Assembly (NCBI GenBank): GCA_963813405.1
Contig: CAWEYU010000005.1
Span: forward strand, 28,122-92,121
Direction of reading: 5' to 3'
DNA: 64,000 nucleotides
Source of the DNA: an uncultured Bacteroidales bacterium
GTDB taxonomy: Bacteria > Bacteroidota > Bacteroidia > Bacteroidales > VadinHA17
The notes beneath the pieces are model-generated. The model was not told the DNA's origin. It saw nothing but the letters and a program-made list of their open reading frames with translations, and made no database searches. The translations under genes were made by a program, and so were the position numbers. This document shows positions 1 through 64,000 of this stretch, piece by piece (within the stretch, counting starts at the first letter, position 1; each line of letters starts with the position of its first letter).

Positions 1-136
1 TTTTATTGTTTCTTTCTTAAACACTTATATTGTATTTTTTTAATAATCTCCATTACCTTATTGCACGTTTATCAGTGTTAATAAGGAAAACCTGACTTAC
101 CAGGAAAAGCAACTATCAGGGTGGTTTGCCCGGTCT

Positions 137-2125
137 TCAGAATTTCATTCTTTCCAAAACCGCAATCAGTCTGTCGGCTTTTTCTTCAATCTCTTCAGAT
201 TCTTTTTGTAAACCGATTACAAATTTATTCTCTTCATAAACACCTCTTACAGACCTGAAATCTGCGTCCTTTGTATTTTCGTCCCCGTCAACGCCGAATC
301 CTATTCTGCTACCTGAATCAAATTCTTTTTCAGAATCCTTGAGAACTAAATTATTCACTCTGATAGCATTTGTCTTCCAGTCTGTGACAATCTTAATTAG
401 ACCGTCAATAGAGATGTTTTCAGGTTTATCTCCAGTTTGCTGATGAATGATGCTGGAGCACCATGTCCAGGCATATTTATTGTAATTGTTATAGATTGCT
501 GCAAATTCTTTACCTAATTCTGTAAATGACCTTATTTTGCCGGTTTTAAGTGAATCAACCAGCTCATCAATTTTACTGGCAGGAGAGAATAATCCGCAAA
601 TGTCGACCCATCTTCCCGTTCCATCTGTTCCCTCAGCTTTCAGAATATTTCTTAAGTCCTTTACTGAAGAATTGTCATCCAAAGCATAAATGCGATCAAC
701 CAGCTCCCTGGCGAGATATAATTGCAGTGCCAATTCATAATGCATTCTGCCGGTACTCAAATGAGAGCGGGAGATGATTGTTCCCTTACAATTAACATAG
801 TCCTGATTCTTATCATTTTTTTCATCAAGTTCTTTAAGGGTGTTGATCACATTGACTATTTTGCCAGCAACACAGGGGCTGAATAAACCTAAATGGATCA
901 GGTCGAGCTTATCAGGATCCTTTCTTATGTCTCTTGTTGGCCATTTATCACTGTCTCTGCGTGTTCCGGAAGTGAAAAGGTTCCTTGCAGGTAATAACTC
1001 ACTCTTTCCCTTATTTTCCATAATATAAGAAAACGGGAAACCGGAAGTGTCGATATTTGTGTAATGTTTTCCAAGTACTACAGAAAATGCTCCAATATGG
1101 GCTGGCAATAGAAGGTATGAATAAGAACCTGTTTTGCAGCCACGCTCCAGAATACCCTGGTGTAATGGTCCAAGCTTATACATATGGTTGCTTTGATTGG
1201 TTCCGCTACCTCCGTTGAAAAAAGAAACAAGACTGGCTATCAAAAGTGTTGATTTATGACGGGTTACAGTGTAAGGACCGGCAAAAAGGCTGCTTGCTTC
1301 ACCATGAAATGCTTCGGAATTTGCAAAGAATACCGAATTCTCGGCTGAGTATTGTTTACCCATTGTTACTCCCTGACCTACAAAGCTTTTCTCAAGTAAT
1401 GCTCCTCCATCGACTCTTGATCCTGACAGTATGATAAATTTTCTGGCAATGACCCCTTCGCCAATAATTACAGGTGCCTCCTTACAACTGCTAATGGTTC
1501 CTTCTTCAAGCAAAGAAGCTCCAGTAATAATTGAATAGCTTCCAACAAAAACATTATGAATGATCTGCGAATTGAGTATTCTGGCTCCTGATTGAATCAG
1601 TCCCCTGTCTGAACGTTTTTTTTCACAATAATCCCTGATCAGCCCAAGTAACTTATCTGTGAAATCTTTATCGTGTCTGTAAAGTACGGTTAAGTAGGCT
1701 ATCTGTGAAGAAAGTTTGTCAAAAATTGGCAGTTCCCTGCCACCTCCTTCATTTAAGACCTCTATTTCAGTTCCGTTTCCAAACGTTGACTCTTCTCTGA
1801 CAGCCAGTGAACCTATATTTTCAATTGCTACATTCTCCTCAATAATATAATTTGACAGATCTTTAACTTCTGATATATAAACTTTATCGGAAATATCACA
1901 ATTCCTGATGGTGCTGTTGTAAATTCCGCATTTCCTTATGATATTCTTTTCCACCTCAACAGTTCCGGAAAACAAACCCAGCTTTATTTTACCTTCAAAC
2001 AGGGTATTCCTGATATTCACAGTGGAAAATCCTTCTTTAACAGTAATACCGGTCCAGTTATCGGCAAAACATCCCTGAGAAAGGAGAATATTTATTTCTT
2101 CTTTTGATAATTGCCTGAATGTCAT
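137..2125 (-). CDS. DUF4954-like beta-helix protein, same-strand neighbour of nagB
   Basis: Uninterrupted 662-aa ORF, 16 nt from nagB on the same strand. Short repetitive turn-strand segments (IRNTLFEGKIKLGLFSG, IYNSTIRNCDISDKVYIS) suggest a left-handed beta-helix. The family name is recalled, not searched. Confidence 0.55.
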   Translation of the reverse strand: MTFRQLSKEEINILLSQGCFADNWTGITVKEGFSTVNIRNTLFEGKIKLGLFSGTVEVEKNIIRKCGIYNSTIRNCDISDKVYISEVKDLSNYIIEENVAIENIGSLAVREESTFGNGTEIEVLNEGGGRELPIFDKLSSQIAYLTVLYRHDKDFTDKLLGLIRDYCEKKRSDRGLIQSGARILNSQIIHNVFVGSYSIITGASLLEEGTISSCKEAPVIIGEGVIARKFIILSGSRVDGGALLEKSFVGQGVTMGKQYSAENSVFFANSEAFHGEASSLFAGPYTVTRHKSTLLIASLVSFFNGGSGTNQSNHMYKLGPLHQGILERGCKTGSYSYLLLPAHIGAFSVVLGKHYTNIDTSGFPFSYIMENKGKSELLPARNLFTSGTRRDSDKWPTRDIRKDPDKLDLIHLGLFSPCVAGKIVNVINTLKELDEKNDKNQDYVNCKGTIISRSHLSTGRMHYELALQLYLARELVDRIYALDDNSSVKDLRNILKAEGTDGTGRWVDICGLFSPASKIDELVDSLKTGKIRSFTELGKEFAAIYNNYNKYAWTWCSSIIHQQTGDKPENISIDGLIKIVTDWKTNAIRVNNLVLKDSEKEFDSGSRIGFGVDGDENTKDADFRSVRGVYEENKFVIGLQKESEEIEEKADRLIAVLERMKF

Positions 2126-2141
2126 ATTATTTTTGAATTTT

Positions 2142-2945
2142 TTAAGGAAGATTATGCTGGTTTACATTTTCAATATCATTAAAATACTTTACCGTTTCAA
2201 CCTGTAGCTCCATAGTTGCCGCTTCATCACATACAATAAAACCTTTCTGGTGCAATTGAAGCATTGATACTGTCCACATGTGGCTTATACCGCCTTCTAC
2301 CACTTCTCTCAAAGCCCGCGCTTTAACATAGCCAGTAATAATGATTAATACCTCTTTTGCATCCATAACAGTTCCAACTCCAACTGTGAGAGCCTGGGTT
2401 GGAACCTTTTTCATGTCGCCGTTGAAAAATCTTGAATTCGCAAGTATAGTGTCATAGCTTAAGGTCTTGATTCTCGTTCTTGAAGTGAGTGAAGATCCCG
2501 GTTCATTGAAAGCAATGTGGCCATCAGGGCCAATTCCTCCCAGGAATACATCAATTCCACCACTGGCTAAAATCTTTTTTTCGTAATCAGCACATTCTTT
2601 TTCAAGATCTTTAGCATTTCCATTTAAAATATTTATGTTTCCCTTTGGGATATCAATATGGTTAAAGAGATTATTGTACATAAAATAATGATAGCTTTCC
2701 GTATGATTTTCTGCAAGACCCACATATTCATCCATATTGAATGTGATCACATTTCTGAAAGATATCTCACCAGCTTTGTGTCTCCTGATAAATTCCTTAT
2801 AAACCGGCAGAGGAGAAGAGCCTGTGGGCAAACCAAGTACGAATGGCTTTTCGGGGGTTGGATTTGCTTTTTTGATTTTGTCGATAATATGTGAGGCGGT
2901 CCAATCACCTGCCTCTGACTGGTCCTTTTTAATAATGATTCTCAT
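2142..2945 (-). CDS. nagB: glucosamine-6-phosphate deaminase
   Basis: 267 aa with the NagB signatures [19 protein letters not shown] and [16 protein letters not shown]. Confidence 0.9.
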
Positions 2946-3221
2946 AGCTTTTAAATTAGCAGTAATTTGATAATTACGGTGTTATATTATGAATGAGTTG
3001 AGAAGCATGATCAGGGCATCAGGTTATTTAAGATTTTATACTGACTGAAAAGTTAACCTATTTTCAGGAAAAAATAAAAAATATTTTTCAGGCGTTTTAA
3101 TTACTTTCTGGTAATTTCTGACATAAGATTTATGAGAATATATATTTCAAAAAAGCAAAAAATTCTATGCTCAATAATTGATAATCAGATTCCTCTAATT
3201 TTTCGTAACTTAGCCTCCAAA

Positions 3222-3896
3222 ATGAAAGCCATGAAATCGAAACTTTGTATCATTATTTCAATACTTATAATCCTTATTGCAGTATTTGATGCGAAAGCAC
3301 AGGAGGGAAAAACAATATCCGGCGTGGTCACCAGCTTCAATAATATTCTGTTAAAAAGGGTAAAAGTGTCTGCTGTAAAATCGGGAGAGACTACATTGTC
3401 TGATTCTATCGGCCGGTTTTCAATTAAAAGTTTTAAAAATGATGTCATTACATTTTCAGCCTCAGGCTTTAAGGAGAGAAGGATAAAAGTTGGTAACGAA
3501 AAGTTGTATAAAGTGGACCTGACCTTCAACAATAGTGAAACCAGTATTAAGGATGCAGTTAATAATGGGCATATTTCACAGGATGTTCTGCAAAAGGCGC
3601 TTAAAGCCTTTCAACTTAAGAATGTAAGGGATTTCTCCAAATACACATCAATATTTGAACTTATAAGCAATGAGGTAAATGAAGTAAGAGTAACAGGAAA
3701 TGGAGTTGCTAATAAGAAAGTAAAGTCATTTAATTCATCTCCACAGGTCCTTTATGTAGTTAATGATAAAATTGTCTCCGATATCTCATATATAAATCCC
3801 ACCTATGTGAGCAAAATAGAATTTATTGATGATGTGGGTGCATCATTGTACGGTATGATGGGTGCAAACGGAGTCCTTAAGATCACCCTTAAGTAG
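3222..3896 (+). CDS. secreted protein with a CarboxypepD_reg-like and a plug-like domain
   Basis: The ORF track starts at 3132. The internal ATG at 3222 gives a clean signal peptide (MKAMKSKLCIIISILIILIAVFDAKAQ). It is followed by GKTISGVVTS...DSIGRFSI (carboxypeptidase regulatory-like fold) and a C-terminal GASLYGMMGANGVLKITLK plug-like motif. Confidence 0.55.
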   Translation: MKAMKSKLCIIISILIILIAVFDAKAQEGKTISGVVTSFNNILLKRVKVSAVKSGETTLSDSIGRFSIKSFKNDVITFSASGFKERRIKVGNEKLYKVDLTFNNSETSIKDAVNNGHISQDVLQKALKAFQLKNVRDFSKYTSIFELISNEVNEVRVTGNGVANKKVKSFNSSPQVLYVVNDKIVSDISYINPTYVSKIEFIDDVGASLYGMMGANGVLKITLK

Positions 3897-4116
3897 CTGC
3901 AATTATCCTGAAAATATTGCAATAGCGACTGTCTTGTTTAATAATAGTCAATCATATAACGGTTTTCATTTTGAGAAAGGTTTTACCAAATTGAATTGCC
4001 AATAATTTCTTTTGTAACCCCAATATGCTCATTTAAAACAGATTATCTAATATCAGTTATCCGGCATCAATTTTGGATGAGAATGAAACAGATAATCAGG
4101 GTAAATAAATGTTTAA

Positions 4117-4533
4117 ATGAGAAAGATAATTGACGTACTGGTTGTGGAAGATAATGAATACTACAATAATATACTCTCCAGAGCATTGCGGCGAAGCAGA
4201 CATTTTTCATCGAAAAACCGGAAATATAAACTGGTACTTCATTCAATCATGGATTCTTCGGAGTGTATTCAAAAGATAAATTCAGATAAACTTAAAAATA
4301 ATGACGTAATCGCTTTTGTTGATCATTCCATGACCAAAAATATTCCCGGCACCTATATTCTGAATCTTCTAAAAGGTAAAAGCAATAGTTCTCTATTGAT
4401 TCTTTTATCACAGTCAGGGTTAAACGAAAATAACAGAAAATCAGACCATTACGACTTTATTGTAAAAAAAGATCAATTTGCACCTGCACTTTGTCGTCTT
4501 TATTTTGAACAATTTATGGATAATAACTATTAA
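4117..4533 (+). CDS. stand-alone receiver (REC) domain protein
   Basis: 138 aa. N-terminal VLVVEDNEYYNN and central AFVDHSM fit a CheY-like receiver. It lies directly upstream of the hybrid kinase. Confidence 0.5.
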   Translation: MRKIIDVLVVEDNEYYNNILSRALRRSRHFSSKNRKYKLVLHSIMDSSECIQKINSDKLKNNDVIAFVDHSMTKNIPGTYILNLLKGKSNSSLLILLSQSGLNENNRKSDHYDFIVKKDQFAPALCRLYFEQFMDNNY

Positions 4534-4565
4534 TCATCTGACGTTGTCTATACAAATCGGTTCAG

Positions 4566-6968
4566 GTGAATAAATTTTCATTACAGATTAAGATAGGTCT
4601 ATTAATGTTTATGGCTGTTTTATTGTTATCAGCCACGGGTTATTTATCTTATCATAACATCTCTTCAATTGTCTCCTCAATACATATCGATATCAAACCT
4701 GATGCGCGGCTTCTGGGCATACGGGGTATCTCTATGGATCTTGAAAAAGCTGAAAGCTGTGTACGGCTATATTCCATAACTAAAGATACTTCCGACATTA
4801 TCCCTTATTACAAAATCATTTCAAGAATTGATAATAGAGTAAAGCAATTCCGCAGCGAATCATTGAATGATACTTTATTGACCGACCAGGCAGATACTAT
4901 CAGCAAGCTTATTGAGGAAAACATTATAATATGGAATGAATTGTTGTTTCTGAACCATAACGACAGGGTGATTCAATCGCTCAGACAACTGTCTGACAGT
5001 ATAAACAGTGCATCTGAAAATAACCGTACTTCGGAAAAAGGAATACTGAGACGGGTATTCAGCCGTAGTAATACTGACCAGCTGAAAGAAAAAGAAAAAG
5101 GGCTGGTGAGTGATCTTCAGAAGATAGAACGGCTCGACAGAGATACCAGAGAAAAGCTGATGAAACGGGAGTCGCAGCTGGCTGTAACCAGCCGTGAGAT
5201 TAAGGAGAAGTTTTATGATCTTATAGCAAAGATTGAATATGAGATTTCATCACGTATCGACAAAAAAGCCAGGGCAGCGAACCAATTGGCAGACACAACA
5301 CTTAACTGGCTGATCATGTTTTCTGTTTCAGGTCTTTTGCTGGCAATCCTTGTGATTTTTATTGTTGCGAGGTATGTCAGAAAAACTTATGCCTATCAGG
5401 CGGCTCTTGAAAATTCAAGAGAGGAATCCGAGAAGCTGGTAAAGATGAAAGAGCTGTTCATGGCAAACATCAGCCATGAGATCCGGACACCCGTTACCGC
5501 TATTTCAGGATTTGCTGAGCAGCTTTTACACGGGAATTTTGATGAAGATACTTCCAGGACTCTGTCAATTATAAAGTCTTCCGCCGACCATCTGGTCAGA
5601 GTAATTAATGATATCCTTGATTTTTCAAAACTGCGCATCGGTAAAGTCTCTCTTGAAAAAGTAAACTTCAGCCTCAGGCATATCCTTGAGGAAGTTTATT
5701 CATTATTTGAAATGGAAGCCAGAAATAATAACGATAGCCTGAGCTTCTCAATAAGCCCCGATACTCCGGATGTACTTATCGGAGACCCATATCGCCTTAA
5801 GCAGATCATGTTAAACCTGATAAGTAATTCAGTTAAATTCACCAGGAACGGAACTATTCACTATTCGGTTAAAAGTAATAAAACAGTACCCGGGGAGGTT
5901 GAACTTTTAATTAGTGTTGTCGATTCCGGCATCGGTATAGAAGAGAGTAAGCTTAACCTCATCTTTGATGAATTTACACAGGGAGAGATGAACACAACGA
6001 GAAAATACGGAGGTACAGGGCTTGGTTTGGCCATTGTAAAGAAACTGGTTGAAATGCACAATGGAACAATTGAATGCAAGAGCATAAAGAACCAGGGAAC
6101 TACTATGACATGCAGGATCCCGTTTTTGACAGGTGATGTAAGTCAGAGAGGAAAAGAAAGTTATTCTCTCAGTTCTATCCCCGAGGAGATCAGAGATCTC
6201 AGAATACTCGTTGTTGACGATGAAGAATATAACAGGCTGTTGTTCAAAACCATACTATCCAGATGGAACATGAAGTTCATTGAAGCTGAAGATGGTATGA
6301 GCGCACTTGAATTGTTGAAAAACGATCATTTTGACCTGGTTTTCATGGATATCCGTATGCCTGGAATTGATGGATTAAAGGCAACCCAATTTATCCGTAA
6401 TGAATTGAATATAAATGCATCGGAGATGCCTGTGGTATGTATATCTGCAGCAAGTGTTAGCGAAGACTGGCAAAAATATGAAAAAGCCGGAGTGAATGCC
6501 TTTATTCAGAAACCTTTTACTGAAGAGATACTTCTTACGACAATCCTTTCCGTCATGAAAGAGGTAGCACACGAAAAGATTCCGGAGATAAGTTCTGAAG
6601 AATACGACAAATCCGGCAGTACCGGAAAATTTGATTTACAGAGTCTTTATCTTGTTTCGGGGGGAGATGAAAATTTTACCAGGGAGATGGTGGGTACCTT
6701 TATTACATCCACCAGAAAGGGTCTTAAAGAAATGCATGAGGTCATTTTATCGGGCCGGTGGGATTTTGTTGCTGAGCTCGCACATAAAATGTCACCTCCC
6801 TGTCGTCATATCGGGGCTTCTTATCTTAACAGCCTTTTAAAGCGTGTTGAGGAAGGCATTAAGAACAAAGTCGATACCAGGATTGTTGAAACGCTATATA
6901 TGGATTCTATGAGAGAATTTGAAAAAGTAAGGAGATTATTGAAAGAACAGTTTCCAGGAATTGACTAA
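4566..6968 (+). CDS. hybrid sensor histidine kinase (TM, coiled coil, HisKA, HATPase_c, REC, HPt)
   Basis: GTG start. Two TM segments. H-box MANISHEIRTP, G-box GGTGLGLAIVKKLVEMHNG, receiver ILVVDDEEYN...DLVFMDIRMPGIDG and a C-terminal HPt-like AELAHKMSPPCRHIG. Confidence 0.85.
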   Translation: MNKFSLQIKIGLLMFMAVLLLSATGYLSYHNISSIVSSIHIDIKPDARLLGIRGISMDLEKAESCVRLYSITKDTSDIIPYYKIISRIDNRVKQFRSESLNDTLLTDQADTISKLIEENIIIWNELLFLNHNDRVIQSLRQLSDSINSASENNRTSEKGILRRVFSRSNTDQLKEKEKGLVSDLQKIERLDRDTREKLMKRESQLAVTSREIKEKFYDLIAKIEYEISSRIDKKARAANQLADTTLNWLIMFSVSGLLLAILVIFIVARYVRKTYAYQAALENSREESEKLVKMKELFMANISHEIRTPVTAISGFAEQLLHGNFDEDTSRTLSIIKSSADHLVRVINDILDFSKLRIGKVSLEKVNFSLRHILEEVYSLFEMEARNNNDSLSFSISPDTPDVLIGDPYRLKQIMLNLISNSVKFTRNGTIHYSVKSNKTVPGEVELLISVVDSGIGIEESKLNLIFDEFTQGEMNTTRKYGGTGLGLAIVKKLVEMHNGTIECKSIKNQGTTMTCRIPFLTGDVSQRGKESYSLSSIPEEIRDLRILVVDDEEYNRLLFKTILSRWNMKFIEAEDGMSALELLKNDHFDLVFMDIRMPGIDGLKATQFIRNELNINASEMPVVCISAASVSEDWQKYEKAGVNAFIQKPFTEEILLTTILSVMKEVAHEKIPEISSEEYDKSGSTGKFDLQSLYLVSGGDENFTREMVGTFITSTRKGLKEMHEVILSGRWDFVAELAHKMSPPCRHIGASYLNSLLKRVEEGIKNKVDTRIVETLYMDSMREFEKVRRLLKEQFPGID

Positions 6969-7044
6969 ATTACTGGCAAATCCGATTATCTGAACTTTAA
7001 TTTACCAGTGAACCATTCATGTATAGAATTTTAACAAGACAGTT

Positions 7045-8406
7045 ATGACAGAAACATCTTTCAAGATCTTTGTTGTTGAGGATAGTGAGTGGTACAACAA
7101 ACTTTTGGTCCATACACTTTCTTTAAATCCCGAGTACGAAGTAAAAAGCTTTTTTAATGGTACTGATTTACTTAAAAGTCTGCATGAATCGCCAGATATT
7201 GTCACTCTTGATTACCGCCTGCCTGATATTACCGGACTTGAGCTGTTTAAGAAGATAAGACAGGAAAACAGCGATATCCAGGTAATCCTTATTTCCGAAC
7301 AGCAGGACATAAATACTGTTGTGACCCTTTTAAAACTGGGCGCTGTTGATTATATCACCAAATCCGACGATATTAATGAACGTTTGCTTAACACTGTTAA
7401 GAATATCAGGAACGGCATTGGTCTTAAAAGGGAGATTTCTGTATTGCGGGGTGAAATCCAGAAGAAATATAGTTTCCGCAAAAGCATCCTGGGTGAAAGT
7501 CCGGCTATCAAAGCAGTACATGACCTGATTGATAAAGCCCTGGTTACCAATATTCCTGTCATTATTTCCGGTGAAACAGGAACCGGGAAAGAACTCGTTG
7601 CCAAGGCAATTCATTACAACTCAAAGCGTAAAGACAGATCATTTGTTGCAGTTAATGTTCCGGCAATTCCTTCTGAATTAATAGAAAGCGAATTGTTCGG
7701 TCATGAAAAGGGTGCTTTTACCGGTGCAGCATCCCGTCGGATAGGAAAATTTGAGGAGGCCGACGGCGGTACACTCTTTCTGGATGAGATAGGGGAGATG
7801 GAGATGAATTTGCAGATGAAATTATTACGGGTTTTACAGGAAAAAGAGATAGTGAGAATAGGCAGCAATAAGCCAGTTAAAACAGATTGCAGGATAATTG
7901 CAGCTACAAATAAAAACCTGAAAGGAGCTGTTAAAAACGGGCATTTCAGGGAGGATCTTTATTACAGGCTTTTAGGTTTGCCTGTCGAGTTGCCTCCGTT
8001 AAGAGACAGGGGAAAGGATATATTGATTCTGGCCAGCCATTTTGCAGAAGAATTCTGCAAGGAAAATAATATGGCATTAAAGAAAATATCAGAGCCATCA
8101 CAAAGAAAGCTTATGAATTACTCTTTCCCCGGAAATGTACGTGAACTAAAATCCGTAATTGAGCTTGCTATTACATTATCTCCGGGTGATGAAATAGGAC
8201 CTTCTGACATTGTGATTGATACATCAGATCCTTTATCAAAAGATTCAAATGCCGATCAGACCTTACGTGAATATGAGCTTAAAATTATCAAAACTACCCT
8301 GAAGAGATACAACAATGATATCAAAACTGTTGCTGAAAAGCTGGATATAGGTGCCTCGACTATATACAGGATCCTAAAAGAAGAAAAGGACCCCCCAACC
8401 ACATAA
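7045..8406 (+). CDS. sigma-54-dependent response regulator (REC, AAA+, HTH; NtrC family)
   Basis: Receiver with IFVVEDSEW...IVTLDYRLPDITG. Walker A GETGTGKE. Sigma-54 contact loop GAFTGA. ESELFGHEKGAFTGA. C-terminal Fis-type HTH (AEKLDIGASTIYRILK). Confidence 0.9.
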   Translation: MTETSFKIFVVEDSEWYNKLLVHTLSLNPEYEVKSFFNGTDLLKSLHESPDIVTLDYRLPDITGLELFKKIRQENSDIQVILISEQQDINTVVTLLKLGAVDYITKSDDINERLLNTVKNIRNGIGLKREISVLRGEIQKKYSFRKSILGESPAIKAVHDLIDKALVTNIPVIISGETGTGKELVAKAIHYNSKRKDRSFVAVNVPAIPSELIESELFGHEKGAFTGAASRRIGKFEEADGGTLFLDEIGEMEMNLQMKLLRVLQEKEIVRIGSNKPVKTDCRIIAATNKNLKGAVKNGHFREDLYYRLLGLPVELPPLRDRGKDILILASHFAEEFCKENNMALKKISEPSQRKLMNYSFPGNVRELKSVIELAITLSPGDEIGPSDIVIDTSDPLSKDSNADQTLREYELKIIKTTLKRYNNDIKTVAEKLDIGASTIYRILKEEKDPPTT

Positions 8407-8488
8407 CAGTCAACCTAAGAGAAGCATAGTACAAATAGTTTCCCATACTTAAAGAGGAGGAGAAATTTATGACATTTAATATCAATAG

Positions 8489-8838
8489 TTTCCCCTCCTT
8501 TTCAAGGAGGGGTGGCCGGGAGTATTGATTCTCTGGTATTTACAAGATTTTTCTCCCCGGCCGGGGTGGTTGATTTCTTTCTTATTACCTTTATTTCTAT
8601 GAAAAACAAAAACGGCGAAGTCAGGAGACTTCGCCGAGCAAAATGATTCAATGCATTAATGGATAAACAGATTTGTTTTCCAGGAACCTGAATATTTGAA
8701 GAGTGAGATTAGGAGAGCTTTCAATAACAAAATAGAATAGACCTGAGAATATAATCAACCACCCCGGCCGCAATAAAGTCTTTGCAATAAATTAATCATA
8801 TGCCTGTTGCGGCCACCCCCCTTGAAAAGGAGGGGAAA
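8489..8838 (+). mobile_element. internally deleted DUF559-endonuclease cassette bounded by hairpin-rich inverted repeats (MITE-like derivative)
   Basis: Both ends match the ends of the intact cassette at 51365-51952: an outer palindrome tttcccctccttttcaaggagggg, then ccccggccggggtggttgatt. The ORF is reduced to its start and its last 24 codons. Confidence 0.7.
8599..8740 (+). pseudogene. DUF559 (Vsr-like) endonuclease remnant
   Basis: ATG plus 4 codons (MKNKN) are identical to the intact gene start at 51839. A perfect hairpin ggcgaagtc-agga-gacttcgcc follows (8614-8635). The terminal codons then read NRFVFQEPEYLKSEIRRAFNNKIE-stop, versus NRFVFQEPEYLKSEKRKAFNNKIE in the intact copy. About 235 nt of ORF are missing. 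Confidence 0.75.
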
Positions 8839-8884
8839 CTGGAAGTGCAGATTATCAGATGTTTACAATGTTTATCTCTCTACG

Positions 8885-9007
8885 AAGTAGGTGATTTATT
8901 CTTTTATTTTTAACATTATATTTATGATTAACAAAAACCTCTTCAACCTTTTCAAAACTTTCCTTTCCTTTTGAAGGAGAGCCTGCCCGCATAAGCAGGG
9001 GGAAAGA
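8885..9007. repeat. second, more decayed fragment of the same cassette
   Basis: atgattaacaaaaacctcttcaac (8924-8947) resembles the intact start atgaaaaacaaaaacctcttcaat. It is followed by an IR-like sequence tttcctttccttttgaaggagag...gcagggggaaaga. Confidence 0.45.
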
Positions 9008-9114
9008 ATATTTTCTCAAAATGAGATTAGTTTTCCCAAATTGACCATTGCGTCGATTTGTTCTATTTATTTAATCCACACATTGTGAGCACATTACTCC
9101 GGATAATTATTTCC

Positions 9115-9128
9115 GGCATGTCTCTTGA
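9115..9128 (+). promoter_or_regulatory. candidate sigma-54 (-24/-12) promoter
   Basis: GGCATG-TCTC-TTGA has correct GG-to-G spacing (12 nt) against the consensus GGCACG-N4-TTGC. It has two mismatches, including the C of the -12 GC. It lies about 63 nt upstream of ATG 9191 and downstream of the sigma-54 activator gene. Confidence 0.25.
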
Positions 9129-9190
9129 CTGATTATTCTGCAAACTGAGCATTTTGGATTACCAAGTAAAATAAATAAGGAGAAATCACT

Positions 9191-10189
9191 ATGAAAAACG
9201 AAGAAAGCACAACACAAAATCCGGCAAATAATAATCCCGGGGGGAAATCTGATCAGAAATTTCTGACATATCATGAAAAGACACTCAGAAAGAAAGGTGC
9301 TGCAAGAGGTGCCCTGATTTCAGGTTTAATTGGATTGATTTTAATTGCAACAGTCGCACTGGTATTGCATTCCAGATATACAGTAGAAAAAGAACAGCAA
9401 CGGGCTCAGATGGAAATGCAGAAACAAGGATTTAATGACCAGTTAACAGCCCGCGATGCAGAGATCAATAGCTGGATGACAACCTTTGATGAGATCGAAA
9501 ATGATATGAAAATCATTAAACAAAAGGAGAATCTCCTGGCAGTAAAGTCAGCAGGTAGTGAACTTAGTAAGGACAAAAAACAACAAGTCCTTGCTGATTT
9601 TAAATATCTGCAAACACTCATGGAGCAAAACAGGGCCAAAATTGCTTCATTAAACGAACAGTTAAGGAAGTCAGGAATTTCGATAAAAGGTCTTGAGACA
9701 AGAATTGCATCTCTGGAAACTTCAATGAAAGAGAGTGAAACCCAAATATCTGATTTAAAGACCACACTGGCCGGCAAAGAAATCCAGATCGTTGACCTCA
9801 ATACGAAGGTTACCGGTTTAACAACCACTATTGCTGCAAAGGATGAAACAATCAATGAACAAGTCAGTGAGATGAACAAAGCCTATGTTGTTTCGGGTAC
9901 CTATAAGGATCTGAAAGAAAAAGGAATTGTAGCAAAAGAAGGAGGATTTCTCGGACTCGGTAAGAAAGAGGTTTTAAGCGCAAGCTTTTCAGATAGCTCT
10001 TTCTCTAAAATAGACCTCTCTGCAACAAAAACCATTCCTGTGAATTCGAAAGAAGCAAAGCTTATTACGGATCATCCTGCCGGTTCATATGAATTGATAC
10101 GTGAGAATAACAAAGTTGCTTACATCGAGATAAAAGATGCCAGTCAGTTCTGGAAGATTTCGAAGTATGCAGTTGTAGAAATAAGATAG
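9191..10189 (+). CDS. membrane-anchored coiled-coil protein, function unknown
   Basis: 332 aa. One TM segment (ALISGLIGLILIATVALVL). A Q/E/K-rich heptad-like stretch of about 170 aa. A conserved-looking globular C-terminus (KAYVVSGTYKDLKEKGIV...WKISKYAVVEI). Confidence 0.6.
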   Translation: MKNEESTTQNPANNNPGGKSDQKFLTYHEKTLRKKGAARGALISGLIGLILIATVALVLHSRYTVEKEQQRAQMEMQKQGFNDQLTARDAEINSWMTTFDEIENDMKIIKQKENLLAVKSAGSELSKDKKQQVLADFKYLQTLMEQNRAKIASLNEQLRKSGISIKGLETRIASLETSMKESETQISDLKTTLAGKEIQIVDLNTKVTGLTTTIAAKDETINEQVSEMNKAYVVSGTYKDLKEKGIVAKEGGFLGLGKKEVLSASFSDSSFSKIDLSATKTIPVNSKEAKLITDHPAGSYELIRENNKVAYIEIKDASQFWKISKYAVVEIR

Positions 10190-10224
10190 ATATATAGTCA
10201 GGCTGCAGTACCCAATACTGTCGT

Positions 10225-10266
10225 AACCGGCGGAGGGATTTCTTCCTTAGCGCCGGTTTTTTTTGT
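10225..10266 (+). terminator. rho-independent terminator
   Basis: 8-bp stem aaccggcg/cgccggtt (10225-10232 / 10251-10258) followed by a T run of at least 8. Confidence 0.65.
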
Positions 10267-10445
10267 GCCCGAAATTGACTCATGATTTGAAATCTCTGGT
10301 CTTTTAGCCCCCTTGAGAGCCCGCCCTGAACGAAGTGAATGAGGTGGTGGTGGGTTGATAATCAGCAGTTCAGGTTAATATTAATCTTAATCCGTTCTTA
10401 ATCCTGAATTAACCCGCAATTAATCTGTCCAGACTTTCTTAAACC

Positions 10446-10453
10446 TAACTTTG
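10446..10453 (+). promoter_or_regulatory. Bacteroidota -7 promoter motif (TAnnTTTG) for the PUL
   Basis: TAACTTTG lies 29 nt upstream of the probable susC-like ATG (10482). It is a motif match only. Confidence 0.4.
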
Positions 10454-10481
10454 AAAAATTATGGTCAATTATATGCAACCC

Positions 10482-13466
10482 ATGAAAAAAGTGCTTTTGA
10501 TTTTTATTTCCTTCCTTTTCTTCATACAAATAAATGCTCAGCAAACGATCAAAGGGGTAGTGGTGGACGAAAAGAACCTTCCATTGCCAGGGGTGGCAGT
10601 TGTGGTAAAGAACACTCAGAAGGGAGCTTACACTGAAGCAGATGGCAACTATGTCCTTACGGTGACTTCAAGAGATACACTGGTCTTCTCCATGTTAGGG
10701 ATGAAGATGCAGATTATTCCGGTCGGTGATAAAACCGTTCTGAACGTGAAAATGGTCGAAGAGGCTCAATCTGTTCCCGAGGTAGTGGTGATTGGCTATG
10801 GTACTGTTAAAAAAAGCGACTTAACCGGATCAGTAGGTTCAATTAAAACAGTTGATCTCACAAAAATCACCTCATTAAATCCGGAACAGGGCTTGCAAGG
10901 GAAAGTAACCGGGGTTCAGGTTACAAGCACCTCAGGAGCACCCGGCGCAGTACCTACAGTCCGCATCCGGGGTGTGGGCACTTTTAACAATAGTTCACCA
11001 ATCTATGTAGTAGATGGTGTGATTCTCGATAACATTTCCTTTCTTAACTCTGCAGATATCGCTTCCATGGAAATTCTCAAAGATGCCTCGGCAACAGCCA
11101 TCTATGGTTCCAGAGGTGCTAACGGAGTAATATTAGTTACTACCAAAACCGGAGAAAAAGGGACTGGAAAGGCCACCTTTAGTTATTCGGGAGAGTATAG
11201 CCAGCAGATATTATCAAAAAAAATAGCTTTACTCTCGGGGAGAGATTATGCCATAGTAGTAAATGAGATTACGCCAACCTATAACAACGTGGATCTGGTT
11301 CCAAATACCGACTGGCAATCCCTCATATTTCATCCTGCCTCAATTCAGAGCCATCAATTATCTGCTTCAGGCGCCACTGAAGCGACACAGTACTATGTGA
11401 GTCTGGGATATTTTAATCAGAAGGGAATTGTGGATAAATCAAGTTTTGAAAGGATTACATTTAAACTAAATAATGCCTATACTTTAACGCAAAATATTAA
11501 ACTTGGTAACTTTATATCTGTCACTCCTTATAAACAGCAGAATTCGCCTAATGTGACCTATTCTGCCTACAGGGCCAGGCCGGATCTCCTTCCTTATAAT
11601 CCGGATGGAAGTTTTGCTCAGGTTTTTAATGTCGGTAACCCTCTGGCTGACCTGGCCTATTCCAATGATTATAATAAAGGTATCAGGGGCGTCGGAAATA
11701 TCTTTGTTGAAGGAACGATATTGAAAGATTTTAAAGTTAAGACCAGCTTTGGCGTGGATGCCGCATATAATCAAAGTGTTAGTTTTACACCTGAATATTA
11801 TGTATCTCCCCAGCAACAGAATCTGCTTAATACACTTAATAAGGGTAACGGCCACAACTTAACATGGCTGTGGGAAAATACCCTCTCTTACAACAGGCAA
11901 TTTGGCCTTCATGCCATAGATATTGTTGGTGGATATACTATGCAGGAAGCATCCTCGGAGAATTTTTCTATTACAGGTAAAAACATCATCCGCACATCAC
12001 CCGATTTCTGGTATATAAATCCAATTTATATCTATGATCCAAACAATAATGTAAATACCCTTAGCGCGATTTCAAATACAGTGGATCCCAATCTCAACTT
12101 TTCAATGATCTCATACCTTTTCAGGGCAAATTACAGTTACAATTCTAAATATATTCTGACGGCTACCTTCCGTCGCGACGGATCCTCAAAATTCAGTGGC
12201 AGTAACCGCTACGGCGATTTCCCTTCTTTTGCGGCAGGCTGGATCATTTCCAGGGAAAACTTCATGAAAAAGTTTCCCTTAATAACGAATTTAAAACTGA
12301 GAGGGAGCTGGGGAATCATTGGGAATGACAAGATAGCTTATGATAAACAATATTCACTTACCACAACTATGGTAACAGTTCTGGGAATACCCCCTTCAGT
12401 AAATTCGGCCACAACATATTCTGTCTCGGGTAACCCGGACCTGAAGTGGGAGAGTACTACTCAGACTGATGTGGGTCTGGAAATCGGTCTGTTCAAGAAC
12501 AAGCTCTCAGGAGAATTTGACTATTATAATCGTGTTACAAAGGATATACTGATACCATTGTCTACACCCGATTACCTGGGAAATGGACAAAGCGCCAAAG
12601 TTGATTTCAACGCTGCATCAATTAACAACAGTGGTCTTGAAAGTAAAATTACCTGGCGCGATAAAGCTGGTGAAGTAACATATAGCATATCAGTTAACGG
12701 ATCGACTCTGAAGAACAAAGTTTTAAAGGTCGGTGGCACCAGTGGAATCGATTCGGTTTTGTTGGGCGGATATCTCGCAAACGGAATTACTGTCACCCAG
12801 AGCAGGGTAGGACTGCCCATTGGAGCTTTCTACGGATACAAAACCAACGGCCTGTTTCAGACTGCAGCCGATCTGACGGCATATCCCCATCTTTCAACAG
12901 CAGTTCCGGGAGACTTACGGATTGCAGATGTAAATAATGACGGAAAGATTGATGGTAATGACCGGACTTTTATCGGATCTCCAGTTCCCAAATTCATCCT
13001 TGGATTCAATTTTGAAGCGGGTTATAAAGGGTTCGACTTTTCCCTTGATATACAGGGAGTTTACGGAAACAAGCTTTTCAATGCCAAGGAGGTAGTCAGG
13101 CCCGATCCCTATAACTGGGAGAAACACGTTTTAGGCGCATGGACAGGTCCCGGGACCAGTAATTCGGAACCTATCGCCTCTTATGGCGGGAACAATTACC
13201 TTCCTTCTGATAAATTTGTCCAGGACGGATCATTTACCCGGTTGCGAAATGTTACTCTCGGCTATACGCTTTCTTCGGGGGTTTTTAAGAAGATAGCTAT
13301 TAAGCAGTTACGGTTCTATATTAAAGGTTCAAATATATATACCCTCGCCAGGTTTACAGGTTACACTCCCGAAATAGGAAGCGGAGATGTTCTTTCAAAT
13401 GGGATTGATTATGGAACATACCCGGTCTCATCGGTTTATTCTTTTGGCATCAACTTAACTTTCTGA
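10482..13466 (+). CDS. SusC/RagA-family TonB-dependent outer-membrane transporter
   Basis: The track ORF starts at 10461; ATG 10482 gives the signal peptide MKKVLLIFISFLFFIQINAQ. It has a CarboxypepD_reg N-domain (IKGVVVDEKNLPLPGVAVVVKNT), a VVIGYGTVKKSDLTGSV plug motif and a C-terminal barrel ending ...YSFGINLTF. Confidence 0.9.
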   Translation: MKKVLLIFISFLFFIQINAQQTIKGVVVDEKNLPLPGVAVVVKNTQKGAYTEADGNYVLTVTSRDTLVFSMLGMKMQIIPVGDKTVLNVKMVEEAQSVPEVVVIGYGTVKKSDLTGSVGSIKTVDLTKITSLNPEQGLQGKVTGVQVTSTSGAPGAVPTVRIRGVGTFNNSSPIYVVDGVILDNISFLNSADIASMEILKDASATAIYGSRGANGVILVTTKTGEKGTGKATFSYSGEYSQQILSKKIALLSGRDYAIVVNEITPTYNNVDLVPNTDWQSLIFHPASIQSHQLSASGATEATQYYVSLGYFNQKGIVDKSSFERITFKLNNAYTLTQNIKLGNFISVTPYKQQNSPNVTYSAYRARPDLLPYNPDGSFAQVFNVGNPLADLAYSNDYNKGIRGVGNIFVEGTILKDFKVKTSFGVDAAYNQSVSFTPEYYVSPQQQNLLNTLNKGNGHNLTWLWENTLSYNRQFGLHAIDIVGGYTMQEASSENFSITGKNIIRTSPDFWYINPIYIYDPNNNVNTLSAISNTVDPNLNFSMISYLFRANYSYNSKYILTATFRRDGSSKFSGSNRYGDFPSFAAGWIISRENFMKKFPLITNLKLRGSWGIIGNDKIAYDKQYSLTTTMVTVLGIPPSVNSATTYSVSGNPDLKWESTTQTDVGLEIGLFKNKLSGEFDYYNRVTKDILIPLSTPDYLGNGQSAKVDFNAASINNSGLESKITWRDKAGEVTYSISVNGSTLKNKVLKVGGTSGIDSVLLGGYLANGITVTQSRVGLPIGAFYGYKTNGLFQTAADLTAYPHLSTAVPGDLRIADVNNDGKIDGNDRTFIGSPVPKFILGFNFEAGYKGFDFSLDIQGVYGNKLFNAKEVVRPDPYNWEKHVLGAWTGPGTSNSEPIASYGGNNYLPSDKFVQDGSFTRLRNVTLGYTLSSGVFKKIAIKQLRFYIKGSNIYTLARFTGYTPEIGSGDVLSNGIDYGTYPVSSVYSFGINLTF

Positions 13467-13468
13467 TC

Positions 13469-14956
13469 ATGATGAAAATAAAAAATATCCTATTGTGGTT
13501 ACCCATCTTTATAGCAGGATGTACCGACTTTTTACAGAAGGATCCCCAGGGAAATCTTACTCAGGGATCTTTTCCAGCTACCGCCCCCGATGCTTTGCAG
13601 GCAACCAATGCGATATATGCGGCTGTCAGGAACTGGCATTATAATTCAGGAGGATACCCCATACTGGATATCATGTCGGATGATGCTTATAAAGGAAGCA
13701 ATACAAATGACCAGTTATCCACCGTAGGAGCCTATGATAATTTTACCTTTAATTCCACACAGGATGGGCTGGATCGCTGGTGGGCCAACCTCTACCAGGG
13801 CATCAGATGGGCCAATGTGGTCATAGAAAAAGTACCACCTATACAGATGGATACCATCTTAAAAAACAGGTATATAGGTGAAGCAAGATTCCTGAGAGGA
13901 CTTTTTTATTTCGATATGGTCAGGGCATGGGGTGGTGTTCCCAAAGTGACAACCTCCATCCCTCCTTTACATCTGGGAAGAGCCACAAGCACCGAGATCT
14001 ACAACCTTATCATTTCGGATCTGCAATATGCAGAAAGCCATCTGACAAAAAAAAGTGAACTCTCCTCCGTTGATCAGGGAAGAGCTACCTCCGGGGCTGC
14101 AGAAGCTTTACTGGCAAGAGTTTACCTGTTTCAAAAGGATTTCGTAAATGCCGAGAAATATGCGCTTAAGGTAATTCAGTCCAATGAGTATTCTCTGGAA
14201 CTAAAGTTTATCGATGCTAATGGAGTGATCGGAAACAATGGAGTCGAATCTGTTTTTGAAGTAGGAGCTATTGGGGTTGGAAATTTTGAAGGGGGCGGAG
14301 CACAGTATGCAAACACACAGGGAGTGAGGGGCTCTCCCAACCGGGGTTGGGGATTTAACCGACCTTCCGTTGATCTGAGAAAGTCTTTTGAAAAGGGTGA
14401 TCCCCGCCTTAAAGGTACAATCATCGATCTTGGAGATACCCTTGATGGAGTGTATATAAAAGGGGATCCACTTCCGGCCGTCGATCCTGTCATCATATTA
14501 AACAGTCATGGTGACACTATCAATATACAGTGTTTTAACAGGAAAGTCTGGACACCTGGAACCGATGACCAGACTCAATGGTCGCATCACAGACGATTGA
14601 TCAGATATGCCGATGTATTATTGATGGCCTCTGAAGCCCTGAACGAAAACGGCAAGCAGACAGATGCCCTTACATATCTGAACCAGGTAAGAAAAAGAGC
14701 CAGAGGAGGAAACAATTTGATCCTGCCGGATGTTACTACAACTGATAAAGATTTATTGAGGGACAAAATAATGCTTGAACGCAGACATGAGCTTGCAATG
14801 GAAGGAGTAAGGTTCTGGGATCTGGTTCGGACCGGGAGAGCACCCGCTGTTCTGGGACCCCTGGGATTTGTAACCGGGAAACACGAACTTTTACCCATTC
14901 ATCAGAGCGAAATAGATATTTCACAGGGTTCCTTAACACAGAATCCTAATTATTAA
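13469..14956 (+). CDS. SusD/RagB-family glycan-binding lipoprotein
   Basis: Begins 2 nt after the susC-like stop. Lipobox LPIFIAGC. Typical SusD C-terminal segment RHELAMEGVRFWDLVR. Confidence 0.9.
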   Translation: MMKIKNILLWLPIFIAGCTDFLQKDPQGNLTQGSFPATAPDALQATNAIYAAVRNWHYNSGGYPILDIMSDDAYKGSNTNDQLSTVGAYDNFTFNSTQDGLDRWWANLYQGIRWANVVIEKVPPIQMDTILKNRYIGEARFLRGLFYFDMVRAWGGVPKVTTSIPPLHLGRATSTEIYNLIISDLQYAESHLTKKSELSSVDQGRATSGAAEALLARVYLFQKDFVNAEKYALKVIQSNEYSLELKFIDANGVIGNNGVESVFEVGAIGVGNFEGGGAQYANTQGVRGSPNRGWGFNRPSVDLRKSFEKGDPRLKGTIIDLGDTLDGVYIKGDPLPAVDPVIILNSHGDTINIQCFNRKVWTPGTDDQTQWSHHRRLIRYADVLLMASEALNENGKQTDALTYLNQVRKRARGGNNLILPDVTTTDKDLLRDKIMLERRHELAMEGVRFWDLVRTGRAPAVLGPLGFVTGKHELLPIHQSEIDISQGSLTQNPNY

Positions 14957-14996
14957 AAAATTCAATTCGGTTTGTATAACTAAATGATTATCAATT

Positions 14997-16259
14997 ATGA
15001 AAAAAAAGATTCTTATTTCAAGTGTTCTAATGTTGATGACAGCAGTAGTTGTAATTCAAAGCTGTAAAAAGAGTGCAACTCCTCTCAACCTTGGAACGTT
15101 AATGGCAGGCACCATCGATTTAAATGCTGCCGCTGCTCCCACGAATGTACCGGTCATGCCCACTATAACGGCAACTTTTACAACTGATGTTGATGCGGCA
15201 ACCGCTACAGCGACAAATATAACGCTTACTCAGGATTTTGATGGCGCTGACATACCTCTGACAATTACTGTTGCCGGGAAAGTTGTAACAATAATGCCCA
15301 CCGCCAATCTGGGAAATGGAACTCTTTATAAGCTTGCCGTTACCGCAGGATTAAAAGCTACTAACGGTCAGCTGCTTACCGCAATAAACCGTTCGTTTAC
15401 TACCCTGGGTGCCTTCCTTCCCAAAGGAGTATTCGCTTACTGGAATTTTGATGGAAATGCAAATGACCAGACCGGAATTTACAACGGGGCAACAAGTACA
15501 GCTATTACTTATGTACCAGGTCGTAACGCTACAGCAGGACAGGCTGCACAGTTTAACGGGACAACCTCACTTATTCAGGTTCCTACCGCCAATGCACTTG
15601 TTAATACCAGTGACTTCTCTTTAAGTTTCTGGATGAAAGATGACACCACAGCAAAACGCGATCAATTTGTACTGGGTATAGCCGCATGGATGGGATTCCA
15701 GTTCGAGTATAATAGCAATATCTATGGCACAGGTAATACTGCACAGATAGGTCAGTGCAAACTGGCAGCTCAATACAGCTACGGCGGTACAACTCCAGGT
15801 TCAACCTCACAGGACTTATGGCTTGATGGCCAGGGTGCTACCAAGGATAATGGCGGATGGCAGGGATGGACCTTCAGCAAAGCCCTGGTTACAGGTGGTG
15901 GAACAGGCGTTAACGGTTTGTTAGCTCAAAAGTGGGCTCAGATCGTATGTACATATAACTCTACCACTAAGATTGGCACCATGTATATAAATGGTCAGAA
16001 AATGAAGGAACAGGATTTTAATCTCTATCCCGTTCCACTGTTGAATGCAACAGGACTGAAATTTGCTGGAAATGCAACTAATAACACTTTCGTTTTTGGT
16101 TTTATCCAGGATAAGGTCAATCCTACAATTACAGATAGCTGGGCTGACTATAATAATACTGCAAATGGCCATTTCAAAGGTCTTCTGGATGATGTGGCAA
16201 TCTATCACACTGTATTGACCCCTGCAATTATAACACTCATGTATAACTCTGGAAAATAG
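14997..16259 (+). CDS. surface lipoprotein with an Ig-like domain and a LamG/ConA-like lectin domain (SusE/F-position protein)
   Basis: Lipobox VVIQSC. Ig-like N-domain (ITATFTTDVDAATATATNITLTQD...VAGKVVTIMP). LamG-type core (FSLSFWMK...YINGQK...LDDVAIYHTVL). Confidence 0.65.
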   Translation: MKKKILISSVLMLMTAVVVIQSCKKSATPLNLGTLMAGTIDLNAAAAPTNVPVMPTITATFTTDVDAATATATNITLTQDFDGADIPLTITVAGKVVTIMPTANLGNGTLYKLAVTAGLKATNGQLLTAINRSFTTLGAFLPKGVFAYWNFDGNANDQTGIYNGATSTAITYVPGRNATAGQAAQFNGTTSLIQVPTANALVNTSDFSLSFWMKDDTTAKRDQFVLGIAAWMGFQFEYNSNIYGTGNTAQIGQCKLAAQYSYGGTTPGSTSQDLWLDGQGATKDNGGWQGWTFSKALVTGGGTGVNGLLAQKWAQIVCTYNSTTKIGTMYINGQKMKEQDFNLYPVPLLNATGLKFAGNATNNTFVFGFIQDKVNPTITDSWADYNNTANGHFKGLLDDVAIYHTVLTPAIITLMYNSGK

Positions 16260-16282
16260 TATAACATTTTCCAATAACTCGA

Positions 16283-16319
16283 AAAGGGAGGGTACTGCTG
16301 GCCCTTCCTTTTCTTTTTA
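16283..16319 (+). terminator. intra-PUL hairpin with T tract (terminator or attenuator)
   Basis: 10-bp stem aaagggaggg / cccttccttt with one G-U pair and a 9-nt loop, followed by tctttttat. Confidence 0.5.
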
Positions 16320-16336
16320 TTTGCTATCTTTTCGCT

Positions 16337-18295
16337 ATGAAAAACAGATTAATCTGGCTTTGCTGTTTGATATTTTTCATAGGTATCCTGTCATGCAGGA
16401 AAGATACCTCAAACAAAAATGCGGGAATAATTCAACTCACAAGTGTGAAGATTGGCAATTCAACCCTTAATGTTAGCAGCAATGTAGTTAACGTAGCCAC
16501 AGACCAGCCAATACAGTTTATATTTTCCAGCGCGGTGGATACCAATTCAATTAAAAAGGTAATCACCCTTCAAAATTCAGGCGGTACCCCTGTAGCCTGT
16601 TCTTTCACTCCCGGGAATAATCTGACAGCACTCACCCTCACTACCTATCCTGTACTGCAATATTCCACTGATTATACTCTGGTAATTTCTTCTGCCCTGC
16701 ACGGATTGAAAGGAGAGACTTTTTCAGGTGTACAGTATCAGTTTACAACAATTGCAGGTTCCATGACAATTGATTCAATTAGCATCAACGGATTAAACGT
16801 GCCAGCTTCAGCATTACAAAATATTGATCCTAAAAAAATAAACATTCGGGTAACCTTTTCCCAGCCCCTTGATCCCAACAATTACAAAGCATATTTTTCT
16901 TTTACCGGACCCCCTTTATCCTTTGCTCTTGCGAACAACAACAAGACGACACTAATGACAAGTACGGCAAAGGCAAGTGGTCTGACAAAATATTCAATTG
17001 CTGTTTCCTCCGCATTGACCTCAGCAGGAGGCTTTATCTTCGGAGGATTTTCTTCCAGTTTCTATACAGCAATCGATTCCACGTACCAATATCCACAGAT
17101 AACGGATGATGATCTTCTGACACTGGTCCAGCAGCAAACCTTTAAATATTTCTGGGATTTTGGACATCCTTCGTGTGGTATGGCACGCGAACGTAATTCT
17201 TCGGGCGATATTGTAACAACAGGAGGTTCGGGCTTTGGCATTATGGCTATGATTGTGGCAATGCAAAGAGGCTTTATTTCCAGGTCGGATGGGATCACCA
17301 GACTGGATAAGATCCTTGGATTTCTGGAAACTTGCGACCGTTTTCATGGGGTCTGGCCCCATTGGTTAAATGGTGTAACGGGGAAAACTCAGCCATTTAG
17401 TCCTACCGACAATGGAGGAGATCTCGTTGAAACCTCCTTTATGATCCAGGGCCTGCTTGCTATGCGACAATACCTCGATTCTACCGTTGTTGCCGAGAAA
17501 ACGGAAATCAACAGGATAAATAATTTATTTAAAGCTGTGGAATTTGACTGGTTTACAAACGGTCAGAAAACGCTTTACTGGACATGGTCACCGAATTACG
17601 GATACAATCTTAAGATCCAGGGCTACAATGAAACGCTGATCACATATATCATTGCAGCTTCATCTCCGACACATTCCATAACAGCCGATACCTATACTTT
17701 GGGTTATGCGAACAACGGAGGAATCAAAAATGGTAAAAGCTATTTCAGTTATCTTTTGCCCCTTGGAGGAGACTATGGCGGACCTTTGTTTTTTACACAT
17801 TATTCGTTTTTAGGTCTCGATCCCAGGCATCTCAAAGATCAATATGCCGATTATTGGATTCAGAACGTAAACCAGTCTCTGATAAATTATACCTGGTGCG
17901 TTACCAATTCCAAAAAATATCCGGGTTATGGAACCGGTATCTGGGGACTGACAGCTTCCGATAATCCCTGGGGATATAATGCACAGTCTCCAACAAACGA
18001 CCTGGGGGTCATCACCCCCACTGCAGCCATTTCATCAATAGTATATACACCGGCTCAATCATTAAATGCATTGAAGACTGATTACTATTTTCTTGCGGAC
18101 CGTCTATGGGGTAATTATGGCTTTTATGATGCCTTTGATGTGACTGAGGGTTGGTGGGCAAGCTCTACTCTGGCTATCGATCAGGGACCAATTATTTGTA
18201 TGATTGAAAATTACAGGACAGCTCTTTTATGGAATTTGTTTATGTCAGCTCCTGAAATCAAAAACGGATTGACAAAACTTGGTTTTACATATTGA
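16337..18295 (+). CDS. glucoamylase-family (PF10091-type, GH144-like) candidate endo-beta-1,2-glucanase with an N-terminal Ig-like extension of about 250 aa
   Basis: Lipoprotein-like start (GILSC). Two Ig-like segments. The catalytic region is colinear with the next ORF (FKYFWDFGHPSCGMARER, GGSGFGIMA, GYNETLITYIIAASSPTH, AIDQGPIICMIENYR). The family assignment is recalled, not searched. Confidence 0.6.
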   Translation: MKNRLIWLCCLIFFIGILSCRKDTSNKNAGIIQLTSVKIGNSTLNVSSNVVNVATDQPIQFIFSSAVDTNSIKKVITLQNSGGTPVACSFTPGNNLTALTLTTYPVLQYSTDYTLVISSALHGLKGETFSGVQYQFTTIAGSMTIDSISINGLNVPASALQNIDPKKINIRVTFSQPLDPNNYKAYFSFTGPPLSFALANNNKTTLMTSTAKASGLTKYSIAVSSALTSAGGFIFGGFSSSFYTAIDSTYQYPQITDDDLLTLVQQQTFKYFWDFGHPSCGMARERNSSGDIVTTGGSGFGIMAMIVAMQRGFISRSDGITRLDKILGFLETCDRFHGVWPHWLNGVTGKTQPFSPTDNGGDLVETSFMIQGLLAMRQYLDSTVVAEKTEINRINNLFKAVEFDWFTNGQKTLYWTWSPNYGYNLKIQGYNETLITYIIAASSPTHSITADTYTLGYANNGGIKNGKSYFSYLLPLGGDYGGPLFFTHYSFLGLDPRHLKDQYADYWIQNVNQSLINYTWCVTNSKKYPGYGTGIWGLTASDNPWGYNAQSPTNDLGVITPTAAISSIVYTPAQSLNALKTDYYFLADRLWGNYGFYDAFDVTEGWWASSTLAIDQGPIICMIENYRTALLWNLFMSAPEIKNGLTKLGFTY

Positions 18296-18300
18296 ACTAT

Positions 18301-19665
18301 ATGAAAGACTCACATTTTTTTCTCCTTTTGATTCTGATACTATTCGGTGTTGCCGTTAGCACAATCACTGAGGAACAAACTAAGGAAAGAGATAAAACAA
18401 CAGAAATCAGAGAATTATCAGATGATTCACTTTTAACTCTGATTCAGTATCGGACATTCCAATATTTCTGGGACGGGGCTGAACCTGTTTCAGGGATGGC
18501 ACGTGAACGGTATCATGTTGACGGGATATATCCTGACAACGACAAAAACGTAATTACTTCCGGTGGTTCAGGTTTTGGTGTTATGGCAATTCTTGTTGGC
18601 ATTGAAAGAAAATTTATTACGAGGAACAATGGATTGAAAAGGCTTAAGAAAATTGTGGCTTTTCTTGCAACCTCTGACCGTTTTTATGGAGCCTGGTCTC
18701 ACTGGATGTATGGGGAAACAGGTAAAGTGAAACCGTTTTCTCCCAGGGACAATGGCGCAGACATAGTGGAGACCGCTTACCTGATGCAGGGGTTACTTGC
18801 TGTTCGTCAGTATTTTAAAGATGGCACTCCGGAAGAAAAAACCCTTGCTTCAGACATCGACAGGTTATGGAAAGACGTAGACTGGAACTGGTTCACAAAA
18901 GGAGGAGAAAAAGTAATTTACTGGCATTGGTCTCCCGATCATAACTGGGAAATGAATTTTCCTGTCAGAGGCTATAATGAGTGTCTTATCCTTTATGTCC
19001 TGGCAGCTTCTTCACCTACTCACCCTGTGGCGGCTGATGTTTATTACAAAGGATGGGCCAGAGACGGAGCAATAAAAAGTAATCACGAAAAATATGGTTA
19101 CTTACTCACCCTTAATCATAACGGATCTGAAGAATATGGCGGTCCTCTTTTCTGGGCTCATTATTCTTTCCTTGGTTTAAATCCGCATAACCTTAAAGAT
19201 ACTTATGCAGATTATTGGCAGGAGAACAAAAATCAGACACTTATAAACTGGCAATGGTGTGTAAATAATACAAATGGTTTTGCTGGTTATGGAAAAGATT
19301 GCTGGGGTCTGACGGCAAGTTATTCTATAAAGGGATATGACGCGCACAGTCCGGGTGTAAAAAGTGACCTTGGAGTAATTTCCCCTACTGCCGCACTCTC
19401 ATCTATTCCGTATTCACCCGAACAATCACTTAATGCGTTAAAGCATTTTTATTACAAACTGGGGGGGGAAATATGGGGGATCTATGGGTTTTATGATGCA
19501 TTCAGCGAGCAATTTAACTGGTATCCGAAAAGATATCTGGCAATAGACCAGGGCCCTGAGGTTGTGATGATAGAGAATTATAGAAGCGGACTTTTATGGA
19601 GACTTTTTATGAGTTGTCCTGAAGTGCAGAACGGATTAAATAAACTTGGCTTTAAATACGAATAA
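18301..19665 (+). CDS. glucoamylase-family (GH144-like) paralogue lacking the Ig extension
   Basis: The track start is TTG 18292; ATG 18301 is more likely. Its motifs parallel the previous ORF (FQYFWDGAEPVSGMARER, GGSGFGVMA, GYNECLILYVLAASSPTH, AIDQGPEVVMIENYR). Confidence 0.6.
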   Translation: MKDSHFFLLLILILFGVAVSTITEEQTKERDKTTEIRELSDDSLLTLIQYRTFQYFWDGAEPVSGMARERYHVDGIYPDNDKNVITSGGSGFGVMAILVGIERKFITRNNGLKRLKKIVAFLATSDRFYGAWSHWMYGETGKVKPFSPRDNGADIVETAYLMQGLLAVRQYFKDGTPEEKTLASDIDRLWKDVDWNWFTKGGEKVIYWHWSPDHNWEMNFPVRGYNECLILYVLAASSPTHPVAADVYYKGWARDGAIKSNHEKYGYLLTLNHNGSEEYGGPLFWAHYSFLGLNPHNLKDTYADYWQENKNQTLINWQWCVNNTNGFAGYGKDCWGLTASYSIKGYDAHSPGVKSDLGVISPTAALSSIPYSPEQSLNALKHFYYKLGGEIWGIYGFYDAFSEQFNWYPKRYLAIDQGPEVVMIENYRSGLLWRLFMSCPEVQNGLNKLGFKYE

Positions 19666-19666
19666 T

Positions 19667-21904
19667 ATGAAATCACAAAGCACTTTTCTTTTATTCATTG
19701 TTCTTTTTGCAAATTCTTGTACTCAGGCACCAAAGAAACCGGTTGTTGATCCGAAAAGTGAAGCGTCCATTGAAAACATATTGAAAAAAATGACCCTCGA
19801 AGAGAAAATCGGACAGCTGACCCTCTTTACAAGTGACTGGTCGGTGACAGGTGCAACAATTCGTAAGGATTATCTTGATCTGATAGACAAGGGACAAGTT
19901 GGCGCGATACTTAACGCTTATTCAGTGGATTTTGTGACAAAGCTGCAGAAGCAGGCTGTAGAAAAGACCAGGCTGGGAATTCCGCTTATCTTTGGCTATG
20001 ATGTCATTCACGGCCATCGGACGATTTTCCCAATTCCTATTGCTCAAGCATCCTCATGGGATCTGGCGGCCATAGAAAAGTCTGATCGTATTGCTGCAAC
20101 TGAAGCCTCTGCCGAAGGACTTAACTGGACTTATTCACCAATGGTGGACATAGCTCGTGATCCACGCTGGGGAAGGGTAATGGAAGGTGCAGGAGAGGAC
20201 CCCTTTCTTGGCGGTCTGATCGCTGCAGCAAGGGTCAGAGGCTTTCAGGGCAATAACCTGGCCGCTGATAATACCATACTGGCATGCGTAAAACACTTCG
20301 CCGCTTATGGCGCACCACAGGCAGGAAGAGACTATAATACTGTAGATATGTCCCAGCGGTCACTGTTTGAATGGTATTTACCCCCTTACAGGGCTGCCAT
20401 TACAGCAGGTGCAGCTTCAGTTATGACATCATTCAATGAGATTGCCGGTGTACCCTCTTCATCAAACAAATGGCTTCTTACTGATCTTCTTCGGAATGAA
20501 TGGAACTTTCAGGGTTTTGTGGTTTCAGATTATACTTCAATTAATGAGCTTATACCTCATGGCGTTGCTAAAGATGAGGCACAGGCAGCCGAACTTGCAA
20601 TAAATGCAGGGCTTGATATGGATATGATGGGAAGCATTTATTTAAATAACCTGAAAGAACTGATTAAGACGGGAAAAGTCACCGAAGAAACTGTCAATAT
20701 TGCAGTAAAAAGAGTCCTTACGGCTAAATATAAACTCGGATTATTTGATGATCCTTACAGATACTGTAACAAAAAACGTGAGGCAGATGAAATAATGACA
20801 AAAGAAAACCTGGATTTTGCCCGGAAATTTGCTTCTGAAAGCGTCGTATTATTAAAGAATGATAAAAGCACACTACCGATTAAGAATAACATAAAAACTA
20901 TCGCAGTAATTGGTCCACTTGCTGATTCAAAGCGTGATATGCTTGGCAGCTGGTCTGCTGCCGGTCAGTGGGAGAAATGTGTCACCTTACTCGAGGGAGT
21001 GAAAAATAAACTTAATGATAAAGTCAAGCTTATCTATTCTAAGGGATGTGATGTCAGCAACAAAAACATTGAAGGTTTCAGTGAGGCAATCAATACCGCC
21101 AGGCAAGCCGACTTTATTATCCTGGCGCTGGGAGAAAGTGCAGATATGAGTGGCGAAGCTGCCAGTCGGACCAGCCTGGAATTGCCTGGCGTTCAGATGG
21201 ATCTTGCAAAAAAAGTCATAGAAACAGGAGTGCCGGTTGCAGTTGTTCTTTTCAACGGGAGACCTCTTGTGATAGAAGAGCTTAATAAAATTGCTCCGGC
21301 AATACTGGAGGCATGGTTTGGAGGTACTCAGGCCGGCAATGGAGTTGCAGATGTGCTTTTCGGTGATGTTAATCCTTCAGGCAAACTCACAATGACATTT
21401 CCTAGAAATACCGGACAAATTCCGATATTTTACAGTGTTAAAAACACAGGAAGACCCGTTGATCCTGCCAATCCTGCACAGAAATATAAATCCAAATATC
21501 TTGATAGCCCGAATACTCCTTTGTTTCCATTTGGTTACGGGCTTGGTTATACTACTTTCAAATATTCGGACATAAAGATGAATAAAACATCTTATAAGAG
21601 AGGTGAATCGTTGGAAGCTTCTGTAAAAGTAACAAACACAGGCAACACTGATGGAGAGGAAATAGTTCAGCTTTACATCCATGACAGGGTGGGAGATGTC
21701 ACCCGACCTTTGAAAGAGCTGAAAGGATTTAAGAAAATAAGTATTAAAAAAGGAGAGACGATAGGCATCTCATTCACCATCAACATGAATGAACTCTCAT
21801 ACTATCATCAGGATATGAGTTTTACTTATGATCCCGGAGAATTTGACCTTTATATCGGACCTGATTCTGCAGAAGGGCTGGTGACCAGTTTTTCAATATT
21901 ATGA
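19667..21904 (+). CDS. bglX: GH3 beta-glucosidase
   Basis: ATG 19667 gives a signal peptide (the track start 19646 overlaps the upstream gene). GH3 motifs are present: GYDVIHGH, KHFAAYGAPQAGRDYN and the nucleophile context GFVVSDY. A C-terminal FnIII-like domain is also present. Confidence 0.85.
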   Translation: MKSQSTFLLFIVLFANSCTQAPKKPVVDPKSEASIENILKKMTLEEKIGQLTLFTSDWSVTGATIRKDYLDLIDKGQVGAILNAYSVDFVTKLQKQAVEKTRLGIPLIFGYDVIHGHRTIFPIPIAQASSWDLAAIEKSDRIAATEASAEGLNWTYSPMVDIARDPRWGRVMEGAGEDPFLGGLIAAARVRGFQGNNLAADNTILACVKHFAAYGAPQAGRDYNTVDMSQRSLFEWYLPPYRAAITAGAASVMTSFNEIAGVPSSSNKWLLTDLLRNEWNFQGFVVSDYTSINELIPHGVAKDEAQAAELAINAGLDMDMMGSIYLNNLKELIKTGKVTEETVNIAVKRVLTAKYKLGLFDDPYRYCNKKREADEIMTKENLDFARKFASESVVLLKNDKSTLPIKNNIKTIAVIGPLADSKRDMLGSWSAAGQWEKCVTLLEGVKNKLNDKVKLIYSKGCDVSNKNIEGFSEAINTARQADFIILALGESADMSGEAASRTSLELPGVQMDLAKKVIETGVPVAVVLFNGRPLVIEELNKIAPAILEAWFGGTQAGNGVADVLFGDVNPSGKLTMTFPRNTGQIPIFYSVKNTGRPVDPANPAQKYKSKYLDSPNTPLFPFGYGLGYTTFKYSDIKMNKTSYKRGESLEASVKVTNTGNTDGEEIVQLYIHDRVGDVTRPLKELKGFKKISIKKGETIGISFTINMNELSYYHQDMSFTYDPGEFDLYIGPDSAEGLVTSFSIL

Positions 21905-22351
21905 TCCCAGCAACTTCTTTACCTTATCTGAAATTACTTTGCCATCAGCCTTTCCGGCTAATTCTTTAGTGGCTATACCCATAACTTTACCCATATCTGC
22001 CGGAGATTTTGCCCCTGTACTTGCAATTATGACTTTCAGGATACTTGTAAGTTCATCTTCGCTGATCTTTTCAGGAAGATATTTTTCAAGTACATCGGCT
22101 TCAGATACTTCTTTTTCATATAAGTCAGGTCGGTTGTTTACCTTAAATATATCTGCTGATTCTCTTCTTTGTTTAACCAGTTTCTGGATGATTTTTAATT
22201 CCTCATCAGGGCTCAGGACAGAATCAGCACCCTTTTCCGAACGGGCAAGGACAAATGCGGTTTTTGCAGCCCGTATTGCCTCAAGGGCAACTTTATCCTT
22301 TGCTTTCATTGCTTTCATCAGATCGCTCGAAATTCTCTCTGTTAGTGACAT
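21899..22351 (-). CDS. GatB/YqeY domain protein
   Basis: 150 aa. The segments ...DLMKAMKAKDKVALEAIRAAKTAF... and ...MGKVMGIATKELAGKADGKVISDKVKKLL are typical of the YqeY family. Confidence 0.8.
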   Translation of the reverse strand: MSLTERISSDLMKAMKAKDKVALEAIRAAKTAFVLARSEKGADSVLSPDEELKIIQKLVKQRRESADIFKVNNRPDLYEKEVSEADVLEKYLPEKISEDELTSILKVIIASTGAKSPADMGKVMGIATKELAGKADGKVISDKVKKLLGS

Positions 22352-22845
22352 GTTATAGAATTTAAATTATACTAAAGTTATTGGTTTTCCCAATATAAAG
22401 ATACTAGATACTTTTTTCAAAAGGAGGATAACCCGGGATATTATCTTTCAAATACCTGATGATAAAAAGTTTAATATGATATTTACTATAGTTTACCAAA
22501 GCAGATACTCATTCAAGTATATTCGCGTTGTCATGTGATCTGCGAATCCATTCAATGTTATAAGAGATTAGATTTCTTAATAATATCTTAATCTCATTTT
22601 AATTTTATTTTAATTCTATGGAGGGAGTATTAGTATATTTTTACAGTAGTGGTTGGTTTTAAAGAATTTACAATATCTTCCCTACCCGGAAGATGCTTAA
22701 ACTTCTCTTGGAAAGATTGGGTGGCGATGAAACAATAAGGTTATTTTGACGTTAAGAATTAAAGAGTTGATGTGGAGTTCCAATGCAATTTTATCTATGC
22801 TTCTAATCGAAACTAAAATACCTATCTAATAATTATTTGTTCCTG

Positions 22846-23715
22846 ATGTCTAAGACTGGTCATAAAATTTACATAGCAATACTGGTTGCGATAGTATCTT
22901 TCCTTTTCATTACAATTATTTACAGAGGTATATCCTATTATATGGTTGGGATTGAAGAAAGATTTTATCATCCCGATCATAATCTGTTAAAACCAAGTGG
23001 CATTCTTGGCCACGGCATGGGAATAATAGGATCTGTTTTGATGATTGCAGGTGTAATTATCTACATGATTCGGAAAAGATACCGCATATTTGCCAGGATG
23101 GGGGTATTAAAACACTGGCTTGAATTTCACATATTTCTTTGTACTCTTGGCCCAATAATGGTTCTTTTTCATACCGCCTTTAAATTCGGTGGATTAGTGG
23201 CAATAAGTTTCTGGAGTATGGTAGCAGTGTTTCTGAGTGGCATAATCGGCAGGTTTATTTATATACAAATCCCAAGAACGATTGAGGGACGTGAACTTAA
23301 TTTTAATGAAATAAGGGAATTGAAAAGCGATGTTGCCGGATTGGTAAAAAGTTCATACAAATTAGATGAAGAAAGTTATAATATAATTGTCGCTTCTATT
23401 AAAAAAAAGGTTGAGGTGATACATGGAAATCCGATTGTAAGTTTTTTCAGGAAACGTTCCGATGACAGAAGAGCTTTAAAGTCGGTAAAGAGATTACTTA
23501 GGCAAAAAGAAATGGCTAAAACTGATTCCAGAATAATAGTTGCTATGGTAAAAGATGATGTAAAGCTCAACAGGAAAATGGAGAACCTCGATACTATGCG
23601 TAATCTGTTTAAGTACTGGCATGTTGTACATTCTCCATTTGCCCTTCTGATGTTAATTATCATGGTTGTTCATGTTGCAGTTACAATTGTACTTGGTTAT
23701 CGATGGATTTTTTAG
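22846..23715 (+). CDS. His-rich polytopic inner-membrane protein (possible b-haem carrier), first gene of the cytochrome cluster
   Basis: The track start is TTG 22837; ATG is at 22846. There are about 5 TM helices carrying His (GILGHGMGIIG, KHWLEFHIFLC, VLFHTAF, YWHVVHSPFALLMLIIMVVHVAV). A charged loop of about 100 aa lies between TM4 and TM5. Function is inferred only. Confidence 0.5.
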   Translation: MSKTGHKIYIAILVAIVSFLFITIIYRGISYYMVGIEERFYHPDHNLLKPSGILGHGMGIIGSVLMIAGVIIYMIRKRYRIFARMGVLKHWLEFHIFLCTLGPIMVLFHTAFKFGGLVAISFWSMVAVFLSGIIGRFIYIQIPRTIEGRELNFNEIRELKSDVAGLVKSSYKLDEESYNIIVASIKKKVEVIHGNPIVSFFRKRSDDRRALKSVKRLLRQKEMAKTDSRIIVAMVKDDVKLNRKMENLDTMRNLFKYWHVVHSPFALLMLIIMVVHVAVTIVLGYRWIF

Positions 23716-25049
23716 ATATGGAACCACTCCTTGAAAAAATATTGATCTATTCTCTCACTATCATCCTTGCGGTGACGCTGGTTATCATTTACCTGCGGAA
23801 AAAGAGCAAAGAATCGAGAATAGTGGAAGAAAAAATTAAGAAAGCTAAAGAATCAGGCATGCATGAACCTGTTTCTCTGCACCCTTATATTGATGAAACA
23901 AGGTGTATCCAGACAGGAGCATGTATTACGGCCTGTCATGAACATGATATATTAGGAATCAGGAACGGCAAGGCTACGATTATTAATGCCTCCAGGTGTG
24001 TCGGACATGGTGCATGTTTTCATGCGTGTCCTACCGAAGCAATAAGTTTGCGGATAGGGACTGAGCAGAGAGGAGTGGACCTTCCACATATAAATTCAAA
24101 TTTTGAGACTAATGTGTCGGGTATTTTTATTGCAGGGGAACTTGGAGGTATGGGCCTTATTAAAAATGCAACAGTGCAAGGCAGAAAGGCTGCGGAGAAC
24201 ATTGCTAAAACAATAAAAAAAGATCATCCTGCTACTTATGATCTGATAATAGTAGGTGCAGGTCCTGCAGGCATTGCAGCAAGTCTCACAGCAAAGAAAC
24301 TGGGTCTGAAATTCCTGGTACTGGAACAGGATACTCTGGGAGGGACAGTTTTTACTTTCCCAAGAAAAAAAATCGTTATGACTTCTCCGATGGACCTTCC
24401 ACTTGTAGGGAAAGTTAAACTATTTGAGACAAGCAAAGCTGAACTGCTTGATCTCTGGCAGACAGCCCTTCAGAAAAACGAGATTACTATCACAGAAAAT
24501 TCCAAAGTAGAATCAATTGTCTGTGAGAATGGGATATTTAAGGTATTTACTTTGAGAGGAGATAATTTTACAGCTGCAACAGTCTTGCTGGCAATCGGAA
24601 GACGTGGAACACCACGCAAATTGAACGTTCCGGGTGAGATGACAGAAAAAGTTGCCTATCGGTTACTTGAACCCGAGGTAATTTCAGGTAAGGATATTCT
24701 TGTTGTCGGGGGAGGTGATTCTGCAGTCGAAACAGCCTTATTGCTGGCAGAACAGAACCATGTTACAATTTCCTACCGGAGTGATGCATTTAATCGTATA
24801 AAGTCTAAGAATAACACCGCGTTAAATGAAGCCGTTGCTGCTGGAAAATTAGATATCCTGCTTGGTACAAATCTTACATCAATAGAGGAGGGTAACATAA
24901 ATCTTTCATTTGGCAAGGATGGAAAGCAACTTAAGTTAAAAAATGACCTCGTATATATTTTTGCCGGAGGAGAGCTTCCAACACAATTTCTGGAGAAAGC
25001 TGGAATAAAAATAACCAAGAAATTTGGTGAGACAGTTTTGAAACATTAA
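23703..25049 (+). CDS. membrane-anchored 4Fe-4S ferredoxin-domain protein fused to an FAD/NAD(P)-binding oxidoreductase
   Basis: Overlaps the upstream ORF by 13 nt. N-terminal TM (ILIYSLTIILAVTLVIIYL). Two Cys clusters (CIQTGACITAC, CVGHGACFHACP). Dinucleotide folds IIVGAGPAGIAAS and LVVGGGDSAVETA resemble thioredoxin-reductase-type enzymes. Confidence 0.75.
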   Translation: MDFLDMEPLLEKILIYSLTIILAVTLVIIYLRKKSKESRIVEEKIKKAKESGMHEPVSLHPYIDETRCIQTGACITACHEHDILGIRNGKATIINASRCVGHGACFHACPTEAISLRIGTEQRGVDLPHINSNFETNVSGIFIAGELGGMGLIKNATVQGRKAAENIAKTIKKDHPATYDLIIVGAGPAGIAASLTAKKLGLKFLVLEQDTLGGTVFTFPRKKIVMTSPMDLPLVGKVKLFETSKAELLDLWQTALQKNEITITENSKVESIVCENGIFKVFTLRGDNFTAATVLLAIGRRGTPRKLNVPGEMTEKVAYRLLEPEVISGKDILVVGGGDSAVETALLLAEQNHVTISYRSDAFNRIKSKNNTALNEAVAAGKLDILLGTNLTSIEEGNINLSFGKDGKQLKLKNDLVYIFAGGELPTQFLEKAGIKITKKFGETVLKH

Positions 25050-25102
25050 TAAGACAACAGGACACAGGCCATGGGCACCAGGAGACACGTAAGATAATAT
25101 TT

Positions 25103-26722
25103 ATGTGGAGTAATTTAAAAAAAATATCCGCTGCAGTATTACTAATGGTTTTATCGTTCATAAGGACTGCTGCACAGATCTCACCCGGCGATCTGGCATC
25201 TCCCCATTCTCATCTCGAAGGACTCTCCAATTGTACCCAGTGCCATGTAATAGGAAACAAGGTTACTAATGAAAAATGTCTGATCTGCCATACCGAAATT
25301 CAGCAGAGACTGTCTTCGGGAAAGGGATACCATACCTCTGCGGAAGTCTCCGGAAAGCAATGTACAGCTTGTCATAATGATCATCATGGGAAAAATTTCC
25401 AGCTTGTAAGGTTTGATACTGCAAAATTTGACCATAAACTTACCGGTTATACTTTATCGGTACCTCATGCTAAGAAAAAATGCGCCGATTGTCATGATAC
25501 AAAGTTCATTACAGATCAGAAAGTTAAGATAAAGAAGTACACCTTTATGGGTGTCGGAAAAGAATGTTTAAACTGTCATATTGATTATCATATAAAGACC
25601 CTTTCATCAGCTTGTCTTGATTGTCATAATCCGGACGTTTTTAAACCGGCAACAAATTTTAGTCATGAAAGGACAAAATTTAAACTTTCTGGAAAACATA
25701 AAGAGGTTGAATGTTTAAAATGCCATAAGTTAGAAGTGAAGGAGGGAAAGAAATTTCAGGTGTTCAATGGTATTCAGTTTAGCAGCTGTACCAATTGTCA
25801 TAAAGACCCCCATCAGAACAGATTTGGTCAGCTATGTACCCAGTGTCACAATGAGGAGACATTCAAGGTAGTCAAGGGAAACAATAAATTTGATCATAAT
25901 CTGACCCATTACAAACTGGAAGAGAAGCACCTGACAGTAAACTGCAAAGCCTGCCACAAGACTAATTTTACAGACCCCCTGAAATTCGGGAAATGCACCG
26001 ATTGTCATGCTGATTATCACAAGAAGCAATTTGTAAAGAATAATGTATCTCCCGATTGTACTCCCTGCCACACAGTAAAAGGATTCACTTCTTTTTCTTA
26101 TACCATTGATCAGCATGGTGACGGTAACTTTCCACTTAAGGGCTCTCATGTAGCAGTTCCCTGTAATGAGTGTCATAAAAAACAAAAAGACTGGAGCTTT
26201 AAAGGGATAGGAATTACTTGCAGTGATTGTCACACAGATATACATAAGACATATATAGGAACAAAATATTACCCGGGGGCAAATTGCACTATCTGCCATA
26301 ATGATACAGGGTGGGATAATATAACTTTCGATCATTCAAAAACTAATTTTGTGCTAACCGGCGTTCATTTGAAACAAAATTGCCGGGCTTGTCATATTCC
26401 AATGGATTCTGCCGGGATTGTTCAACGCGATCCAAAGGGAATTATAATGCAGAAATTTACCGGTTTTACAAAAGGATGTACTGAATGTCATACAGATAAT
26501 CATTTCGGACAATTTGCGAAAAACGGCATTTCAACTTGTACCGATTGTCATCAGACAGATAACTGGAAAGCGACAAAATTCGATCATAATTTAACTGCCT
26601 TTAAACTGGATGGCAAACATATAAATGTTGCATGTGCAAAGTGCCATAAGCCTGAAAAGCAGGGATCCAATTTTTATGTTAAATACAAATTAAAAGATTA
26701 TAGATGCGAATCGTGTCATTGA
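25103..26722 (+). CDS. secreted multihaem cytochrome c, 20 CXXCH
   Basis: Signal peptide MWSNLKKISAAVLLMVLSFIRTAAQ. I counted 20 CXXCH motifs by eye. They sit in reiterated F-x-H-x2-H...CxxCH units resembling c7/c3-type polymers. The protein ends in CESCH-stop. Confidence 0.9.
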   Translation: MWSNLKKISAAVLLMVLSFIRTAAQISPGDLASPHSHLEGLSNCTQCHVIGNKVTNEKCLICHTEIQQRLSSGKGYHTSAEVSGKQCTACHNDHHGKNFQLVRFDTAKFDHKLTGYTLSVPHAKKKCADCHDTKFITDQKVKIKKYTFMGVGKECLNCHIDYHIKTLSSACLDCHNPDVFKPATNFSHERTKFKLSGKHKEVECLKCHKLEVKEGKKFQVFNGIQFSSCTNCHKDPHQNRFGQLCTQCHNEETFKVVKGNNKFDHNLTHYKLEEKHLTVNCKACHKTNFTDPLKFGKCTDCHADYHKKQFVKNNVSPDCTPCHTVKGFTSFSYTIDQHGDGNFPLKGSHVAVPCNECHKKQKDWSFKGIGITCSDCHTDIHKTYIGTKYYPGANCTICHNDTGWDNITFDHSKTNFVLTGVHLKQNCRACHIPMDSAGIVQRDPKGIIMQKFTGFTKGCTECHTDNHFGQFAKNGISTCTDCHQTDNWKATKFDHNLTAFKLDGKHINVACAKCHKPEKQGSNFYVKYKLKDYRCESCH

Positions 26723-28770
26723 CGATATTAAGTCTATTTACCATACTTCTCAATGGGCAAACTAATTCACCCCATGGGGTTGCCTTTAAGGTAAGCTGCA
26801 AAACCTGTCATAGTTCAAAAGGCTGGCAACTCGATAAATCAATCTACTCCTTTGATCACAATACCACAAAATTACCACTCGCCGGCCAGCACGTCCAGGT
26901 AAGCTGCAGGCAATGCCATCCAACCCTGGTATTTTCGGAAGCAAAGACCAATTGTATCGATTGCCATATGGATATTCATCAGGCGACGGTTGGATTTAAC
27001 TGCACAAGATGCCATACACCGCAATCGTGGCTGGTAAATAACATAAACAATATTCACCAGATGAGCCGTTTCCCATTAATTGGGGCTCACAGGACAGCAG
27101 ATTGTTCACAATGTCACAAGTCTGAAAGTCTGTTGCGTTTTGATGCTATCGGAATTAATTGTGTGGATTGCCATCTGGATAAGTATCTGGCCACCACAAA
27201 TCCAAACCATCCCCAGGGGGGGATATCCAGGGAATGCATCTTATGCCACTCTATGACAGCATTTGAATGGGGTGGAGCAGGCTTTAACCATAATGTATTT
27301 CCATTGGTTCAGGGACATTCAGTACCTAAATGCTCCGATTGCCATAAAACATCAGGTTTTTCCGGTTTAAGTACAAATTGCAATTCCTGTCACCAGCCTG
27401 ATTTTGCAGCGGCCAATAATCCTGATCATAATGCATCAAAATTTGCCACAACATGCCAGGACTGTCATTCACTTAGTCCAGGTTGGAAACCTGCAACATT
27501 CACTCATTCAAATTTCTCCCTGGCACTTGGTCATTCAACTGCAGCTTGTATCGATTGCCATACAGGGGGAAATTATACCTCAACTTCAACTGCATGTTAT
27601 GCATGTCATCAGCAGAATTATTCATCAGCTAAAAATCCAAATCATATATCAGCCGGTTTTTCTCAGCTTTGCCAGGATTGTCATTCACTGAAGCCAGGAT
27701 GGAAGCCGACTGGTTTCAATCATAGCGGATTCCCGCTTACCCTGGGTCATTCAGTACCAGTTTGTTCAGATTGTCATAAAACAACAAGCTATGCTTCCAC
27801 TCCAACTGCTTGTTATTCATGTCATCAGGTTGATTTTACAGCAGCATTAAATCCTAACCATTCTACCGCAGGATTTCCAACCAGTTGTGAGACATGTCAT
27901 ACTACAACTCCAGGATGGAAACCTGCGTCATTCAACCACACGAGTTTCCCTCTTACACTTGGGCATGCAATACCCACCTGTGCTGATTGCCATAAAGGTA
28001 ATTATACAGTGACATCGATCGACTGTTATGCATGTCACCAGAAGGATTATACAGCAACTACAAATCCGAATCATAATTTATCTGGTATTCCTACTGCCTG
28101 CAAGACATGTCACACCACGAATCCTGGATGGACTCCTGCGACATACAATCATACTACTTTCCCGCTTACGCTCGGACATGCCACACCAACCTGTAACGAT
28201 TGCCATAAAGGTAATTATACAGTGACATCAACCGACTGTTATGCATGTCACCAGAAGGATTATACAGCAACTACAAATCCGAATCATAATTTATCTGGTA
28301 TTCCTACTGCCTGCAAGACATGTCACACCACTAATCCGGGATGGACTCCGGCAACTTACAACCATACTGTTTTTCCGCTTACGCTCGGACATGCCACACC
28401 AACCTGCAACGATTGTCACAAAGGAAATTATACAACAACATCCACCGATTGCTACGCCTGTCATACTGCTGATTACAATAACAGCACCAATCCTAACCAT
28501 AGAACATTAGGATTTGCAACTGTATGTACACAATGTCATACTACTACTCCGGGATGGAAACCTGCGTCATATACTCAGCATGACGCTCAATTCTTTCCGA
28601 TTTATTCCGGCCGACATCTTGGCAGATGGACTAAATGCAGCGATTGTCATACAAATACAACTAATTATCTTTTGTTTGATTGTATCCACTGCCATACAAG
28701 TTCGCATAGAGGAAGCAATTACTCCAATGCGCAATGTTATAGCTGCCACCCAAGAGGAACAGGAGGATAG
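26704..28770 (+). CDS. secreted multihaem cytochrome c, 28 CXXCH (7 N-terminal, 6 tri-haem modules, 3 C-terminal)
   Basis: The start overlaps the upstream stop by 19 nt. Short signal peptide MRIVSLTILSLFTILLNGQ. I counted 28 CXXCH motifs by eye. Confidence 0.9.
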   Translation: MRIVSLTILSLFTILLNGQTNSPHGVAFKVSCKTCHSSKGWQLDKSIYSFDHNTTKLPLAGQHVQVSCRQCHPTLVFSEAKTNCIDCHMDIHQATVGFNCTRCHTPQSWLVNNINNIHQMSRFPLIGAHRTADCSQCHKSESLLRFDAIGINCVDCHLDKYLATTNPNHPQGGISRECILCHSMTAFEWGGAGFNHNVFPLVQGHSVPKCSDCHKTSGFSGLSTNCNSCHQPDFAAANNPDHNASKFATTCQDCHSLSPGWKPATFTHSNFSLALGHSTAACIDCHTGGNYTSTSTACYACHQQNYSSAKNPNHISAGFSQLCQDCHSLKPGWKPTGFNHSGFPLTLGHSVPVCSDCHKTTSYASTPTACYSCHQVDFTAALNPNHSTAGFPTSCETCHTTTPGWKPASFNHTSFPLTLGHAIPTCADCHKGNYTVTSIDCYACHQKDYTATTNPNHNLSGIPTACKTCHTTNPGWTPATYNHTTFPLTLGHATPTCNDCHKGNYTVTSTDCYACHQKDYTATTNPNHNLSGIPTACKTCHTTNPGWTPATYNHTVFPLTLGHATPTCNDCHKGNYTTTSTDCYACHTADYNNSTNPNHRTLGFATVCTQCHTTTPGWKPASYTQHDAQFFPIYSGRHLGRWTKCSDCHTNTTNYLLFDCIHCHTSSHRGSNYSNAQCYSCHPRGTGG
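27283..28569 (+). repeat. six tandem in-frame tri-haem modules (3 x 216 bp, then 3 x 213 bp)
   Basis: Module consensus: [FY]NH-x2-FPLTLGH-x4-C-x-DCH-(9-11)-C-Y-x-CH-(9)-NPNH-(10)-C-x2-CH-x3-PGW-x-PA. Units 27991-28203 and 28204-28416 are about 94% identical, with a perfect core of about 100 nt. Confidence 0.9.
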
Positions 28771-28854
28771 AGTTTATTATATCAATGTGATTATTATCAT
28801 ATATGACCAGACAAGACTTAGAGTTTAATTCCGTTAATTAACAGTGTAAAGTCA

Positions 28855-30063
28855 ATGCGATTCCTGTCTTTAATAATTATAGTGATCATGCTGATCTTTA
28901 ATAGGTTGCAGACTGATTCTCCACATGGCAGCAATTTTAAAATTAGCTGCAAGGTTTGTCATAGTTCAAAAGGCTGGCAACTCGATAAATCAATCTACTC
29001 CTTTGACCATAATAAAACCAGGTTACCTTTGACAGGTCAGCATACAATTTTGAACTGCAGAGAATGTCATCTTACTCTGGTATTTTCAGAAGCAAAAACA
29101 AATTGCATCGATTGTCATAAAGATATTCACCAGGCAACCGTAGGCCTCGAATGTTCAAGATGCCATACTCCCAATTCCTGGCTTGTCCAGAATATTAGTG
29201 ATATCCACCAGATTAGTCGTTTCCCTTTACTTGGAGCGCACAGAACCGCTGATTGTGAACAATGTCACAAATCGGAAAGCCTGCTTCGGTTTGATGTAAC
29301 CGGCATAAATTGCATAGATTGTCATCGCCAAACCTATCAGGGGACCACGAATCCAAATCATGTACAGGCTGGATTTTCACAGGATTGTGCATCATGCCAC
29401 TCAATTACTGCATTTCAGTGGGGAGGTGCGGGCTTTGACCATAGGATTTTTCCCCTGGAACAGGGGCATTCCGGTTTGAAATGTTCGGATTGCCACACTG
29501 CAGGCCCGTTTACTTCTACAAGTTCAGCGTGCTACTCCTGTCATCAACAGCAATTTACAGCAGCAAAAAACCCCGATCATATTACGGCCAATTTTTCGAC
29601 CAACTGTAAGGATTGTCATTCCCTGAGTCCAGGATGGAAGCCAGCCACATTTGACCATTCAACCTTTCCACTGACGCTTGGGCATGCAACGCCAAGTTGT
29701 GCAGATTGCCATAAGGGTAACTTTACAAACCTGTCTAAAGATTGCAATTCCTGTCACCAGACGGATTATAACAATTCTACAAACCCCAATCATAAAACAT
29801 TAGCTTTTTCCACAACATGTACGCAATGTCATACAACAAATCCGGGTTGGACTCCGGCAACCTACACACAGCATGATACTCAGTTCTTTCCAATCTATTC
29901 CGGAAGACACAGGGGAACATGGACCCTTTGTAAAGATTGTCATACAAACACCACCAATTACCTGCTGTTCGATTGTATCCATTGCCATACAAATGTCCAC
30001 CGGGGGAACAATTATACCAATGCACAATGTTATACTTGCCATCCCAGGGGGACAAACAATTAA
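28855..30063 (+). CDS. secreted multihaem cytochrome c, 16 CXXCH (short paralogue of the 28-haem protein)
   Basis: Signal peptide MRFLSLIIIVIMLIFNRLQ. The N-terminal 7-haem and C-terminal 3-haem regions match ORF 26704, but only two tri-haem modules lie between them. The 50-nt tract 28957-29006 is identical to 26806-26855. Confidence 0.9.
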   Translation: MRFLSLIIIVIMLIFNRLQTDSPHGSNFKISCKVCHSSKGWQLDKSIYSFDHNKTRLPLTGQHTILNCRECHLTLVFSEAKTNCIDCHKDIHQATVGLECSRCHTPNSWLVQNISDIHQISRFPLLGAHRTADCEQCHKSESLLRFDVTGINCIDCHRQTYQGTTNPNHVQAGFSQDCASCHSITAFQWGGAGFDHRIFPLEQGHSGLKCSDCHTAGPFTSTSSACYSCHQQQFTAAKNPDHITANFSTNCKDCHSLSPGWKPATFDHSTFPLTLGHATPSCADCHKGNFTNLSKDCNSCHQTDYNNSTNPNHKTLAFSTTCTQCHTTNPGWTPATYTQHDTQFFPIYSGRHRGTWTLCKDCHTNTTNYLLFDCIHCHTNVHRGNNYTNAQCYTCHPRGTNN

Positions 30064-30075
30064 AATGAATAAATT

Positions 30076-31683
30076 ATGAGGTTGTTGTTTTTTATATCAT
30101 TTCTAATTTTAATATGTACAGAAATAGAAGGGCAAACAGGTGTCGAAAATCTGCAGGGAGTGGTATCTTTTATAAGTTCCCAGAATATTTATGTGAAGTT
30201 TAAATCGACAAATGGAATTTCTTCAGGAGATACTTTATATATTTCAGCTGGTGGGAAGATGATCCCGGCACTAAAAGTTAACAACCTCTCTTCAATCTCT
30301 TGTATTTGCACACCTTTGGTTAGTACCAGTTTCAAAGTCTCGCAAGTAATAACAGCAAAAGCAAATTATAAATCAAAAAGTCCGGCAGAAAAGAGAGTTG
30401 TGACAGGTACCAAAGTAAATCCGCCTCAACCAATTTATTCTGATACTGCGAGAAAGAAGGTTGTCTCAAAAGAGTTTCAGCAAAAAATAAATGGCAGCCT
30501 GGCTGCATATTCCTATTCAAGCTTCTCCAATACTTCTGCACCAGGTTCAAATCAATTAAGGTACACATTCTCTCTCAATGCGCGGAATATCCTCGACTCA
30601 AAGTTCTCTGTAAATACATATGTTTCATTCAGACATAAATTAGGTGACTGGAGTGCAGTAAGGAACGATATTTTTAACGCACTTAAAGTTTATGACCTTT
30701 CGGTTTCTTATGATCCCAATAAGACAACACACTTAAGTGTGGGCAGAAAAATTAACTATAATATCTCAAGTATCGGGGCAATGGATGGGCTTCAGTTTGA
30801 AAAGTTCATTAACAGGTTCGGTTTTGGTGTAGTTGCGGGATTCAGACCATCATATGCCAATTATGGATTTGACAGCAGGCTTTTTCAGTATGGAGCCTAC
30901 CTGGCATTAAATTCAAAACCTGATGAAGTATTTCACCAGACATCTTTCGCAGTAATGGAGCAGATGTACAATTCCAAAACCGACAGGAGGTTTCTTTATT
31001 TTCAGCATACAAACATGCTGATAAAAAATGTATACTTTTTCGGTACTTTGGAAGCGGATCTGTATAAGGTTCAGAAAGACAAGCCCCAGAATACATTTGA
31101 TGTGACCAGTTTATACTTATCACTGCGGCTGAATATTACAAAAAACCTCTCAATAACGGGCTCATATGATGCAAGAAAGAACATAACATACTATGAGACA
31201 TATAAATCACTTCTCGACAGTGTTTTGATTAACCAGACCCGGCAGAGTATAAGGGTGCAGATAAATTACCGGATAAAAAACAATATAATGTTTGGAGTTC
31301 AATCTGATTACAGGTACTTGAAAACCGACCCTGCTCCAACAAGAAATGTCTATGGATACCTGACATACAGTAAGATTCCGGGGATAGGTGTATCAGTTAC
31401 TTTGTCAGGGACATATCTTGAATCAGGCTTTTTAAAGGGCCAGGTGCTGCAGGCCAGGCTTTCCCGCGACCTGTTCCAGGGAAAGTTTCAGGCGGAGGCA
31501 GGGTATCAATATGTTGATTACAGGCTTCCTGAGAGTCAATTAAGTACACTTCAGCATATTGGAGAATTTGGTATATACTGGCAATTTGCAAAGAAGATGT
31601 CATTTTCAGCAAATTATGAGGGCACTTTTGAGAGGAAAAACACTTATGACAGAATTTATTTGCAGCTCAGAAAGAGATTCTGA
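30076..31683 (+). CDS. predicted outer-membrane beta-barrel protein (porin-like partner of the cytochromes)
   Basis: Signal peptide. A soluble N-domain of about 100 aa. About 400 aa of alternating hydrophobic/polar strands rich in Y/G/S/N. C-terminal ...IYLQLRKRF ends in an aromatic residue. Starts 12 nt after the 16-haem gene. Confidence 0.6.
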   Translation: MRLLFFISFLILICTEIEGQTGVENLQGVVSFISSQNIYVKFKSTNGISSGDTLYISAGGKMIPALKVNNLSSISCICTPLVSTSFKVSQVITAKANYKSKSPAEKRVVTGTKVNPPQPIYSDTARKKVVSKEFQQKINGSLAAYSYSSFSNTSAPGSNQLRYTFSLNARNILDSKFSVNTYVSFRHKLGDWSAVRNDIFNALKVYDLSVSYDPNKTTHLSVGRKINYNISSIGAMDGLQFEKFINRFGFGVVAGFRPSYANYGFDSRLFQYGAYLALNSKPDEVFHQTSFAVMEQMYNSKTDRRFLYFQHTNMLIKNVYFFGTLEADLYKVQKDKPQNTFDVTSLYLSLRLNITKNLSITGSYDARKNITYYETYKSLLDSVLINQTRQSIRVQINYRIKNNIMFGVQSDYRYLKTDPAPTRNVYGYLTYSKIPGIGVSVTLSGTYLESGFLKGQVLQARLSRDLFQGKFQAEAGYQYVDYRLPESQLSTLQHIGEFGIYWQFAKKMSFSANYEGTFERKNTYDRIYLQLRKRF

Positions 31684-31686
31684 TAA

Positions 31687-32535
31687 TCAACCTGGTTCGA
31701 CATGTATTGTAACATTGAGATTCTCAAATTTTGTTGTGAGCTCCTTCTCGATCTGGTCGCAGTAGATATGAGCATTTTCGACCGAAAGATCTTTTGGCAT
31801 ATCAATATGAAGATCGATAAATCTGTAGTTGCCGGCTATTCGGGTCCTGAGCTCATGATAATTCACATGAAGCTCATTTAGTGTCTTTTCCAGATCATCA
31901 ATGTCATCATTTTCCCACGCTTCATCCAGAAGCGGAGTGAAAGCCCTTTTTAGCAGAATGTATGATTCCCGTATTATAAAAAGTGCGACCAGAATTGCTA
32001 TCACCGGATCGAGCCAGTTTATGCCAGTTAACATTATCAGACCCAGCCCGACTGCAACTCCGAGCGAAGTAAAGACATCTGTTTTAAGATGAAGCGCATC
32101 AGCTTCAAGGGCAACAGACTTTGTTTCCCGGGCAACTTTGTAAAGTCTTCGTGAAACAATAATGTTAACAATTGCTGATATCAGCATGACCACAGAGCCG
32201 ATTGCAATTGATTCGAGTTCAATTGCTTCACCCAGAAGTTTCTTTACTGCCTCAATAATGATCCAGATCGCAGCGACAAATATCAGAAGAGCCTCAATTA
32301 CTCCTGAAATATTTTCGACTTTACCATGCCCGTAAGGATGTCTTGAATCGGGAGGATTATCAGATACTTTAACTGAAAAAAAAGCGATCACAGCAGCCAT
32401 CAGGTCCATAGATGAGTGTATAGCCTCAGAAATAATGCTCACTGATCCGCTGATCATGCCCACAATGAGTTTCATTATAATCAGGCATGTATTAGAAAGA
32501 ATTGACAATCGGGCAATACTAACTTTTGCGTTCAT
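31687..32535 (-). CDS. cation diffusion facilitator (CDF) divalent-metal efflux transporter
   Basis: 282 aa with six TM segments. CDF signatures SGSVSIISEAIHSSMDLMA and HLKTDVFTSLGV. A cytoplasmic C-domain is present. Confidence 0.8.
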   Translation of the reverse strand: MNAKVSIARLSILSNTCLIIMKLIVGMISGSVSIISEAIHSSMDLMAAVIAFFSVKVSDNPPDSRHPYGHGKVENISGVIEALLIFVAAIWIIIEAVKKLLGEAIELESIAIGSVVMLISAIVNIIVSRRLYKVARETKSVALEADALHLKTDVFTSLGVAVGLGLIMLTGINWLDPVIAILVALFIIRESYILLKRAFTPLLDEAWENDDIDDLEKTLNELHVNYHELRTRIAGNYRFIDLHIDMPKDLSVENAHIYCDQIEKELTTKFENLNVTIHVEPG

Positions 32536-32610
32536 CAGGAATATGGATCTGATTAAAGTTCAAGTTTTCTAAGATAAAGTTAACTATATCCTGTAAGATA
32601 TCTATCATTC

Positions 32611-33729
32611 CTAGACCTCAATCAGATCATAATCCCGGGATCCCAGCCCTATCTTCTCGGCATGTTCAAGACCTGCCTGCCACATTGTATCGGGATGGGT
32701 AAGTGAAAACTTATCTGATCCTTTCATATCACCATGGTTGTGATTGTCACAGATCCGACTTCCGGGGAGGGTAGGGGCAGCCGTAACCATATCAGCAGAT
32801 GCCTGGTCAAGGGCGACGGGATCGAAAGAAGCAGCAATACCTATATCAGGAACAATAGGATAATCATTATATCCCCAGCAGTCGCAATCAGGAGAAACAT
32901 CCATAATAAAGTTAATATGAAAAGAGGGTTTATCTTTTAATGCCGCATACGCGTACTCTGAAATCCTTTTGCAAACAATTTCCGAGGAATTTTGCCAGAC
33001 AACTCTGGCAGAATCATATTGACATACGGCAATACATTGTCCGCAACCTGTACATTTTTCGTAATCGATGCGTGCAATCTTGTCTTTTCCAACATTTATA
33101 GCGTCATAATTGCAGTATTTTTCACAAACCCGGCAACCAGTACAATTATCTTCATGTATTTTCGGGGAGGATCCTGAATGGAGAAACAATTTTCCTCCAA
33201 CAGAAGCACATCCCATTCCGAGGTTTTTTAAAGCACCTCCAAATCCAGTCATCTCATGTCCTTTAAAATGATTCATAGAGATGATAACATCAGAGTCTGC
33301 AATAGCTGAACCTATTTTTGCACTTTTACAAAATTCCATGTTCAGTTCAACTTCCCTGTAATCGATACCTTTAACTCCATCTCCTATTATTACCGGGCAG
33401 CCGGTAGCAAGGGGATTATAGCCGTTCTCAAAAGCCGATTCAAGATGAGCTGGTGCATTTGACCGTCTTCCGTAATAAAGTGTATTACAGTCTGTTAAGA
33501 AAGATATTGCCCCTTTTGATTTGAGTAATTTAATAATTCGTGCAGCGTAGTTTGGCCGCAGGTAAGCGAGGTTTCCGGGCTCTCCAAAATGTATTTTTAC
33601 TGCAACAATCTTATGATCAAACTCGATTGTATCAACACCTGCTTTTTTTACAAGAATTTCAAGCTTTTTGAGCAGGTCCATTGAAGGTTTCGACCGTAAA
33701 TTTGTGAAATGGACTTTTGATTTTGCCAT
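32611..33729 (-). CDS. DUF362 domain protein with an inserted 2x[4Fe-4S] ferredoxin domain
   Basis: 372 aa. Contains CTGCRVCEKYC and CTGCGQCIAVC clusters. The DUF362-like N-terminal and C-terminal parts are assigned from memory. Confidence 0.6.
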   Translation of the reverse strand: MAKSKVHFTNLRSKPSMDLLKKLEILVKKAGVDTIEFDHKIVAVKIHFGEPGNLAYLRPNYAARIIKLLKSKGAISFLTDCNTLYYGRRSNAPAHLESAFENGYNPLATGCPVIIGDGVKGIDYREVELNMEFCKSAKIGSAIADSDVIISMNHFKGHEMTGFGGALKNLGMGCASVGGKLFLHSGSSPKIHEDNCTGCRVCEKYCNYDAINVGKDKIARIDYEKCTGCGQCIAVCQYDSARVVWQNSSEIVCKRISEYAYAALKDKPSFHINFIMDVSPDCDCWGYNDYPIVPDIGIAASFDPVALDQASADMVTAAPTLPGSRICDNHNHGDMKGSDKFSLTHPDTMWQAGLEHAEKIGLGSRDYDLIEV

Positions 33730-33743
33730 AAAAAGTAATATTT

Positions 33744-34724
33744 CTAAACTGATAATATTTCTGCAAGAGTAACAAGATCGCGGTTCACATCTTTGTGAAG
33801 CTTAACTGCTTTACGGAAAGGTACAAGAGTAATTTCACCGTTCATGATCCCCACCATAACGCTTTTCTGATCATCCAGTAACGCTTCGACAGCAGCATGT
33901 CCTAACCTGCTTGCATTAACCCTGTCAATCGCAGACGGAGAGCCTCCACGCTGCAGATGTCCCAGTACAGATACTCTTACATCGTAATCTTTAAAGTCAT
34001 CTTTTAGTTTTTCTGCAATTGCAAATGCACCACCCTCCTCGTCACCTTCGGCTACAATAATAATATTGCTTGATTTTTTTCTTTTATTGCCTGCTTCGAT
34101 CATTTTCTTGAGATCACGTGATTCCCCTCTTGTCTCGGGTATCAGAATAGCTTCAGCTCCCGTGGCTATACCACTGTAAAGAGCGATGAATCCTGCCTCC
34201 GCACCCATCACCTCAACAAAGAACATCCTGTTATGTGCACTTGCAGTATCTCTTATTTTATCAACAGCCTCAACGACTGTATTTAAAGCTGTGTCGTAAC
34301 CAATAGTATAATCAGTTCCGTAGATATCATTATCAATTGTACCAGGTACTCCGACAAACGGGATATCATATTCTTCATTAAATATCCTGGCCCCGGTAAA
34401 AGAACCGTCTCCACCTATTACCACCACACCATCTATCAGTAGCGTCCTTAAATTGTCAAAAGCTTTCTTTCTGCCCTCAGAACTTCTGAACTCTTCACAT
34501 CTTGCTGTTTTCAAAATAGTACCACCCCTCTGGATTATATCACTTACACTCGAGGAATTCAGCTCCTTAAAATCCGAGTCAATCATTCCCTGGTACCCAC
34601 GGAGAATACCCACCACTTCAATTTCATTATAGACTGCAGTTCTCACAACAGCCCGTATAGCTGCATTCATACCCGGGGCGTCACCTCCTGAGGTAAGAAC
34701 TCCGAGTTTTTTAATTTTTCCCAT
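33744..34724 (-). CDS. pfkA: ATP-dependent 6-phosphofructokinase
   Basis: 326 aa with LTSGGDAPGMNAAIR, GGDGSF, PGTIDND and MGAEAG motifs. Confidence 0.9.
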   Translation of the reverse strand: MGKIKKLGVLTSGGDAPGMNAAIRAVVRTAVYNEIEVVGILRGYQGMIDSDFKELNSSSVSDIIQRGGTILKTARCEEFRSSEGRKKAFDNLRTLLIDGVVVIGGDGSFTGARIFNEEYDIPFVGVPGTIDNDIYGTDYTIGYDTALNTVVEAVDKIRDTASAHNRMFFVEVMGAEAGFIALYSGIATGAEAILIPETRGESRDLKKMIEAGNKRKKSSNIIIVAEGDEEGGAFAIAEKLKDDFKDYDVRVSVLGHLQRGGSPSAIDRVNASRLGHAAVEALLDDQKSVMVGIMNGEITLVPFRKAVKLHKDVNRDLVTLAEILSV

Positions 34725-34750
34725 AATGATTTCCTATTTTATTCAGGCGG

Positions 34751-34758
34751 CAAAGTTA
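34751..34758 (-). promoter_or_regulatory. Bacteroidota -7 promoter motif (TAnnTTTG) for pfkA
   Basis: The minus strand reads TAACTTTG, 27 nt upstream of the pfkA ATG. It is a motif match only. Confidence 0.35.
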
Positions 34759-34801
34759 GTATAATTTTTATGCACGTCAACAATGAAAAACGCCGGAATG
34801 A

Positions 34802-35692
34802 TCAGATATTAAGAATAGTGTCTTTAATCTTGTCAATCAGCCATTTTGGCGTTGAGGTTGCTCCACATATTCCAACCGATCTCCTGTCTTTGAACCACTC
34901 CTTTTTTATCTCCTGTGGAGAGGAAACAAAAAAGGAATCTGGATTTTCATTCTTACAGACATTATAAAGCATTCTTCCATTTGAACTATCCCGGCCGCTG
35001 ACAAATACAATAACCTCATGCTTCTTTGCAAATAATTTTATTCTGGGCTCTCTGTCGGATACCTGGCCGCAGATAGTATTATACTTATGAAGATGCATCC
35101 TTGGATCTTGAATACCTTGTTCCTTCATCTTTAAGATAATCATTTCAGCCAGATCGTTATATTCTTTTAAGCTCATAGTTGTTTGTGAAAAAAGATGAAC
35201 ATCACTTGAAAACCTGATGCAATCGAGATCCTCCTTGCCATTCACTAATATGGCTTCATTTTCGGTTTGTCCCATTAATCCAACTACTTCGGCATGGCCG
35301 GCTTTTCCAAAAATTATCAACATGCCTTTTTCCTCTTTTGCCTTTTTCCATGCCACTTTGATCCTTGATTGTAATCTTTTTACTATAGGGCAGGTAGCCT
35401 CAATGATTACTATATTATTTCTTCTTGCAATCTCATATGTCTCCGGTGGCTCTCCATGTGCCCTTATCAGAACATTACAATTTTTAAGATTACTGAATTC
35501 TTCATGATTAACTGAAAGGAGACCCAGTGCCGAAAGCCGCTCAACTTCAATATCATTATGTACAATCGGGCCAAGAGAAAATACTTTTTCGCCTTTTGCA
35601 AGTGCTTCTTCAGCGATCTCAACTGCATTTTTTACACCGAAGCAAAAACCAGATTTTTCATCAACTTCAACTATCATTTTGCTTACTTTCAA
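34802..35692 (-). CDS. ispH: 4-hydroxy-3-methylbut-2-enyl diphosphate reductase
   Basis: 296 aa. GFCFGVKNAV, IVHN and ICGATSTPKW are typical LytB/IspH segments. Confidence 0.85.
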   Translation of the reverse strand: MKVSKMIVEVDEKSGFCFGVKNAVEIAEEALAKGEKVFSLGPIVHNDIEVERLSALGLLSVNHEEFSNLKNCNVLIRAHGEPPETYEIARRNNIVIIEATCPIVKRLQSRIKVAWKKAKEEKGMLIIFGKAGHAEVVGLMGQTENEAILVNGKEDLDCIRFSSDVHLFSQTTMSLKEYNDLAEMIILKMKEQGIQDPRMHLHKYNTICGQVSDREPRIKLFAKKHEVIVFVSGRDSSNGRMLYNVCKNENPDSFFVSSPQEIKKEWFKDRRSVGICGATSTPKWLIDKIKDTILNI

Positions 35693-36362
35693 TAATGTCC
35701 ATAACCCATTCCATCTGCTCCTGAACAGTCATTCTGCTGTTATCAAGTATAACTGCATCTTCGGCTCTTCGCAGAGGACTGATGTCCCTGTTTTCATCAG
35801 CAATATCCCTGGCAACAATATTTCGTTTAATTTCCTCAAAATCAATAACGTTTCCTTTTGCCTTTAGTTCATCAAACCTTCTCCTGGCTCTTATGTCAAG
35901 AGATGCTGTCATAAATATTTTAAGATCAGCCTCTGGAAATACTACCGTTCCAATATCCCTTCCATCCATCACAATCCCTTTATTTATTCCAATTTGTCTT
36001 TGTAATTCCACCATGCGTGATCTGACTTCCGTTATCTGGCTTATTTTGCTGACAAATGATGAAACTTCAAGGCCTCTGATCTCACTTTCGATGTTCTCAT
36101 CATTTAAAAAGGTCTCATATTGCATAATATCAGTATTAAAAACGTAACTGACATTAATATCATCAAGATTGTTCAGAACTCCATTAATATTAAAACCATC
36201 TTTCGTAATGAGACCTTTTCTCATGCAATAAAGTGTTACTGCCCTGTACATTGCGCCACTATCGATATAAATATACCTTAATTCCTTTGCTATTGCCTTT
36301 GCAAAAGTGCTTTTACCGCATGAAGAATACCCGTCAATGGCAATTATGAGTTTTGTATCCAT
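35667..36362 (-). CDS. cmk: cytidylate kinase
   Basis: 231 aa. P-loop IAIDGYSSCGKST. Also SGAMYRA and MDGRDIGTVVFPEA. Confidence 0.9.
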   Translation of the reverse strand: MDTKLIIAIDGYSSCGKSTFAKAIAKELRYIYIDSGAMYRAVTLYCMRKGLITKDGFNINGVLNNLDDINVSYVFNTDIMQYETFLNDENIESEIRGLEVSSFVSKISQITEVRSRMVELQRQIGINKGIVMDGRDIGTVVFPEADLKIFMTASLDIRARRRFDELKAKGNVIDFEEIKRNIVARDIADENRDISPLRRAEDAVILDNSRMTVQEQMEWVMDIIESKQNDS

Positions 36363-36367
36363 TATTT

Positions 36368-37411
36368 TTAAATATGGAATTTTCTATAAATCAGCTCTGG
36401 TCTCAGGATGATGGAAACATTATTTGAAGCACCTGCCAGGTGAAAAGTTGACCGTCCGAAACCAATGCTGAGGAAAGATGTGTTAATTCCGAAGCCCCAT
36501 GAAAATCCTACCGTTGAGATTTTGGAATCAATCTGAAGTTCACGCTTTCTCTGGTAATTATATCCGGCTGAAATATAAAAGTTCTTGTGAGGTATAAGTT
36601 CCGCCCCTACAATTATATGACGAAGTGTATTTTCAAAGAAACCGGATGCCGGAGTCTGACTCATTAAAGATACTCCTGAACTGGCAGCAGATTCATATTT
36701 ATGAGTAAGGTCATACTTTTCGAGATGTCGTAAGGTCAGAGAGAACCGGAATGGAGCATGGGCTAGTTTCTGCGAAACGCCTGCCTGGATCTCAAAAGGA
36801 AGCTTTTCACGTCCTTCTCCAGCATATGTGGTTATCTGAACACCTGCATTCTTTACAACGATTCCTGCTGAAAAAAGATTGTTTTTGCTATGATATGATG
36901 CGCCTATATCAAGTGCAAATCCTAATGAAGTGTACTTTTCAAGGTGGGAAAGTACAGGCTTTAAATTGACCCCAACTGAGATCAGGGAGTCAATATCCCT
37001 TGAATAGATAATTGAAAGCGCATATTCTGCAGCTGAAAAAGTGCCGGTTATAACACCTGATTCATCTGTCTCCTTGAATGATCCGTAATTCAGATAAGTC
37101 AGACCGGCAGCAAAATTGCCTTTCCCGGGGTATGATCTGGAATACATTGTCATGCCATAGTTTATTCCTGCAAAATAATTCACATAGTTGAGTGCCAGGC
37201 TTTTATCCATGTCTGAATTCAGCAGGGCAGGATTATGGTAAGCAAGATTCAGGTCGCCTGACCTAAGTGATACATTCATACCTCCCAGAGAAGAAACAAG
37301 ACTCGAATGAGTGAGATTTAGGAATTCGTAAACATTATCCCCACCTGTCTGTCCCGAAGCTATTGTTACAGTAAGACTAAACAGAATGATATATAAAGCC
37401 TTTTTAATCAT
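36368..37411 (-). CDS. porQ: type IX secretion system outer-membrane protein PorQ-like
   Basis: 347-aa signal-peptide beta-barrel protein. N-terminal GGDNVYEFLNLTHSSLVSSLGG motif. It sits immediately beside cmk-ispH, a synteny I recall from Porphyromonas. Not searched. Confidence 0.55.
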   Translation of the reverse strand: MIKKALYIILFSLTVTIASGQTGGDNVYEFLNLTHSSLVSSLGGMNVSLRSGDLNLAYHNPALLNSDMDKSLALNYVNYFAGINYGMTMYSRSYPGKGNFAAGLTYLNYGSFKETDESGVITGTFSAAEYALSIIYSRDIDSLISVGVNLKPVLSHLEKYTSLGFALDIGASYHSKNNLFSAGIVVKNAGVQITTYAGEGREKLPFEIQAGVSQKLAHAPFRFSLTLRHLEKYDLTHKYESAASSGVSLMSQTPASGFFENTLRHIIVGAELIPHKNFYISAGYNYQRKRELQIDSKISTVGFSWGFGINTSFLSIGFGRSTFHLAGASNNVSIILRPELIYRKFHI

Positions 37412-37488
37412 TGGAATTGCACCCGCAAATATAGTATGAATTTAATAAAACGGCAGGAAGAGTATAGTAGTATTCACTTTTGTCTTCT

Positions 37489-38409
37489 TCAGGCTGTTTT
37501 CCCGGTAAGAACAAGTGCATCGTCAATGTTCTTATTTTTCGCATGTATTTGTGAGAGGAAGAGCCCAACAACTACAATTCCCATCCCGGAAATATTCTGT
37601 AAGGTGAGCTTTTCTCCCAAAAGAAGGAATGAAAAGAAAGCTGTAAAAATGGGAATACAGTTAGTAAATATATTAGCCCTTGTAATTCCTAAATTCCTTG
37701 CAGAAAAGGCATACAATATGAATGCCCCGCAAGACGCGAAAACGGATAATTCAATTATAGGTTTGAATGATTCAAAACTAAGAGGTGCATTAATAAAAGG
37801 TCTCAGATCGAAAATCAAAAACAAGGGAAGGAAAAACAGAACCCCCAGAACATTTTGAACATTAACAATATAAACCGGACTATAGCGACTCACAAGCCGG
37901 CTGAGAGTCAGGTTATATCCTACAGCAGAAAATACAGCAAAACTTAGAAATGCAAGTCCCTTAACGCTAAAAGATAAGGAACCATCTTTATTCAATATAA
38001 ATACGACGATCCCGATGAAGGAAAGAATTATTCCTGCATAATTAATAAACTTCAGCCTCTCTTTAAAAAATAGCCAGGCCCCAACAGTTGCTACAACCGG
38101 AATGGTTGATATAATAACAGAACCAACTGTAGCGGAGACATATGTAAGACCAAAACTTTCACCAAGGAAATACAAAAAAGGCTCGAACATTGCCAGCATG
38201 AAAAAAAACCTTCGATCTTCCTTCCGGATCTTCATAAATTTTCTTGTGAGCATAAGATATCCTGTCAGAAAGATAGCCGAGATTACCAGCCTGAGAAAAA
38301 TAATGGCTATTGGTCTGAAGTGCTCATTAGCGGCTTTGAACCAGATAAACGAAAATGACCAGAAGATCATTGAAAGTAAAACCGCTCCATATGTTCTGAA
38401 CTTAATCAC
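37489..38409 (-). CDS. DMT-superfamily (EamA) transporter
   Basis: 306 aa with 10 predicted TM helices arranged as two EamA-like halves. Confidence 0.75.
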   Translation of the reverse strand: MIKFRTYGAVLLSMIFWSFSFIWFKAANEHFRPIAIIFLRLVISAIFLTGYLMLTRKFMKIRKEDRRFFFMLAMFEPFLYFLGESFGLTYVSATVGSVIISTIPVVATVGAWLFFKERLKFINYAGIILSFIGIVVFILNKDGSLSFSVKGLAFLSFAVFSAVGYNLTLSRLVSRYSPVYIVNVQNVLGVLFFLPLFLIFDLRPFINAPLSFESFKPIIELSVFASCGAFILYAFSARNLGITRANIFTNCIPIFTAFFSFLLLGEKLTLQNISGMGIVVVGLFLSQIHAKNKNIDDALVLTGKTA

Positions 38410-38624
38410 CTGCAGGTTAGGTTTAGAATATCATTTTATATTGTCCTGGATTTCGCTCGGGACGAGCCGCGAATTTATATCTTTTTTCCGAATTAGACTG
38501 ATAGAATGATGCTAAATTTATGTTATCTTTAAAGCGCTGAAATACAGATTAATAACATAACAGCGTGATTCGACCATATGCTATTAATGATATCACTGAG
38601 ATTTGATTGTGAATCATTAATTAT

Positions 38625-38632
38625 TATATTTG
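38625..38632 (+). promoter_or_regulatory. Bacteroidota -7 promoter motif (TAnnTTTG) for the etf operon
   Basis: TATATTTG lies 78 nt upstream of the etfB ATG. The palindrome TGATT-gtg-AATCA (38604-38616) lies just upstream. Confidence 0.3.
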
Positions 38633-38709
38633 CCGCCTCAAACATAGAATTTGCAGGGAACTCTTTGGTGGTTTGGAAAACAATAATTACAAATAAAACC
38701 TAATAGTCG

Positions 38710-39459
38710 ATGAAAATTTTGGTATGTATCAGTAATGTTCCGGACACAACTACGAAAATTAAATTTGTTGATGCCAATACTAAGCTCGACACAACTGGTA
38801 TTCAATGGGTTATAAATCCATGGGATGAATTGTCCCTTACCCGGGCCCTTGAGCTGAAAGATGATACTTCCACCGGAGTAAAATCTGTTACTGTGGCAAA
38901 TGTCGGACCTGCAAATGCAGAACCAACGATCCGCAAAGCTCTGGCAATAGGAGCCGATGATGCAATCAGGATAAATGCTGAACCTGGTGATTCCTATTTT
39001 GTTGCTTCCCAGCTTGCTGAGGTTATAAGAAAAGAACAGTTTGACATTATTATGTGCGGTATTGAATCGAGCGATTTTAATGGTTCAGTAACAGGTGGTA
39101 TGGTGGCTGAATTCCTTGGCATACCATCTGTCTCAGCTGTTTCCGGACTGAAAATTGAAAATGGGCAAGCTGTTCTTACCCGCGAAATAGACGGAGGTCG
39201 TGAGGTTGTTTCTGTACCAACTCCATTTGTTGCAGTCGTTCAGAAAGGCATCGCAAAAGAGCCAAGAATAGCTGCGATGCGCGGTATTATGATGGCAAGA
39301 ACAAAACCTGTAAAGCTTTATGAACCTGTGGTAACAGAAAGCCTGACAAAAATAATTGTCTTTGAAAAACCAGGCCCACGGGCTGCATGTAAATATGTTG
39401 ATGCTGAAAATCCAAAGCAGCTTATAGAACTTCTTCAGAACGAAGCAAAAATCATCTGA
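38710..39459 (+). CDS. etfB: electron transfer flavoprotein, beta subunit
   Basis: 249 aa. MKILVCISNVPDTTTKI... and NPWDELSLTRALELK are typical of EtfB. Confidence 0.9.
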   Translation: MKILVCISNVPDTTTKIKFVDANTKLDTTGIQWVINPWDELSLTRALELKDDTSTGVKSVTVANVGPANAEPTIRKALAIGADDAIRINAEPGDSYFVASQLAEVIRKEQFDIIMCGIESSDFNGSVTGGMVAEFLGIPSVSAVSGLKIENGQAVLTREIDGGREVVSVPTPFVAVVQKGIAKEPRIAAMRGIMMARTKPVKLYEPVVTESLTKIIVFEKPGPRAACKYVDAENPKQLIELLQNEAKII

Positions 39460-39483
39460 TAATTAATTACAAATAGTTATAAT

Positions 39484-40452
39484 ATGTCAGTTTTAGTATA
39501 TACCCAGAATTGGGAAGGCAAGTTTAAGAAATCATCGTTCGAACTGGTTTCATATGCATCGAAAGTTGCAGAGATGATAAATACATCTGCAATAGCTCTT
39601 TCAATCGGAACAATTGAGGAAAGTGAACTAAAGAAACTGGGGAATTATGGCGTGAAGAGAGTTCTGAATGTCAAAAGCGAAATTTGTAAAATACTCGATA
39701 ACCAGGTTTACACAGATGTTATTTCTCAGGTGGCATTAAAGGAAAATGCAAGCGTTATTATTATATCGAACAATAATGAAGGGAAAGCTATTGCCCCCAG
39801 ATTATCTGTGCGCTTGAAAGCCGGAATAGGATCCGGAGTAAGCAAGCTTCCGGTTAACCTGAATCCTTTCACTGTTTACAAAAGAACTTATTCAGGTAAT
39901 GCTTATGCACATGTGGTTATTAATTCAGACATAAAAATCCTTACGCTGGCACAAAACTCTTTCGATCTTTTCGAAAAAGAGAATACCGCTGTGATAGAAT
40001 ACCCTGGTGTTTCTGTTGATGGATCATTACTTAAGACAGAAGTGAAGGATGTGATGAAAGAGACAGGCAAAATTCTTCTCACCGATGCTGATATTGTTGT
40101 TTCCGGTGGAAGGGGAATGAAATCACCAGATAACTGGGGACCGCTTGTGGAACTGGCCGGATTACTCGGTGCTGCAACTGCCTGTTCACGTCCTGTATCA
40201 GACGAAGGATGGAGGCCTCATGAAGAGCACACAGGACAAACCGGAAAGATAATTGCTCCGAATCTATATATTGCAATTGGTATTTCCGGAGCCACACAGC
40301 ATCTTGCCGGGATAAGTTCTTCAAAGTATATTGTAGCAATCAATATTGACAAGGATGCACCGATTTTTGAAGCTGCACAATATGGTATTATTGGCGACGC
40401 CCTTAAAGTTTTACCCAGGCTGGTCGAGGCCGTAAAAGAACTTAAAAAATAA
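39484..40452 (+). CDS. etfA: electron transfer flavoprotein, alpha subunit
   Basis: 322 aa. C-terminal FAD-binding segment VVSGGRG...[25 protein letters not shown]. Confidence 0.9.
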
Positions 40453-40482
40453 GATCCTATTCTATAGTAAATATACCTGAGA

Positions 40483-41802
40483 ATGACAAAACAGATAATA
40501 TTTGCTCTTACACTCCTGGTGACCATCGGAATGTTTACCTATACTATTTCCAGAATAATCAGTTTTTTCAGGTTTACAAGATCAGGCTTCACCGTAAATG
40601 ACTTTGGGAAAAGATTAAATATAATGCTGAAAGTTGCCTTCGGGCAGACCAAGATCTTTCGGAGACCTGTTATAGGTTTATTTCATGCACTTGTCTTCTG
40701 GGGATTTTGTGTGATCCTTTTTGGCAGCATTGAAATGGTTATCGACGGGCTTGCCGGAACAGACAGGGTATTGACCTTCCTCGGATCATTGTATAATATA
40801 ATTATCGGGTCAGGCGATGTCTTTGCATTTCTGGTAGCTATCTCTATTATAATCTTTCTCTGCAGGCGTCTCTTTTTTCATATCAGACGTTTTGAGGGAA
40901 TTGAAATGAAAAAAATATCTCATATTGATGCAAATATTGCGCTGTCAATAATACTGCTTCTAATGCTCTCATTGCTTGGCATGAATGTTGGATATGTTGA
41001 ATATAAGGCAATTACTGGTGAGGCAATTAAGGGGGTATACCCTGTAAGCAGCTTAATTGCACCATTGTTTGCCAATCAATCAGCGCGGTTCCTTGGCAAT
41101 CAGTATGAAGCTTGCTGGTGGACCCATATAATTCTGATATTTATTTTTGCCAATGTACTTCCCTACTCCAAACATTTCCATGTCTTCATGTCGGTTCCGA
41201 ACGTCTTCCTTTCAAGACTTGAGCCTCTTGGAAAACTTAAAAATATGGACAATATCACAAAGGAGGTTAAACTCATTATGGACCCAAATACAGCTTTCGC
41301 AGCTCCTCCTCAGGATTCCCCCATGGAACGTTTTGGTGTTAGGGATGCTGAAGATGTAACGTGGAAGAACTATTTCGATTCATTATCATGCACTGAGTGT
41401 GGCCGGTGCACATCAGTCTGCCCGGCTAATATCACAGGAAAGAAACTCTCGCCCCGTAAAATCGTGATGGACCTCAGGGCAAGAATGAAAGAAAAGGGTC
41501 CTTTGATGGTCAAAAACGGCCGTGATTTCAATGATAATAAATCCCTTCTCAGGAACTATATTTCAGAAGAAGAGTTATGGGCATGCACAACCTGTAACGC
41601 CTGTGCGGAAGAGTGTCCGATAAACATCAACCAGCCTTCAATAATTGTTGATATGAGAAGGTATCTCGTGATGGAGGAAGCATCTGCACCTGGTGAATTG
41701 AAGGCATTATTTAAGAATATTGAAAACAACGGTGCACCATGGCAGTATTCTGCAGAAGACAGACTTAACTGGACAAAGGATTTAGAAATCAATTTCAAAT
41801 AG
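40483..41802 (+). CDS. membrane-bound Fe-S oxidoreductase, N-terminal part (polytopic membrane domain plus 2x[4Fe-4S])
   Basis: About 6 TM helices, then [12 protein letters not shown] and [12 protein letters not shown]. Its position after etfBA recalls the ETF-linked membrane Fe-S oxidoreductases of syntrophs. Confidence 0.7.
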
Positions 41803-41803
41803 T

Positions 41804-42598
41804 ATGGAACTCAGGAAAATCGAAGTACCTGTTATGGCGGACCTTTTTGCACGAGGTGAAAAACCGGAATATCTGTTCTGGGTTGGGTGTGCAGGTGCTT
41901 TTGATGACAGGTATAAAAAGGTTGTCAGAGCTTTTACCAAAATTCTTGCTCACCTCAATGTAAGCTATGCCGTACTTGGCAGGGAAGAGACATGTAATGG
42001 TGATCCTGCACGACGGGCCGGTAACGAAATGCTATATCAGATGCAGGCCCTGCAGATAATTGAAGTTTTTAAGATGTATGAGGTAAAAAAGATTATCACC
42101 ATTTGTCCTCATTGTTACAATATATTTAAGAATGAATATCCTGATCTGGGCGGAAACTATGAAGTTATCAATTACCTTCAATTTTTAAACAAATATCTGG
42201 CTGAAGGGAAATTTAAGATAGATAAAGAATCCCTGAAGAATGTTTCTGTTACATACCACGATCCATGCTATCTGGGAAGGGCAAATAGCATTTACAATGA
42301 GCCGCGTTCAATTCTGAGTTTACTTACCGGCAACTTTACAGAAATGCACAGAAGTAAAAGCTTTGCTCTATGCTGTGGTGCGGGAGGAGCTCAGATGTTT
42401 AAAGAGGCTGAGAAGGGTGACAAAGAAGTTTTTATCGAACGAATTGAAGATGCTCTTAAAACAAATGCCGAAGTCATTGCGACTGCATGTCCGTTCTGTA
42501 TGACAATGCTTACAGACGGTCTGAAATACAAAAACAAAGAGGAAGAGATAAAGAACCTTGATATTGCCGAATTAGTGGCACAATCACTTCAATTATAA
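41804..42598 (+). CDS. CCG-domain (heterodisulfide-reductase-like, GlpC/DUF224-type) Fe-S subunit
   Basis: Starts 1 nt after the upstream TAG. It has two Cys-rich CCG-type motifs (FWVGCAGAF...ICPHC and HDPCYLGR...ALCCGAGG...ACPFC). Confidence 0.7.
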   Translation: MELRKIEVPVMADLFARGEKPEYLFWVGCAGAFDDRYKKVVRAFTKILAHLNVSYAVLGREETCNGDPARRAGNEMLYQMQALQIIEVFKMYEVKKIITICPHCYNIFKNEYPDLGGNYEVINYLQFLNKYLAEGKFKIDKESLKNVSVTYHDPCYLGRANSIYNEPRSILSLLTGNFTEMHRSKSFALCCGAGGAQMFKEAEKGDKEVFIERIEDALKTNAEVIATACPFCMTMLTDGLKYKNKEEEIKNLDIAELVAQSLQL

Positions 42599-42626
42599 AA
42601 ATAGTCCAAAAACTAAAATTGCAACA

Positions 42627-44405
42627 ATGGAAAACAGAAAAGTCTTGAAAAGCGGCGAATTTCTTGTAAGTGAAGTCGAATCAAAAGATATTTTTATTCC
42701 GGAGGAATTTAATGAGGAACAGTTAATGATTGCCCAGACATGCAGGGACTTTCTTGAAGCTGAAATATATCCAAACCTGGAAAAGGTTGAAAAAGGCGAC
42801 AGGGATCTGATGAAGGCTCTCCTGAAAAAGTCGGGTGAACTCGGATTAATGGGGATATCAATTCCGGAAGAATATAACGGATTTGGCCAGTCATTTGTAA
42901 CCCAGATGCTGGTAGCTGAAACAACAGGAGCAGGGTATTCATTTTCGGTTGCATATATGGCTCATTGCGGTATTGGTACACTTCCGATTATGTATTACGG
43001 AAATGAAGACCAGAGACAACGATACGTTACCAAACTGGCTACAGGAGAACTCATCGGAGCATACTGCCTTACAGAACCCGGGGCAGGAAGTGATGCCAAT
43101 TCCGGTAAGACCAATGCAAGACTCAGCGAGGATGGTAAACATTATATTCTTAACGGCCAGAAGATGTGGATCACCAATGCAGGGTTTGCTGATACACTGG
43201 TTGTTTTTGCAAAAATTGACAACGACCGGGTATTAAGTGCATTCATTGTTGAAAGCAAATACCCCGGAGTTGTTATTGGCCCGGATGAGCACAAAATGGG
43301 TATCAAGGGATCCTCCACAGCACAGATCTATTTTACTGATGTCAGGGTTCCTGTGGAAAACCTTCTCGGGAAAAGGGGAGAGGGGTTCAGGATAGCTTTA
43401 AGTATACTCCACATGGGCCGTCTCAAACTTGGAGCAAATGTTATCGGAGCTGCAAAGAATACTATTACTGATTCAGTTAAGTATGCCAACGAAAGAAAAC
43501 AGTTCGGAGTGCTTATTTCAACTTTCGGGGCAATAAAATACAAAATGGCTGAGCAGGTAATTCGGCTTTTTGCTTCAGAATCAGCTGTTTACAGGGTAAG
43601 CAAAGATATTGATGATCTTATGGATAAATTAAAACTCGATTGCGGAGATAAAGGTCGGGCATCGATAGAATCCATAAGCCATTACGCAGTGGAAGCAGCT
43701 ATACTGAAAGTTGTCGGTTCGGAGATGCTGGATTATGTTGCTGATGAGGGAGTTCAGATACATGGAGGTATGGGGTATTCAGCTGAAATGACAGTTGAAA
43801 GAGGCTACCGTGACTCAAGGATAAACAGGATTTTTGAAGGTACAAACGAAATAAATCGTCTCCTTGTTGTAGACACTGCCATGAAGCGCGCAATGAAAGG
43901 AGAATTTGACCTTTTCGGGGAAGCTGAAAAAATCTATGCCGGTCTGAATGATATTACTGACGGTAAAATTCCCGGTGAAAGCTACTTCCGGACAAAGACG
44001 AGGTATGTCAAAAACTTTAAGAAGATAATCCTGATCTGTATACATGGCGCCACTAAACGTTTTGAGAAAAACCTGATCAACGAACAGGAAGTACTCAATA
44101 ATATTGCTGAAATGATGATGGAGACATATGTTTCTGAATCACTGGCTCTTAGAGTTGAAAAGATGTCAGTTGCCAAAGAAAATATATCAATTTATAAAGA
44201 TATGCTGGATGTCAATTTGTTTGATACCGCAGCCATAGTACGAAAATCAGCTCTGGAGGCTATAGGTTCATTCTCCGCACCTGAATCATGTTCTGCAGTT
44301 ATAATGGCAGTCGAAAATCTATCAAGGGTGGAATGTATAAATGTGAAAGATGCCAGACGCAGAATTGCAGATAAACTGATAGGAGATAATAAGTACAAAT
44401 TCTGA
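42627..44405 (+). CDS. long-form acyl-CoA dehydrogenase
   Basis: 592 aa. Contains YCLTEPGAGSDA, QKMWITNAG, the catalytic-region segment YRDSRINRIFEGTNEI and a C-terminal extension. Confidence 0.85.
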   Translation: MENRKVLKSGEFLVSEVESKDIFIPEEFNEEQLMIAQTCRDFLEAEIYPNLEKVEKGDRDLMKALLKKSGELGLMGISIPEEYNGFGQSFVTQMLVAETTGAGYSFSVAYMAHCGIGTLPIMYYGNEDQRQRYVTKLATGELIGAYCLTEPGAGSDANSGKTNARLSEDGKHYILNGQKMWITNAGFADTLVVFAKIDNDRVLSAFIVESKYPGVVIGPDEHKMGIKGSSTAQIYFTDVRVPVENLLGKRGEGFRIALSILHMGRLKLGANVIGAAKNTITDSVKYANERKQFGVLISTFGAIKYKMAEQVIRLFASESAVYRVSKDIDDLMDKLKLDCGDKGRASIESISHYAVEAAILKVVGSEMLDYVADEGVQIHGGMGYSAEMTVERGYRDSRINRIFEGTNEINRLLVVDTAMKRAMKGEFDLFGEAEKIYAGLNDITDGKIPGESYFRTKTRYVKNFKKIILICIHGATKRFEKNLINEQEVLNNIAEMMMETYVSESLALRVEKMSVAKENISIYKDMLDVNLFDTAAIVRKSALEAIGSFSAPESCSAVIMAVENLSRVECINVKDARRRIADKLIGDNKYKF

Positions 44406-44601
44406 CCCGCAACGTTTCAGAAAATTGATAAACGGGAAGAAATCTCCTGACTTCATATGCCTGATACCTGAAGCCCGACACCTGATTCCTTATAAATATC
44501 ATTGATGTTGATGACAAAAATCAATTTTGTCTATGATAAACAGCATCATATAGGTGGCAAAATTAGCCCTCAGTAATAAGCTACCAATCAGTAATATCAG
44601 A

Positions 44602-44609
44602 TATATTTG
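44602..44609 (+). promoter_or_regulatory. Bacteroidota -7 promoter motif (TAnnTTTG) for the second cytochrome operon
   Basis: TATATTTG lies 27 nt upstream of ATG 44636. It is a motif match only. Confidence 0.4.
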
Positions 44610-44635
44610 TGAACTAATTAACAATTACTATAAAC

Positions 44636-45010
44636 ATGAACCAAAACCCAATGAAGCTAACGAAGAACCTGGTTGCTGTTATCCTTTTGGTTACAGCTGC
44701 AATATTCACTTCTTGTGAAAAGGTTAAAGAGCTGCCGACTCCATTTGATCCATCAGCAATATGGCATTTTCAGAGTGATATTCAACCGATCTTTAATGCC
44801 AATTGCATCACCTGTCATAATGGATCGAGGTCTCCCGACCTGAGAAGTGGTAAATCATACAGCGCTCTCAGTAAAGGATATTTAATTCCTCCAGCCGAGA
44901 CAAGCAGAATCTATGTGAAAATAACCAGTTCTGACCATCTGGCTAGAACTACAGATATTCAAAAAGCAAAAATTCTCTATTGGATCAAACAGGGAGCCCT
45001 GAATAACTAA
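44636..45010 (+). CDS. small lipoprotein with one CXXCH (planctomycete-cytochrome-C-like domain)
   Basis: Lipobox AAIFTSC. Motif IQPIFNANCITCHNGSRSPDL. Confidence 0.6.
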   Translation: MNQNPMKLTKNLVAVILLVTAAIFTSCEKVKELPTPFDPSAIWHFQSDIQPIFNANCITCHNGSRSPDLRSGKSYSALSKGYLIPPAETSRIYVKITSSDHLARTTDIQKAKILYWIKQGALNN

Positions 45011-45039
45011 CTATAACTAACCTATTAAAACTATACACA

Positions 45040-45927
45040 ATGAAAAAAATATTTATCGTATTGATATTGTCAGCATTTATGACACCTGCCTTCTGCCAGG
45101 AATCTACTCAGGCTCAGGAAGGATCAAAGCCTGTCAGAAATACTTTTGGAACAGGTACATTAATTGAGAACCAGACAGTTGCTACTCCATATAAAGGTGG
45201 AATTGAACTTAATATTCAGCACCGTTTCAGTCGCATTACAACTTATGTGGATCTTTTTGGCATCTATGGTTCAGCTAATACCAGGATTGGACTTAATTAC
45301 GGTATTACAGACAGAATAATGATAGGAGTAGGAACAACAAAAGACTATATGTTACAGGATCTTCAGTGGAAGTATCTTATCCTGCAGCAGACGCAGGATG
45401 GCAAAATGCCGGTATCCCTTTCATATTTTGGAAACTTTGTAATTGACGCAAGAAGTGACAATGCTTTTGGTCCTAAAGTCTCCTATAAATTCATACACAG
45501 ATTTTCATATTTAACCCAATTGATTGTAGCCCGTAAGTTTGGTGAAAAGATTTCCGTTCAGGTAGCTCCTTCAATGGCCTATTTCAATTCTTCTCCAAAG
45601 TATCTGGCAGAAGGTGATACAATTTATCATAATTATAAGAATTTGAATTTTGGTGTTTCAGCCGGACTGAGAGCAAATCTTTTCGGTGCACATTCCCTGA
45701 TTCTTGAGTACGATCAGCTTCTGACCAAACAGGATCTGGGAACCGGTGATCCTCAACCAAAACCAAATCTTTCGCTGGGTTGGGAAATTGGAACCGGCAC
45801 GCATACTTTTCAGGTTTTTGTAACTAATTACAACCAGATAATCAGCCAGAGAAATCTGGTATTTAACACAAATGATTTTACCAAAGGCGATTATATGGTA
45901 GGTTTTAATATTACCGTGAGATTCTAA
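45040..45927 (+). CDS. outer-membrane beta-barrel protein (DUF5777-like)
   Basis: Signal peptide. Contains LIENQTVATPYKGGIELNIQHRFS. Alternating strand pattern. Terminal residues ...GFNITVRF. Confidence 0.5.
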   Translation: MKKIFIVLILSAFMTPAFCQESTQAQEGSKPVRNTFGTGTLIENQTVATPYKGGIELNIQHRFSRITTYVDLFGIYGSANTRIGLNYGITDRIMIGVGTTKDYMLQDLQWKYLILQQTQDGKMPVSLSYFGNFVIDARSDNAFGPKVSYKFIHRFSYLTQLIVARKFGEKISVQVAPSMAYFNSSPKYLAEGDTIYHNYKNLNFGVSAGLRANLFGAHSLILEYDQLLTKQDLGTGDPQPKPNLSLGWEIGTGTHTFQVFVTNYNQIISQRNLVFNTNDFTKGDYMVGFNITVRF

Positions 45928-45946
45928 TCATTACCAGGAATCAGTG

Positions 45947-46948
45947 ATGAAAATTAGCAGATTCCTGATCATCTTTTTTATTCTTCTTATCTGGAATACT
46001 TCTGCATCCTTTGCAGGAGTATTCGGATTTAAAAAAGGTGATCAGAAGAGACAGGACACTACCACATTTGTTTCCCAGTATGCCGGAGATAATGAGCGTT
46101 GCCTTAAATGCCATGGTCAGGGAAAGTATGAATATACCAACGAAACTCTTAAAAAGCAGATCAGGGCGCTGATGTGCTCAGAAAGGATTGTAAAGAGAGA
46201 GGAATTTTATAAATCGAACCATAAAAATTTCAAATGTACCGACTGTCATTCTGAACAGTATTCAACTTTCCCTCATCCGGGAGAACTCAGGATGGAACAA
46301 AAATTCAATTGTATCGATTGTCATGGTGGTGATGAGAAATATGCTCAGTATCATTTTGAGGCCATTGATTCCGAATACATGCAGAGTACACATTTTAAGC
46401 TGCAGGATGATGGATTCTCATGCTGGAAATGTCATAATCCGCATACCTATAGAATAACAGTAAGGAACAGCGACAATGTAAAGGAGACAATTTCATACGA
46501 CAACAGCATATGTCTCAGCTGTCATTCCAACTTTGACCGCTTTATGCTGCTGACTGACAGAAAAGAAATTAGTATACTGAAGACACATGACTGGCTTCCA
46601 AACCAGGCTGTTCATTTTCAGAATGTAAGATGTATTGAGTGCCACACAAAAATAAATAACAATATTCTGGTCTCACATCTCATCAGGCCAAAAGCTGAAG
46701 CGGTGAGACGCTGCAACGAATGTCATTCACAGAATTCCATCCTGATGGCTACCCTGTATAAGTTTCAGTCAAAAGAGAAACGACGCGCAGGATTCTTTAA
46801 CGGAGCCATTCTGAATGAATCATATGTAATAGGGGCTAACAGGAATGAATATCTGAATATATTCAGCCTTATTATTTTTATTGTGATCCTGGGTGTGATC
46901 GGGATTCATATAACTTTCAGGGTAAGAAAGAATAAGAAAACAATTTAA
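45947..46948 (+). CDS. membrane-anchored heptahaem cytochrome c
   Basis: 7 CXXCH motifs (CLKCH, CTDCH, CIDCH, CWKCH, CLSCH, CIECH, CNECH). N-terminal signal or anchor and a C-terminal TM (IFSLIIFIVILGVIGIHITF). The track start GTG 45944 is adjacent to ATG 45947. Confidence 0.85.
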   Translation: MKISRFLIIFFILLIWNTSASFAGVFGFKKGDQKRQDTTTFVSQYAGDNERCLKCHGQGKYEYTNETLKKQIRALMCSERIVKREEFYKSNHKNFKCTDCHSEQYSTFPHPGELRMEQKFNCIDCHGGDEKYAQYHFEAIDSEYMQSTHFKLQDDGFSCWKCHNPHTYRITVRNSDNVKETISYDNSICLSCHSNFDRFMLLTDRKEISILKTHDWLPNQAVHFQNVRCIECHTKINNNILVSHLIRPKAEAVRRCNECHSQNSILMATLYKFQSKEKRRAGFFNGAILNESYVIGANRNEYLNIFSLIIFIVILGVIGIHITFRVRKNKKTI

Positions 46949-46959
46949 AGGAAAGAGAG

Positions 46960-47577
46960 ATGTATTTATACCCTAAATGGATAAGAGCCTGGCATGTAAT
47001 TAATGCCCTTATGTTCATAATACTTATTGTAACAGGTATCAGCATGCAATATACTGATAAAGAAAATTCATCTTATGTAGTAGGTTTTGCCAAAGCCGTA
47101 AAGATGCATAATTTTGCAGCTCTCATCCTCACAGCGGGATACGTGGTATTTATATTAGGGAATGCCTTTACGGGCAATAAAAAATATTACAGGATCAGCA
47201 GGAAGAATTTTTGGGCTGATCTGATGACACAGCTTAAATATTATTCGGTCGGGATGTTCAGGGGGGAAAAACATCCTTTTCCTGTAACAATGGAAAGAAA
47301 GTTCAATCCGCTTCAGAAGTTCACTTATGTACTTGCAATGTATGCAGGTATGCCTTTGCTCATTATTACAGGTATTGTTTTGCTTTTTCCCGAATTGGTT
47401 CTGAACAAGGTATTTGGGATGAGCGGTCTTCTGATAAATGATATTTTGCATATCACAACCGGATATCTACTTTCAATATTCATGGTAGTACATATCTACA
47501 CCTGCACCCTGGGTGCGAAGCCCTCATCACTTTTCTGGGGAATGATATCAGGCTATCATGAATCTGACGATCATTAA
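46960..47577 (+). CDS. dihaem cytochrome b subunit (PhsC / Ni-Fe-hydrogenase b-type family)
   Basis: 205 aa with 4-5 TM helices. Conserved His in the TM helices (RAWHVINAL, VKMHNFAAL, ILHITTGY, VVHIYT). Confidence 0.7.
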   Translation: MYLYPKWIRAWHVINALMFIILIVTGISMQYTDKENSSYVVGFAKAVKMHNFAALILTAGYVVFILGNAFTGNKKYYRISRKNFWADLMTQLKYYSVGMFRGEKHPFPVTMERKFNPLQKFTYVLAMYAGMPLLIITGIVLLFPELVLNKVFGMSGLLINDILHITTGYLLSIFMVVHIYTCTLGAKPSSLFWGMISGYHESDDH

Positions 47578-47594
47578 TAACGCGAAAATCTAAT

Positions 47595-48563
47595 ATGAAG
47601 GAAATGGATGATAGTGATAAAAGTAATTCATCGAGGCGGAACTTTCTGAAAAAGGTCGGGGTCGGAGTAGGTGCAGTAACTCTTGCCGGTGTCGCCGGTA
47701 CTTCAATGTTAAAAGGCGGTGAAGCAAAAGCGAAATCCGGTAAGATGATAAAACTTCTTTCTCCCGACGGCAAGCTTGTCGAAGTCGACCAGAATGATAT
47801 TAAGCCTGCTAAAGAGATTCTTGCAGAGCTAAAGACCGCTGCAAGGGCAGGATTGCCAAACCGGAAATTTTCTATGGTGATCGACCTTGCCAGATGCAAA
47901 AATGCAAGGAAATGTGTTGAAGCATGCCAGGAAGGACACCTTCTTCCTAAGGATCATGAATGGATGAAGCTATATCTTCTTCAGGATGATAAACATACTG
48001 CAAAGTATTGGTTTCCGAGGCCATGCTTTCATTGCGATAAACCCATGTGCGTTAGCGTATGCCCTGTCGGAGCAACCTATAAGAGACCTGACGGAATAGT
48101 ATTAATAGATAATCAACGTTGTATTGGCTGTAAGTTTTGCATGACCGGATGTCCCTTTTCAGCAAGAGTTTTCAACTGGAAAGATCCAGAAGTAAAGGTT
48201 CCTCCCGGACATGTCTATGATCCTGAGACAAATATCCCTGCTGTGGAGGGAACTGTAGGAAAATGCGTCTTTTGTGCTGACAATCTTCGTAAGAACGAGC
48301 TTCCCCGTTGCGTTACTGCCTGTCCAATGGGTGTAATCTTTTTCGGTGACATTCTTGAGGATACTGTAACCAATGGAAATGAAACAGTCAGGTTCAGCAA
48401 ACTTATGCTCGATAGGGCAGGTTACAGATATCGTGAGGAACTCGGAACTTTACCCAGTGTCTATTATCTGCCTCCTAATCAGAGAATGTTTCCGGTAGAT
48501 AGTGGCTTGGAAGGGACGGATGAGAAAATAAAAGGCAGATATAAAAATGTCGGCCCACGCTAA
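47595..48563 (+). CDS. Tat-exported 4x[Fe-S] ferredoxin subunit (NrfC/PsrB/HybA-like)
   Basis: Twin-arginine motif SRRNFLKKVGVGVGAVTLAG. Four Cys clusters (CKNARKCVEAC, CFHCDKPMCVSVCP, CIGCKFCMTGCP, CVFC...CVTACP). Confidence 0.85.
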   Translation: MKEMDDSDKSNSSRRNFLKKVGVGVGAVTLAGVAGTSMLKGGEAKAKSGKMIKLLSPDGKLVEVDQNDIKPAKEILAELKTAARAGLPNRKFSMVIDLARCKNARKCVEACQEGHLLPKDHEWMKLYLLQDDKHTAKYWFPRPCFHCDKPMCVSVCPVGATYKRPDGIVLIDNQRCIGCKFCMTGCPFSARVFNWKDPEVKVPPGHVYDPETNIPAVEGTVGKCVFCADNLRKNELPRCVTACPMGVIFFGDILEDTVTNGNETVRFSKLMLDRAGYRYREELGTLPSVYYLPPNQRMFPVDSGLEGTDEKIKGRYKNVGPR

Positions 48564-48589
48564 TATTTTCAACGTTAATCAGAAATAAA

Positions 48590-49897
48590 ATGGAAGTAGA
48601 CAATAAACTGGTCAAAGACCTGACACCCGAAATCGAGACCACAAGTTATAGATGGTATATAACCTTCTCTTTCTTTTTTCTGGTTTTCGCTGTCGGTATT
48701 TATGGACTCATTCTGCAAATTGATAAAGGGCATATTGTCACAGGTATGCGTGATAATGTTGTATGGGGCTTTTATATAGTCAACTTCATTTTCTTCATGG
48801 GACTGAGCTATTCAGGCGCCCTCATTTCAGGTGTCCTCCATCTGTTTCATACAGGCTGGAGAAAGCCGGTCATCAGGATGGCAGAACTAATTACGATAAT
48901 CTCCCTTATAATTGGTCCGTTTTTTATCTTCTTTTGTATCGGAAGACTCGACAGGCTCTATTTTCTTTTTACCCATCCCCGCATTCAGTCACCAATTACA
49001 TGGGACGTTATAGCAATATGCACAGACCTTGTTGGATGTTTTGTTTACCTGTATCTTTCATTCATTGAGGACTTTGCAATTCTGCGCGACTATGCTGACC
49101 TCAATGTGGCTCCGTGGAAAAAGAAACTTTACAAAACACTTTCACTTGGATTTACAGGAACAGAGAAACAGCATAAGATCCTGGCCAACGCAAGAACTGT
49201 AATGGCAGCCATGATCATAGCAATTGCAATTATTGTCTATTCCGTTCTGGCATGGATCTTCGGAGTTACGCTACAGCCAGGGTGGCATTCAACAATATTC
49301 GGTCCATACTTCGTTATTGCTGCGGTATTCTCGGGAACAGGTTTATTAATAATACTTATGTGGATTTTCAGGAAGATATACCATCTTGAAGAATACATTA
49401 CAAAACGCCATTTTGTTAACGTTGGAGTTTTACTTACTGTCATTGCAGCATTTTATGGTTATTTTACCTTCAGCGATTACCTGACCAAATGGTACGGATC
49501 AATAAAGATGGATTCTATATTGATCGATAAACTCTTTAATGAATACTATTCGCTGTTTATCTTTGCAAACTATATCGGAATACTTCTTCCGGGTATAATA
49601 GTAGCTTTCCCTAAATTCAGAACTATACCTAATATAACTATTGCAGCTGTTATAGCTATTCTGGCTCTCTGGGTAAACCGCTATATAATTGTTATTCCCA
49701 CACTGGAAACGCCGTTTCTGCCAATCCAGGATACACGATCCGACTGGATAACCTATTCACCAACCTGGGTTGAATGGTCCCTGACTTTTGCAGGAGTATC
49801 GGTATTCGCAATGTTGTTTATGCTGATTTCAAAAATTGCTCCTATAATTTCTATTTCAGAAATGCAGGAGAAAGACAAGAGTGAAATAATGAAGTAA
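48590..49897 (+). CDS. NrfD/PsrC-family polytopic quinone-interacting membrane subunit
   Basis: 435 aa with about 10 TM helices. Canonical position after the NrfC-like gene. N-terminal WGFYIVNFIFFMGLSYSGALIS. Confidence 0.75.
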   Translation: MEVDNKLVKDLTPEIETTSYRWYITFSFFFLVFAVGIYGLILQIDKGHIVTGMRDNVVWGFYIVNFIFFMGLSYSGALISGVLHLFHTGWRKPVIRMAELITIISLIIGPFFIFFCIGRLDRLYFLFTHPRIQSPITWDVIAICTDLVGCFVYLYLSFIEDFAILRDYADLNVAPWKKKLYKTLSLGFTGTEKQHKILANARTVMAAMIIAIAIIVYSVLAWIFGVTLQPGWHSTIFGPYFVIAAVFSGTGLLIILMWIFRKIYHLEEYITKRHFVNVGVLLTVIAAFYGYFTFSDYLTKWYGSIKMDSILIDKLFNEYYSLFIFANYIGILLPGIIVAFPKFRTIPNITIAAVIAILALWVNRYIIVIPTLETPFLPIQDTRSDWITYSPTWVEWSLTFAGVSVFAMLFMLISKIAPIISISEMQEKDKSEIMK

Positions 49898-49909
49898 CTG
49901 ATAAAGGCA

Positions 49910-50800
49910 ATGATGTTCATGAAGAAAAATATATCAAACACGACTGTTCTTTTATCAATTCTGTTTCTGTTTTCTGTACAGGCTTTTCCACAGGATAAGA
50001 CAATGATAAGTCCATCCCTGCAGCTTCAGTATTTTAAAAATACTGACGATCATAGTGTTTTGCAGACCGTACTGACTTATTCAAAAAACAGGATGGAAAT
50101 ACCGCTTGCAGGAATGGAGATCTCTTTTTATAAAGGTACAAAAAAGGAACTCCTTGGATCTGTTACAACTGATAATAAGGGAATTGCAAGGTTTGCCCTT
50201 GGCAGCGATCTGAAGCTGCCGCTTGAAAATAATGGTGCATGGACATTCAGCTCAGAGTATAAGGGTAATGATACAATCACTACCGGAAATGCCGATATCA
50301 ACATCAAAGATGTCCGACTTGAAATGACTCTTTCGCTGGCAGACAGTATTAAAACCATTTCAGTAGCTGCATTTGTAAATGAGAAGGGAAAAGATACTCC
50401 TGTATCAGGAGAAGTGGTTAAAATCTATGTGCCCAGGATGTTCAGCCTATTACCAGTCGGTGAAGTAACTCTCGATGAAAAAGGTACCGGTTCAATAGAG
50501 TTTCCTGCAGATCTTCCTGGCGATAAGGATGGCAATCTGACTATTATTTCAAAGTTTGAAGAGAATGAGAAATTCGGGAATGTAGAGAAAGATTCACAAA
50601 TCAAATGGGGGACTCCGACTGTTTATACTGAATCTTCCGCTCACAGGGCTCTCTGGACAAAAACGCCTCCACGTTGGATGATCATAACACTTTCAATTCT
50701 TCTGGTTGGTGTCTGGGGTCATTATCTTTTTGCAATTATAAGCCTTTTAAGAATAAAGATCGATGCCAGAAGGCTTGCAAAAAAGGAATACCGGGCATAG
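49910..50800 (+). CDS. secreted protein with a C-terminal TM anchor, function unknown
   Basis: Signal peptide. Ig-like beta-rich body. TM WMIITLSILLVGVWGHYLFAIISLL. Lies in the operon, 12 nt after the NrfD-like gene. Confidence 0.5.
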   Translation: MMFMKKNISNTTVLLSILFLFSVQAFPQDKTMISPSLQLQYFKNTDDHSVLQTVLTYSKNRMEIPLAGMEISFYKGTKKELLGSVTTDNKGIARFALGSDLKLPLENNGAWTFSSEYKGNDTITTGNADINIKDVRLEMTLSLADSIKTISVAAFVNEKGKDTPVSGEVVKIYVPRMFSLLPVGEVTLDEKGTGSIEFPADLPGDKDGNLTIISKFEENEKFGNVEKDSQIKWGTPTVYTESSAHRALWTKTPPRWMIITLSILLVGVWGHYLFAIISLLRIKIDARRLAKKEYRA

Positions 50801-50853
50801 AGTAAAAATTTGCACGATAATTGTATTGATAGTTTAATTAAAACCAAATTATT

Positions 50854-51249
50854 ATGAAAACTTTAAAACTTATCTTTTTAGGCTCAGCCATACTGGTATT
50901 GAGTGCTTCTCTGGTTGCACAACCCAAACCATGGGTAGTTCCTGCTAATTTCAAGTCGATGAAGAATCCGGTCGCAAAGGGCGACGCAAGCAACAAGGCA
51001 GGAATGGCTATTTATACCAAGAACTGTGCATCCTGCCACGGAAAAGCTGGTCTTGGTGACGGTGTGAAAGCAAGAGCTCTTAAAGATTTCCCGGGAGATT
51101 TTTCAAAAGCAGAATTCCAGGGACAGACAGATGGTGATCATTTCTACAAGACTAAAATGGGAAGAGGTGAAATGCCAAAGTACGAAGGAAAACTATCAGA
51201 TGACGATATCTGGAACGTTGTAAATTATATGAGAACGTTTAAGAAGTAA
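50854..51249 (+). CDS. monohaem class-I cytochrome c
   Basis: 131 aa with a signal peptide. CASCHG, a distal GRGEMPKY Met ligand and WNVVNYM. Confidence 0.85.
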   Translation: MKTLKLIFLGSAILVLSASLVAQPKPWVVPANFKSMKNPVAKGDASNKAGMAIYTKNCASCHGKAGLGDGVKARALKDFPGDFSKAEFQGQTDGDHFYKTKMGRGEMPKYEGKLSDDDIWNVVNYMRTFKK

Positions 51250-51277
51250 TCCGGGGTAAGGAAATAAATAAAAGTTA

Positions 51278-51306
51278 AGGGGCTGTTGAGACAGCCCCTT
51301 TTTTAT
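51278..51306 (+). terminator. rho-independent terminator of the cytochrome operon
   Basis: Perfect 10-bp stem aaggggctgt / acagcccctt, 4-nt loop, then a T run. Confidence 0.8.
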
Positions 51307-51364
51307 TGGGTTGAAGGCATAGCCGTCAACTTAAGAGTTGGGAATAAGAGATTGTAGTGAACAA

Positions 51365-51952
51365 TTTCCCCTCCTTTTGAAGGAGGGGTGGTCGGGAGCG
51401 ATTGATTATCTGATATATACAATATTTACTCTCCCGACCGGGGTGGTTGATTATCTTCTCAGGTCTATTCTATTTTGTTATTGAAAGCTTTCCTTTTCTC
51501 ACTCTTCAAATATTCAGGTTCCTGAAATACAAATCTGTTTGCGAATCTTAATACAGTGAATCCTAAAGTCCCCAGATGTTTATCCCTGTTTTTATCTTCT
51601 TCAATTTTATGATATGCACCATGGGGATCACCATCAAGTTCGATAATTAGTTTTTCAGAAGGACAACAGAAGTCGACAATGTTATTTCCAATACAGTATT
51701 GTCTTCTGAATTTTCTTCCATAAAGCTTTTTTGATTTTAACATCTCCCACAAAGCAACTTCAGCTGAAGTAGATCTGTTCCTGAGAGATGCTCTGAAAGA
51801 CTTAAGGACCTTTCTATTGAAGAGGTTTTTGTTTTTCATTGATATAAAGGTAATAAGAAAGAATGAAATCAACCACCCCGGCCGGGGATAAAGTCTTGTA
51901 AATACCAGAGAATCAAGGGTCCCGGCCACCCCTCCTTGAAAAGGAGGGGAAA
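51365..51952 (-). mobile_element. intact DUF559-endonuclease cassette with imperfect terminal inverted repeats of about 88 bp
   Basis: The left end tttcccctccttttgaaggaggggtggtcggg...cccgaccggggtggttgatt and the reverse complement of the right end tttcccctccttttcaaggaggggtggccggg...ccccggccggggtggttgatt align at about 80%. A single ORF lies between them. Confidence 0.7.
51465..51839 (-). CDS. DUF559 / Vsr-like endonuclease-domain protein
   Basis: 124 aa from MKNKNLFNRK. Motif FRRQYCIGNNIVDFCCPSEKLIIELDG...D...R...L...GFTVLRF, typical of DUF559. The 30-aa N-terminal extension in the track is read-through of the inverted repeat. Confidence 0.8.
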   Translation of the reverse strand: MKNKNLFNRKVLKSFRASLRNRSTSAEVALWEMLKSKKLYGRKFRRQYCIGNNIVDFCCPSEKLIIELDGDPHGAYHKIEEDKNRDKHLGTLGFTVLRFANRFVFQEPEYLKSEKRKAFNNKIE

Positions 51953-52068
51953 CTATTTGTATTATGCTTCTCTTAAGTTAACAGCTTTGGGGTTGGAGGG
52001 TCCCGAAAGCTTTCGGGATAGCGGTAGATCATAAAAAAGGAGCATTTGAGACAGCCCCTTTTTTTATA

Positions 52069-52109
52069 AAACAAACCCCCGTTACGCAAATAGCCTACCG
52101 GGGGTTTTT
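52069..52109. terminator. GC hairpin with flanking T/A runs (terminator for the minus-strand haem lipoprotein gene; bidirectional shape)
   Basis: cccccg (52076-52081) pairs with cggggg (52099-52104). T5 lies on the plus side, and tttgtttt on the minus side. Confidence 0.5.
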
Positions 52110-52130
52110 ATTATTTATGCTTTAATCCTG

Positions 52131-53510
52131 TTAGGATGCAGGAGGTATAGCTGCCAATGAATTTGTCAGCAATGTTCTTACATATTTTGTATTGTGAATA
52201 CCCAGACTATATTCCCTTAAGCAAAGCTGGAAATTAATTATAGCTCCGAACTGTGCATTTGTCATAACAAGTTTTGGGAGAGTGAGGTTAAAAGCTGTCT
52301 GTGCGGCATTCCAGCTTGTACTTGGAGAAGGGTTTTGGAACACCTTGGCATTCTGAACAGTTCCCAGCGGATTAGTTGCCGGATCGTAAATATTCAGATA
52401 ACCATCATAGTTATTGTTGGTCAGCCCGGCCCATAAATTAACACTGGCTTGTACATCCTCCTGTTGATTGTCAAAATTATAATCTACGTTGACAAAAAAG
52501 TTCTCGTTGGAATTCGGATTTCTGTTCAGAACTTCAACTCCGCCAATGGTAAGTTTTGCTGCAAGCTGATTCAGTAAGCCTTTGATCTCATCCCTTGTTG
52601 CTTTCCAGTAAGCTGTGGTTGTGGAAGATGAGATCGGACCATTATGCGCAGCATCATTGTGACAACCTACCACGTTACAGCCTGTAAAGTTGCCTTTAGC
52701 AAAGAAAGTATGTCCACCTGTTCTCCCTGTAAGTGGAGACATGTGACAATCTTCGCACGATGCAACAGTTGCATGCTGGGAGTTGGTATAACCTGTACCA
52801 AATTCAACACCGCCTTTACCGGCAACAATTGCTCCTACTGTACCATAGTGTGTATGGGTTCTGTAGCTTGGTCTTATTGTGTTAACGTTTGCTGTTGAAG
52901 TAGGATTGTTACCGTCAAAGAAAGTGATAGTTGGGGAACTGACTAAAGCTGTATAGTCAATAACATTCTTATCACCGAATGTTCTGGTAAACGGACGTGG
53001 CTGGTGACATTTCACGCATAAATTACTTTTTCCGCCATCCTGTGTAAGGTCAATTGTTTTTAAACCACCATTAAAAGTCATCGGAACAGCTGCAGTGGTT
53101 GTCAGCGGCATCCAGTCAGCATCGGTATAAGTGGTATGTAAATTGTCGTGACACATAGTGCAACGTAATTCCCCATATCCCTTATTTGCAGCTGTTGAAT
53201 AGGGATTGCTGTAAGTTGTTCCTGAAAGTACAAATGCAACTGGTACATTTCTCTTAACTACATCTTTAAATCCCTCCGATGTATGACAGGGAGCGCAACC
53301 TGTACTGCCTGATTCTCCGAATGCGGCCTCACCATATTTATGTTTTGATAATTCAAACATGGTAAAGACAGAATCGACACCTGCTGAATTATGACAAAGT
53401 TTGCAGCTCTCATTTGCATCTTTCCCAGCCGGACCCATTGGTCCCTCACATGAGGTAAACAGAAATCCCGCAACTGTAAAAAGTGATAATAGTCTGATTA
53501 AGTTCTTCAT
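52131..53510 (-). CDS. multihaem c-type cytochrome lipoprotein (5 CXXCH plus one CX4CH)
   Basis: The internal ATG at 53510 gives a lipoprotein signal MKNLIRLLSLFTVAGFLFTSC. Haem motifs: CKLCH, CAPCH, CTMCH, CVKCH, CEDCH, plus CNVVGCH. The C-terminal half of about 170 aa has no haem motif. Confidence 0.8.
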   Translation of the reverse strand: MKNLIRLLSLFTVAGFLFTSCEGPMGPAGKDANESCKLCHNSAGVDSVFTMFELSKHKYGEAAFGESGSTGCAPCHTSEGFKDVVKRNVPVAFVLSGTTYSNPYSTAANKGYGELRCTMCHDNLHTTYTDADWMPLTTTAAVPMTFNGGLKTIDLTQDGGKSNLCVKCHQPRPFTRTFGDKNVIDYTALVSSPTITFFDGNNPTSTANVNTIRPSYRTHTHYGTVGAIVAGKGGVEFGTGYTNSQHATVASCEDCHMSPLTGRTGGHTFFAKGNFTGCNVVGCHNDAAHNGPISSSTTTAYWKATRDEIKGLLNQLAAKLTIGGVEVLNRNPNSNENFFVNVDYNFDNQQEDVQASVNLWAGLTNNNYDGYLNIYDPATNPLGTVQNAKVFQNPSPSTSWNAAQTAFNLTLPKLVMTNAQFGAIINFQLCLREYSLGIHNTKYVRTLLTNSLAAIPPAS

Positions 53511-53660
53511 AGTTTGTTGTTTTTGGTACAGATTATTGGTTATTAATGTTATAAATTTCACAATCATTTCGCCATGCAATGTACAAATTGGTTCTGTTAA
53601 TTGATAAACAGGTTTGCTGATATTTGCAATACGCTAAATTGATACATATGACCCATAAAG

Positions 53661-53674
53661 TTGATATTTATCAA
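53661..53674. promoter_or_regulatory. perfect FNR/CRP-family box TTGAT-ATTT-ATCAA
   Basis: An exact 14-bp palindrome in the divergent intergenic region between the haem lipoprotein gene and the Crp/Fnr regulator gene. Confidence 0.6.
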
Positions 53675-53723
53675 TATAGATTATGATATATATTAGGATT
53701 TCGTAACTTGCAACCCTAAAAAC

Positions 53724-53731
53724 TATTTTTG
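53724..53731 (+). promoter_or_regulatory. Bacteroidota -7 promoter motif (TAnnTTTG) for the Crp/Fnr gene
   Basis: TATTTTTG lies 21 nt upstream of ATG 53752. Confidence 0.4.
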
Positions 53732-53751
53732 ACACCCTCTAATATCAGGCT

Positions 53752-54447
53752 ATGTTTAGTGAAAAGCTGGTTAACAATTGTGAAAATTGCATTGTCTCGT
53801 GGAAGAATTTTAAAAATCTATCGCAAAGCGAGATAAGACTGGTCAACGAAAACAGGTATGAAGCTACTTTTAAACCCGGTGAAATAATTCTTAAACAGGG
53901 ATCTCCTGCTTCAAACGCAGTTTTTCTGGCGTCAGGTATGGCAAAGGTATATATAGAAGGCCTTGATGGTAAGAGCTTTATTTTAGGAATTGCATTACCC
54001 TCTCAGATTTTAATAGGTCCTGGCGTTCATGTTCATACCCGGCTTTCATATTCAGTTTCTGCACTGACTGTTGTTCAGGCATGTTTCATAAGTTTTGATA
54101 TTATGAACCAGATGATAAGACAAAATGCAGATTTTGCTTATGGAATGATTGAGGACCTCAGCACTAAATCTTACGTCATTCACAATAAGCTTGTAAGCCT
54201 TACCCAAAAAAAGATGCCTGGCAGACTGGCAGAGGCAATTCTTTTTTTTGCGGAAGAAGTATATAAATCTGATGAATTCAATATGATCTTATCAAGGAAA
54301 GAACTTGGTGAGATGACTAATATGGCAAAAGAGAGTGTTGTCAGAATATTGAAAGAGCTCGAATCGGCTGGTGTCATAAATGCCAGTTGTTCAAAAATTC
54401 AGATACTCGACAGGGAAAAGCTGAGGCTGATCTCTGAGCGAGGCTGA
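53752..54447 (+). CDS. Crp/Fnr-family transcriptional regulator
   Basis: 231 aa. N-terminal CENC pair, a cNMP-binding-like beta-roll, and a C-terminal HTH (RKELGEMTNMAKESVVRILKELE). Confidence 0.85.
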   Translation: MFSEKLVNNCENCIVSWKNFKNLSQSEIRLVNENRYEATFKPGEIILKQGSPASNAVFLASGMAKVYIEGLDGKSFILGIALPSQILIGPGVHVHTRLSYSVSALTVVQACFISFDIMNQMIRQNADFAYGMIEDLSTKSYVIHNKLVSLTQKKMPGRLAEAILFFAEEVYKSDEFNMILSRKELGEMTNMAKESVVRILKELESAGVINASCSKIQILDREKLRLISERG

Positions 54448-54513
54448 TGGCAGAAGGCTGAAGACTGAAGGTGGACTTCGGACAATTTAAAATTATAAAA
54501 ACTAAGTATTATT

Positions 54514-57282
54514 ATGAAGTATTTAAAATTCCTTTTAAGTCCCGTTTTTATGGGAATATTGTTTGTGCTATTTGCCCTTTCAATGGCCGTTGCCACATTT
54601 ATAGAAAATGATTTTGGTTCTGCTGCTGCTTACAGTTTTGTTTATGATACAAAATGGTTTGAATTTATTCTTTTGTTGCTTGTAGTAAATCTGACAGGAC
54701 AGATACTTGAATATAAATTATATAGAAAGGCAAAACTTACGGTTTTCTTGTTCCATGCAGCATTTATTATTATGATAATCGGTGCCGGTATTACAAGATA
54801 TTTTGGTTATGAAGGTTCGATTCACATACGGGAAGGAAAAGAGGAAAACAAATGCTTCTCGACCGCAAAATATATAGGATATTCCATAAAGGATGAACAG
54901 GGAAATCTGTTGGCGGAGAACTCAAGGAAATACACTCTCACATCAAAGACTGCAGATAACTACAGTAGCAGTATAAATGCAGGTGGTGAAAAATATGAAA
55001 TAGTATTGAACAGTATCATACCGAATGCCGCTAAATCAGTTTCTGCCGATAGTGTTGAATCGGCAGTTGGTATTAATCCATCAGAACATGAAACCGGAGA
55101 AAATGCATTTATTTTCTCCCTGTCTGTAGGTGGGAAAACCATAAAAACTACTCTTTGGGACAAAGAAAACCAGAACACGGCAACAAACTATATAAACCTG
55201 AATGGTAAAAGCGTTGAGCTGTTTTATGGTTCAAAAGTTACAGCTCTTCCTTATAGTATCAGACTTAATAAGTTCATGCTTGAAAGATATCCCGGATCCA
55301 ATAGCCCATCCGGCTATAAGAGCGATGTAGTCCTAATTGATAAGGCTGCAAATACGGAAAAACCATTTATGATCTTTATGAATAATATTTTGAAATATAA
55401 AGGATACCGCTTTTATCAGTCATCTTTCGATCAGGATGAACTGGGGACAATTCTTTCTGTAAATCATGATAATGCAGGAATGCTGGTAAGTTATTCGGGT
55501 TATGCTATTCTCTTCCTTTTCATTATACTTTCGATTATCAACAAAAACTCGGTATTCCATAATGTAAATGCCGGTTACTGGAATTCTCCTTTCAGAAAGA
55601 CAATATCTGTTTTGATACTTCTGGTTTTCCTTGGCGGATTCAGTACTTTAAACGCTCAGAAACTTGTCCCGGATAAAAAAGCGGCTGAAGAGTTTGGGAA
55701 AGTGCTTGTTCAGGATCAGAAAGGAAGAACCAAACCTCTGTTTACTCTAAGTAATGATATACTCAGAAAAGTGACAAGAGAAAATGAATTTGAGGGGATG
55801 AATTCCATGCAGGTATTCCTTGGTTTATACTTTGATTTTACTGACTGGAAAAGTATACCTCTTATCAGGGTCTCAAATAAGGACATACAGAATACAATAG
55901 GTATCACTGGTAGCATGGCCTCATTTGACGATCTGGTTAACCTTGGCAGCGGAGGAAAATATAAACTCGCAGATGATGTTGCAAAGGCTTATGGAAAGGC
56001 GCCCGGCGAACGAAATAAATTTGACAAGGAGGTAATGAAGGTTGATGAAAGAGTTAACATCGTATATATGATCTATTCCGGAGAATTTATGAAGCTTTTT
56101 CCTCTTAAAAACAACACTCATAACTGGGGTACTTCTGAAGAAGCCATTAAGACAGCTATCAGCAAAGACGATTCCCTCTATCTGACATCTATTTTGCCTA
56201 TGTTTGCTGAAGCCCTGAACAACAAGAACATATCTTCTGCAAGTCAAATAGCCGGTTCGATCACCGATTACCAGAACAGGTTTGCAGGCTATACCCTTCC
56301 TTCAAAATCAAAGACAAATGCAGAAATTCTCTATTATAAAGCAAAGATATTTGAACGCCTGTTCCCGATTTATGCAACAATAGGGTTGGTCATGCTTATT
56401 GGTCTGCTGATAATGGTCATCAGTGGCAGGAAGAAGGGATCCCTGTTTGTCAAAGCGCTTGGGTGGCTGCTTTTTGCAGGATTCCTGTTTCATACGGCTG
56501 GCCTCGGACTGAGATGGTATATAGCCGGTCATTCACCAATGAGCAATGGTTATGAATCTATGATCTTTATTTCGTGGGTGACTCTTCTTGCAGGTTTTAT
56601 TTTCAGCCGTAAATCGGCATTTGCACTCTCGGCTACAGCTGTACTGGCTTCTATGACACTTATGGTTGCCCACCTTAGTTTTATGGATCCCGAGATCACA
56701 AACCTGGTACCTGTCCTTAAATCTTACTGGCTTACTCTCCATGTTTCTGTAATTACCGGAAGCTACGGATTCCTTGGGCTGGGAGCAATACTGGGATTAA
56801 TTACCATGATCCTTCTTGCTCTCTCAAACAGCAAAAACTATGAAAGGATTGGCGCAACAATTGATGAGCTGACGGTAATAAATTATAAGACTCTGACCCT
56901 TGGTCTTTATTTTCTGACAATTGGAACATTTCTTGGAGCTGTATGGGCCAATGAATCGTGGGGTCGTTACTGGGGCTGGGATCCCAAGGAGACATGGTCG
57001 CTGATTACGGTAATTATTTATAGTCTTGTTATTCATTCAAGACAGATTCCTTCATTGAAAGACGTTTACTCTTTTAACATTCTGTCTCTCTTCGCATTTT
57101 CGTGTGTGCTGATGACATACTTTGGTGTAAACTATTACCTGTCAGGTCTTCATTCATATGCATCGGGAGATCCTGTTCCGGTGCCATCCTTTGTTTATAT
57201 AACGGTGATTTTACTTGCAGCATTGTCACTGGTTGCAAACCGTAAATATAATATCTGGAAAAAGGCAGCAGGGGGAATGTAG
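54514..57282 (+). CDS. ccsBA: fused system-II cytochrome c biogenesis protein CcsBA (ResB-like plus CcsA)
   Basis: 922 aa. A ResB-like N-terminal half with a large periplasmic loop. A CcsA half with the WWD motif WGRYWGWDPKETW and conserved TM His residues. Confidence 0.85.
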   Translation: MKYLKFLLSPVFMGILFVLFALSMAVATFIENDFGSAAAYSFVYDTKWFEFILLLLVVNLTGQILEYKLYRKAKLTVFLFHAAFIIMIIGAGITRYFGYEGSIHIREGKEENKCFSTAKYIGYSIKDEQGNLLAENSRKYTLTSKTADNYSSSINAGGEKYEIVLNSIIPNAAKSVSADSVESAVGINPSEHETGENAFIFSLSVGGKTIKTTLWDKENQNTATNYINLNGKSVELFYGSKVTALPYSIRLNKFMLERYPGSNSPSGYKSDVVLIDKAANTEKPFMIFMNNILKYKGYRFYQSSFDQDELGTILSVNHDNAGMLVSYSGYAILFLFIILSIINKNSVFHNVNAGYWNSPFRKTISVLILLVFLGGFSTLNAQKLVPDKKAAEEFGKVLVQDQKGRTKPLFTLSNDILRKVTRENEFEGMNSMQVFLGLYFDFTDWKSIPLIRVSNKDIQNTIGITGSMASFDDLVNLGSGGKYKLADDVAKAYGKAPGERNKFDKEVMKVDERVNIVYMIYSGEFMKLFPLKNNTHNWGTSEEAIKTAISKDDSLYLTSILPMFAEALNNKNISSASQIAGSITDYQNRFAGYTLPSKSKTNAEILYYKAKIFERLFPIYATIGLVMLIGLLIMVISGRKKGSLFVKALGWLLFAGFLFHTAGLGLRWYIAGHSPMSNGYESMIFISWVTLLAGFIFSRKSAFALSATAVLASMTLMVAHLSFMDPEITNLVPVLKSYWLTLHVSVITGSYGFLGLGAILGLITMILLALSNSKNYERIGATIDELTVINYKTLTLGLYFLTIGTFLGAVWANESWGRYWGWDPKETWSLITVIIYSLVIHSRQIPSLKDVYSFNILSLFAFSCVLMTYFGVNYYLSGLHSYASGDPVPVPSFVYITVILLAALSLVANRKYNIWKKAAGGM

Positions 57283-57313
57283 TGCGGGGCTGCGACTCCG
57301 CACTGCATTTTTG
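57281..57313 (+). terminator. rho-independent terminator after ccsBA
   Basis: Stem agtgcgg / ccgcact (57281-57287 / 57298-57304), then gcattttt. Confidence 0.6.
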
Positions 57314-57643
57314 GGTGGAAGATGGCAATCCCCCCCTGTTTTCAGTCACCAAATAATCGTCCGATTATTTGGTAGTATTCTTCCGAATTACCTTTTAATA
57401 AAATTAGCAAAACTAATTTAATATTGAGGTCTTCATTCCAATACAAGACATGTTACTATTATAAATCATCATTATATACTTAAATATGTGTGATTTATGT
57501 AATATTTTCAGGTAATTGTGTAATGTTTACCACAACTGAAAAATTTACCTTTACTCTGCGAAAATTTCATCTTAACTGAAAACTATTGGTAATCAGTTAA
57601 ATACAAGGGTCTTCAATTGCACAAGACTTAATCGAAAATCGAT

Positions 57644-60376
57644 ATGAATAAAAGTGTAAGGTCGGATTTGTTGACCATTGCTGAGAAAGAAAAAGCAAAA
57701 CGTGAAAAGGAATTGGTTATTGCTAATGCAGAACTTGCAGCGGAATTGGTCATTGCTGATGGAGAGAAAGCTGAACGTGCTGCAGAGTTAGTCATTGCTG
57801 ATGAAGAAAAAGCAAAGCGTGAAAAGGAATTAGTTATTGCTAACGTAGAGAAAGCTGAACGTGCTGCAGAGTTAGTCATTGCTGAGGAAGAGAAAGCAGA
57901 ACGTGAAGCAGAGTTAGTCATTGCTGAGGAAGAGAAAGCAAAACGTGAAGCAGAGTTAGTCATTGCTGAGGAAGAGAAAGCAAAACGTGAAGCAGAGTTA
58001 GTCATTGCTGAGGAAGAGAAAGCAAAACGTGAAGCAGAGTTAGTCATTGCTGAGGAAGAGAAAGCAAAACGTGAAGCAGAGTTAGTCGTTGCGAACGAAG
58101 AGAAAGCAAAGCGTGCTTCAGAGTTAGTTATTGCCAACGCGGAGAAAACAAAACGTGCTGCAGAATTAGTTATTGCGAACTCAGAGAGAGCAAAACGTGC
58201 TGCAGCGTTAGTTATTGCGAACTTTGAGAAAGAAAAACGTGCAGATGAATTAATCATCGCTGACAAGGAACTTGTCTTTCAAAACGAAGAAAAGGTAAAA
58301 CGTGCAGCAGAGTTTGTCATCGCTGATGTAATTAATACAAAACGTGCAGCAGAGTTAGTCATTGCCAAGATTGAGAAAGCAAAACGGATAGCAAAGTCAA
58401 TCAATGCCGACAAAGAACTTTCTTTTCAAACAGAAGAAAAATCAAAACGGGCAGCAGAGTTAGTCATTGCTGACGCAGAGAAAGCAAAACGTGAAGCTGA
58501 GTTAGTCATTGCGAATATTAAGCAAGCCAAACGTTCCGCTGAGTTAGTCATTGCGAACGTAGAGAAAGCAAAACGTTCTGCAGAGTTAGTCATTGCAAAC
58601 AAAGAACTTGTTTATCAAAAAAGCGAAAAATCAAAACGTGCTGCAGAGTTAATCATTGCGAACGTAGACAAAGCAAAACGTTCTGCAGAGTTAGTGATTG
58701 CGAATATAGAGAAAGCAAAACGTGCTGCGGAGTTAGTCATGGTGAATAAAGACCTCGTGCTGGCGAAAGAGAAGGCAAAACACACAACAGAGTTAATTAT
58801 TATTAACAAAAAACTTAACCTTCAAATTGAAAAGAACCTTCAAACTGACCAAGCACTGAAGGAAAGTAATGAGAAGTATTTAGAGGCTTTCAAGTCAGCA
58901 CCATATTCAATCACTATAGTGAGAATTACAGATGGAAAGTTTATAGAAGTTAACGATGTTTTTATATCAATTTCAGGTTTCACCAGAGAAGAGGCATTAA
59001 ACAATTCAACGGTTGGACTTGACATATGGGTAGATAAAGAAGAACGAAATTGGGTAATCTCATCCCTTCTTGATGGCAGGGATGTAATGGGGAAAGAATT
59101 CCTGTTCAAAAAAAAGAATGGGGAAATCATTACGGGTTTGTTTTCCGCAAAAATCATTAAACTCAATAACGAACTATGCATTATATCCAGTATCAATGAC
59201 ATCACAATGATGAAGCATACTGAATCAGAATTAATTAAAGCCAAAAATAAGGCTGAAGAAAGCGACAGGTTGAAATCCGCATTCCTTACTAACATGAGTC
59301 ATGAAATACGCACTCCCATGAATGGCATTCTTGGTTTTGCGGAACTTTTAAAAGAACCTAACTTAACAATTGATGAACAACAAGATTATATACAGACGAT
59401 GCAGATTAGTGGAGCCCGTATGCTCAGTACCATCAACAGTATTGTTGATATGTCTAAAATTGAATCAGGACTTATAAGAATTGACATTAAGGAAACGAAT
59501 CTTAACGAGAAGATTGAATTTACTTATAAGTTCTTCAAACCAGAAGTTGAGATTAAAGGATTGCAGTTTTTATTTAAAAATGGTTTGCCATCAAAGGAAG
59601 CCATCATTAAAACAGACAATGAAAAAGTCTATGGAATACTGACTAATCTTGTTAGAAATGCCATTAAGTTTACTTATGAAGGTTCAATTGAATTTGGCTA
59701 TGAGAAAAAGGGGGAATACCTTGAATTCTTTGTAAAAGACACAGGCATAGGTATTCCAGGGAATCAGAAGGAACTAATTTTTGAGAGATTCAGGCAGGGT
59801 AGTGAATCACATGACCGAAGTTATGAAGGCAGTGGCTTGGGTTTATCCATTTCGAAATCCTATGTAGAAATGCTTGGTGGCAGGATATGGGTGGAAAGTG
59901 AAGAAGGGAAAGGTTCAACATTTTATTTTACCATTCCTTACATTTCTGTATCAGAAGAAAAAGTCACAATCGAAAATGTTGTTTCCGCAGAGAATAAAGA
60001 AGTTCAGTTAAATAACCTGAAAATATTGATTGTCGAAGACGATGAAATTTCATATTCACTGCTCTCAAGAACGATTCAGAAAATCAGTAAAGAAGTATTA
60101 CATGCAATAACTGGTGTTGAAGCAGTTGAGGTTTGTCGTAATAACCCAGACCTTGATTTGGTATTAATGGACATTAGAATGCCCAAAATGGATGGACATG
60201 AAGCCACACGTCAAATCCGTCAATTCAATAAAGAAGTAATCATAATTGCACAAACAGCCTATGCCTTTGCTGGTGACAGCGAAAAGGCGTTGGAAGCGGG
60301 ATGCAATGATTATATTTCTAAACCCATTAACAAGACGTTATTGTACGATTTAATAAAAAAGTATGTTAATAAATAG
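57644..60376 (+). CDS. hybrid sensor histidine kinase with a repeat-built N-terminus of about 390 aa (repeats, PAS, HisKA, HATPase_c, REC)
   Basis: PAS (SAPYSITIVRITDGKFIEVND). H-box LTNMSHEIRTPMNGILGF. G-box GSGLGLSISKSYVEMLGG. Receiver ILIVEDDEIS...LVLMDIRMPKMDG. No TM segment is seen. Confidence 0.85.
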   Translation: MNKSVRSDLLTIAEKEKAKREKELVIANAELAAELVIADGEKAERAAELVIADEEKAKREKELVIANVEKAERAAELVIAEEEKAEREAELVIAEEEKAKREAELVIAEEEKAKREAELVIAEEEKAKREAELVIAEEEKAKREAELVVANEEKAKRASELVIANAEKTKRAAELVIANSERAKRAAALVIANFEKEKRADELIIADKELVFQNEEKVKRAAEFVIADVINTKRAAELVIAKIEKAKRIAKSINADKELSFQTEEKSKRAAELVIADAEKAKREAELVIANIKQAKRSAELVIANVEKAKRSAELVIANKELVYQKSEKSKRAAELIIANVDKAKRSAELVIANIEKAKRAAELVMVNKDLVLAKEKAKHTTELIIINKKLNLQIEKNLQTDQALKESNEKYLEAFKSAPYSITIVRITDGKFIEVNDVFISISGFTREEALNNSTVGLDIWVDKEERNWVISSLLDGRDVMGKEFLFKKKNGEIITGLFSAKIIKLNNELCIISSINDITMMKHTESELIKAKNKAEESDRLKSAFLTNMSHEIRTPMNGILGFAELLKEPNLTIDEQQDYIQTMQISGARMLSTINSIVDMSKIESGLIRIDIKETNLNEKIEFTYKFFKPEVEIKGLQFLFKNGLPSKEAIIKTDNEKVYGILTNLVRNAIKFTYEGSIEFGYEKKGEYLEFFVKDTGIGIPGNQKELIFERFRQGSESHDRSYEGSGLGLSISKSYVEMLGGRIWVESEEGKGSTFYFTIPYISVSEEKVTIENVVSAENKEVQLNNLKILIVEDDEISYSLLSRTIQKISKEVLHAITGVEAVEVCRNNPDLDLVLMDIRMPKMDGHEATRQIRQFNKEVIIIAQTAYAFAGDSEKALEAGCNDYISKPINKTLLYDLIKKYVNK
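57671..58840 (+). repeat. in-frame array of about 27 units of a 14-residue (42-bp) repeat, ELVIA-x2-EKAKR-x-A
   Basis: Units 57908-58075 are four perfect 42-bp copies (gcagagttagtcattgctgaggaagagaaagcaaaacgtgaa). A fifth copy (57866-57907) differs by 1 nt. The remaining units are diverged. Three units are 21 aa (inserting KEL-x-[FY]Q-x). Confidence 0.9.
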
Positions 60377-60379
60377 AAA

Positions 60380-62767
60380 ATGGATTCTATAGATAAGACC
60401 AAAGAAGAACTAATAAAAGAGTTACACAAATTGCATGAGAAGTATGATTTATTAAAAACATCATATTCAAAAGACATTATCAGACACAAGCAGACAGAAC
60501 AAACACTTATAAAATGTGAGAACAATTTAAAAGAAAGAATTAGAGAACTAATAGGTATTTATTCACTTGGAAATTTAGCAGAAGAATTTACCAGACTTGA
60601 AGATATTTACTATGCATTTGTAAATAATGTTGTACCCGAAAGTTTGCAGTTTCCTGAAAAAGTTTTTGTTTCGCTTGAAATTGATAGAAAAAAATATAAC
60701 AATATTGAAAACTTCAAACTGTCAGAAAGCCAAAAATATTTATCTGCACCGATTAAAATATATGGTAAGCAAACAGGAGAATTAATCGTGTCTTACATAA
60801 AAGATTTACCATTTATTGATTTTCTTGACCAGAACCTTATAAACAGCTATGCAAAAAGGATATCAAAAATTACTGAGCGCATTAAAACAAAACAAACCCT
60901 TGAGGAAAGTGAATCTTCATTACGGGATGCTCAGGAAATTGCAAAGATGGGTAATTGGGAACTTGATTTAATTAATCAAAAGGTAAAATGGTCAGAAAAT
61001 TGTTATGTCCTTTATGGCTTAAAACCGTTTGAAATTGAACCCACTTTCGAATATTTCAAAAGCAGAATACACCCTGATGATTTGCATTTGGTTGATGACG
61101 CTATTAAAAATATTATAAGGTACAAAATACCACATACTTCTGAATTGCGAATAATCTTTCCTGATGGAACAATTAGATGGTTTCAGAACGACATGATTCT
61201 AATTTTTCAAGGTGATAAACCTGTTGCAATAAAAGGAATTAATCTCGATATCACGGAGCGCAAACAAGCTGCGATGAATTTAGCAGAATCAAATCTATTT
61301 TATTTACAAATTATTAATAGTTTAGATGAAGGAGTCATTGTTTATGACCCTAATTTGCAATATAAAGTATGGAATCATTTTATGGAAGAGTTGTCAGGGA
61401 TTCCCGCAAAACAAGTTTTAGGTAAATATCCCACTGAGGTATTTCCTTTCTTAGAAGAGGTAGGTGTAATTAAAAACCTTAAATGCGTATTAAATGGTGA
61501 GAATATTGATGCTCTTGATTTTCCTTTTCATATGCCCCTATCTGGAAAATCTGGTTGGAGTTCAGATAAAAATATGTCCGTTCGAAATATGAATGGAGAA
61601 ATTATTGGGGTCATTGGAACTGTTCATGATATCACTGAACGCAAGAACTGGGAAGAACGCCTGAAGAGTATTAATGAACGGTTCTTCCTTGCAACTACTG
61701 CTGCTTCTATCAGTGTCTGGGAGCATGATTTTATTACAGATATGATTCAAATAGATGATAATTTTAATAAGATATATGGTAATACTCAGGGTAAATATCA
61801 AATCGAATTCAACGAATTTATCAAATTTATTTACCCTGATGATGTTGATATTATTAAAACAAATATTGAAGAAGCAATAAAATCGGATAAAAACATGAAT
61901 TTTGAATTCAGAATTATTAAACCTGATGGCAATATCAGAAATATCAGTGCTTATGGTAAAATAGTAAAAGATAAAACTAATAAACCTATAAAGTTTATTG
62001 GTGTAAATATGGATATATCTGATTTTAAGAAAGCCGAACTCAAAATGAAAGAAAATGAAAGAAAATTACTCCAACTAAATACCGACAAAGACCGCTTTAT
62101 ATCAATTCTCGGACACGATTTAAGCAGTCCATTCAATAACTTGCTTGGTCTATCAGAAGTCTTGATAGAAGACATACACAAACTCAATAAAGACGAAATT
62201 GAAGATATCGCAAAGGATATTAATGAATCTGCACATCGCTCTTTTGATTTATTGGAAGATTTATTGAAGTGGGCAAGAGCACAGCAAGGCAATATACTTT
62301 TCAAACCACAAATATTAAGTTTTAGAGATATTTGTCTGAATGTGGTTGATATTCTTAAACCGAATGCCTATGCAAAAAACATCACAATCAATTATTCCAC
62401 ACCAGGGGATTTAAATGTTTTTGCTGATATTGATATGTTAAAAACGGTATTAAGAAACCTTGTTTCGAATGCAATTAAATTTACAAACAAAGGCGGAGCA
62501 ATAAATATTAATGCTGAAGAAAATTTTGAAAATGTAACTATTTCGGTTTCGGACAATGGAATAGGAATAGCACCTGATGATTTAAAGAAACTGTTTGATA
62601 TGTCAGAAGTTATTACAACAAAAGGTACGGCAGAAGAAACAGGAACAGGTCTGGGATTATTGCTTTGTAAAGAATTTGTGGAAAGACATGGTGGTAAAAT
62701 TTGGGTAGAGAGTGAAGTAGGTAAAGGGAGTGATTTTAAATTTACTTTGCCAATATCTGTAGAATAA
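60380..62767 (+). CDS. cytoplasmic multi-PAS sensor histidine kinase
   Basis: Starts 3 nt after the upstream stop. It has several PAS/PAC-like blocks (e.g. IRWFQNDMILIF, DITERK occurring twice), an H-box ISILGHDLSSPFNNL and a G-box GTGLGLLLCKEFVERHGG. Confidence 0.8.
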   Translation: MDSIDKTKEELIKELHKLHEKYDLLKTSYSKDIIRHKQTEQTLIKCENNLKERIRELIGIYSLGNLAEEFTRLEDIYYAFVNNVVPESLQFPEKVFVSLEIDRKKYNNIENFKLSESQKYLSAPIKIYGKQTGELIVSYIKDLPFIDFLDQNLINSYAKRISKITERIKTKQTLEESESSLRDAQEIAKMGNWELDLINQKVKWSENCYVLYGLKPFEIEPTFEYFKSRIHPDDLHLVDDAIKNIIRYKIPHTSELRIIFPDGTIRWFQNDMILIFQGDKPVAIKGINLDITERKQAAMNLAESNLFYLQIINSLDEGVIVYDPNLQYKVWNHFMEELSGIPAKQVLGKYPTEVFPFLEEVGVIKNLKCVLNGENIDALDFPFHMPLSGKSGWSSDKNMSVRNMNGEIIGVIGTVHDITERKNWEERLKSINERFFLATTAASISVWEHDFITDMIQIDDNFNKIYGNTQGKYQIEFNEFIKFIYPDDVDIIKTNIEEAIKSDKNMNFEFRIIKPDGNIRNISAYGKIVKDKTNKPIKFIGVNMDISDFKKAELKMKENERKLLQLNTDKDRFISILGHDLSSPFNNLLGLSEVLIEDIHKLNKDEIEDIAKDINESAHRSFDLLEDLLKWARAQQGNILFKPQILSFRDICLNVVDILKPNAYAKNITINYSTPGDLNVFADIDMLKTVLRNLVSNAIKFTNKGGAININAEENFENVTISVSDNGIGIAPDDLKKLFDMSEVITTKGTAEETGTGLGLLLCKEFVERHGGKIWVESEVGKGSDFKFTLPISVE

Positions 62768-62813
62768 TCAAATGGCATAAACAATTGATTAGATATCACA
62801 AAAAATTGTAAAT

Positions 62814-63269
62814 TTGGATATATGGTCATTGTTTTGGTATACGTTTATCAGAATACAATTTTCAATAAAAGATTATCCTTTGAGTAAAAATCAACAAATA
62901 ATATCACCCTCTAAGAACACGCCAGAGGTCATTCTTGAACCGAAAGGGACTATTAAATTTACAGGTCGGTTAATTCCTGAAAATGCCGAGGACTTCTTTA
63001 ATCCAATAGAGGAATGGATAGATGAATATTTTTGTAATCCTGCTGAAATTACCTGCGTTGAAATTTGTCTTGAATATATTAACAGTGTCGGTACTAAGTA
63101 TTTACTTGACTTAATTCATAAAATTACACATAGTCATCTCAAGAAAAATAATGACAAGTTCATAATTAACTGGTACTACAAAGATGAAGATGAAGATATA
63201 CTCGAAAAAGGGAATTTTTTTTCTTCATACTTAGACGTACCCTTTAACTTTATCAGGATAATCAGATAA
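62814..63269 (+). CDS. SiaC-like (DUF1987) regulatory protein
   Basis: The core TPEVILEPKGTIKFTGRLIPENAEDFFNPIEEWIDEY matches my memory of DUF1987. The track start is TTG 62814, which sits inside a TAAATTTG -7 motif (62809-62816). An in-frame TTG at 62880 (MSKNQQIISPSKNTPEV...) is a more plausible start. Confidence 0.55.
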   Translation: MDIWSLFWYTFIRIQFSIKDYPLSKNQQIISPSKNTPEVILEPKGTIKFTGRLIPENAEDFFNPIEEWIDEYFCNPAEITCVEICLEYINSVGTKYLLDLIHKITHSHLKKNNDKFIINWYYKDEDEDILEKGNFFSSYLDVPFNFIRIIR

Positions 63270-63554
63270 TTCTTAATTTCCACATACTTTCGAGATTATT
63301 TTAATGAATATTTAATAATCCAAGGTGACACTTTCTATTCTATCCTGCCCTGAAAACTGGGTACTTATATTTAAATGCTGAAAAGCCTTGTGATTAAGGA
63401 AGTTAGAATAAGGGTGAACAATAGACTTTTTTTAATTAAAAACATGTATTTTGCAACGTATAATTAGAATATGATTAGAAGAAATTAATTGTTATAAAAA
63501 CACTGAAGACAACTATCATAAATTCAGATAATTGCCTTCGTTGTTTTTTATTGG

Positions 63555-63632
63555 TGGGGTGGAAGATGGGGCTCGAACCCACGACCTTCGGAACCACAAT
63601 CCGACGTTCTAACCGACTGAACTACATCCACC
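63555..63632 (-). tRNA. tRNA-His (anticodon GTG) with genomically encoded G-1 and CCA
   Basis: Hand-folded cloverleaf on the minus strand. Acceptor GTGGATG/CTTCCAC (one U-U mismatch). D arm GTTC-AGTCGGTTA-GAAC. Anticodon arm TCGGA-TTGTGGT-TCCGA. T arm GTGGG-TTCGAGC-CCCAT. Discriminator C, then CCA. An extra 5-prime G pairs with C73. Confidence 0.85.
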
Positions 63633-63806
63633 GTATTTGGTTAGCAAAATAAGACCAAAAATTTCATAATACAAAATTTTGAAATTCTTTTCTCATAGTA
63701 TTAAGCAATTAGTATCTTTAACCGGTTCAAAAAGAAATGAACCGGCTGTTACAATTATTTCGGCTATAATTTGTTATCAGATGTAAGTAAATTTCTTTTC
63801 AGAGTA

Positions 63807-64000
63807 TTGAAGAAATTAAAAATTATAGACAACATCTCGGGATTGCAACTTTTTCAATTGCTGCGTTTTGTTGTCTTCCTCGTAGTTAGCATTGTTTTTG
63901 CGAAAAGTCATCTGACCCGGGCCGAAATTGGTTCGTGGGAGACCTTTCTCTTTATTGCCAGTCTGCTAAGCTTTTTCTGGGTCACAGGTATAATTCAGTC
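63807..64000 (+). CDS. 5-prime end of a polytopic membrane protein (possibly a Wzx-type polysaccharide flippase), truncated by the window edge
   Basis: The frame is open from 63741 to the window end. There is no in-frame ATG, so a TTG at 63807 is the candidate start (LKKLKIIDNISGLQLFQLLRFVVFLVVSIVFAKSHL...WETFLFIASLLSFFWVTG). The function guess is weak. Confidence 0.3.
   Translation, partial: MKKLKIIDNISGLQLFQLLRFVVFLVVSIVFAKSHLTRAEIGSWETFLFIASLLSFFWVTGIIQ

Follow-up and report, generated by a model that had tools for sequence, protein, structure and literature searches.

The closest described system to the locus analysed here is PCC3, a predicted and uncharacterised porin-cytochrome c cluster of Alpha-, Beta- and Gammaproteobacteria (PMC5566968; PMC9900912). 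The inner-membrane protein of PCC3 and PCC4 has about 300 residues and five transmembrane helices, with an SGXXG motif in helix 4 and WX3HX13H motifs in helices 3 and 5, and the second cytochrome of PCC3 is rich in repeats, enriched in Thr, Ser, Ala and Gly, and carries one haem per 22–39 residues (PMC5566968). Variable haem number is already known from PCC3, where it was reported in the Gallionellaceae pangenome (PMC9900912).

Here we describe a gene cluster that we liken to PCC3 through the descriptions of its parts and the motif signature of its inner-membrane protein. It lies in a 64,000-nucleotide stretch of DNA from an uncultured Bacteroidales bacterium, called the window below, and related loci form a conserved cluster in Bacteroidota and Ignavibacteriota. 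What is new here is a strict three-haem step in cytochrome length, a recombination footprint, recurrent pairs of long and short cytochromes, and a flavoprotein partner. We think it probable that the two adjacent variable cytochromes of the window are functional tandem paralogues of a modular multihaem cytochrome c, tuned in length by recombination, within a cluster that forms a conduit across the cell envelope.

Results

Two neighbouring genes in the window encode cytochromes of different length, laid out as follows from CxxCH counts and module boundaries (and, for the long protein, Pfam).

26704–28770, + strand: long variable cytochrome, 688 aa, 28 haems; N-terminal 7-haem region 26704–27264; modules m1 27265–27480, m2 27481–27696, m3 27697–27912, m4 27913–28125, m5 28126–28338 and m6 28339–28569; C-terminal 3-haem region 28570–28767
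28855–30063, + strand: short variable cytochrome, 402 aa, 16 haems; N-terminal 7-haem region 28855–29415; modules m1 29416–29631 and m2 29632–29862; C-terminal 3-haem region 29863–30060

A conserved 7-haem N-terminus and 3-haem C-terminus thus flank an array of 71–72-aa tri-haem modules of the cytochrome c7 type. The sequence-only reading had taken the two genes for paralogues with these same end regions, separated at 28 and 16 haems by exactly four tri-haem modules, and pairwise alignment of DNA and protein bears it out. BLASTP relates the two proteins at E = 2e-166; residues 1–259 align without gaps at 69% amino-acid and 70% nucleotide identity, and the last 143 residues, also gapless, at 76% amino-acid identity. 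The counts of 28 and 16 CxxCH motifs agree with the difference in length, 286 aa, which makes up four modules (72, 72, 71 and 71 aa) of three CxxCH each. A motif scan found no CX3CH or CX4CH variants in either protein. Pfam Cytochrome_C7 (PF14522; gathering cutoff 24.8 bits) matches the long cytochrome at 106.5 bits in 7 stretches and the short one at 57.8 bits.

Haems 5–7 of the N-terminal region (aa 112–187) themselves resemble a tri-haem module (FPLxGAH...CxxCH...CxDCH...TNPNH...CxxCH), so the proteins may alternatively be laid out as 4 haems, 7 or 3 modules, and 3 haems. The four-module difference is the same under either layout.

The long cytochrome has 29 His outside the motifs for its 28 haems and only 3 internal Met, which makes bis-His ligation likely; all haems of both variable cytochromes are probably ligated in this way. 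The two proteins use 24.6 (long) and 25.1 (short) aa per haem and contain 11–13.5% Thr and about 8.6% Ser. AlphaFold2 gave no usable model for the short cytochrome (pLDDT 45).

We then compared haem number across related loci. There, every intact variable cytochrome (79 in total) fits the series 13+3n haems, the lowest count being 13 and the highest 55, and length follows haem count at 24.1 aa per haem (r = 0.9995). The same three-haem steps appear in the best 120 metagenomic homologues, and apparent exceptions to 13+3n are due to truncated contigs, frameshifts, runs of N or CX4CH variants. Such a series is expected if module number changes by recombination of a tri-haem block. Among three close relatives whose gene order is identical, long copies of 25, 28 and 31 haems occur, each beside a short copy of 16; the short-copy orthologues in related loci L081, L082 and L083 all have 402 aa and 16 haems. 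These comparisons are between related species, whose barrel proteins are 75–80% identical, rather than between strains of one species; no genome of the same species was found for a within-species comparison, and contigs built from short reads are interrupted at the long gene. Pairs of a long and a short copy occur in at least 13 loci and have several independent origins.

Comparing the long gene with itself at an offset of 213 nt revealed a 99-nt exact direct repeat:

28020–28118, + strand: copy 1, in the 3' half of m4
28233–28331, + strand: copy 2, in the 3' half of m5

Tandem Repeats Finder likewise reports a 213-nt period across 27890–28558. The 99-nt repeat is longer than the 50-nt tract described below and was absent from the sequence-only reading. 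Module m5 is a hybrid, with a 5' half like m6 (86% nucleotide identity) and a 3' half like m4 (97%, including the 99 identical nucleotides), which is the product expected from unequal crossing-over. In several independent lineages, adjacent modules near the C-terminal end of the array are nearly identical (0.9–0.99 amino-acid identity).

Haem-number differences could also be created in metagenome assemblies, by collapse or expansion of tandem repeats. The arrays are indeed repetitive, with exact repeats of up to 99 nt in the window; several short-read contigs end at or just past the long gene, and some long-read loci contain frameshifts. We nevertheless consider such an artefact very improbable. 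The 79 intact reading frames are all in frame and all 13+3n, and neighbouring modules of the long protein in the window are mostly well diverged (44–66% amino-acid identity). Many loci lie on contigs of 0.5–2 Mb, and the set includes isolate genomes (Draconibacterium, Labilibaculum, Gaoshiqia and an Emticicia plasmid). Hybrid m5, finally, differs from both parent modules by substitutions of its own.

Adjacent modules evidently undergo unequal homologous recombination, and module number changes as a result. That the repeats provide substrates for length variation had been proposed from the window alone, and the proposal is upheld by the 25, 28 and 31 haems of the relatives, the 13+3n family and hybrid m5. 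A module number fixed across related genomes had been set beforehand as a possible refutation; what we found is a range from 13 to 55 haems.

Alongside this gain and loss of modules, occasional short gene conversion evidently occurs between the paralogues. It was traced through one tract:

26806–26855, + strand: 50-nt identical tract, copy in the long gene, encoding CHSSKGWQLDKSIYSFD; read as a short gene-conversion tract
28957–29006, + strand: partner copy in the short gene, an exact match to 26806–26855

Identical DNA tracts, in the plural, had been claimed for the two genes. The 50-nt tract is exact and non-random, but no other identical run between them reaches 17 nt. A run of 50 nt arose in 0 of 20,000 codon-column shuffles and in 1 of 20,000 shuffles that kept amino-acid conservation in place. 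Long and short copies share much shorter runs in two sister genomes, the longest being 11–18 nt. Synonymous sites between long and short are saturated, with dS not computable or about 3. Fifty consecutive identical nucleotides (about 16 codons) in this genome only, despite saturated dS, are best read as gene conversion between the paralogues, as originally suggested.

One of the paralogues might instead be a redundant, decaying duplicate, and decay of either copy was looked for. Nucleotide identity is 76–82% between long orthologues, 75–81% between short orthologues and 64–69% between long and short. Measured against orthologues, dN/dS is 0.05–0.09 for the long copy and 0.05–0.08 for the short one, at dS of 1–2.7, so that neither is decaying. 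Both reading frames are intact in three genomes although synonymous sites are near saturation, every CxxCH motif and candidate distal His is kept, and pairs have arisen several times, as noted above. Decay is therefore already contradicted at the sequence level, and we give it almost no weight, less than any other alternative. By these measures the genes duplicated long ago, and purifying selection maintains the two copies.

The variable cytochromes sit among four partner genes:

22837–23715, + strand: inner-membrane protein, 292 aa (289 aa from the ATG at 22846), five hydrophobic segments
23703–25049, + strand: membrane-anchored Fe-S flavoprotein, 448 aa; Pfam Pyr_redox_3 at E = 1e-40 and Fer4 families at about 1e-8
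25103–26722, + strand: constant 20-haem cytochrome c, 539 aa; 20 CxxCH motifs, Sec-type signal peptide, Lys-rich, net charge +24
30076–31683, + strand: outer-membrane barrel protein, 535 aa; AlphaFold2 model with mean pLDDT 76.3, signal peptide

Wherever the contig of a related locus is long enough to show it, the gene for the inner-membrane protein is followed by those for the flavoprotein, the 20-haem cytochrome, one or two variable cytochromes and the barrel, in that order; the flanking genes differ. A plasmid of Emticicia oligotrophica, a cultured species, carries the same cluster beside ccsA. Genes of the cluster overlap or lie 12–84 nt apart: the genes for the inner-membrane protein and the flavoprotein share 13 nt, the 3' end of the 20-haem gene overlaps the long-cytochrome gene by 19 nt, and the barrel start codon lies 12 nt past the short-cytochrome stop. 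No terminator-like sites were found on the + strand within the cluster. The overlaps and short gaps suggest that the cluster is probably co-transcribed.

The inner-membrane protein, a predicted transmembrane electron carrier of the di-haem b type, has five hydrophobic segments, counted by eye, and the motifs WLEFH-x13-H, SGIIG and WHVVH-x13-H; two WX3HX13H motifs flanking SGxxG occur in 62 of 62 loci covering the gene and in 120 of 120 homologues. It has no Pfam match, the ferric-reductase-type FRD included. Its gene lies directly upstream of the flavoprotein gene in every locus covering it, and relatives at 22–27% identity adjoin cytochrome genes on proteobacterial plasmids. The flavoprotein starts with a transmembrane helix near its N-terminus and also has a ferredoxin-like domain, in which the motif C-x2-X-x2-C-x3-C occurs twice, and a Pyr_redox_3 domain of the FAD/NAD(P)-binding type that lacks a redox-active CxxC. 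The motif pattern and the lack of CxxC recur in 63 of 63 homologues; the top NCBIfam match is YpdA-like and far under its cutoff.

The constant cytochrome has 20 haems at almost every related locus but 23 at two of them, matches Pfam Cytochrome_C7 at 87.6 bits in 7 stretches (cutoff 24.8), and would be periplasmic, as judged by its signal peptide. The barrel protein is modelled as a small N-terminal beta domain (aa 26–94), a disordered linker (aa 98–128) and a 22-strand beta-barrel (aa 137–534). It has no match in Pfam or NCBIfam, and a Foldseek search of the PDB returned generic large outer-membrane barrels only, at TM-scores of 0.3–0.46. More than 1,400 homologues exist, all without a name. 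Among plasmids, the barrel matched Emticicia only; when the ten lowest-ranked of 150 listed barrel relatives were looked up, the named ones were all Ignavibacteriota.

Both variable cytochromes have Sec-type signal peptides, and their sequences contain neither a lipobox nor a C-terminal domain for type 9 secretion; apart from the barrel, no route to the cell surface is evident from them. The signals would suit a periplasmic electron store, a capacitor in which module number tunes capacity rather than reach and the barrel passes, for example, a soluble shuttle or substrate. For very large multihaem cytochromes, GSU1996 and PCC3 among them, two roles are discussed, of which storage is one, and the linear relation between haem count and length suits capacity and reach equally. 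Set against this, the barrel gene is strictly adjacent to a variable-cytochrome gene at all loci. The variable cytochromes are rich in Thr, Ser and Asn and near neutral, sharply unlike the Lys-rich, periplasm-type 20-haem protein, a contrast that suggests a different environment. In the model, moreover, the 22-strand barrel has no plug domain predicted within it and could hold a cytochrome. We therefore regard the capacitor as unlikely.

A further alternative is a respiratory module of the periplasm or outer membrane, resembling the high-molecular-weight cytochromes of the Hmc or Tmc type, that would handle a soluble substrate and include an ordinary porin, with no extracellular electron transfer. 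The hexadecahaem HmcA model NF045713 does match, at about 23 bits, far under its cutoff of 400; there are weak matches to PDB 1Z1N and 1H29, and the cluster is present in an aerobic isolate. The cluster, however, has no conserved catalytic subunit and no molybdopterin, Ni-Fe or sirohaem enzyme, and the cytoplasm-facing flavoprotein and the di-haem-b protein point to electron transfer across the membrane rather than to a periplasmic enzyme. We judge such a module to be distinctly improbable.

Discussion

The components of the cluster suggest a conduit for electrons across the whole cell envelope. Electrons from cytoplasmic NAD(P)H or a similar donor would enter the membrane-anchored FAD/Fe-S protein and pass to the di-haem-b protein in the inner membrane. 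From there they would move along the 20-haem cytochrome, which may be long enough to cross the periplasm, to one or more variable cytochromes associated with the 22-strand outer-membrane barrel, and finally to an extracellular acceptor, or the reverse for a donor outside the cell. A role restricted to anaerobic metal respiration is unlikely, since Emticicia is an aerobe.

If the outermost cytochrome acts as a wire, module number might set its physical length, at about 1 nm per haem by analogy with GSU1996, and a genome with long and short copies might, speculatively, possess conduits reaching about 28 and about 16 nm. Both the rod-like shape and the figure per haem are borrowed from GSU1996 and from published models of PCC3. 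That two such wires might serve different distances or partners was a conjecture of the sequence-only reading.

A more ambitious and rather doubtful extension, to which we still give somewhat more credence than to the capacitor, is that the cluster serves as a quinone-independent electron exhaust across the envelope of Bacteroidota and Ignavibacteriota. NAD(P)H would feed the Fe-S flavoprotein and the di-haem-b protein, acting together as a split NOX-like module, and then a single-polypeptide wire tuned in three-haem steps by unequal crossing-over, with two reaches in genomes that have a long and a short copy. By the same analogy, wires of 13 to 55 or more haems would span roughly 13–55 nm. 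Were this so, these bacteria would have an inherited, fast-evolving means of setting the distance over which extracellular electron transfer works, in contrast with polymerised nanowires such as OmcS and OmcZ.

MtrCAB of Shewanella and the OmbB-OmaB-OmcB and Ext complexes of Geobacter follow the same general logic, with an outer-membrane barrel gene beside multihaem cytochrome genes and electrons carried through the outer membrane as a result, but no specific similarity of sequence or fold links them to the cluster in the window. Three assignments of this kind were rejected. Scores for the DmsE/MtrA family TIGR03508 were 47.5 and 44.9 bits against a cutoff of 192. Among fold matches, MtrB (6r2q_B) ranks 10th, with a TM-score of 0.34 when normalised to the query, and is not ahead of FimD, AlgE or PfeA; MtrB has 26 strands, and the barrel model in the window 22. 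A surface lipoprotein of the MtrC/OmcA type was set aside because none of the three window cytochromes has a Cys in the signal-peptide region, the first Cys in each belonging to a CxxCH motif. Compared with these complexes, haem numbers in the window cluster are much larger and variable, and the same cluster holds a dedicated inner-membrane module.

That module recalls the di-haem domains of the FRD/NOX systems, which likewise have two H-x13-H pairs on two transmembrane helices and work with a cytoplasmic flavoprotein, as the window protein adjoins a gene for a cytoplasm-facing FAD/NAD(P)-binding protein. The di-haem helices, whose haem binding is predicted, and this neighbour together suggest that electrons from NAD(P)H cross the membrane without the involvement of quinones. 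Unlike in FRD/NOX, the flavoprotein resembles thioredoxin reductase (Pyr_redox_3), has an Fe-S domain and is a separate polypeptide.

GSU1996, GSU0592 and GSU2210 of Geobacter sulfurreducens (PDB 3OV0, 3OUE) also consist of tandem tri-haem c7-type modules in one polypeptide, are proposed to be nanowires or electron stores, and match Pfam Cytochrome_C7 repeatedly, as the window cytochromes do. GSU1996 is the sole solved structure detectably related to the latter by sequence, and the similarity is marginal: the 20-haem cytochrome matches 3OV0 at E = 2e-5 with phmmer, and a profile of the variable-cytochrome family matches 3OUE at E = 7e-4 and 3OV0 at E = 3e-3. The long cytochrome as a single query gave no match. 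Against TIGR04257 (nanowire_3heme; cutoff 40 bits), the long cytochrome scored 32.1 and the 20-haem cytochrome 27.0, and the short one had no match. Each GSU1996 domain has one His-Met haem. In the window, modules of 71–72 aa with three candidate distal His make bis-His ligation likely. GSU1996 is periplasmic and its gene has no adjoining barrel gene, whereas the window cytochromes adjoin one.

The nearest likeness remains PCC3, known, as this cluster is, from genomics alone. Both have the same four kinds of parts, a barrel, a constant cytochrome, a variable cytochrome and an inner-membrane protein, and the last shares its signature of SGXXG and two WX3HX13H motifs (292 aa in the window). The periplasmic cytochrome has 21, 24 or 27 haems in PCC3 and 20 or 23 here; the variable, Thr/Ser-rich cytochrome has 10–85 and 13–55, respectively, at a similarly low 22–39 and 24.6–26.9 aa per haem. 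The differences are as clear. PCC3 has so far been reported from Proteobacteria, and the window-type cluster occurs in Bacteroidota and Ignavibacteriota. Its barrel is uniform, at about 535 aa with 22 strands and an N-terminal domain, whereas PCC3 porins have up to 42 predicted strands. Unlike PCC3, it always has an FAD/Fe-S oxidoreductase gene between those for the inner-membrane protein and the 20-haem cytochrome. Finally, published haem counts for PCC3 are irregular (10–18, 26–35), whereas those found here keep strictly to 13+3n.

Two paralogous cytochromes in a conserved six-gene cluster

Six genes lie tightly packed on the + strand, with the 28-haem (long) and 16-haem (short) cytochromes encoded by numbers four and five:

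22837-23715, +, membrane protein, 292 aa, no Pfam match
23703-25049, +, flavoprotein, 448 aa, with an N-terminal transmembrane helix and ferredoxin-like and FAD/NAD(P)-binding Pyr_redox_3 domains
25103-26722, +, 20-haem cytochrome
26704-28770, +, long cytochrome, 688 aa, 28 CxxCH
28855-30063, +, short cytochrome, 402 aa, 16 CxxCH
30076-31683, +, barrel, 535 aa, no family match

Two neighbouring pairs overlap, by 13 and 19 nt, and gaps of 12-84 nt lie between the others. We found no terminator-like sites on the + strand inside the cluster, and scans of the intergenic gaps for sigma-70 promoters and the Bacteroidetes -7 motif TAnnTTTG were uninformative.

We took eighty genome loci around barrel homologues, from Bacteroidales, Marinilabiliales, Prolixibacteraceae and Saprospiraceae, and from isolates of Draconibacterium, Labilibaculum and Gaoshiqia. 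The six-gene cluster is conserved: wherever the contig reaches far enough, the order is membrane protein, flavoprotein, 20-haem cytochrome, variable cytochrome(s) and barrel, with flanking genes that vary between loci. The closest relative, contig L081, carries at 542-5214 a tandem duplicate of the membrane-protein and flavoprotein gene pair upstream of its 20-haem cytochrome (289 + 448 aa and 290 + 443 aa).

The whole cluster also occurs in Emticicia oligotrophica DSM 17448 (Cytophagales), a freshwater aerobe in culture, on its 100-kb plasmid pEMTOL02 (locus L084, NC_018749.1 81299-89995; genes EMTOL_RS21090-21110), in the order ccsA, membrane protein, NAD(P)-binding protein, 23-haem cytochrome, 40-haem cytochrome and barrel. 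This plasmid location hints at horizontal mobility of the cluster. A plasmid search with the barrel returned Emticicia only, and one with the 20-haem protein returned only weak partial matches to small cytochromes. Directly downstream of the Emticicia barrel lies a gene for a GW-dipeptide-domain protein.

The paralogues share their ends and differ by four tri-haem modules

CxxCH spacing is periodic in both cytochromes (31-32, 15-16 and 25 residues), and cutting the proteins at this period gives 71-72-aa modules with three CxxCH apiece; neither protein has non-canonical haem motifs. Long and short forms align without gaps over residues 1-259 (69% amino acid and 70% nucleotide identity) and again over their last 143 residues (76% amino acid identity), and the 286 aa by which they differ in length correspond to four modules. 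Alignment, CxxCH counts and BLASTP (E = 2e-166) thus bear out the claim of the sequence-only reading that these genes are a paralogous pair with common ends and a four-module difference, and the testable predictions of that reading hold.

Pfam Cytochrome_C7 matches repeatedly in the 20-, 28- and 16-haem proteins. Because the 28-haem protein has 29 His outside its CxxCH motifs and only three internal Met, all of its haems are likely bis-His ligated. We also considered hematite-binding-like [ST]-P-[ST] motifs, three in the long form and one in the short, and dropped them as expected by chance in a Thr/Ser/Pro-rich protein.

Haem number follows an arithmetic series across the family

Cytochromes adjacent to the barrel carry 13, 16, 19, 22, 25, 28, 31, 34, 37, 40, 43, 49, 52 or 55 haems. 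Every intact ORF of a variable cytochrome in the related loci (79/79) obeys 13+3n, with length rising by 24.1 aa per haem (r = 0.9995); the 40-haem Emticicia protein fits as 13+27, and the same three-haem steps appear in the best 120 metagenomic homologues. Apparent exceptions (21, 23, 29, 33, 39, 14 and 51 haems) were each traced to an artefact or a variant motif, namely a truncated contig, a frameshifted long-read assembly, a stretch of N, the choice of start codon or a CX4CH variant. Nearly all loci have 20 haems in the 'constant' cytochrome; in L068, one of the related loci, and in Emticicia the number is 23 (= 20+3).

Two variable paralogues are present in thirteen loci, including the window, and eleven of these have the order long, short, barrel; in the other two, L004 and L024, the 13-haem copy directly follows the barrel. 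Several separate origins of the long/short pairs are suggested by a neighbour-joining tree of the N-terminal region.

Loci of Prolixibacteraceae and Draconibacterium (L049, L056, L063-L067, L072, L076 and L078) keep the 13-haem core intact and place their extra modules after the C-terminal-type triplet. Two module subtypes alternate in these arrays (spacing 32,15,25 / 33,15,23), forming a 6-haem super-repeat, and total haems still shift in threes. This clade has a different mode of expansion from that of the window's clade. The largest arrays are from Saprospiraceae: L079 (3-3779) has at least 51 haems in an array cut by the contig end, and L073 (3931-9990) is an array of about 6 kb, broken by frameshifts in a long-read assembly, that might hold roughly 80 haems if intact.

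A hybrid module records unequal crossover in the long gene

The full gene order of the window, from YqeY through the cluster to the CDF transporter, DUF362, PFK and LytB genes, is kept on two metagenomic contigs whose barrels are 80% and 75% identical to that of the window. All three genomes have a short copy of 402 aa with 16 haems. The long copy has 25 and 31 haems in the two relatives, versus 28 in the window. Module number thus varies between related genomes at a locus of the same gene order, contrary to the fixed number that would have refuted the sequence-only reading.

Nucleotide identity among the three genomes is 76-82% for long against long, 75-81% for short against short and 64-69% for long against short. 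Because orthologues group by type, the long/short duplication is older than the split of these genomes. Both copies are under purifying selection (dN/dS 0.05-0.09 for each, with dS of 1-2.7); neither is decaying, and the decay of one paralogue that the earlier reading had weighed was not seen.

The three long genes share orthologous modules m1-m4 and differ in their distal 71-aa modules. In the window, the 5' half of m5 is closest to m6 (86% nucleotide identity); its 3' half shows 97% identity to m4 but just 61% to m6. In its distal modules the 25-haem relative has equivalents of m4 and m6 only. The window's series of m4, a hybrid (m6 5' half plus m4 3' half) and m6 is exactly the product that an unequal crossover between misaligned m4 and m6 would leave. 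Several other lineages also have near-identical adjacent modules (0.9-0.99 amino acid identity) close to the C-terminal end of their arrays.

We found no genome of the same species, and an exact-sequence look-up of the short cytochrome gave no match. Three independent short contigs carry the short cytochrome with the barrel (related loci L082 and L087, and a Logan contig from ERR12037368), and all three terminate within or just past the long cytochrome gene. These breaks reflect either an assembly broken at the repeats or a population heterogeneous in module number.

A short tract of gene conversion

The long and short genes are exactly identical over 50 nt (26806-26855 = 28957-29006), confirming the tract from which the sequence-only reading had proposed gene conversion. 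It is the sole identical run of at least 17 nt between them. Such identity is not expected by chance, since outside the tract the two genes use the same codon at only about half of the positions where their amino acids agree; an identical run of 50 nt arose in 0/20,000 codon-column shuffles and in 1/20,000 shuffles that preserved amino acid conservation. In each of two sister genomes the long and short genes differ over this tract, with longest common runs of 11-18 nt. We thus read the tract as a short gene conversion that took place only in the window's lineage. A longer exact repeat, of 99 nt, that the sequence-only reading had not reported lies within the long gene at an offset of one module (28020-28118 = 28233-28331).

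Barrel, membrane protein and flavoprotein

An AlphaFold2 model of the barrel (pLDDT 76) comprises a small N-terminal beta domain, a disordered linker and a 22-strand beta-barrel. Foldseek searches with this model returned generic large outer-membrane barrels only, with MtrB scoring no better than FimD, AlgE or PfeA. Barrel homologues number more than 1,400 at 90% clustering, all of them unnamed (hypothetical) proteins from Bacteroidota metagenome bins; a profile search of 1.84 billion representatives gave 1,452 clusters, almost all of 520-560 aa. Among the ten lowest-ranked of the barrel relatives listed, the only named ones were Ignavibacteriota. In the genome collection, no barrel is more than 57% identical to that of the window. 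The N-terminal beta domain (aa 26-94), tied to the barrel by a disordered linker of ~30 residues, has Cys76 and Cys78 invariant among 24 homologues (S-S-x-S-C-x-C). This domain might dock a cytochrome.

The membrane protein has the motifs WLEFH-x13-H, SGIIG and WHVVH-x13-H, kept in every covered locus and in 120/120 homologues. Many homologues of the membrane protein carry the JGI label 'sulfur relay (sulfurtransferase) DsrC/TusE family protein', which looks like an annotation error because a five-helix membrane protein with His pairs does not fit it; a few have a precomputed PF14358 (DUF4405) match.

Two C-x2-X-x2-C-x3-C motifs mark the ferredoxin-like domain of the flavoprotein in the window and in loci L001-L084. 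Where the canonical second Cys would stand, motif 1 has Thr/Ser and motif 2 an invariant His (63/63 homologues), which implies non-Cys ligation or 3Fe-4S clusters. Despite YpdA/TrxR-like matches, the flavin domain has no redox-active CxxC in any of the 63 homologues, which rules out a disulfide reductase. Because its gene adjoins that of the predicted di-haem-b membrane protein, the flavoprotein may instead take electrons from NAD(P)H and pass them across the inner membrane in a NOX-like way.

Other redox genes in the window

A second, unrelated cytochrome cluster occupies 44636-51249 on the + strand. It begins with a 124-aa monohaem protein, ends with a 296-aa protein without a Pfam match followed by a 131-aa monohaem protein, and between them encodes:

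45040-45927, +, DUF5777 beta-barrel
45944-46948, +, heptahaem c7-type cytochrome
46960-47577, +, cytochrome b561/Ni_hydr_CYTB protein
47595-48563, +, Tat-signal 4Fe-4S protein
48590-49897, +, NrfD-type membrane protein

The Emticicia plasmid likewise pairs a DUF5777 barrel with an adjacent c-type cytochrome. Further redox genes are:

38710-44405, +, ORF run with EtfB- and EtfA-like N-terminal sequences (labels read from sequence)
40483-41802, +, membrane 4Fe-4S protein (Pfam-checked domain)
41804-42598, +, CCG-domain protein (Pfam-checked domain), followed on the + strand by a 592-aa ORF read from sequence as acyl-CoA dehydrogenase-like
52131-53579, -, protein of 482 aa, five CxxCH, weak Cytochrome_C7 match only
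54514-57282, +, fused ResB + CcsA (System II) cytochrome c maturation protein, 922 aa

The run at 38710-44405 resembles an electron-transfer module tied to fatty-acid or amino-acid oxidation. Emticicia has a ccsA gene directly upstream of its own copy of the six-protein-type cluster described above.

Discussion

To our knowledge, haem-number variation among homologous multihaem cytochromes was noticed earlier and never explained. The window locus is unusually clean in this respect, with a fixed three-haem unit, a strict arithmetic series and single-unit differences between close relatives; its hybrid module gives a direct view of the recombination mechanism, and the locus offers a clean model for length change in multihaem wires. 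Variable haem number in PCC3-type cytochromes is itself already known from the literature (PMC5566968, PMC9900912, PMC7399161), and haem-number variation has been called an unexplored area of multi-domain protein evolution (PMC7399161).

The locus also extends a PCC3-like architecture to Bacteroidota and Ignavibacteriota, as a large uncharacterised family. Both phyla abound in sediments, soils and anaerobic digesters; as far as we know, extracellular electron transfer is seldom ascribed to them. With its conserved NAD(P)-type flavoprotein, the cluster may bypass the quinone pool. The hypothesis can be tested directly in cultured carriers: E. oligotrophica DSM 17448 (pEMTOL02) and isolates of Draconibacterium, Labilibaculum and Gaoshiqia.

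Comparison with known systems

Only one solved structure, Geobacter GSU1996 (3OV0, 3OUE), shows sequence similarity, itself marginal, to these cytochromes; it consists of four tri-haem c7-type domains in a chain. Its match to the 20-haem protein has E = 2e-5, and a family profile of the variable cytochromes matches it marginally (E = 7e-4 to 3e-3); phmmer with the 28-haem protein against PDB sequences found no match, and the NCBIfam nanowire_3heme and DmsE/MtrA models scored below cutoffs for the window cytochromes. An AlphaFold2 model of the 16-haem protein was unusable (mean pLDDT 45, from a 33-sequence alignment). By analogy, the variable cytochrome may be rod-like, at ~1 nm per haem.

PCC3, the predicted porin-cytochrome cluster of Proteobacteria, comprises a porin, a periplasmic cytochrome of ~21 haems, an 'extracellular' cytochrome and an inner-membrane protein (He et al. 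2017, PMC5566968). The inner-membrane protein of PCC3/PCC4, interpreted as a ferric-reductase-type di-haem b carrier, has five helices, SGXXG in helix 4 and WX3HX13H in helices 3 and 5 (PMC5566968), and the window membrane protein carries precisely this signature. Distant relatives of the latter (22-27% identity) adjoin cytochrome c3-family and Fe-S protein genes on proteobacterial plasmids. The PCC3 'extracellular' cytochrome is repeat-rich and Thr/Ser/Ala/Gly-rich, with a median of 34 haems and up to 85, and PCC3 cytochromes have 22-39 aa per haem (PMC5566968); in Gallionellaceae, haem counts are 21, 24 or 27 for the periplasmic subunit and 10-35 for the outer one (PMC9900912). The window cytochromes have 24.6-26.9 aa per haem, the variable ones being Thr/Ser-rich and the 20-haem protein Lys-rich. 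Compared by parts and motifs with the published description of PCC3, the window cluster agrees in every architectural feature tested. Because parts, aa-per-haem ratio, composition and inner-membrane motifs all correspond, we infer a PCC3-like conduit across the envelope; on the same reading, the cluster would serve as a conduit, with a predicted place for each cytochrome and a predicted direction of electron flow, and module number might set reach. The window cluster nevertheless differs from PCC3 in belonging to another phylum, in having a uniform 22-strand barrel, in changing its haem count in strict three-haem steps, and in always including an Fe-S flavoprotein.

Follow-up and report, generated by a model that had tools for sequence, protein, structure and literature searches.

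What is a protein with 28 haem-binding motifs, built partly from head-to-tail copies of one small module, doing in an uncultured Bacteroidales bacterium, and how is such an array maintained? We analysed a stretch of 64,000 nucleotides (hereafter the window; contig CAWEYU010000005.1, assembly GCA_963813405.1) in which an earlier note, made from the letters alone, had described a tri-haem module repeated six times in tandem and had proposed that it extends a linear haem chain in fixed increments. The features discussed below are collected in Table 1.

The tandem repeat is real. Tandem Repeats Finder returned a period of 213 with 2.7-3.1 copies at 27890-28558, and a repeat search gave sub-motifs at the proposed 213/216 spacing in 5-9 copies. 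Residues 194-622 correspond exactly to 27283-28569 and divide into six modules of 72, 72, 72, 71, 71 and 71 aa (216, 216, 216, 213, 213 and 213 nt), each with three CXXCH motifs and exactly three more histidines. U1 and U2 deviate from the module motif quoted in the earlier note (FTH; FSLALGH; CNSCH). The three older units share a mere 56-66% DNA and 47-62% protein identity. Two further open reading frames, at 28028 and 28241, were rejected as genes: they lie in frame +1 relative to the cytochrome gene and are out-of-frame images of the repeat with their first 30 residues in common, as had been suspected.

The 688-aa protein contains 57 histidines and only 4 methionines. Its signal peptide, MRIVSLTILSLFTILLNGQ, is of the SPI type and lacks a lipobox cysteine. 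Matches to the module HMM continue upstream of the six modules, at aa 117-193 with 52 bits and at aa 50-110 and 74-123 with 13-14 bits. The first of these is a seventh, degenerate module copy (27052-27282), and the protein can therefore be read as one lone haem and nine tri-haem units, six of them canonical. The N-terminal part is 75-81% identical in DNA to the corresponding part of a 402-aa paralogue encoded downstream, and the closest match of U6 is the last module of the same paralogue (70%). The C-terminal cap carries a motif, IYSGRHxGxW, that we used as the family-defining search pattern.

Table 1. Positions of the cytochrome gene, its repeat units and the surrounding gene cluster in the window.
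Feature	Position	Strand	Remarks
Membrane protein, 289 aa, putative dihaem cytochrome b	22846-23715	+	about five TM; first gene of the cluster
Flavoprotein, 448 aa	23703-25049	+	N-terminal membrane anchor, 2x[4Fe-4S], FAD/NAD(P)-binding domain
20-haem cytochrome, 539 aa	25103-26722	+	20 CXXCH; SPI-type signal peptide
Modular cytochrome, 688 aa, holds the repeat	26704-28770	+	28 CXXCH; Pfam Cytochrome_C7 6e-31, 7 stretches
N-terminal 193 aa	26704-27282	+	signal peptide, lone haem (C32), six haems in degenerate modules
Module U1	27283-27498	+	aa 194-265, 216 nt; module HMM 127 bits
Module U2	27499-27714	+	aa 266-337, 216 nt; module HMM 126 bits
Module U3	27715-27930	+	aa 338-409, 216 nt; module HMM 129 bits
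Module U4	27931-28143	+	aa 410-480, 213 nt; module HMM 132 bits
Homogenised tract, U4 copy	28020-28118	+	99 nt, identical to 28233-28331
Module U5	28144-28356	+	aa 481-551, 213 nt; mosaic: start like U6, core identical to U4
Homogenised tract, U5 copy	28233-28331	+	99 nt, identical to 28020-28118
Module U6	28357-28569	+	aa 552-622, 213 nt; module HMM 127 bits
C-terminal three-haem cap	28570-28770	+	aa 623-688; family-specific motif IYSGRHxGxW
16-haem paralogue, 402 aa	28855-30063	+	N- and C-terminal ends shared; two canonical modules only
Putative outer-membrane beta-barrel, 535 aa	30076-31683	+	conserved N-terminal domain of about 110 aa

Three additional histidines for three haems had been taken as the stoichiometry of bis-His ligation, and conservation across the family bears this out. 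Among 1009 modules from 122 proteins, the nine cysteines and histidines of the CXXCH motifs and the histidine of NPNH are 100% conserved and the histidine of GH is 99% conserved; the histidine of NH is found at 1135 of 1136 sites. The number of histidines climbs by 2.14 per haem (r 0.995), with about 2.1 histidines per haem in the family. No methionine is conserved among the homologues, and His-Met ligation was rejected on that ground. All three haems of each module would thus be bis-His ligated.

Is the module itself new, as the earlier note had implied? The protein passes Pfam Cytochrome_C7 (PF14522; cut-off 24.8 bits) with 106.5 bits, in seven stretches that straddle the module borders, and all homologues among the matches listed carry a precomputed Cytochrome_C7 annotation. 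When a profile of 71 three-module windows was compared with the PDB, the best match was HmcA (1Z1N, 6e-12), followed by GSU1996 (3OV0, 1e-8), which is collinear over two domains; further matches were 3OUE, nine-haem cytochromes and 1RWJ. An hhalign comparison with PpcA agrees in register and is weak (E 0.005). A whole-protein phmmer search of the PDB gave no match, and NCBIfam TIGR04257 (nanowire_3heme) was below its cut-off, at 32.1 against 40 bits. Structure prediction added little: a full-length AlphaFold2 model made with 47 homologues had a pLDDT of 42 and was unusable, and fold searches with haem-free predicted models returned no match. On the strength of the Pfam and GSU1996 matches we rejected a new fold family. 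The module belongs with an already characterised family to that extent, while as a variant it stays below the nanowire_3heme threshold. Judged from these profile matches, it is a distant relative of the cytochrome c7 'nanowire' unit known from Geobacter, apparently an all-bis-His variant of it.

The relationship becomes apparent after a shift of register. In about 70 aa the three CXXCH motifs follow the order and spacing of c7 haems I, III and IV, displaced by one haem; the Pfam stretch at aa 245-303, the GSU1996 alignment and hhalign to PpcA all support the shifted register. Read in this way, a unit would begin one haem after the module start that the earlier reader chose. The third CXXCH of a module would be c7 haem I, ligated distally by the NPNH histidine; the first CXXCH of the following module would be haem III; and the second CXXCH would be haem IV, ligated distally by the GH histidine. 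The equivalents of His17 and His47 are invariant. In canonical c7, His17 and His20 precede the haem I motif and His47 stands immediately ahead of the haem III motif; this set of distal ligands is incomplete here in that the His20 equivalent is absent, its position being occupied by Ala, Ser or Leu. An additional invariant histidine lies 14 residues upstream of the first CXXCH, and by elimination the [FY]NH histidine would stand in for His20 as ligand of haem III. Where c7 has its distal histidines and motifs in the order H,H,C,H,C,C, the module has H,C,H,H,C,C.

The closest solved relative is GSU1996 from Geobacter sulfurreducens. It has four c7-like tri-haem domains, with one His-Met haem in each, in a linear haem array with edge-to-edge gaps of 3-5 A (PMC10138318), and is proposed to have originated by concatenation of c7 modules (PMC11492766). 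Like it and the other c7 polymers of G. sulfurreducens, the window protein strings tri-haem c7-like units head to tail in one polypeptide (here six canonical units plus degenerate ones), and the histidine upstream of haem I and the paired CXXCH motifs of haems III and IV align. There are also differences. The modules would have no His-Met haem, with a histidine placed one residue from the aligned axial methionine of GSU1996; the second upstream histidine (c7 His20) is missing and the [FY]NH histidine is found instead; there are up to about 30 units rather than four; and the extra lone haem, the special end caps, the phyla and the gene neighbourhood all differ. PpcA (1OS6; PF14522) likewise has three haems in about 70 aa, bis-His ligated, with the same CXXCH order and spacing in shifted register, but it is a free-standing periplasmic shuttle, and its similarity is very weak (hhalign E 0.005; absent from the PDB profile matches). 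The 16-haem HmcA (1Z1N) and the nine-haem NhcA (19HC), multi-domain class III cytochromes of sulfate reducers, are also built of c3/c7-like domains. Unlike the window protein, both are compact and made of non-identical domains in fixed number, lack both tandem near-identical units and a copy-number ladder, and are part of the membrane redox complexes of sulfate respiration.

The proposed fixed increments are visible in the family as a whole. At related loci the haem counts run 13, 16, 19 and so on to 85, with 94 in one metagenome protein. A count of 3n+1 holds for 101 of 120 close homologues, in which length grows by about 25 aa per haem (r 0.997), and for 81 of 103 locus genes. The family comprises about 4000 sequence clusters at E 1e-10 and extends over no fewer than 590 species genomes, most of them from Bacteroidota and Ignavibacteriota. 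It appears to be a large Bacteroidota family, so far undescribed, in which length varies by complete three-haem units; we found no description of the gene cluster or of the 3n+1 ladder in the open-access literature. To our knowledge, concatenated tri-haem c7 units are known solely from a few Geobacter proteins of 12-27 haems; the same principle would here operate in a very large family. Variation in the number of haem motifs among close multihaem relatives has been reported for Burkholderiales and Anaerolineales (PMC7399161) and for the giant cytochromes of Saprospiraceae (PMC11495043). Those cytochromes resemble the present family in their variable haem number between close homologues, and a wire or capacitor role was suggested for them. 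The two studies count motifs; they do not define a tri-haem unit, a 3n+1 rule, a conserved cluster or concerted evolution.

How do the units change in number and yet stay alike? The two units that the earlier note had singled out, 27991-28203 and 28204-28416, are 93.9% identical, with 13 differences over 213 positions, and the perfect core claimed at about 100 nt measures 99 nt. This identical run between U4 and U5 is not chance: if the 22 differences between the two modules are placed at random, a run of at least 99 nt has a probability of ~5e-6. Third-codon positions differ at 0 of 33 sites within the run and at 16 of 38 outside it (Fisher 7e-6). Near-identical modules recur in the family, where 33 of 121 proteins contain a pair at least 90% identical and some homologues hold modules that are 100% identical.

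The earlier note had offered recent duplication and ongoing homogenisation side by side, and an orthologue from an independent metagenome, P0014, allows a choice. It is 83% identical, is also 688 aa long, lies in the same gene order, and its six modules pair one-to-one with those of the window at 79-87% identity (87% for U4). Because this orthologue already has all six modules, a recent duplication is disfavoured and homogenisation is the better of the two options. In an outgroup comparison at the protein level, U4 and U5 match their own P0014 counterparts outside the tract (36/37 and 33/37 aa), whereas inside it they match each other (33/34 aa, against 23/34 aa in P0014). Tandem duplication of a single 213-nt unit in the very recent past would draw on the same copy-number variation that the family's arrays do show, and on the fully identical modules of some homologues; with the identity confined to an internal 99-nt tract, never a whole unit, and with each unit holding to its own orthologue outside the tract, we regard it as improbable. 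Fainter still is the chance that the near-identical units, or the tract itself, were produced by assembly or polishing. Repeats of 213 nt are difficult for both procedures, a single contig is on record for the window's own protein, and two degenerate-pattern scans of metagenome contigs found no second DNA copy. Against an artefact, neither the reading frame nor any haem motif is disrupted, the length equals that of P0014, the copies are still told apart by their 13 differences, and the near-identical modules of the other homologues occur in numerous assemblies made independently of one another, among them megabase contigs and a complete chromosome. The stretch shared by U4 and U5 is therefore best read, on the pattern of matches to P0014, as a gene-conversion tract and not a new duplication. 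Unit number would shift through recombination between repeats, and the same recombination may homogenise neighbouring units.

The modular cytochrome gene lies in a conserved gene cluster, found in about 70 of the 80 loci compared across species. The 289-aa protein at its start has six invariant histidines (His56, 95, 109, 259, 262 and 276; 46-59 orthologues), among which His95/109 and His262/276 form pairs 14 residues apart within hydrophobic segments. Of 46 members of its family, 41 have sub-threshold matches to DUF4405, the best at E 6e-5, and 11 to Ni_hydr_CYTB, a cytochrome b561 family; a PDB profile search returned noise alone. The spacing of its histidines would suit a dihaem cytochrome b. 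In most loci its gene adjoins that of the 448-aa flavoprotein, which has a TM helix at aa 12-30 followed by RKKSK, Pfam Fer4_10/Fer4_7 matches at aa 60-115 and a Pyr_redox_3 match at E 1e-40, and is a putative cytoplasmic electron input. The 20-haem cytochrome is nearly constant, with 20 haems in 53 and 23 haems in 13 of 71 orthologues. Its similarity to MtrA/DmsE is weak, TIGR03508 scoring 44.9-47.5 bits (47.5 for the 20-haem cytochrome) against a cut-off of 192. The 402-aa paralogue is optional, and its position shifts in other genomes.

The last gene of the cluster encodes a 535-aa protein with a signal peptide and no TM helix, and no sequence match in Pfam, NCBIfam or the PDB. Segments of alternating hydrophobicity make up 17% of its positions (7% in shuffles), 49 of 61 orthologues end in Phe, and a few members of its family have weak matches to DUF2490 and OMP_b-brl. 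We consider it a putative outer-membrane barrel. Its gene adjoins the modular cytochrome in nearly all loci, including those where the upstream genes are missing. Between 22.3 and 32 kb terminator counts equal those of shuffled DNA; the promoter models used do not cover Bacteroidota.

This arrangement recalls the porin-cytochrome conduits MtrCAB of Shewanella and OmaB-OmbB-OmcB of Geobacter, in which multihaem genes adjoin a barrel gene; the 20-haem cytochrome adds its slight DmsE/MtrA-type similarity. 'Novel PCCs' have been noted in Bacteroidetes MAGs (PMC6344600). The cluster described here is different in that no similarity could be detected between its putative barrel and MtrB or any Pfam porin family, a lipoprotein outer cytochrome is lacking, a flavoprotein and dihaem-b input of its own would replace the quinol dehydrogenase, and one cytochrome varies in length. 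The conserved gene set may cover the whole way from the cytoplasm to the outer membrane, and the five or six genes would constitute a conduit by which Bacteroidota and Ignavibacteriota transfer electrons across the envelope (extracellular electron transfer). Electrons may pass from the cytoplasmic Fe-S flavoprotein to the dihaem-b membrane protein, then to the constant 20-haem cytochrome, and finally to the variable wire and the barrel.

The most likely function of the modular cytochrome is that of a variable-length electron wire in such a cell-envelope conduit. We hold with moderate confidence that c7-type tri-haem units, joined in tandem in one chain and subject to recombination and conversion, serve in this way. 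Each unit would contribute three closely packed low-spin haems; since each unit adds three haems, the length of the wire would be set by the number of units. The extracellular position that a full conduit would imply is left unexplained, because the signal peptide is of the SPI type and neither a lipobox nor a T9SS domain was found.

The same signal peptide, free of lipoprotein or T9SS export signals, fits a periplasmic protein, and an electron store in the periplasm is the strongest of the competing functions, if an unlikely one. Acting as a capacitor and not as a through-conduit, the protein would use its units to set charge capacity rather than reach. This role has been proposed for the closest solved relative, GSU1996 (PMC10138318), and speculated on for the giant Bacteroidota cytochromes (PMC11495043). 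Haem number that is free to vary beside a fixed 20-haem partner would fit it too. A store of this kind is harder to reconcile with the tight pairing of the gene with a putative outer-membrane barrel, even where other genes are absent, and with the cluster's own membrane electron-input module. At the scale of GSU1996, about 1 nm per haem, an extended row of 50-90 haems would be far longer than the periplasm.

Somewhat less probable than storage is an inward conduit, with Fe(II), a cathode or a partner cell as the electron source, or a use outside respiration, for instance in detoxification or in the redox balance of aerobes. Sequence does not reveal direction. All-bis-His ligation usually means low potentials, which suit electron export, and the input module looks like flavoproteins linked to NAD(P)H or ferredoxin; both speak against inward flow. 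On the other side, the cluster is present in aerobic members of the Cytophagales (Emticicia, Lacihabitans) and in activated-sludge Saprospiraceae (PMC11495043), and aerobic hosts such as Emticicia fit anaerobic mineral respiration poorly. For the outward-directed wire, a more specific proposal can be made only tentatively, and we rate it as doubtful, just ahead of the storage role: the cluster could be an undescribed, self-contained conduit with a cytoplasmic NAD(P)H- or ferredoxin-linked input that passes electrons over the inner membrane through the dihaem-b protein and bypasses the quinone pool, and with a wire that recombination between its units would lengthen or shorten by three haems at a time.

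The repeat offers a clear bacterial case of concerted evolution within a coding tandem array, and the 3n+1 rule provides a natural series of wires of graded length, suited to testing how the number of haems affects electron transfer. Among cultured strains, at least Emticicia aquatica CECT 8858 carries the full cluster and is a tractable host for it. The family occurs in phyla that are not considered electroactive; among its hosts are abundant bacteria that degrade polysaccharides in sediments, lakes and activated sludge. If the tuned conduit proves true, the wire, of 13 to more than 90 haems, would be an evolvable ruler for envelope or capsule thickness or for the distance to an acceptor, and the cluster would give polysaccharide-fermenting Bacteroidota an extracellular electron sink.

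The repeat is real, and the earlier note described it well: six tri-haem modules (U1–U6) of 72, 72, 72, 71, 71 and 71 aa (216 or 213 nt) lie head to tail in the 688-aa cytochrome, each with three CXXCH motifs and exactly three further histidines, in [FY][NT]H, GH and NP[ND]H. U1 and U2 deviate from the module motif quoted there. Tandem Repeats Finder, suggested as a check, did return a period of 213, but it detected only the three young units (27890-28558, 2.7-3.1 copies). The older units, with DNA identities of 56-66% and protein identities of 47-62%, were recovered by a repeat search as 5-9-copy families with 213/216 spacing, and each scores 126-132 bits with the module HMM. This HMM also picked up a degenerate seventh copy (aa 117-193), so the protein can be read as one lone haem followed by nine tri-haem units. 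The near-identical pair is present as claimed: 27991-28203 and 28204-28416 differ at 13 of 213 positions and share an identical 99-nt stretch (28020-28118 and 28233-28331). The ORFs at 28028 and 28241, correctly called shadows of the repeat, are both out of frame and were rejected as genes.

The module is not a new family. The 688-aa protein scores 106.5 bits on Pfam Cytochrome_C7, above the cut-off of 24.8, with seven matching stretches that cross the module borders as first drawn (e.g. aa 245-303). Using a profile built from 71 three-module windows of the family, we searched all PDB sequences and matched the 16-haem HmcA (6e-12) and the dodecahaem Geobacter c7-polymer GSU1996 (PDB 3OV0, 1e-8), the latter collinearly across two of its domains; further matches were the GSU1996 CD fragment, GSU1996 domain C and nine-haem cytochromes. 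An hhalign comparison with the cytochrome c7 PpcA, its sequence verified against PDB 1OS6, agrees weakly (E 0.005) with the register of the GSU1996 alignment. In this register the third CXXCH of the module corresponds to c7 haem I and the first and second to haems III and IV, while the NPNH histidine aligns with His17 and the GH histidine with His47. On these alignments the tri-haem unit is a c7-type variant, and the central element is of a known kind, a c7-type polymer cytochrome, a concatenated design established for GSU1996 (PMC10138318, PMC11492766). The variant differs from its relatives in its ligands. GSU1996 domains contain a His-Met haem (PMC10138318) that has no counterpart in the module, the axial Met falling, in the alignment, one residue from the module's GH histidine. 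The position of c7 His20 is occupied by a non-His residue. The invariant [FY]NH histidine is extra relative to c7, and elimination leaves it as the expected ligand of haem III. The module also falls below the cut-off of NCBIfam nanowire_3heme (32 vs. 40).

Conservation was measured on 122 proteins with 1009 modules: it is 100% for the nine CXXCH residues and for the NPNH histidine and 99% for the GH histidine, and a histidine occurs 6-12 residues upstream of the GH histidine at 1135 of 1136 sites. In 120 homologues the His count equals 2.14 × haem count − 2.7 (r 0.995), and a search for a conserved Met among the homologues found none. The conserved histidines, 2.14 His per haem and no conserved Met support, short of proof, the proposal that all haems are bis-His ligated.

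The near-identity of two units had been ascribed to recent duplication or ongoing homogenisation. U4 (27931-28143) and U5 (28144-28356) show 22 differences, none of them in the 99-nt tract (random-placement chance ~5e-6). None of the 33 third-codon positions in the tract differs, against 16 of 38 elsewhere in the two units (Fisher 7e-6), so selection at the protein level cannot account for the identity. An 83%-identical orthologue from an independent metagenome, P0014, shares the window's gene order and 402-aa paralogue; it is likewise 688 aa long, and each of its six modules has its own counterpart in the window, at 79-87% identity. A new duplication is disfavoured as the source of the U4/U5 identity, since P0014 already has all six modules. 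Within the window, U4 and U5 are identical at 33/34 amino acids inside the tract and 33/37 outside, against 23/34 and 30/37 within the orthologue; between the two proteins, the values are 26/34 and 36/37 for U4 and 23/34 and 33/37 for U5. Such an inside/outside pattern is characteristic of gene conversion that postdates the split between the lineages of the window and P0014, and homogenisation is the better supported of the two options. Over their first 30 residues, U5 and U6 vary together by lineage (YNH..GHA in the window, FAH..GHS in P0014). A module pair at least 90% identical occurs in 33 of 121 homologues, and one at least 80% identical in 74. In some homologues (P0031, P0080, P0099, P0045) modules two or three units apart are 100% identical, which suggests that blocks of several units were duplicated recently (higher-order repeats), and an independent genome carries a 213-nt array of 4.2 copies. 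Judged from these comparisons, homogenisation is general across the family. The breadth of near-identical modules argues against an assembly artefact; scans of metagenome contigs found no second DNA copy of the exact 688-aa gene.

A word-indexed search returned >4955 homologues, mainly from Bacteroidota MAGs, and when 1.84 billion representatives were searched exhaustively with a profile, 6698 matched at E ≤1e-3 and 4079 at E ≤1e-10. The expected fixed increments were borne out in haem number and protein length: the best 120 of the >4955 homologues have 22, 25, 28, 31, 34, 37, 40, 43, 46 or 49 haems among their counts, 101 of the 120 follow 3n+1, and length increases by ~25 aa per haem (r 0.997). 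When each species was represented by one genome, the family turned up in at least 590 genomes, including Bacteroidales, Flavobacteriaceae, Saprospiraceae, Chitinophagales, Cytophagales (with the cultured Emticicia aquatica and Lacihabitans), Ignavibacteriota, Chlorobiota, KSB1 and Vicinamibacteria. Across related loci the modular gene encodes 13 to 85 haems, with 3n+1 in 81 of 103 genes. The largest member, a metagenome representative (P0121), has 2321 aa and 94 CXXCH; a giant of 2135 aa and 85 CXXCH lies on the complete Saprospiraceae MAG chromosome OZ245894.1 (locus L056, ~10000-16300). The two canonical modules of the window's 16-haem paralogue most resemble U1 and U6 of the 688-aa protein, indicating that units are gained or lost internally. 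Haem-motif number also varies between close homologues in other phyla (PMC7399161).

Features of the window
Feature	Position	Strand	Remarks
Polysaccharide-utilisation locus	10461-21904	+	directly upstream of the cytochrome cluster
Cytochrome cluster	22846-31683	+	six genes, overlapping or closely spaced
289-aa membrane protein	22846-23715	+	no Pfam family above threshold; six invariant His
20-haem cytochrome	25103-26722	+	20 haems in 53/71 orthologues, 23 in 13/71
Modular cytochrome ORF	26704..28770	+	688 aa; 28 CXXCH, 57 His, only 4 Met
Module array	27283-28569	+	exactly residues 194-622; six head-to-tail modules
16-haem paralogue (402 aa)	28855-30063	+	ends as in the long gene; only two canonical modules
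535-aa protein	30076-31683	+	barrel hallmarks; conserved N-terminal domain of ~110 aa
tRNA-His (GTG)	63555-63631	-	only RNA gene found in the window by ARAGORN and Rfam

The six cluster genes look like a single operon. The same order recurs in about 70 of 80 related loci from different species: 289-aa membrane protein, 448-aa Fe-S flavoprotein, 20-haem cytochrome, modular cytochrome, sometimes with a short paralogue, and ~535-aa protein. The 289-aa protein has invariant pairs His95/His109 and His262/His276 in hydrophobic segments, each 14 residues apart, a spacing classic for two transmembrane b haems. Its sub-threshold matches are consistently to DUF4405 and cytochrome b561 (weak DUF4405 in 41/46 orthologues); for DUF4405 proteins haem b binding has been shown and transmembrane electron carriage proposed (PMC11334425). 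The flavoprotein is anchored at its N terminus, with basic residues just after the anchor, and combines two [4Fe-4S] motifs with an FAD/NAD(P)-binding domain. All three window cytochromes carry an SPI-type signal peptide and no lipobox. The 20-haem cytochrome is near-constant whereas its neighbour ranges from 13 to 85 haems.

The 535-aa protein gave zero matches in Pfam, NCBIfam and PDB sequences. It carries a signal peptide and lacks TM helices, its segments of alternating hydrophobicity are twice as frequent as in shuffled sequence, and the C-terminal residue is Phe in 49/61 orthologues. A few family members weakly match beta-barrel families, and together these features suggest an outer-membrane barrel. 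In two Lacihabitans loci (L064, 9947-14945, and L065) the barrel-like gene accompanies the modular cytochrome, here of 43 and 49 haems, the three upstream cluster genes are missing, and a GcvP-like gene is the upstream neighbour; cytochrome and barrel-like gene are thus the tightest pair. The type strain Emticicia aquatica CECT 8858 (L072), an aerobic freshwater member of the Cytophagales, carries all five cluster genes, its wire having 43 haems. It is a candidate for experiments and, as an aerobe, an unexpected place to find a device for anaerobic respiration. The polysaccharide-utilisation locus of the window (SusC-like, SusD-like and Big_5/LamG proteins, two PF10091 glucoamylase-like proteins and a GH3 glycosidase) places it in Bacteroidota.

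Putative new porin-cytochrome clusters have been reported from Bacteroidetes MAGs (PMC6344600). In the open-access literature searched we found no description of the family's tri-haem unit, of the 3n+1 haem rule, of a cluster with flavoprotein/dihaem-b input or of concerted evolution of tri-haem units. The new elements are the variant and the context in which it occurs: its pattern of ligands, its scale, its spread across taxa and the cluster that it belongs to.

The conserved cluster, which includes a tandem c7-type array that varies in length by whole units, has plausible inner-membrane input and outer-membrane output parts. On the proposed route, a cytoplasmic donor would feed electrons into FAD and Fe-S clusters; haem b and, after it, the 20-haem cytochrome would relay them to the modular wire, which pairs with the putative barrel. 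Every unit would make the chain three haems longer. If GSU1996 is a guide, the haems of the modular cytochrome should form a linear array with 3-5 Å gaps (PMC10138318). A capacitor role, as proposed for GSU1996, is a live rival to a through-wire. The scale of GSU1996 is ~1 nm per haem; at that scale, a wire of 28 haems would be about as long as the periplasm is wide, and one of 50-90 haems would be far longer.

Follow-up and report, generated by a model that had tools for sequence, protein, structure and literature searches.

A 672-bp segment of the window, the 64-kb stretch of Bacteroidales DNA analysed here, carries a DUF559 nuclease gene and two hairpin arms between the ends of an insertion sequence. 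With a probability of about 80%, this segment (51318–51989) is a non-autonomous transposon, a mobile insertion cassette (MIC), of an IS4-family, IS231-like lineage of Bacteroidales, and it was probably moved in trans. We assign it to the MICs because it has IS-type terminal inverted repeats (TIRs) and a target duplication, partner insertion sequences and miniature elements share its ends, it is multicopy, and relatives lack it at the same locus. Its cargo is a conserved module in which the nuclease is kept by selection and the arms are kept as structures. A sequence-only reading of the same DNA had recognised a mobile, multicopy cassette around an intact DUF559 gene, which the several copies and fragments per genome bear out, and had taken its class to be one not formally described. 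The class is in fact known: MICs are defined by TIRs related to those of an IS family, the lack of a transposase and the presence of another coding sequence inside (PMC6199540, PMC3913671).

The ends of the unit are 18–20 bp TIRs with the family sequence CATAGCCGTCAACYTAAG. When 10 full copies from 8 genomes are aligned, similarity stops exactly outside this sequence on both sides. The gene-distal (3') TIR of the window copy, CATAGCCGTCAACTTAAGAG (51318–51337, + strand), has no mismatch to the family TIR; the gene-proximal (5') TIR, CAAAGCTGTTAACTTAAG (51970–51989, − strand), is partly decayed, with three mismatches to the family consensus, and this copy may therefore have lost its mobility. 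Over 20 nt the pair is 85% complementary. The sequence-only reading was right that the unit is larger than its 88-bp arms, but it missed the true ends at 51318 and 51989, a third pair of inverted repeats.

Target duplications abut the TIRs. On the left stands GGGTTGAAGG (51308–51317) and on the right GGGTTGGAGG (51990–51999), neither with a strand, and they match at 9 of 10 positions. Three other copies also show 9/10 duplications, and six more (L007, L082, L085, L094, L143 and L130) show perfect 10/10 ones; the flanks of L004, L104 and L014 do not match as direct repeats, which is explicable by recombination between copies. Insertion sites are varied and intergenic, with only G-run motifs in common. 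The duplication length of 10 bp is that of the parent family, the IS231 subgroup making direct repeats of 10–12 bp (PMC2266710). The left TIR also has C1 A2 T3, A11 A12 and T15 A16 A17, the IS4/IS231 end consensus CAT-------AA--TAA--- (PMC2266710), and is identical to the ISBce2 end at 15 of 20 positions. Between the TIRs, DUF559 is the only ORF conserved in the cassette; no transposase homologue was found at 35 genome loci or in the window, the latter searched by tblastn with the partner transposases.

A terminator-like repeat lies outside the element. The 19-nt TTGAGACAGCCCCTTTTTT occurs exactly twice in the window (0.01 expected), as had been seen, at 52046–52064 and at 51286–51304, the latter one position from where it had been placed. 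It extends to 28 nt at 89% identity: the first copy (51277–51304, + strand) is the terminator hairpin of the cytochrome c gene and the second (52037–52064, + strand) is degenerate. The idea that these copies were a target duplication, or marked insertion into a terminator hairpin, was rejected. They stand 4 and 37 nt beyond the true 10-bp duplications and would be 78 nt apart in the empty site; this insertion did not make them. The 28-nt pattern was absent from all 194 fetched loci.

The same ends bound elements that encode a transposase. In metagenomes, an identical 18-nt TIR flanks insertion sequences of about 1.6 kb (1.44–1.86 kb), so that the TIR is common to the cassette and to IS4-family elements. 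Their proteins of 400–446 aa match PF01609 (E 3e-27), score 201 and 183 bits against the NCBIfam IS4 model NF033592 (cut-off 115) and carry the YREK motif YKIRWQIELMFKIWK (pattern Y-(2)-R-(3)-E-(6)-K). In a plasmid collection their best matches were ISBce2 transposases of the Bacillus cereus group, at about 31–32% identity, and 711 of the 798 matching records were from Bacillus. Their placement in the IS231 subgroup is a putative one, drawn from that identity and from the end consensus. Copies of the tnp2-type insertion sequence sit in targets with CCC/GGG runs, as the cassette does. Beyond the TIR the insertion sequences and the cassette have little subterminal sequence in common, and no full-length insertion sequence with these ends stood beside a cassette in one genome, either in the window or at MAG loci of about 6 kb. 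The transposase homologue P0345, found on long contigs, is a single locus recovered in several samples, with no cassette nearby.

A DDE transposase acting in trans is, we infer, the best explanation for mobility, in preference to DUF559 homing, because identical TIRs bound both the IS4-family insertion sequences and ORF-less elements with the same type of target duplication. Insertion of the cassette was a DDE-type cut-and-paste event that duplicated 10 bp at a G-run target (GGG-N4-GGG type), in the spacer that separates two convergent cytochrome genes. The transposase would have been supplied by a full-length 1.6-kb insertion sequence that shares these ends, and the donor would most likely be the lineage of transposases that itself inserts at targets of this type.

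Bacteroidales genomes each hold several copies and fragments, and the 4.38-Mb contig CAWELF010000001.1 is one of the complete genomes that carry the cassette. Deleted derivatives of 135–620 bp keep both TIRs, in some cases with perfect target duplications, and ORF-less miniature elements of 100–450 bp have identical TIRs and the same kind of duplication. The decayed copy that had been noticed at 8.4 kb, with similarity continuing past the 88-bp arms, is real: it spans 8402–8840 on the + strand, with a left TIR (8402–8419) and no recognisable right one. Inside it are a 50-nt partial duplication, an arm (8489–8574), the ATG and four codons of the ORF (8599–8613), a C-terminal remnant (8666–8740) and an H1' hairpin (8815–8835), and a foreign hairpin, GGCGAAGTC-N4-GACTTCGCC (8614–8635), takes the place of most of the ORF. 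The foreign hairpin has one copy in the window and another in L165. At relatives' syntenic loci, where cytochrome c is 91–95% identical, the cassette is absent from L156–L159, whose spacers measure 106–120 bp. L161–L164 hold another repeat, and L165 and L166 hold the remnant of a different MIC. A scan of viral contigs for the TIR returned 0 matches.

The nuclease gene is intact and under purifying selection. It occupies 51465–51839 on the − strand, as first described, and encodes a 124-aa Vsr-like PD-(D/E)XK protein that matches Pfam PF04480 at E 3.3e-29 (101.4 bits, gathering cut-off 20.6) and PDB 3HRL at E 2.6e-18. Across 35 sequences, one of them a homologue only 30% identical, D56, D69 and H73 never vary and E67 hardly does, and dN/dS is about 0.2 (median 0.20 among 21 intact copies). 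Homologues start MKNKN and most are 121–129 aa long; the 154-aa form with its GTG start arises artefactually, from a frame that stays open through the repeat, which vindicates the suspicion of a spurious N-terminal extension. Exact-sequence look-ups of both forms and of the neighbouring cytochrome c returned no record. A second DUF559 lineage, at 22–36% identity, was found between the same TIRs. Simple passenger status does not explain why a non-autonomous element has retained DUF559 over the long term. The Pfam Vsr model did not match the cassette protein. PADLOC returned only a weak DpdF match (E 3.8e-5) and therefore no support for a known defence system. An AlphaFold model built from a shallow alignment reached a pLDDT of 46.6. 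Literature searches linking DUF559 to inverted repeats or mobile cassettes turned up no relevant work.

Two structured arms of about 88 nt flank the gene, and short spacers separate this cargo from the TIRs. The downstream arm (51365–51452, + strand; −34.3 kcal/mol) contains hairpin H1, CCCCTCCTT-TTG-AAGGAGGGG (51368–51388), and the stems of hairpin H2 (51389–51398 and 51431–51440), followed by GGGGTGGTTGAT. The upstream arm (51865–51952, + strand) is an inverted copy, with H2' stems at 51880–51887 and 51920–51927 and H1' at 51929–51949. The arms pair over 38 nt at 89% complementarity (51360–51397 with 51920–51957) and over 27 nt at 85% (51433–51459 with 51860–51886). When the upstream flank is aligned with the reverse complement of the downstream one, the Smith-Waterman score is 107, compared with a mean of 19.5 and a maximum of 29 for 300 random window segments, so the inverted arrangement described earlier stands. 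So do its two hairpins per arm, into which each arm folds at about −34 kcal/mol. The window contains four occurrences of the outer palindrome CCCCTCC..GGAGGGG, where 0.04 would be expected. A comparison of 80 distinct arms shows hardly any variation in the H1 stem and covariation in the H2 stem, with pair counts of CG 61 and TA 11, GC 71 and AT 6, GC 59 and CG 19, and GC 35 and AT 21. In Rfam only a tRNA reached the gathering threshold, and at E ≤ 1 the cassette and four foreign loci gave chance-level matches only.

DUF559 genes of other phyla have the same kind of hairpin without IS ends, and for this reason the arms probably belong to the biology of the nuclease, as substrate, in regulation or in propagation, rather than to the transposition machinery. 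We surveyed 18 DUF559 loci from other phyla, including Proteobacteria, Deinococcus and cyanobacteria, a small and partly non-independent sample in which three Deinococcus loci share one position. Flanking inverted repeats scored far above the null maximum of 34 in S. meliloti (208), Pseudanabaena (108), D. psychrotolerans (107), D. proteolyticus (98) and D. aetherius (71). Strict polypyrimidine-loop-polypurine hairpins lay within 300 nt of the gene at 11 of the 18 loci, so that the analogous flanking repeats which the earlier reading had proposed to look for in other phyla do exist, and hairpin density over the 18 loci was 2.04/kb near the gene vs 0.054/kb far from it. Two Synechocystis loci and one Azospirillum locus were negative on both measures. 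The hairpins of other phyla are of the BoxC/PIT/triplex-motif type, with no TIRs. The link between DUF559 and hairpin repeats across phyla seems to be undescribed.

These loci raise a tentative alternative, in which the primary selfish or functional unit, much as in REP/RAYT systems, is DUF559 together with hairpin repeats that it spreads, maintains or homes into, and in Bacteroidales this unit was captured between IS ends. Such an account fits the MIC assignment as to how the window copy moved and parts from it over the purpose of the arms and the nuclease. A REPtron is a transposase-like RAYT gene between inverted copies of the hairpin repeat on which it acts. The cassette resembles it in having a small nuclease-type gene between inverted hairpin repeats, and in the other phyla the same hairpin type also occurs elsewhere in the genome, at the 0.054/kb seen away from the gene. 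Unlike a REPtron, the cassette encodes a PD-(D/E)XK Vsr-like protein in place of a Y1 HUH transposase, has no known action on its repeats, and in the 64-kb window keeps its H1 and H2 hairpins inside cassette copies, none of them dispersed alone.

The kinship of these hairpins with a known repeat class gives the alternative its main content. The intrastrand triplex motif has the pattern CCCTCNCCC N3-6 GGGNGAGGG N3 GGGNGAGGG, that is, a pyrimidine arm, a loop, a purine arm, N3 and a second purine arm. The L085-type cassette matched the full pattern, as did the loci of Sphingomonas, S. meliloti and E. coli. In the second Bacteroidota cassette lineage the arms are canonical triplex motifs, and the full BoxC/PIT/TMECO consensus appears there and at Proteobacteria and Deinococcus DUF559 loci. 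The window arm shares the core of polypyrimidine arm, loop and polypurine arm (PMC4666352), but its third segment is replaced: H1 is followed by TGG and then GGYCGGGA, which is not a purine run and forms the H2 stem, so that a clear third-strand segment is missing. In E. coli a TMECO/BoxC copy adjoins ycjD, itself a DUF559 gene, and the table of Holder et al. (2015) sets one TMECO copy beside it (PMC4666352). The same authors found no mobility gene for BoxC, PIT and TMECO repeats and reported no associated gene (PMC4666352). A Sphingomonas unit splits sufB from sufC, which are contiguous in Azospirillum, a Deinococcus unit sits at paaD-paaZ, and the family profile weakly matches the Vsr-fold homing endonuclease I-Bth0305I (PDB 3R3P, E 0.013). 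DUF559 could, on this evidence, be the missing partner of the BoxC/PIT/triplex-motif repeats, recognising or cutting their folded form (hairpin, cruciform or triplex) and propagating, maintaining or exploiting them; we hold this as a possibility at well below even odds. Besides the limits of the survey and the confinement of the window hairpins to cassette copies, it has against it that no virgin empty arm pairs were found. Arm-only elements were considered as virgin homing sites for DUF559 and rejected: several retain ORF remnants (L042 and L088 among them) and none is demonstrably virgin. We know, moreover, of no biochemical activity for any DUF559 protein.

It is rather unlikely that the arms are simply regulatory, that is, cis-acting or insulating RNA/DNA hairpins protecting a potentially toxic nuclease gene against read-through from both sides, or autoregulatory binding sites, with no part in mobility and no role as substrate. 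Their symmetric placement on both sides of the gene, their stable folds and the covariation of H2 would suit such a role, and a conserved GGTTGAT followed by a TAnnTTTA-like sequence just 5' of the ATG has a putative likeness to Bacteroidetes promoters. However, no U-tract follows either hairpin, whichever way it is read, the arms match no Rfam family, and PIT and BoxC reportedly showed neither promoter nor terminator activity in E. coli (PMC4666352). The H1 stem is also nearly invariant across lineages whose ORFs have diverged to dS 0.5–2, which suggests sequence-specific recognition rather than structure alone.

The proposal of a homing or selfish DUF559 element, in which the nuclease itself cuts the target sites and the mobile unit ends at the 88-bp arms, is very improbable and, for the Bacteroidales copies, largely refuted. 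It draws on the intact, conserved gene, on the inverted arms to either side of it and on a distant kinship to a known homing endonuclease fold: I-Bth0305I (EDxHD, 3R3P) and E. coli Vsr belong to the same fold superfamily, in the VSR/DUF559/DUF2726 clade (PMC3424549). Unlike I-Bth0305I, the cassette lies in no intron or intein and has no long homing site. A homing endonuclease gene has a long specific site and neither TIRs nor a duplication, whereas here similarity between copies runs past the arms up to IS-type TIRs, 10-bp duplications abut those TIRs, and the targets are short G-run motifs of diverse kinds. Insertion sequences that encode a transposase, and miniature elements that lack an ORF, also have identical TIRs and target duplications. 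To our knowledge, strand transfer is impossible for a PD-(D/E)XK nuclease. A static reading, in which an ordinary chromosomal gene is bracketed by bidirectional terminators between two convergent genes, where terminators are expected, is refuted by copy number within genomes, target duplications and relatives' loci that lack the insertion, and sits badly with the many homologues on contigs of about 1 kb, as is typical of repeats.

As a MIC, the cassette resembles MIC231 of the B. cereus group, described by Chen et al. 1999 and De Palmenaer et al. 2004 (via PMC6199540, PMC2266710), in carrying IS231-type TIRs around a passenger coding sequence and no transposase. MIC231 elements range from 0.7 to 3 kb, which puts the window cassette at the low end, and the likeness extends to a target duplication of about 10 bp, the existence of full-length insertion sequences with matching ends and a model of trans-mobilisation. 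The hosts differ, Bacillota for MIC231 and Bacteroidota here; unlike in MIC231, the passenger, a DUF559 nuclease, brings structured inverted arms of its own and is kept across two deeply diverged lineages. A search for DUF559 on Bacillus plasmids found none. With the IS231 subgroup (such as IS231A and ISBce2), which has been reported almost exclusively from the B. cereus group (PMC2266710), the cassette family has in common the end consensus, direct repeats of about 10 bp and G/C-run targets, and the partner insertion sequences add the DDE and YREK motifs. Unlike that subgroup, the window element lacks a transposase, and the partner transposases are only about 31–32% identical to that of ISBce2. 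Like MITEs, the family is non-autonomous, has TIRs and target duplications, includes ORF-less members and was presumably mobilised in trans; unlike MITEs, the window copy has an intact ORF under selection.

The MIC assignment extends to environmental Bacteroidales a class known mainly from the B. cereus group. The family is abundant there: close DUF559 homologues number more than 1,200 and partner transposases more than 1,400, many of them on repeat-length contigs. Its structure explains a recurrent mis-annotation, the N-terminal extensions that read through the repeat. A nuclease and its structured arms are kept under selection inside a non-autonomous element in two deeply diverged lineages. 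Proteobacteria, Deinococcota and cyanobacteria show the gene-between-hairpins layout again, there without IS ends. If that association is functional, it offers a concrete hypothesis for the role of DUF559 and for the origin of the repeats. Were the hypothesis true, it would give a testable function to a very large protein family and to a 30-year-old orphan repeat class, and the Bacteroidales cassette would be a nuclease-repeat module hitch-hiking inside IS231-type ends.

The DUF559 cassette of the window is a transposase-free element bounded by terminal inverted repeats (TIRs), and its insertion duplicated 10 bp of a G-run target. From metagenome-assembled genomes (MAGs) of Bacteroidales we retrieved 35 related loci, and aligned the window copy with ten full copies from eight genomes. 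Similarity ends abruptly on both sides just beyond an 18–20 nt TIR, CATAGCCGTCAACYTAAG(AG). The sequence-only reading had correctly seen a DUF559 gene with inverted repeats, had described repeats of about 88 bp as terminal while noting that the mobile unit is somewhat larger, and did not list the TIRs, which lie outside these arms at 51318-51337 and 51970-51989; the element is therefore 672 bp long. Abutting the TIRs are the two copies of the target duplication, GGGTTGAAGG (51308-51317) and GGGTTGGAGG (51990-51999), identical at 9 of 10 positions. Perfect 10-bp duplications flank the copies at loci L007, L082, L085, L094, L143 and L130, and 9/10 duplications those at L020, L021 and L022; as targets these elements use short runs of G or C, of the type GGG-N4-GGG. 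Because its right TIR has three mismatches to the consensus, the window copy itself may no longer move. The 19-nt sequence TTGAGACAGCCCCTTTTTT, earlier proposed as a possible target duplication, does occur exactly twice in the window (51286-51304 and 52046-52064), as a piece of a 28-nt direct repeat, but it is not the duplication of this insertion. With the element removed, the copies of the terminator-like 28-nt repeat start 78 nt apart, both outside the 10-bp duplication, and we rejected the repeat as an insertion product in favor of a pre-existing spacer feature. It occurs at none of the 194 fetched loci; the duplication at cassette-free terminators would have counted against the sequence-only reading.

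Some insertion sequences (IS) share these ends and encode an IS4 transposase. Within the IS4 family, the IS231 subgroup has the end consensus CAT-------AA--TAA--- and direct repeats of 10–12 bp (PMC2266710). The cassette ends fit this consensus and agree at 15/20 positions with those of ISBce2 on a B. thuringiensis plasmid. The 18-nt TIR was found at at least 120 loci in metagenome contigs and, among the matches listed, is common to four kinds of element: autonomous IS of 1.44–1.86 kb with one ORF of 400–446 aa; window-like cassettes, ~670–810 bp when full, in which DUF559 is complete or has internal deletions; a second lineage (L085, L111, L040) of 667–798 bp, with DUF559 only 22–36% identical and different GC-rich hairpins; and miniature elements of 100–340 bp without an ORF. 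The long ORFs of the partner IS are IS4-family DDE transposases (PF01609, E 3e-27; NCBIfam NF033592, 201 and 183 bits against a cut-off of 115; motif YKIRWQIELMFKIWK). Their best matches in a plasmid collection are B. cereus-group ISBce2 transposases at ~31–32% identity, and Bacillus accounts for 711 of the 798 matching records. With the partner transposases as queries, none was found in the element or elsewhere in the 64-kb window. Copies of one transposase lineage are flanked by GTG-N4-CAC duplications; those of the other, tnp2-type, have duplicated GGG/CCC-run sites, as has the cassette. An IS with the same ends would move the cassette in trans by cut-and-paste, and the mover is probably the lineage that shares its target preference. 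Separately, a 2.86-kb element with near-consensus TIRs (L141, 83-2942) encodes 193-aa and 590-aa ORFs, neither of which resembles either transposase query. This could be a further IS, or a cassette that carries other cargo.

The sequence-only reading held that such a cassette was not a formally described element class, yet the published definition of mobile insertion cassettes (MICs) fits: elements of 0.7–3 kb, mobilized in trans, in which a passenger CDS is enclosed by inverted repeats of IS type (PMC6199540, PMC3913671). The window element is thus a MIC, probably moved in trans. Its closest known relative is MIC231 of the B. cereus group, from which it differs in host phylum, cargo and long-term retention of a structured nuclease module; we found no DUF559 on Bacillus plasmids.

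Cassette copies and fragments are numerous in several genomes (eight loci in one MAG, four in another), so the repeat is not confined to the window. Many close homologues lie on ~1 kb contigs, as expected because repeats break assemblies. Deleted derivatives of 135–620 bp retain both TIRs, some with perfect target duplications. Nor is the insertion present at the same position in all relatives. We compared loci syntenic for an NrfD-like gene, a 297-aa gene, cytochrome c (91–95% identical), a convergent multihaem cytochrome and a Crp-family regulator. Four (L156-L159) have a cassette-free spacer of 106–120 bp, whose divergence prevents the empty site from being placed to the base. L161-L164 carry, after the cytochrome c gene, tandem ~35-nt units (TCGTGTACCTTTGCTCGGCGTAGTTTGTAACTACG) and not the cassette; array copy number varies between samples, and the spacers span 423–529 bp. 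The closest relatives (L165 1368-1961 and L166 882-1883; cytochrome c 95% identical) hold in this intergenic region a truncated remnant of a different cassette, at another position. This remnant comprises a TIR and half of the outer arm hairpin, H1; downstream of it come unrelated sequence and a Y1 transposase gene of IS200/IS605 type, and H1 seems to have received a further insertion.

The decayed copy noticed at 8.4 kb exists. Its left TIR (within 8388-8419) supplies the stop TAA (within CATAAC) of a 453-aa ORF at 7045-8406, by eye a putative sigma-54-type activator, and the insertion thus replaced the 3' end that this gene originally had. The decayed copy is flanked by TGGTTGGGGGGTCC (minus strand), similar to GGGTTGGAGGGTCC beside the intact copy. 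In place of most of its DUF559 ORF stands a 22-nt hairpin, GGCGAAGTC-N4-GACTTCGCC (8614-8635), which a close relative also has, downstream of its cytochrome c orthologue (L165 1438-1459); this hairpin may be mobile, or one more small repeat. A third cassette-related fragment, H1-like (8945-9000, minus strand), is split by a small hairpin (TTTCCCCC-TGCTTATGCGGGCAG-GCTCTCCTTCAAAAGG) and resembles the left part of L101 (226-955), whose H1 halves are separated by a foreign ~600-bp segment. Elsewhere, L009 (2000-5900) holds three full cassettes within 3.7 kb, with GGTTGAAAG-type tandem repeats and CCCCCC-ATGT-GGGGGG-TTGGGGG hairpins between them, a local amplification of a larger unit.

The cargo is more than a passive passenger. 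The single 124-aa ORF first seen at 51465-51839 (minus strand) is a DUF559 gene (PF04480, E 3.3e-29), whose protein matches the structure of a N. gonorrhoeae 'endonuclease-like protein' (3HRL, E 2.6e-18). The 154-aa alternative in the ORF list, with a GTG start inside the repeat, has a spurious N-terminal extension, as suspected earlier, because homologues begin MKNKN and are mostly 121–129 aa. Across 21 distinct intact copies, pairwise dN/dS has a median of 0.20 and a maximum of 0.57, at dS of 0.5–2.2 from the window copy. Residues D56, D69 and H73 never vary and E67 hardly does, a homologue only 30% identical included.

The inverted arms around the gene proved equally real. Two repeat pairs flank it, 51360-51397 with 51920-51957 (89%) and 51433-51459 with 51860-51886 (85%). 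When the 350 nt on the upstream side were aligned with the reverse-complemented 350 nt on the downstream side, the score was 107, against a mean of 19.5 and a maximum of 29 for 300 random window segments. The outer palindrome occurs 4 times in the window (0.04 expected), and folding gave the two hairpins per arm that had been proposed, at ~-34 kcal/mol. Over 80 distinct arms, H1 is CCCCTCCTT-loop-AAGGAGGGG; its loop varies, but its stem hardly at all. In the inner hairpin, H2, six stem pairs are preserved in 92–99% of these arms, with double compensatory changes at four positions (CG 61/TA 11; GC 71/AT 6; GC 59/CG 19; GC 35/AT 21). The arms are part of the cargo, since autonomous IS with the same TIR lack them. 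No Rfam family matches them; the window's sole Rfam match at gathering threshold is a tRNA gene (63558-63631, minus strand).

Comparable hairpins flank DUF559 genes in other phyla, as the sequence-only reading had thought worth checking. Our sample of 18 loci (37–49% identical) from Proteobacteria, Deinococcota and cyanobacteria is small and partly non-independent. None has IS231-type ends, and many have inverted repeats of polypyrimidine-loop-polypurine hairpins on both sides of the gene. Flank scores, with a null maximum of 34, were 208 in S. meliloti (L184, 114-nt repeats), 108 in Pseudanabaena (L177), 107 in D. psychrotolerans (L187), 98 in D. proteolyticus (L188), 71 in D. aetherius (L178), 42 in D. 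wulumuqiensis (L189), 34 in Picosynechococcus 7003 (L182) and 33 in N. gonorrhoeae (L179). Under a strict rule (perfect stem of ≥7 bp, 5' arm all-pyrimidine with ≥4 C), hairpins lie ≤300 nt from the gene at 11 of 18 loci, and their density near the gene is 2.04/kb, ~38 times the 0.054/kb of the surrounding 167 kb; cyanobacterial hairpins, with shorter stems, escape the rule. Three loci, two Synechocystis and one Azospirillum, were positive by neither measure. Two such units lie inside operons. In Sphingomonas parapaucimobilis (L186 14905-15390), motif, DUF559 gene and inverted motif separate sufB from sufC, two genes that Azospirillum has side by side; the Shinella match to sufB-sufC is likewise ~500 bp longer than the part of the query it covers. 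In D. psychrotolerans (L187 674-1170), DUF559 and inverted triplex-type motifs lie between paaD and paaZ. The S. meliloti gene with its inverted flanks (L184 15562-16725) adjoins an IS4-like ISRm16 transposase gene. Cyanobacterial DUF559 genes adjoin genes annotated BREX PglX (L176) or DUF1156 domain-containing (L182, L183, L191), in neighborhoods with toxin-antitoxin (L182, L183, L191) and CRISPR-associated genes (L183).

These cross-phylum hairpins belong to the BoxC/PIT/'triplex motif' family. Its TMECO consensus is CCCTCNCCC N3-6 GGGNGAGGG N3 GGGNGAGGG (Holder et al. 2015, PMC4666352); triplex-motif repeats are reported to be widespread and tied to local genetic instability, with no mobility gene found beside them, and one of 23 E. 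coli K-12 TMECO copies lies between fabI and ycjD (PMC4666352, including its supplementary table). ycjD is the E. coli DUF559 gene, and the motif is visible just downstream of it; in the second Bacteroidota cassette lineage the arms are canonical triplex-type motifs. In the window, a perfect 18-nt palindrome, TCCCGAAAGCTTTCGGGA (52001-52018), directly follows the right target duplication, and copies at L007, L009 and L013 are likewise inserted beside hairpins and then G-runs. Given such features beside several insertions, the IS family may prefer triplex-motif-like repeats as targets.

The cross-phylum pattern argues that gene and arms form an older module, in which the nuclease may act on the arms, be regulated by them or propagate at them. 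That DUF559 stands to BoxC/PIT-type repeats as RAYT does to REP is a tentative idea, less likely than not, and a purely regulatory or insulating role for the arms is slightly less likely again. We rejected a REPtron, whose protein is a Y1 transposase, since DUF559 is a PD-(D/E)XK nuclease. The cassette is no ordinary homing endonuclease gene either, as it is bounded by TIRs, duplicated its target and enters short sites of diverse sequence. The literature searched does not describe the association of DUF559 with these repeats. Although the MIC class is known, this association deserves to be followed up.
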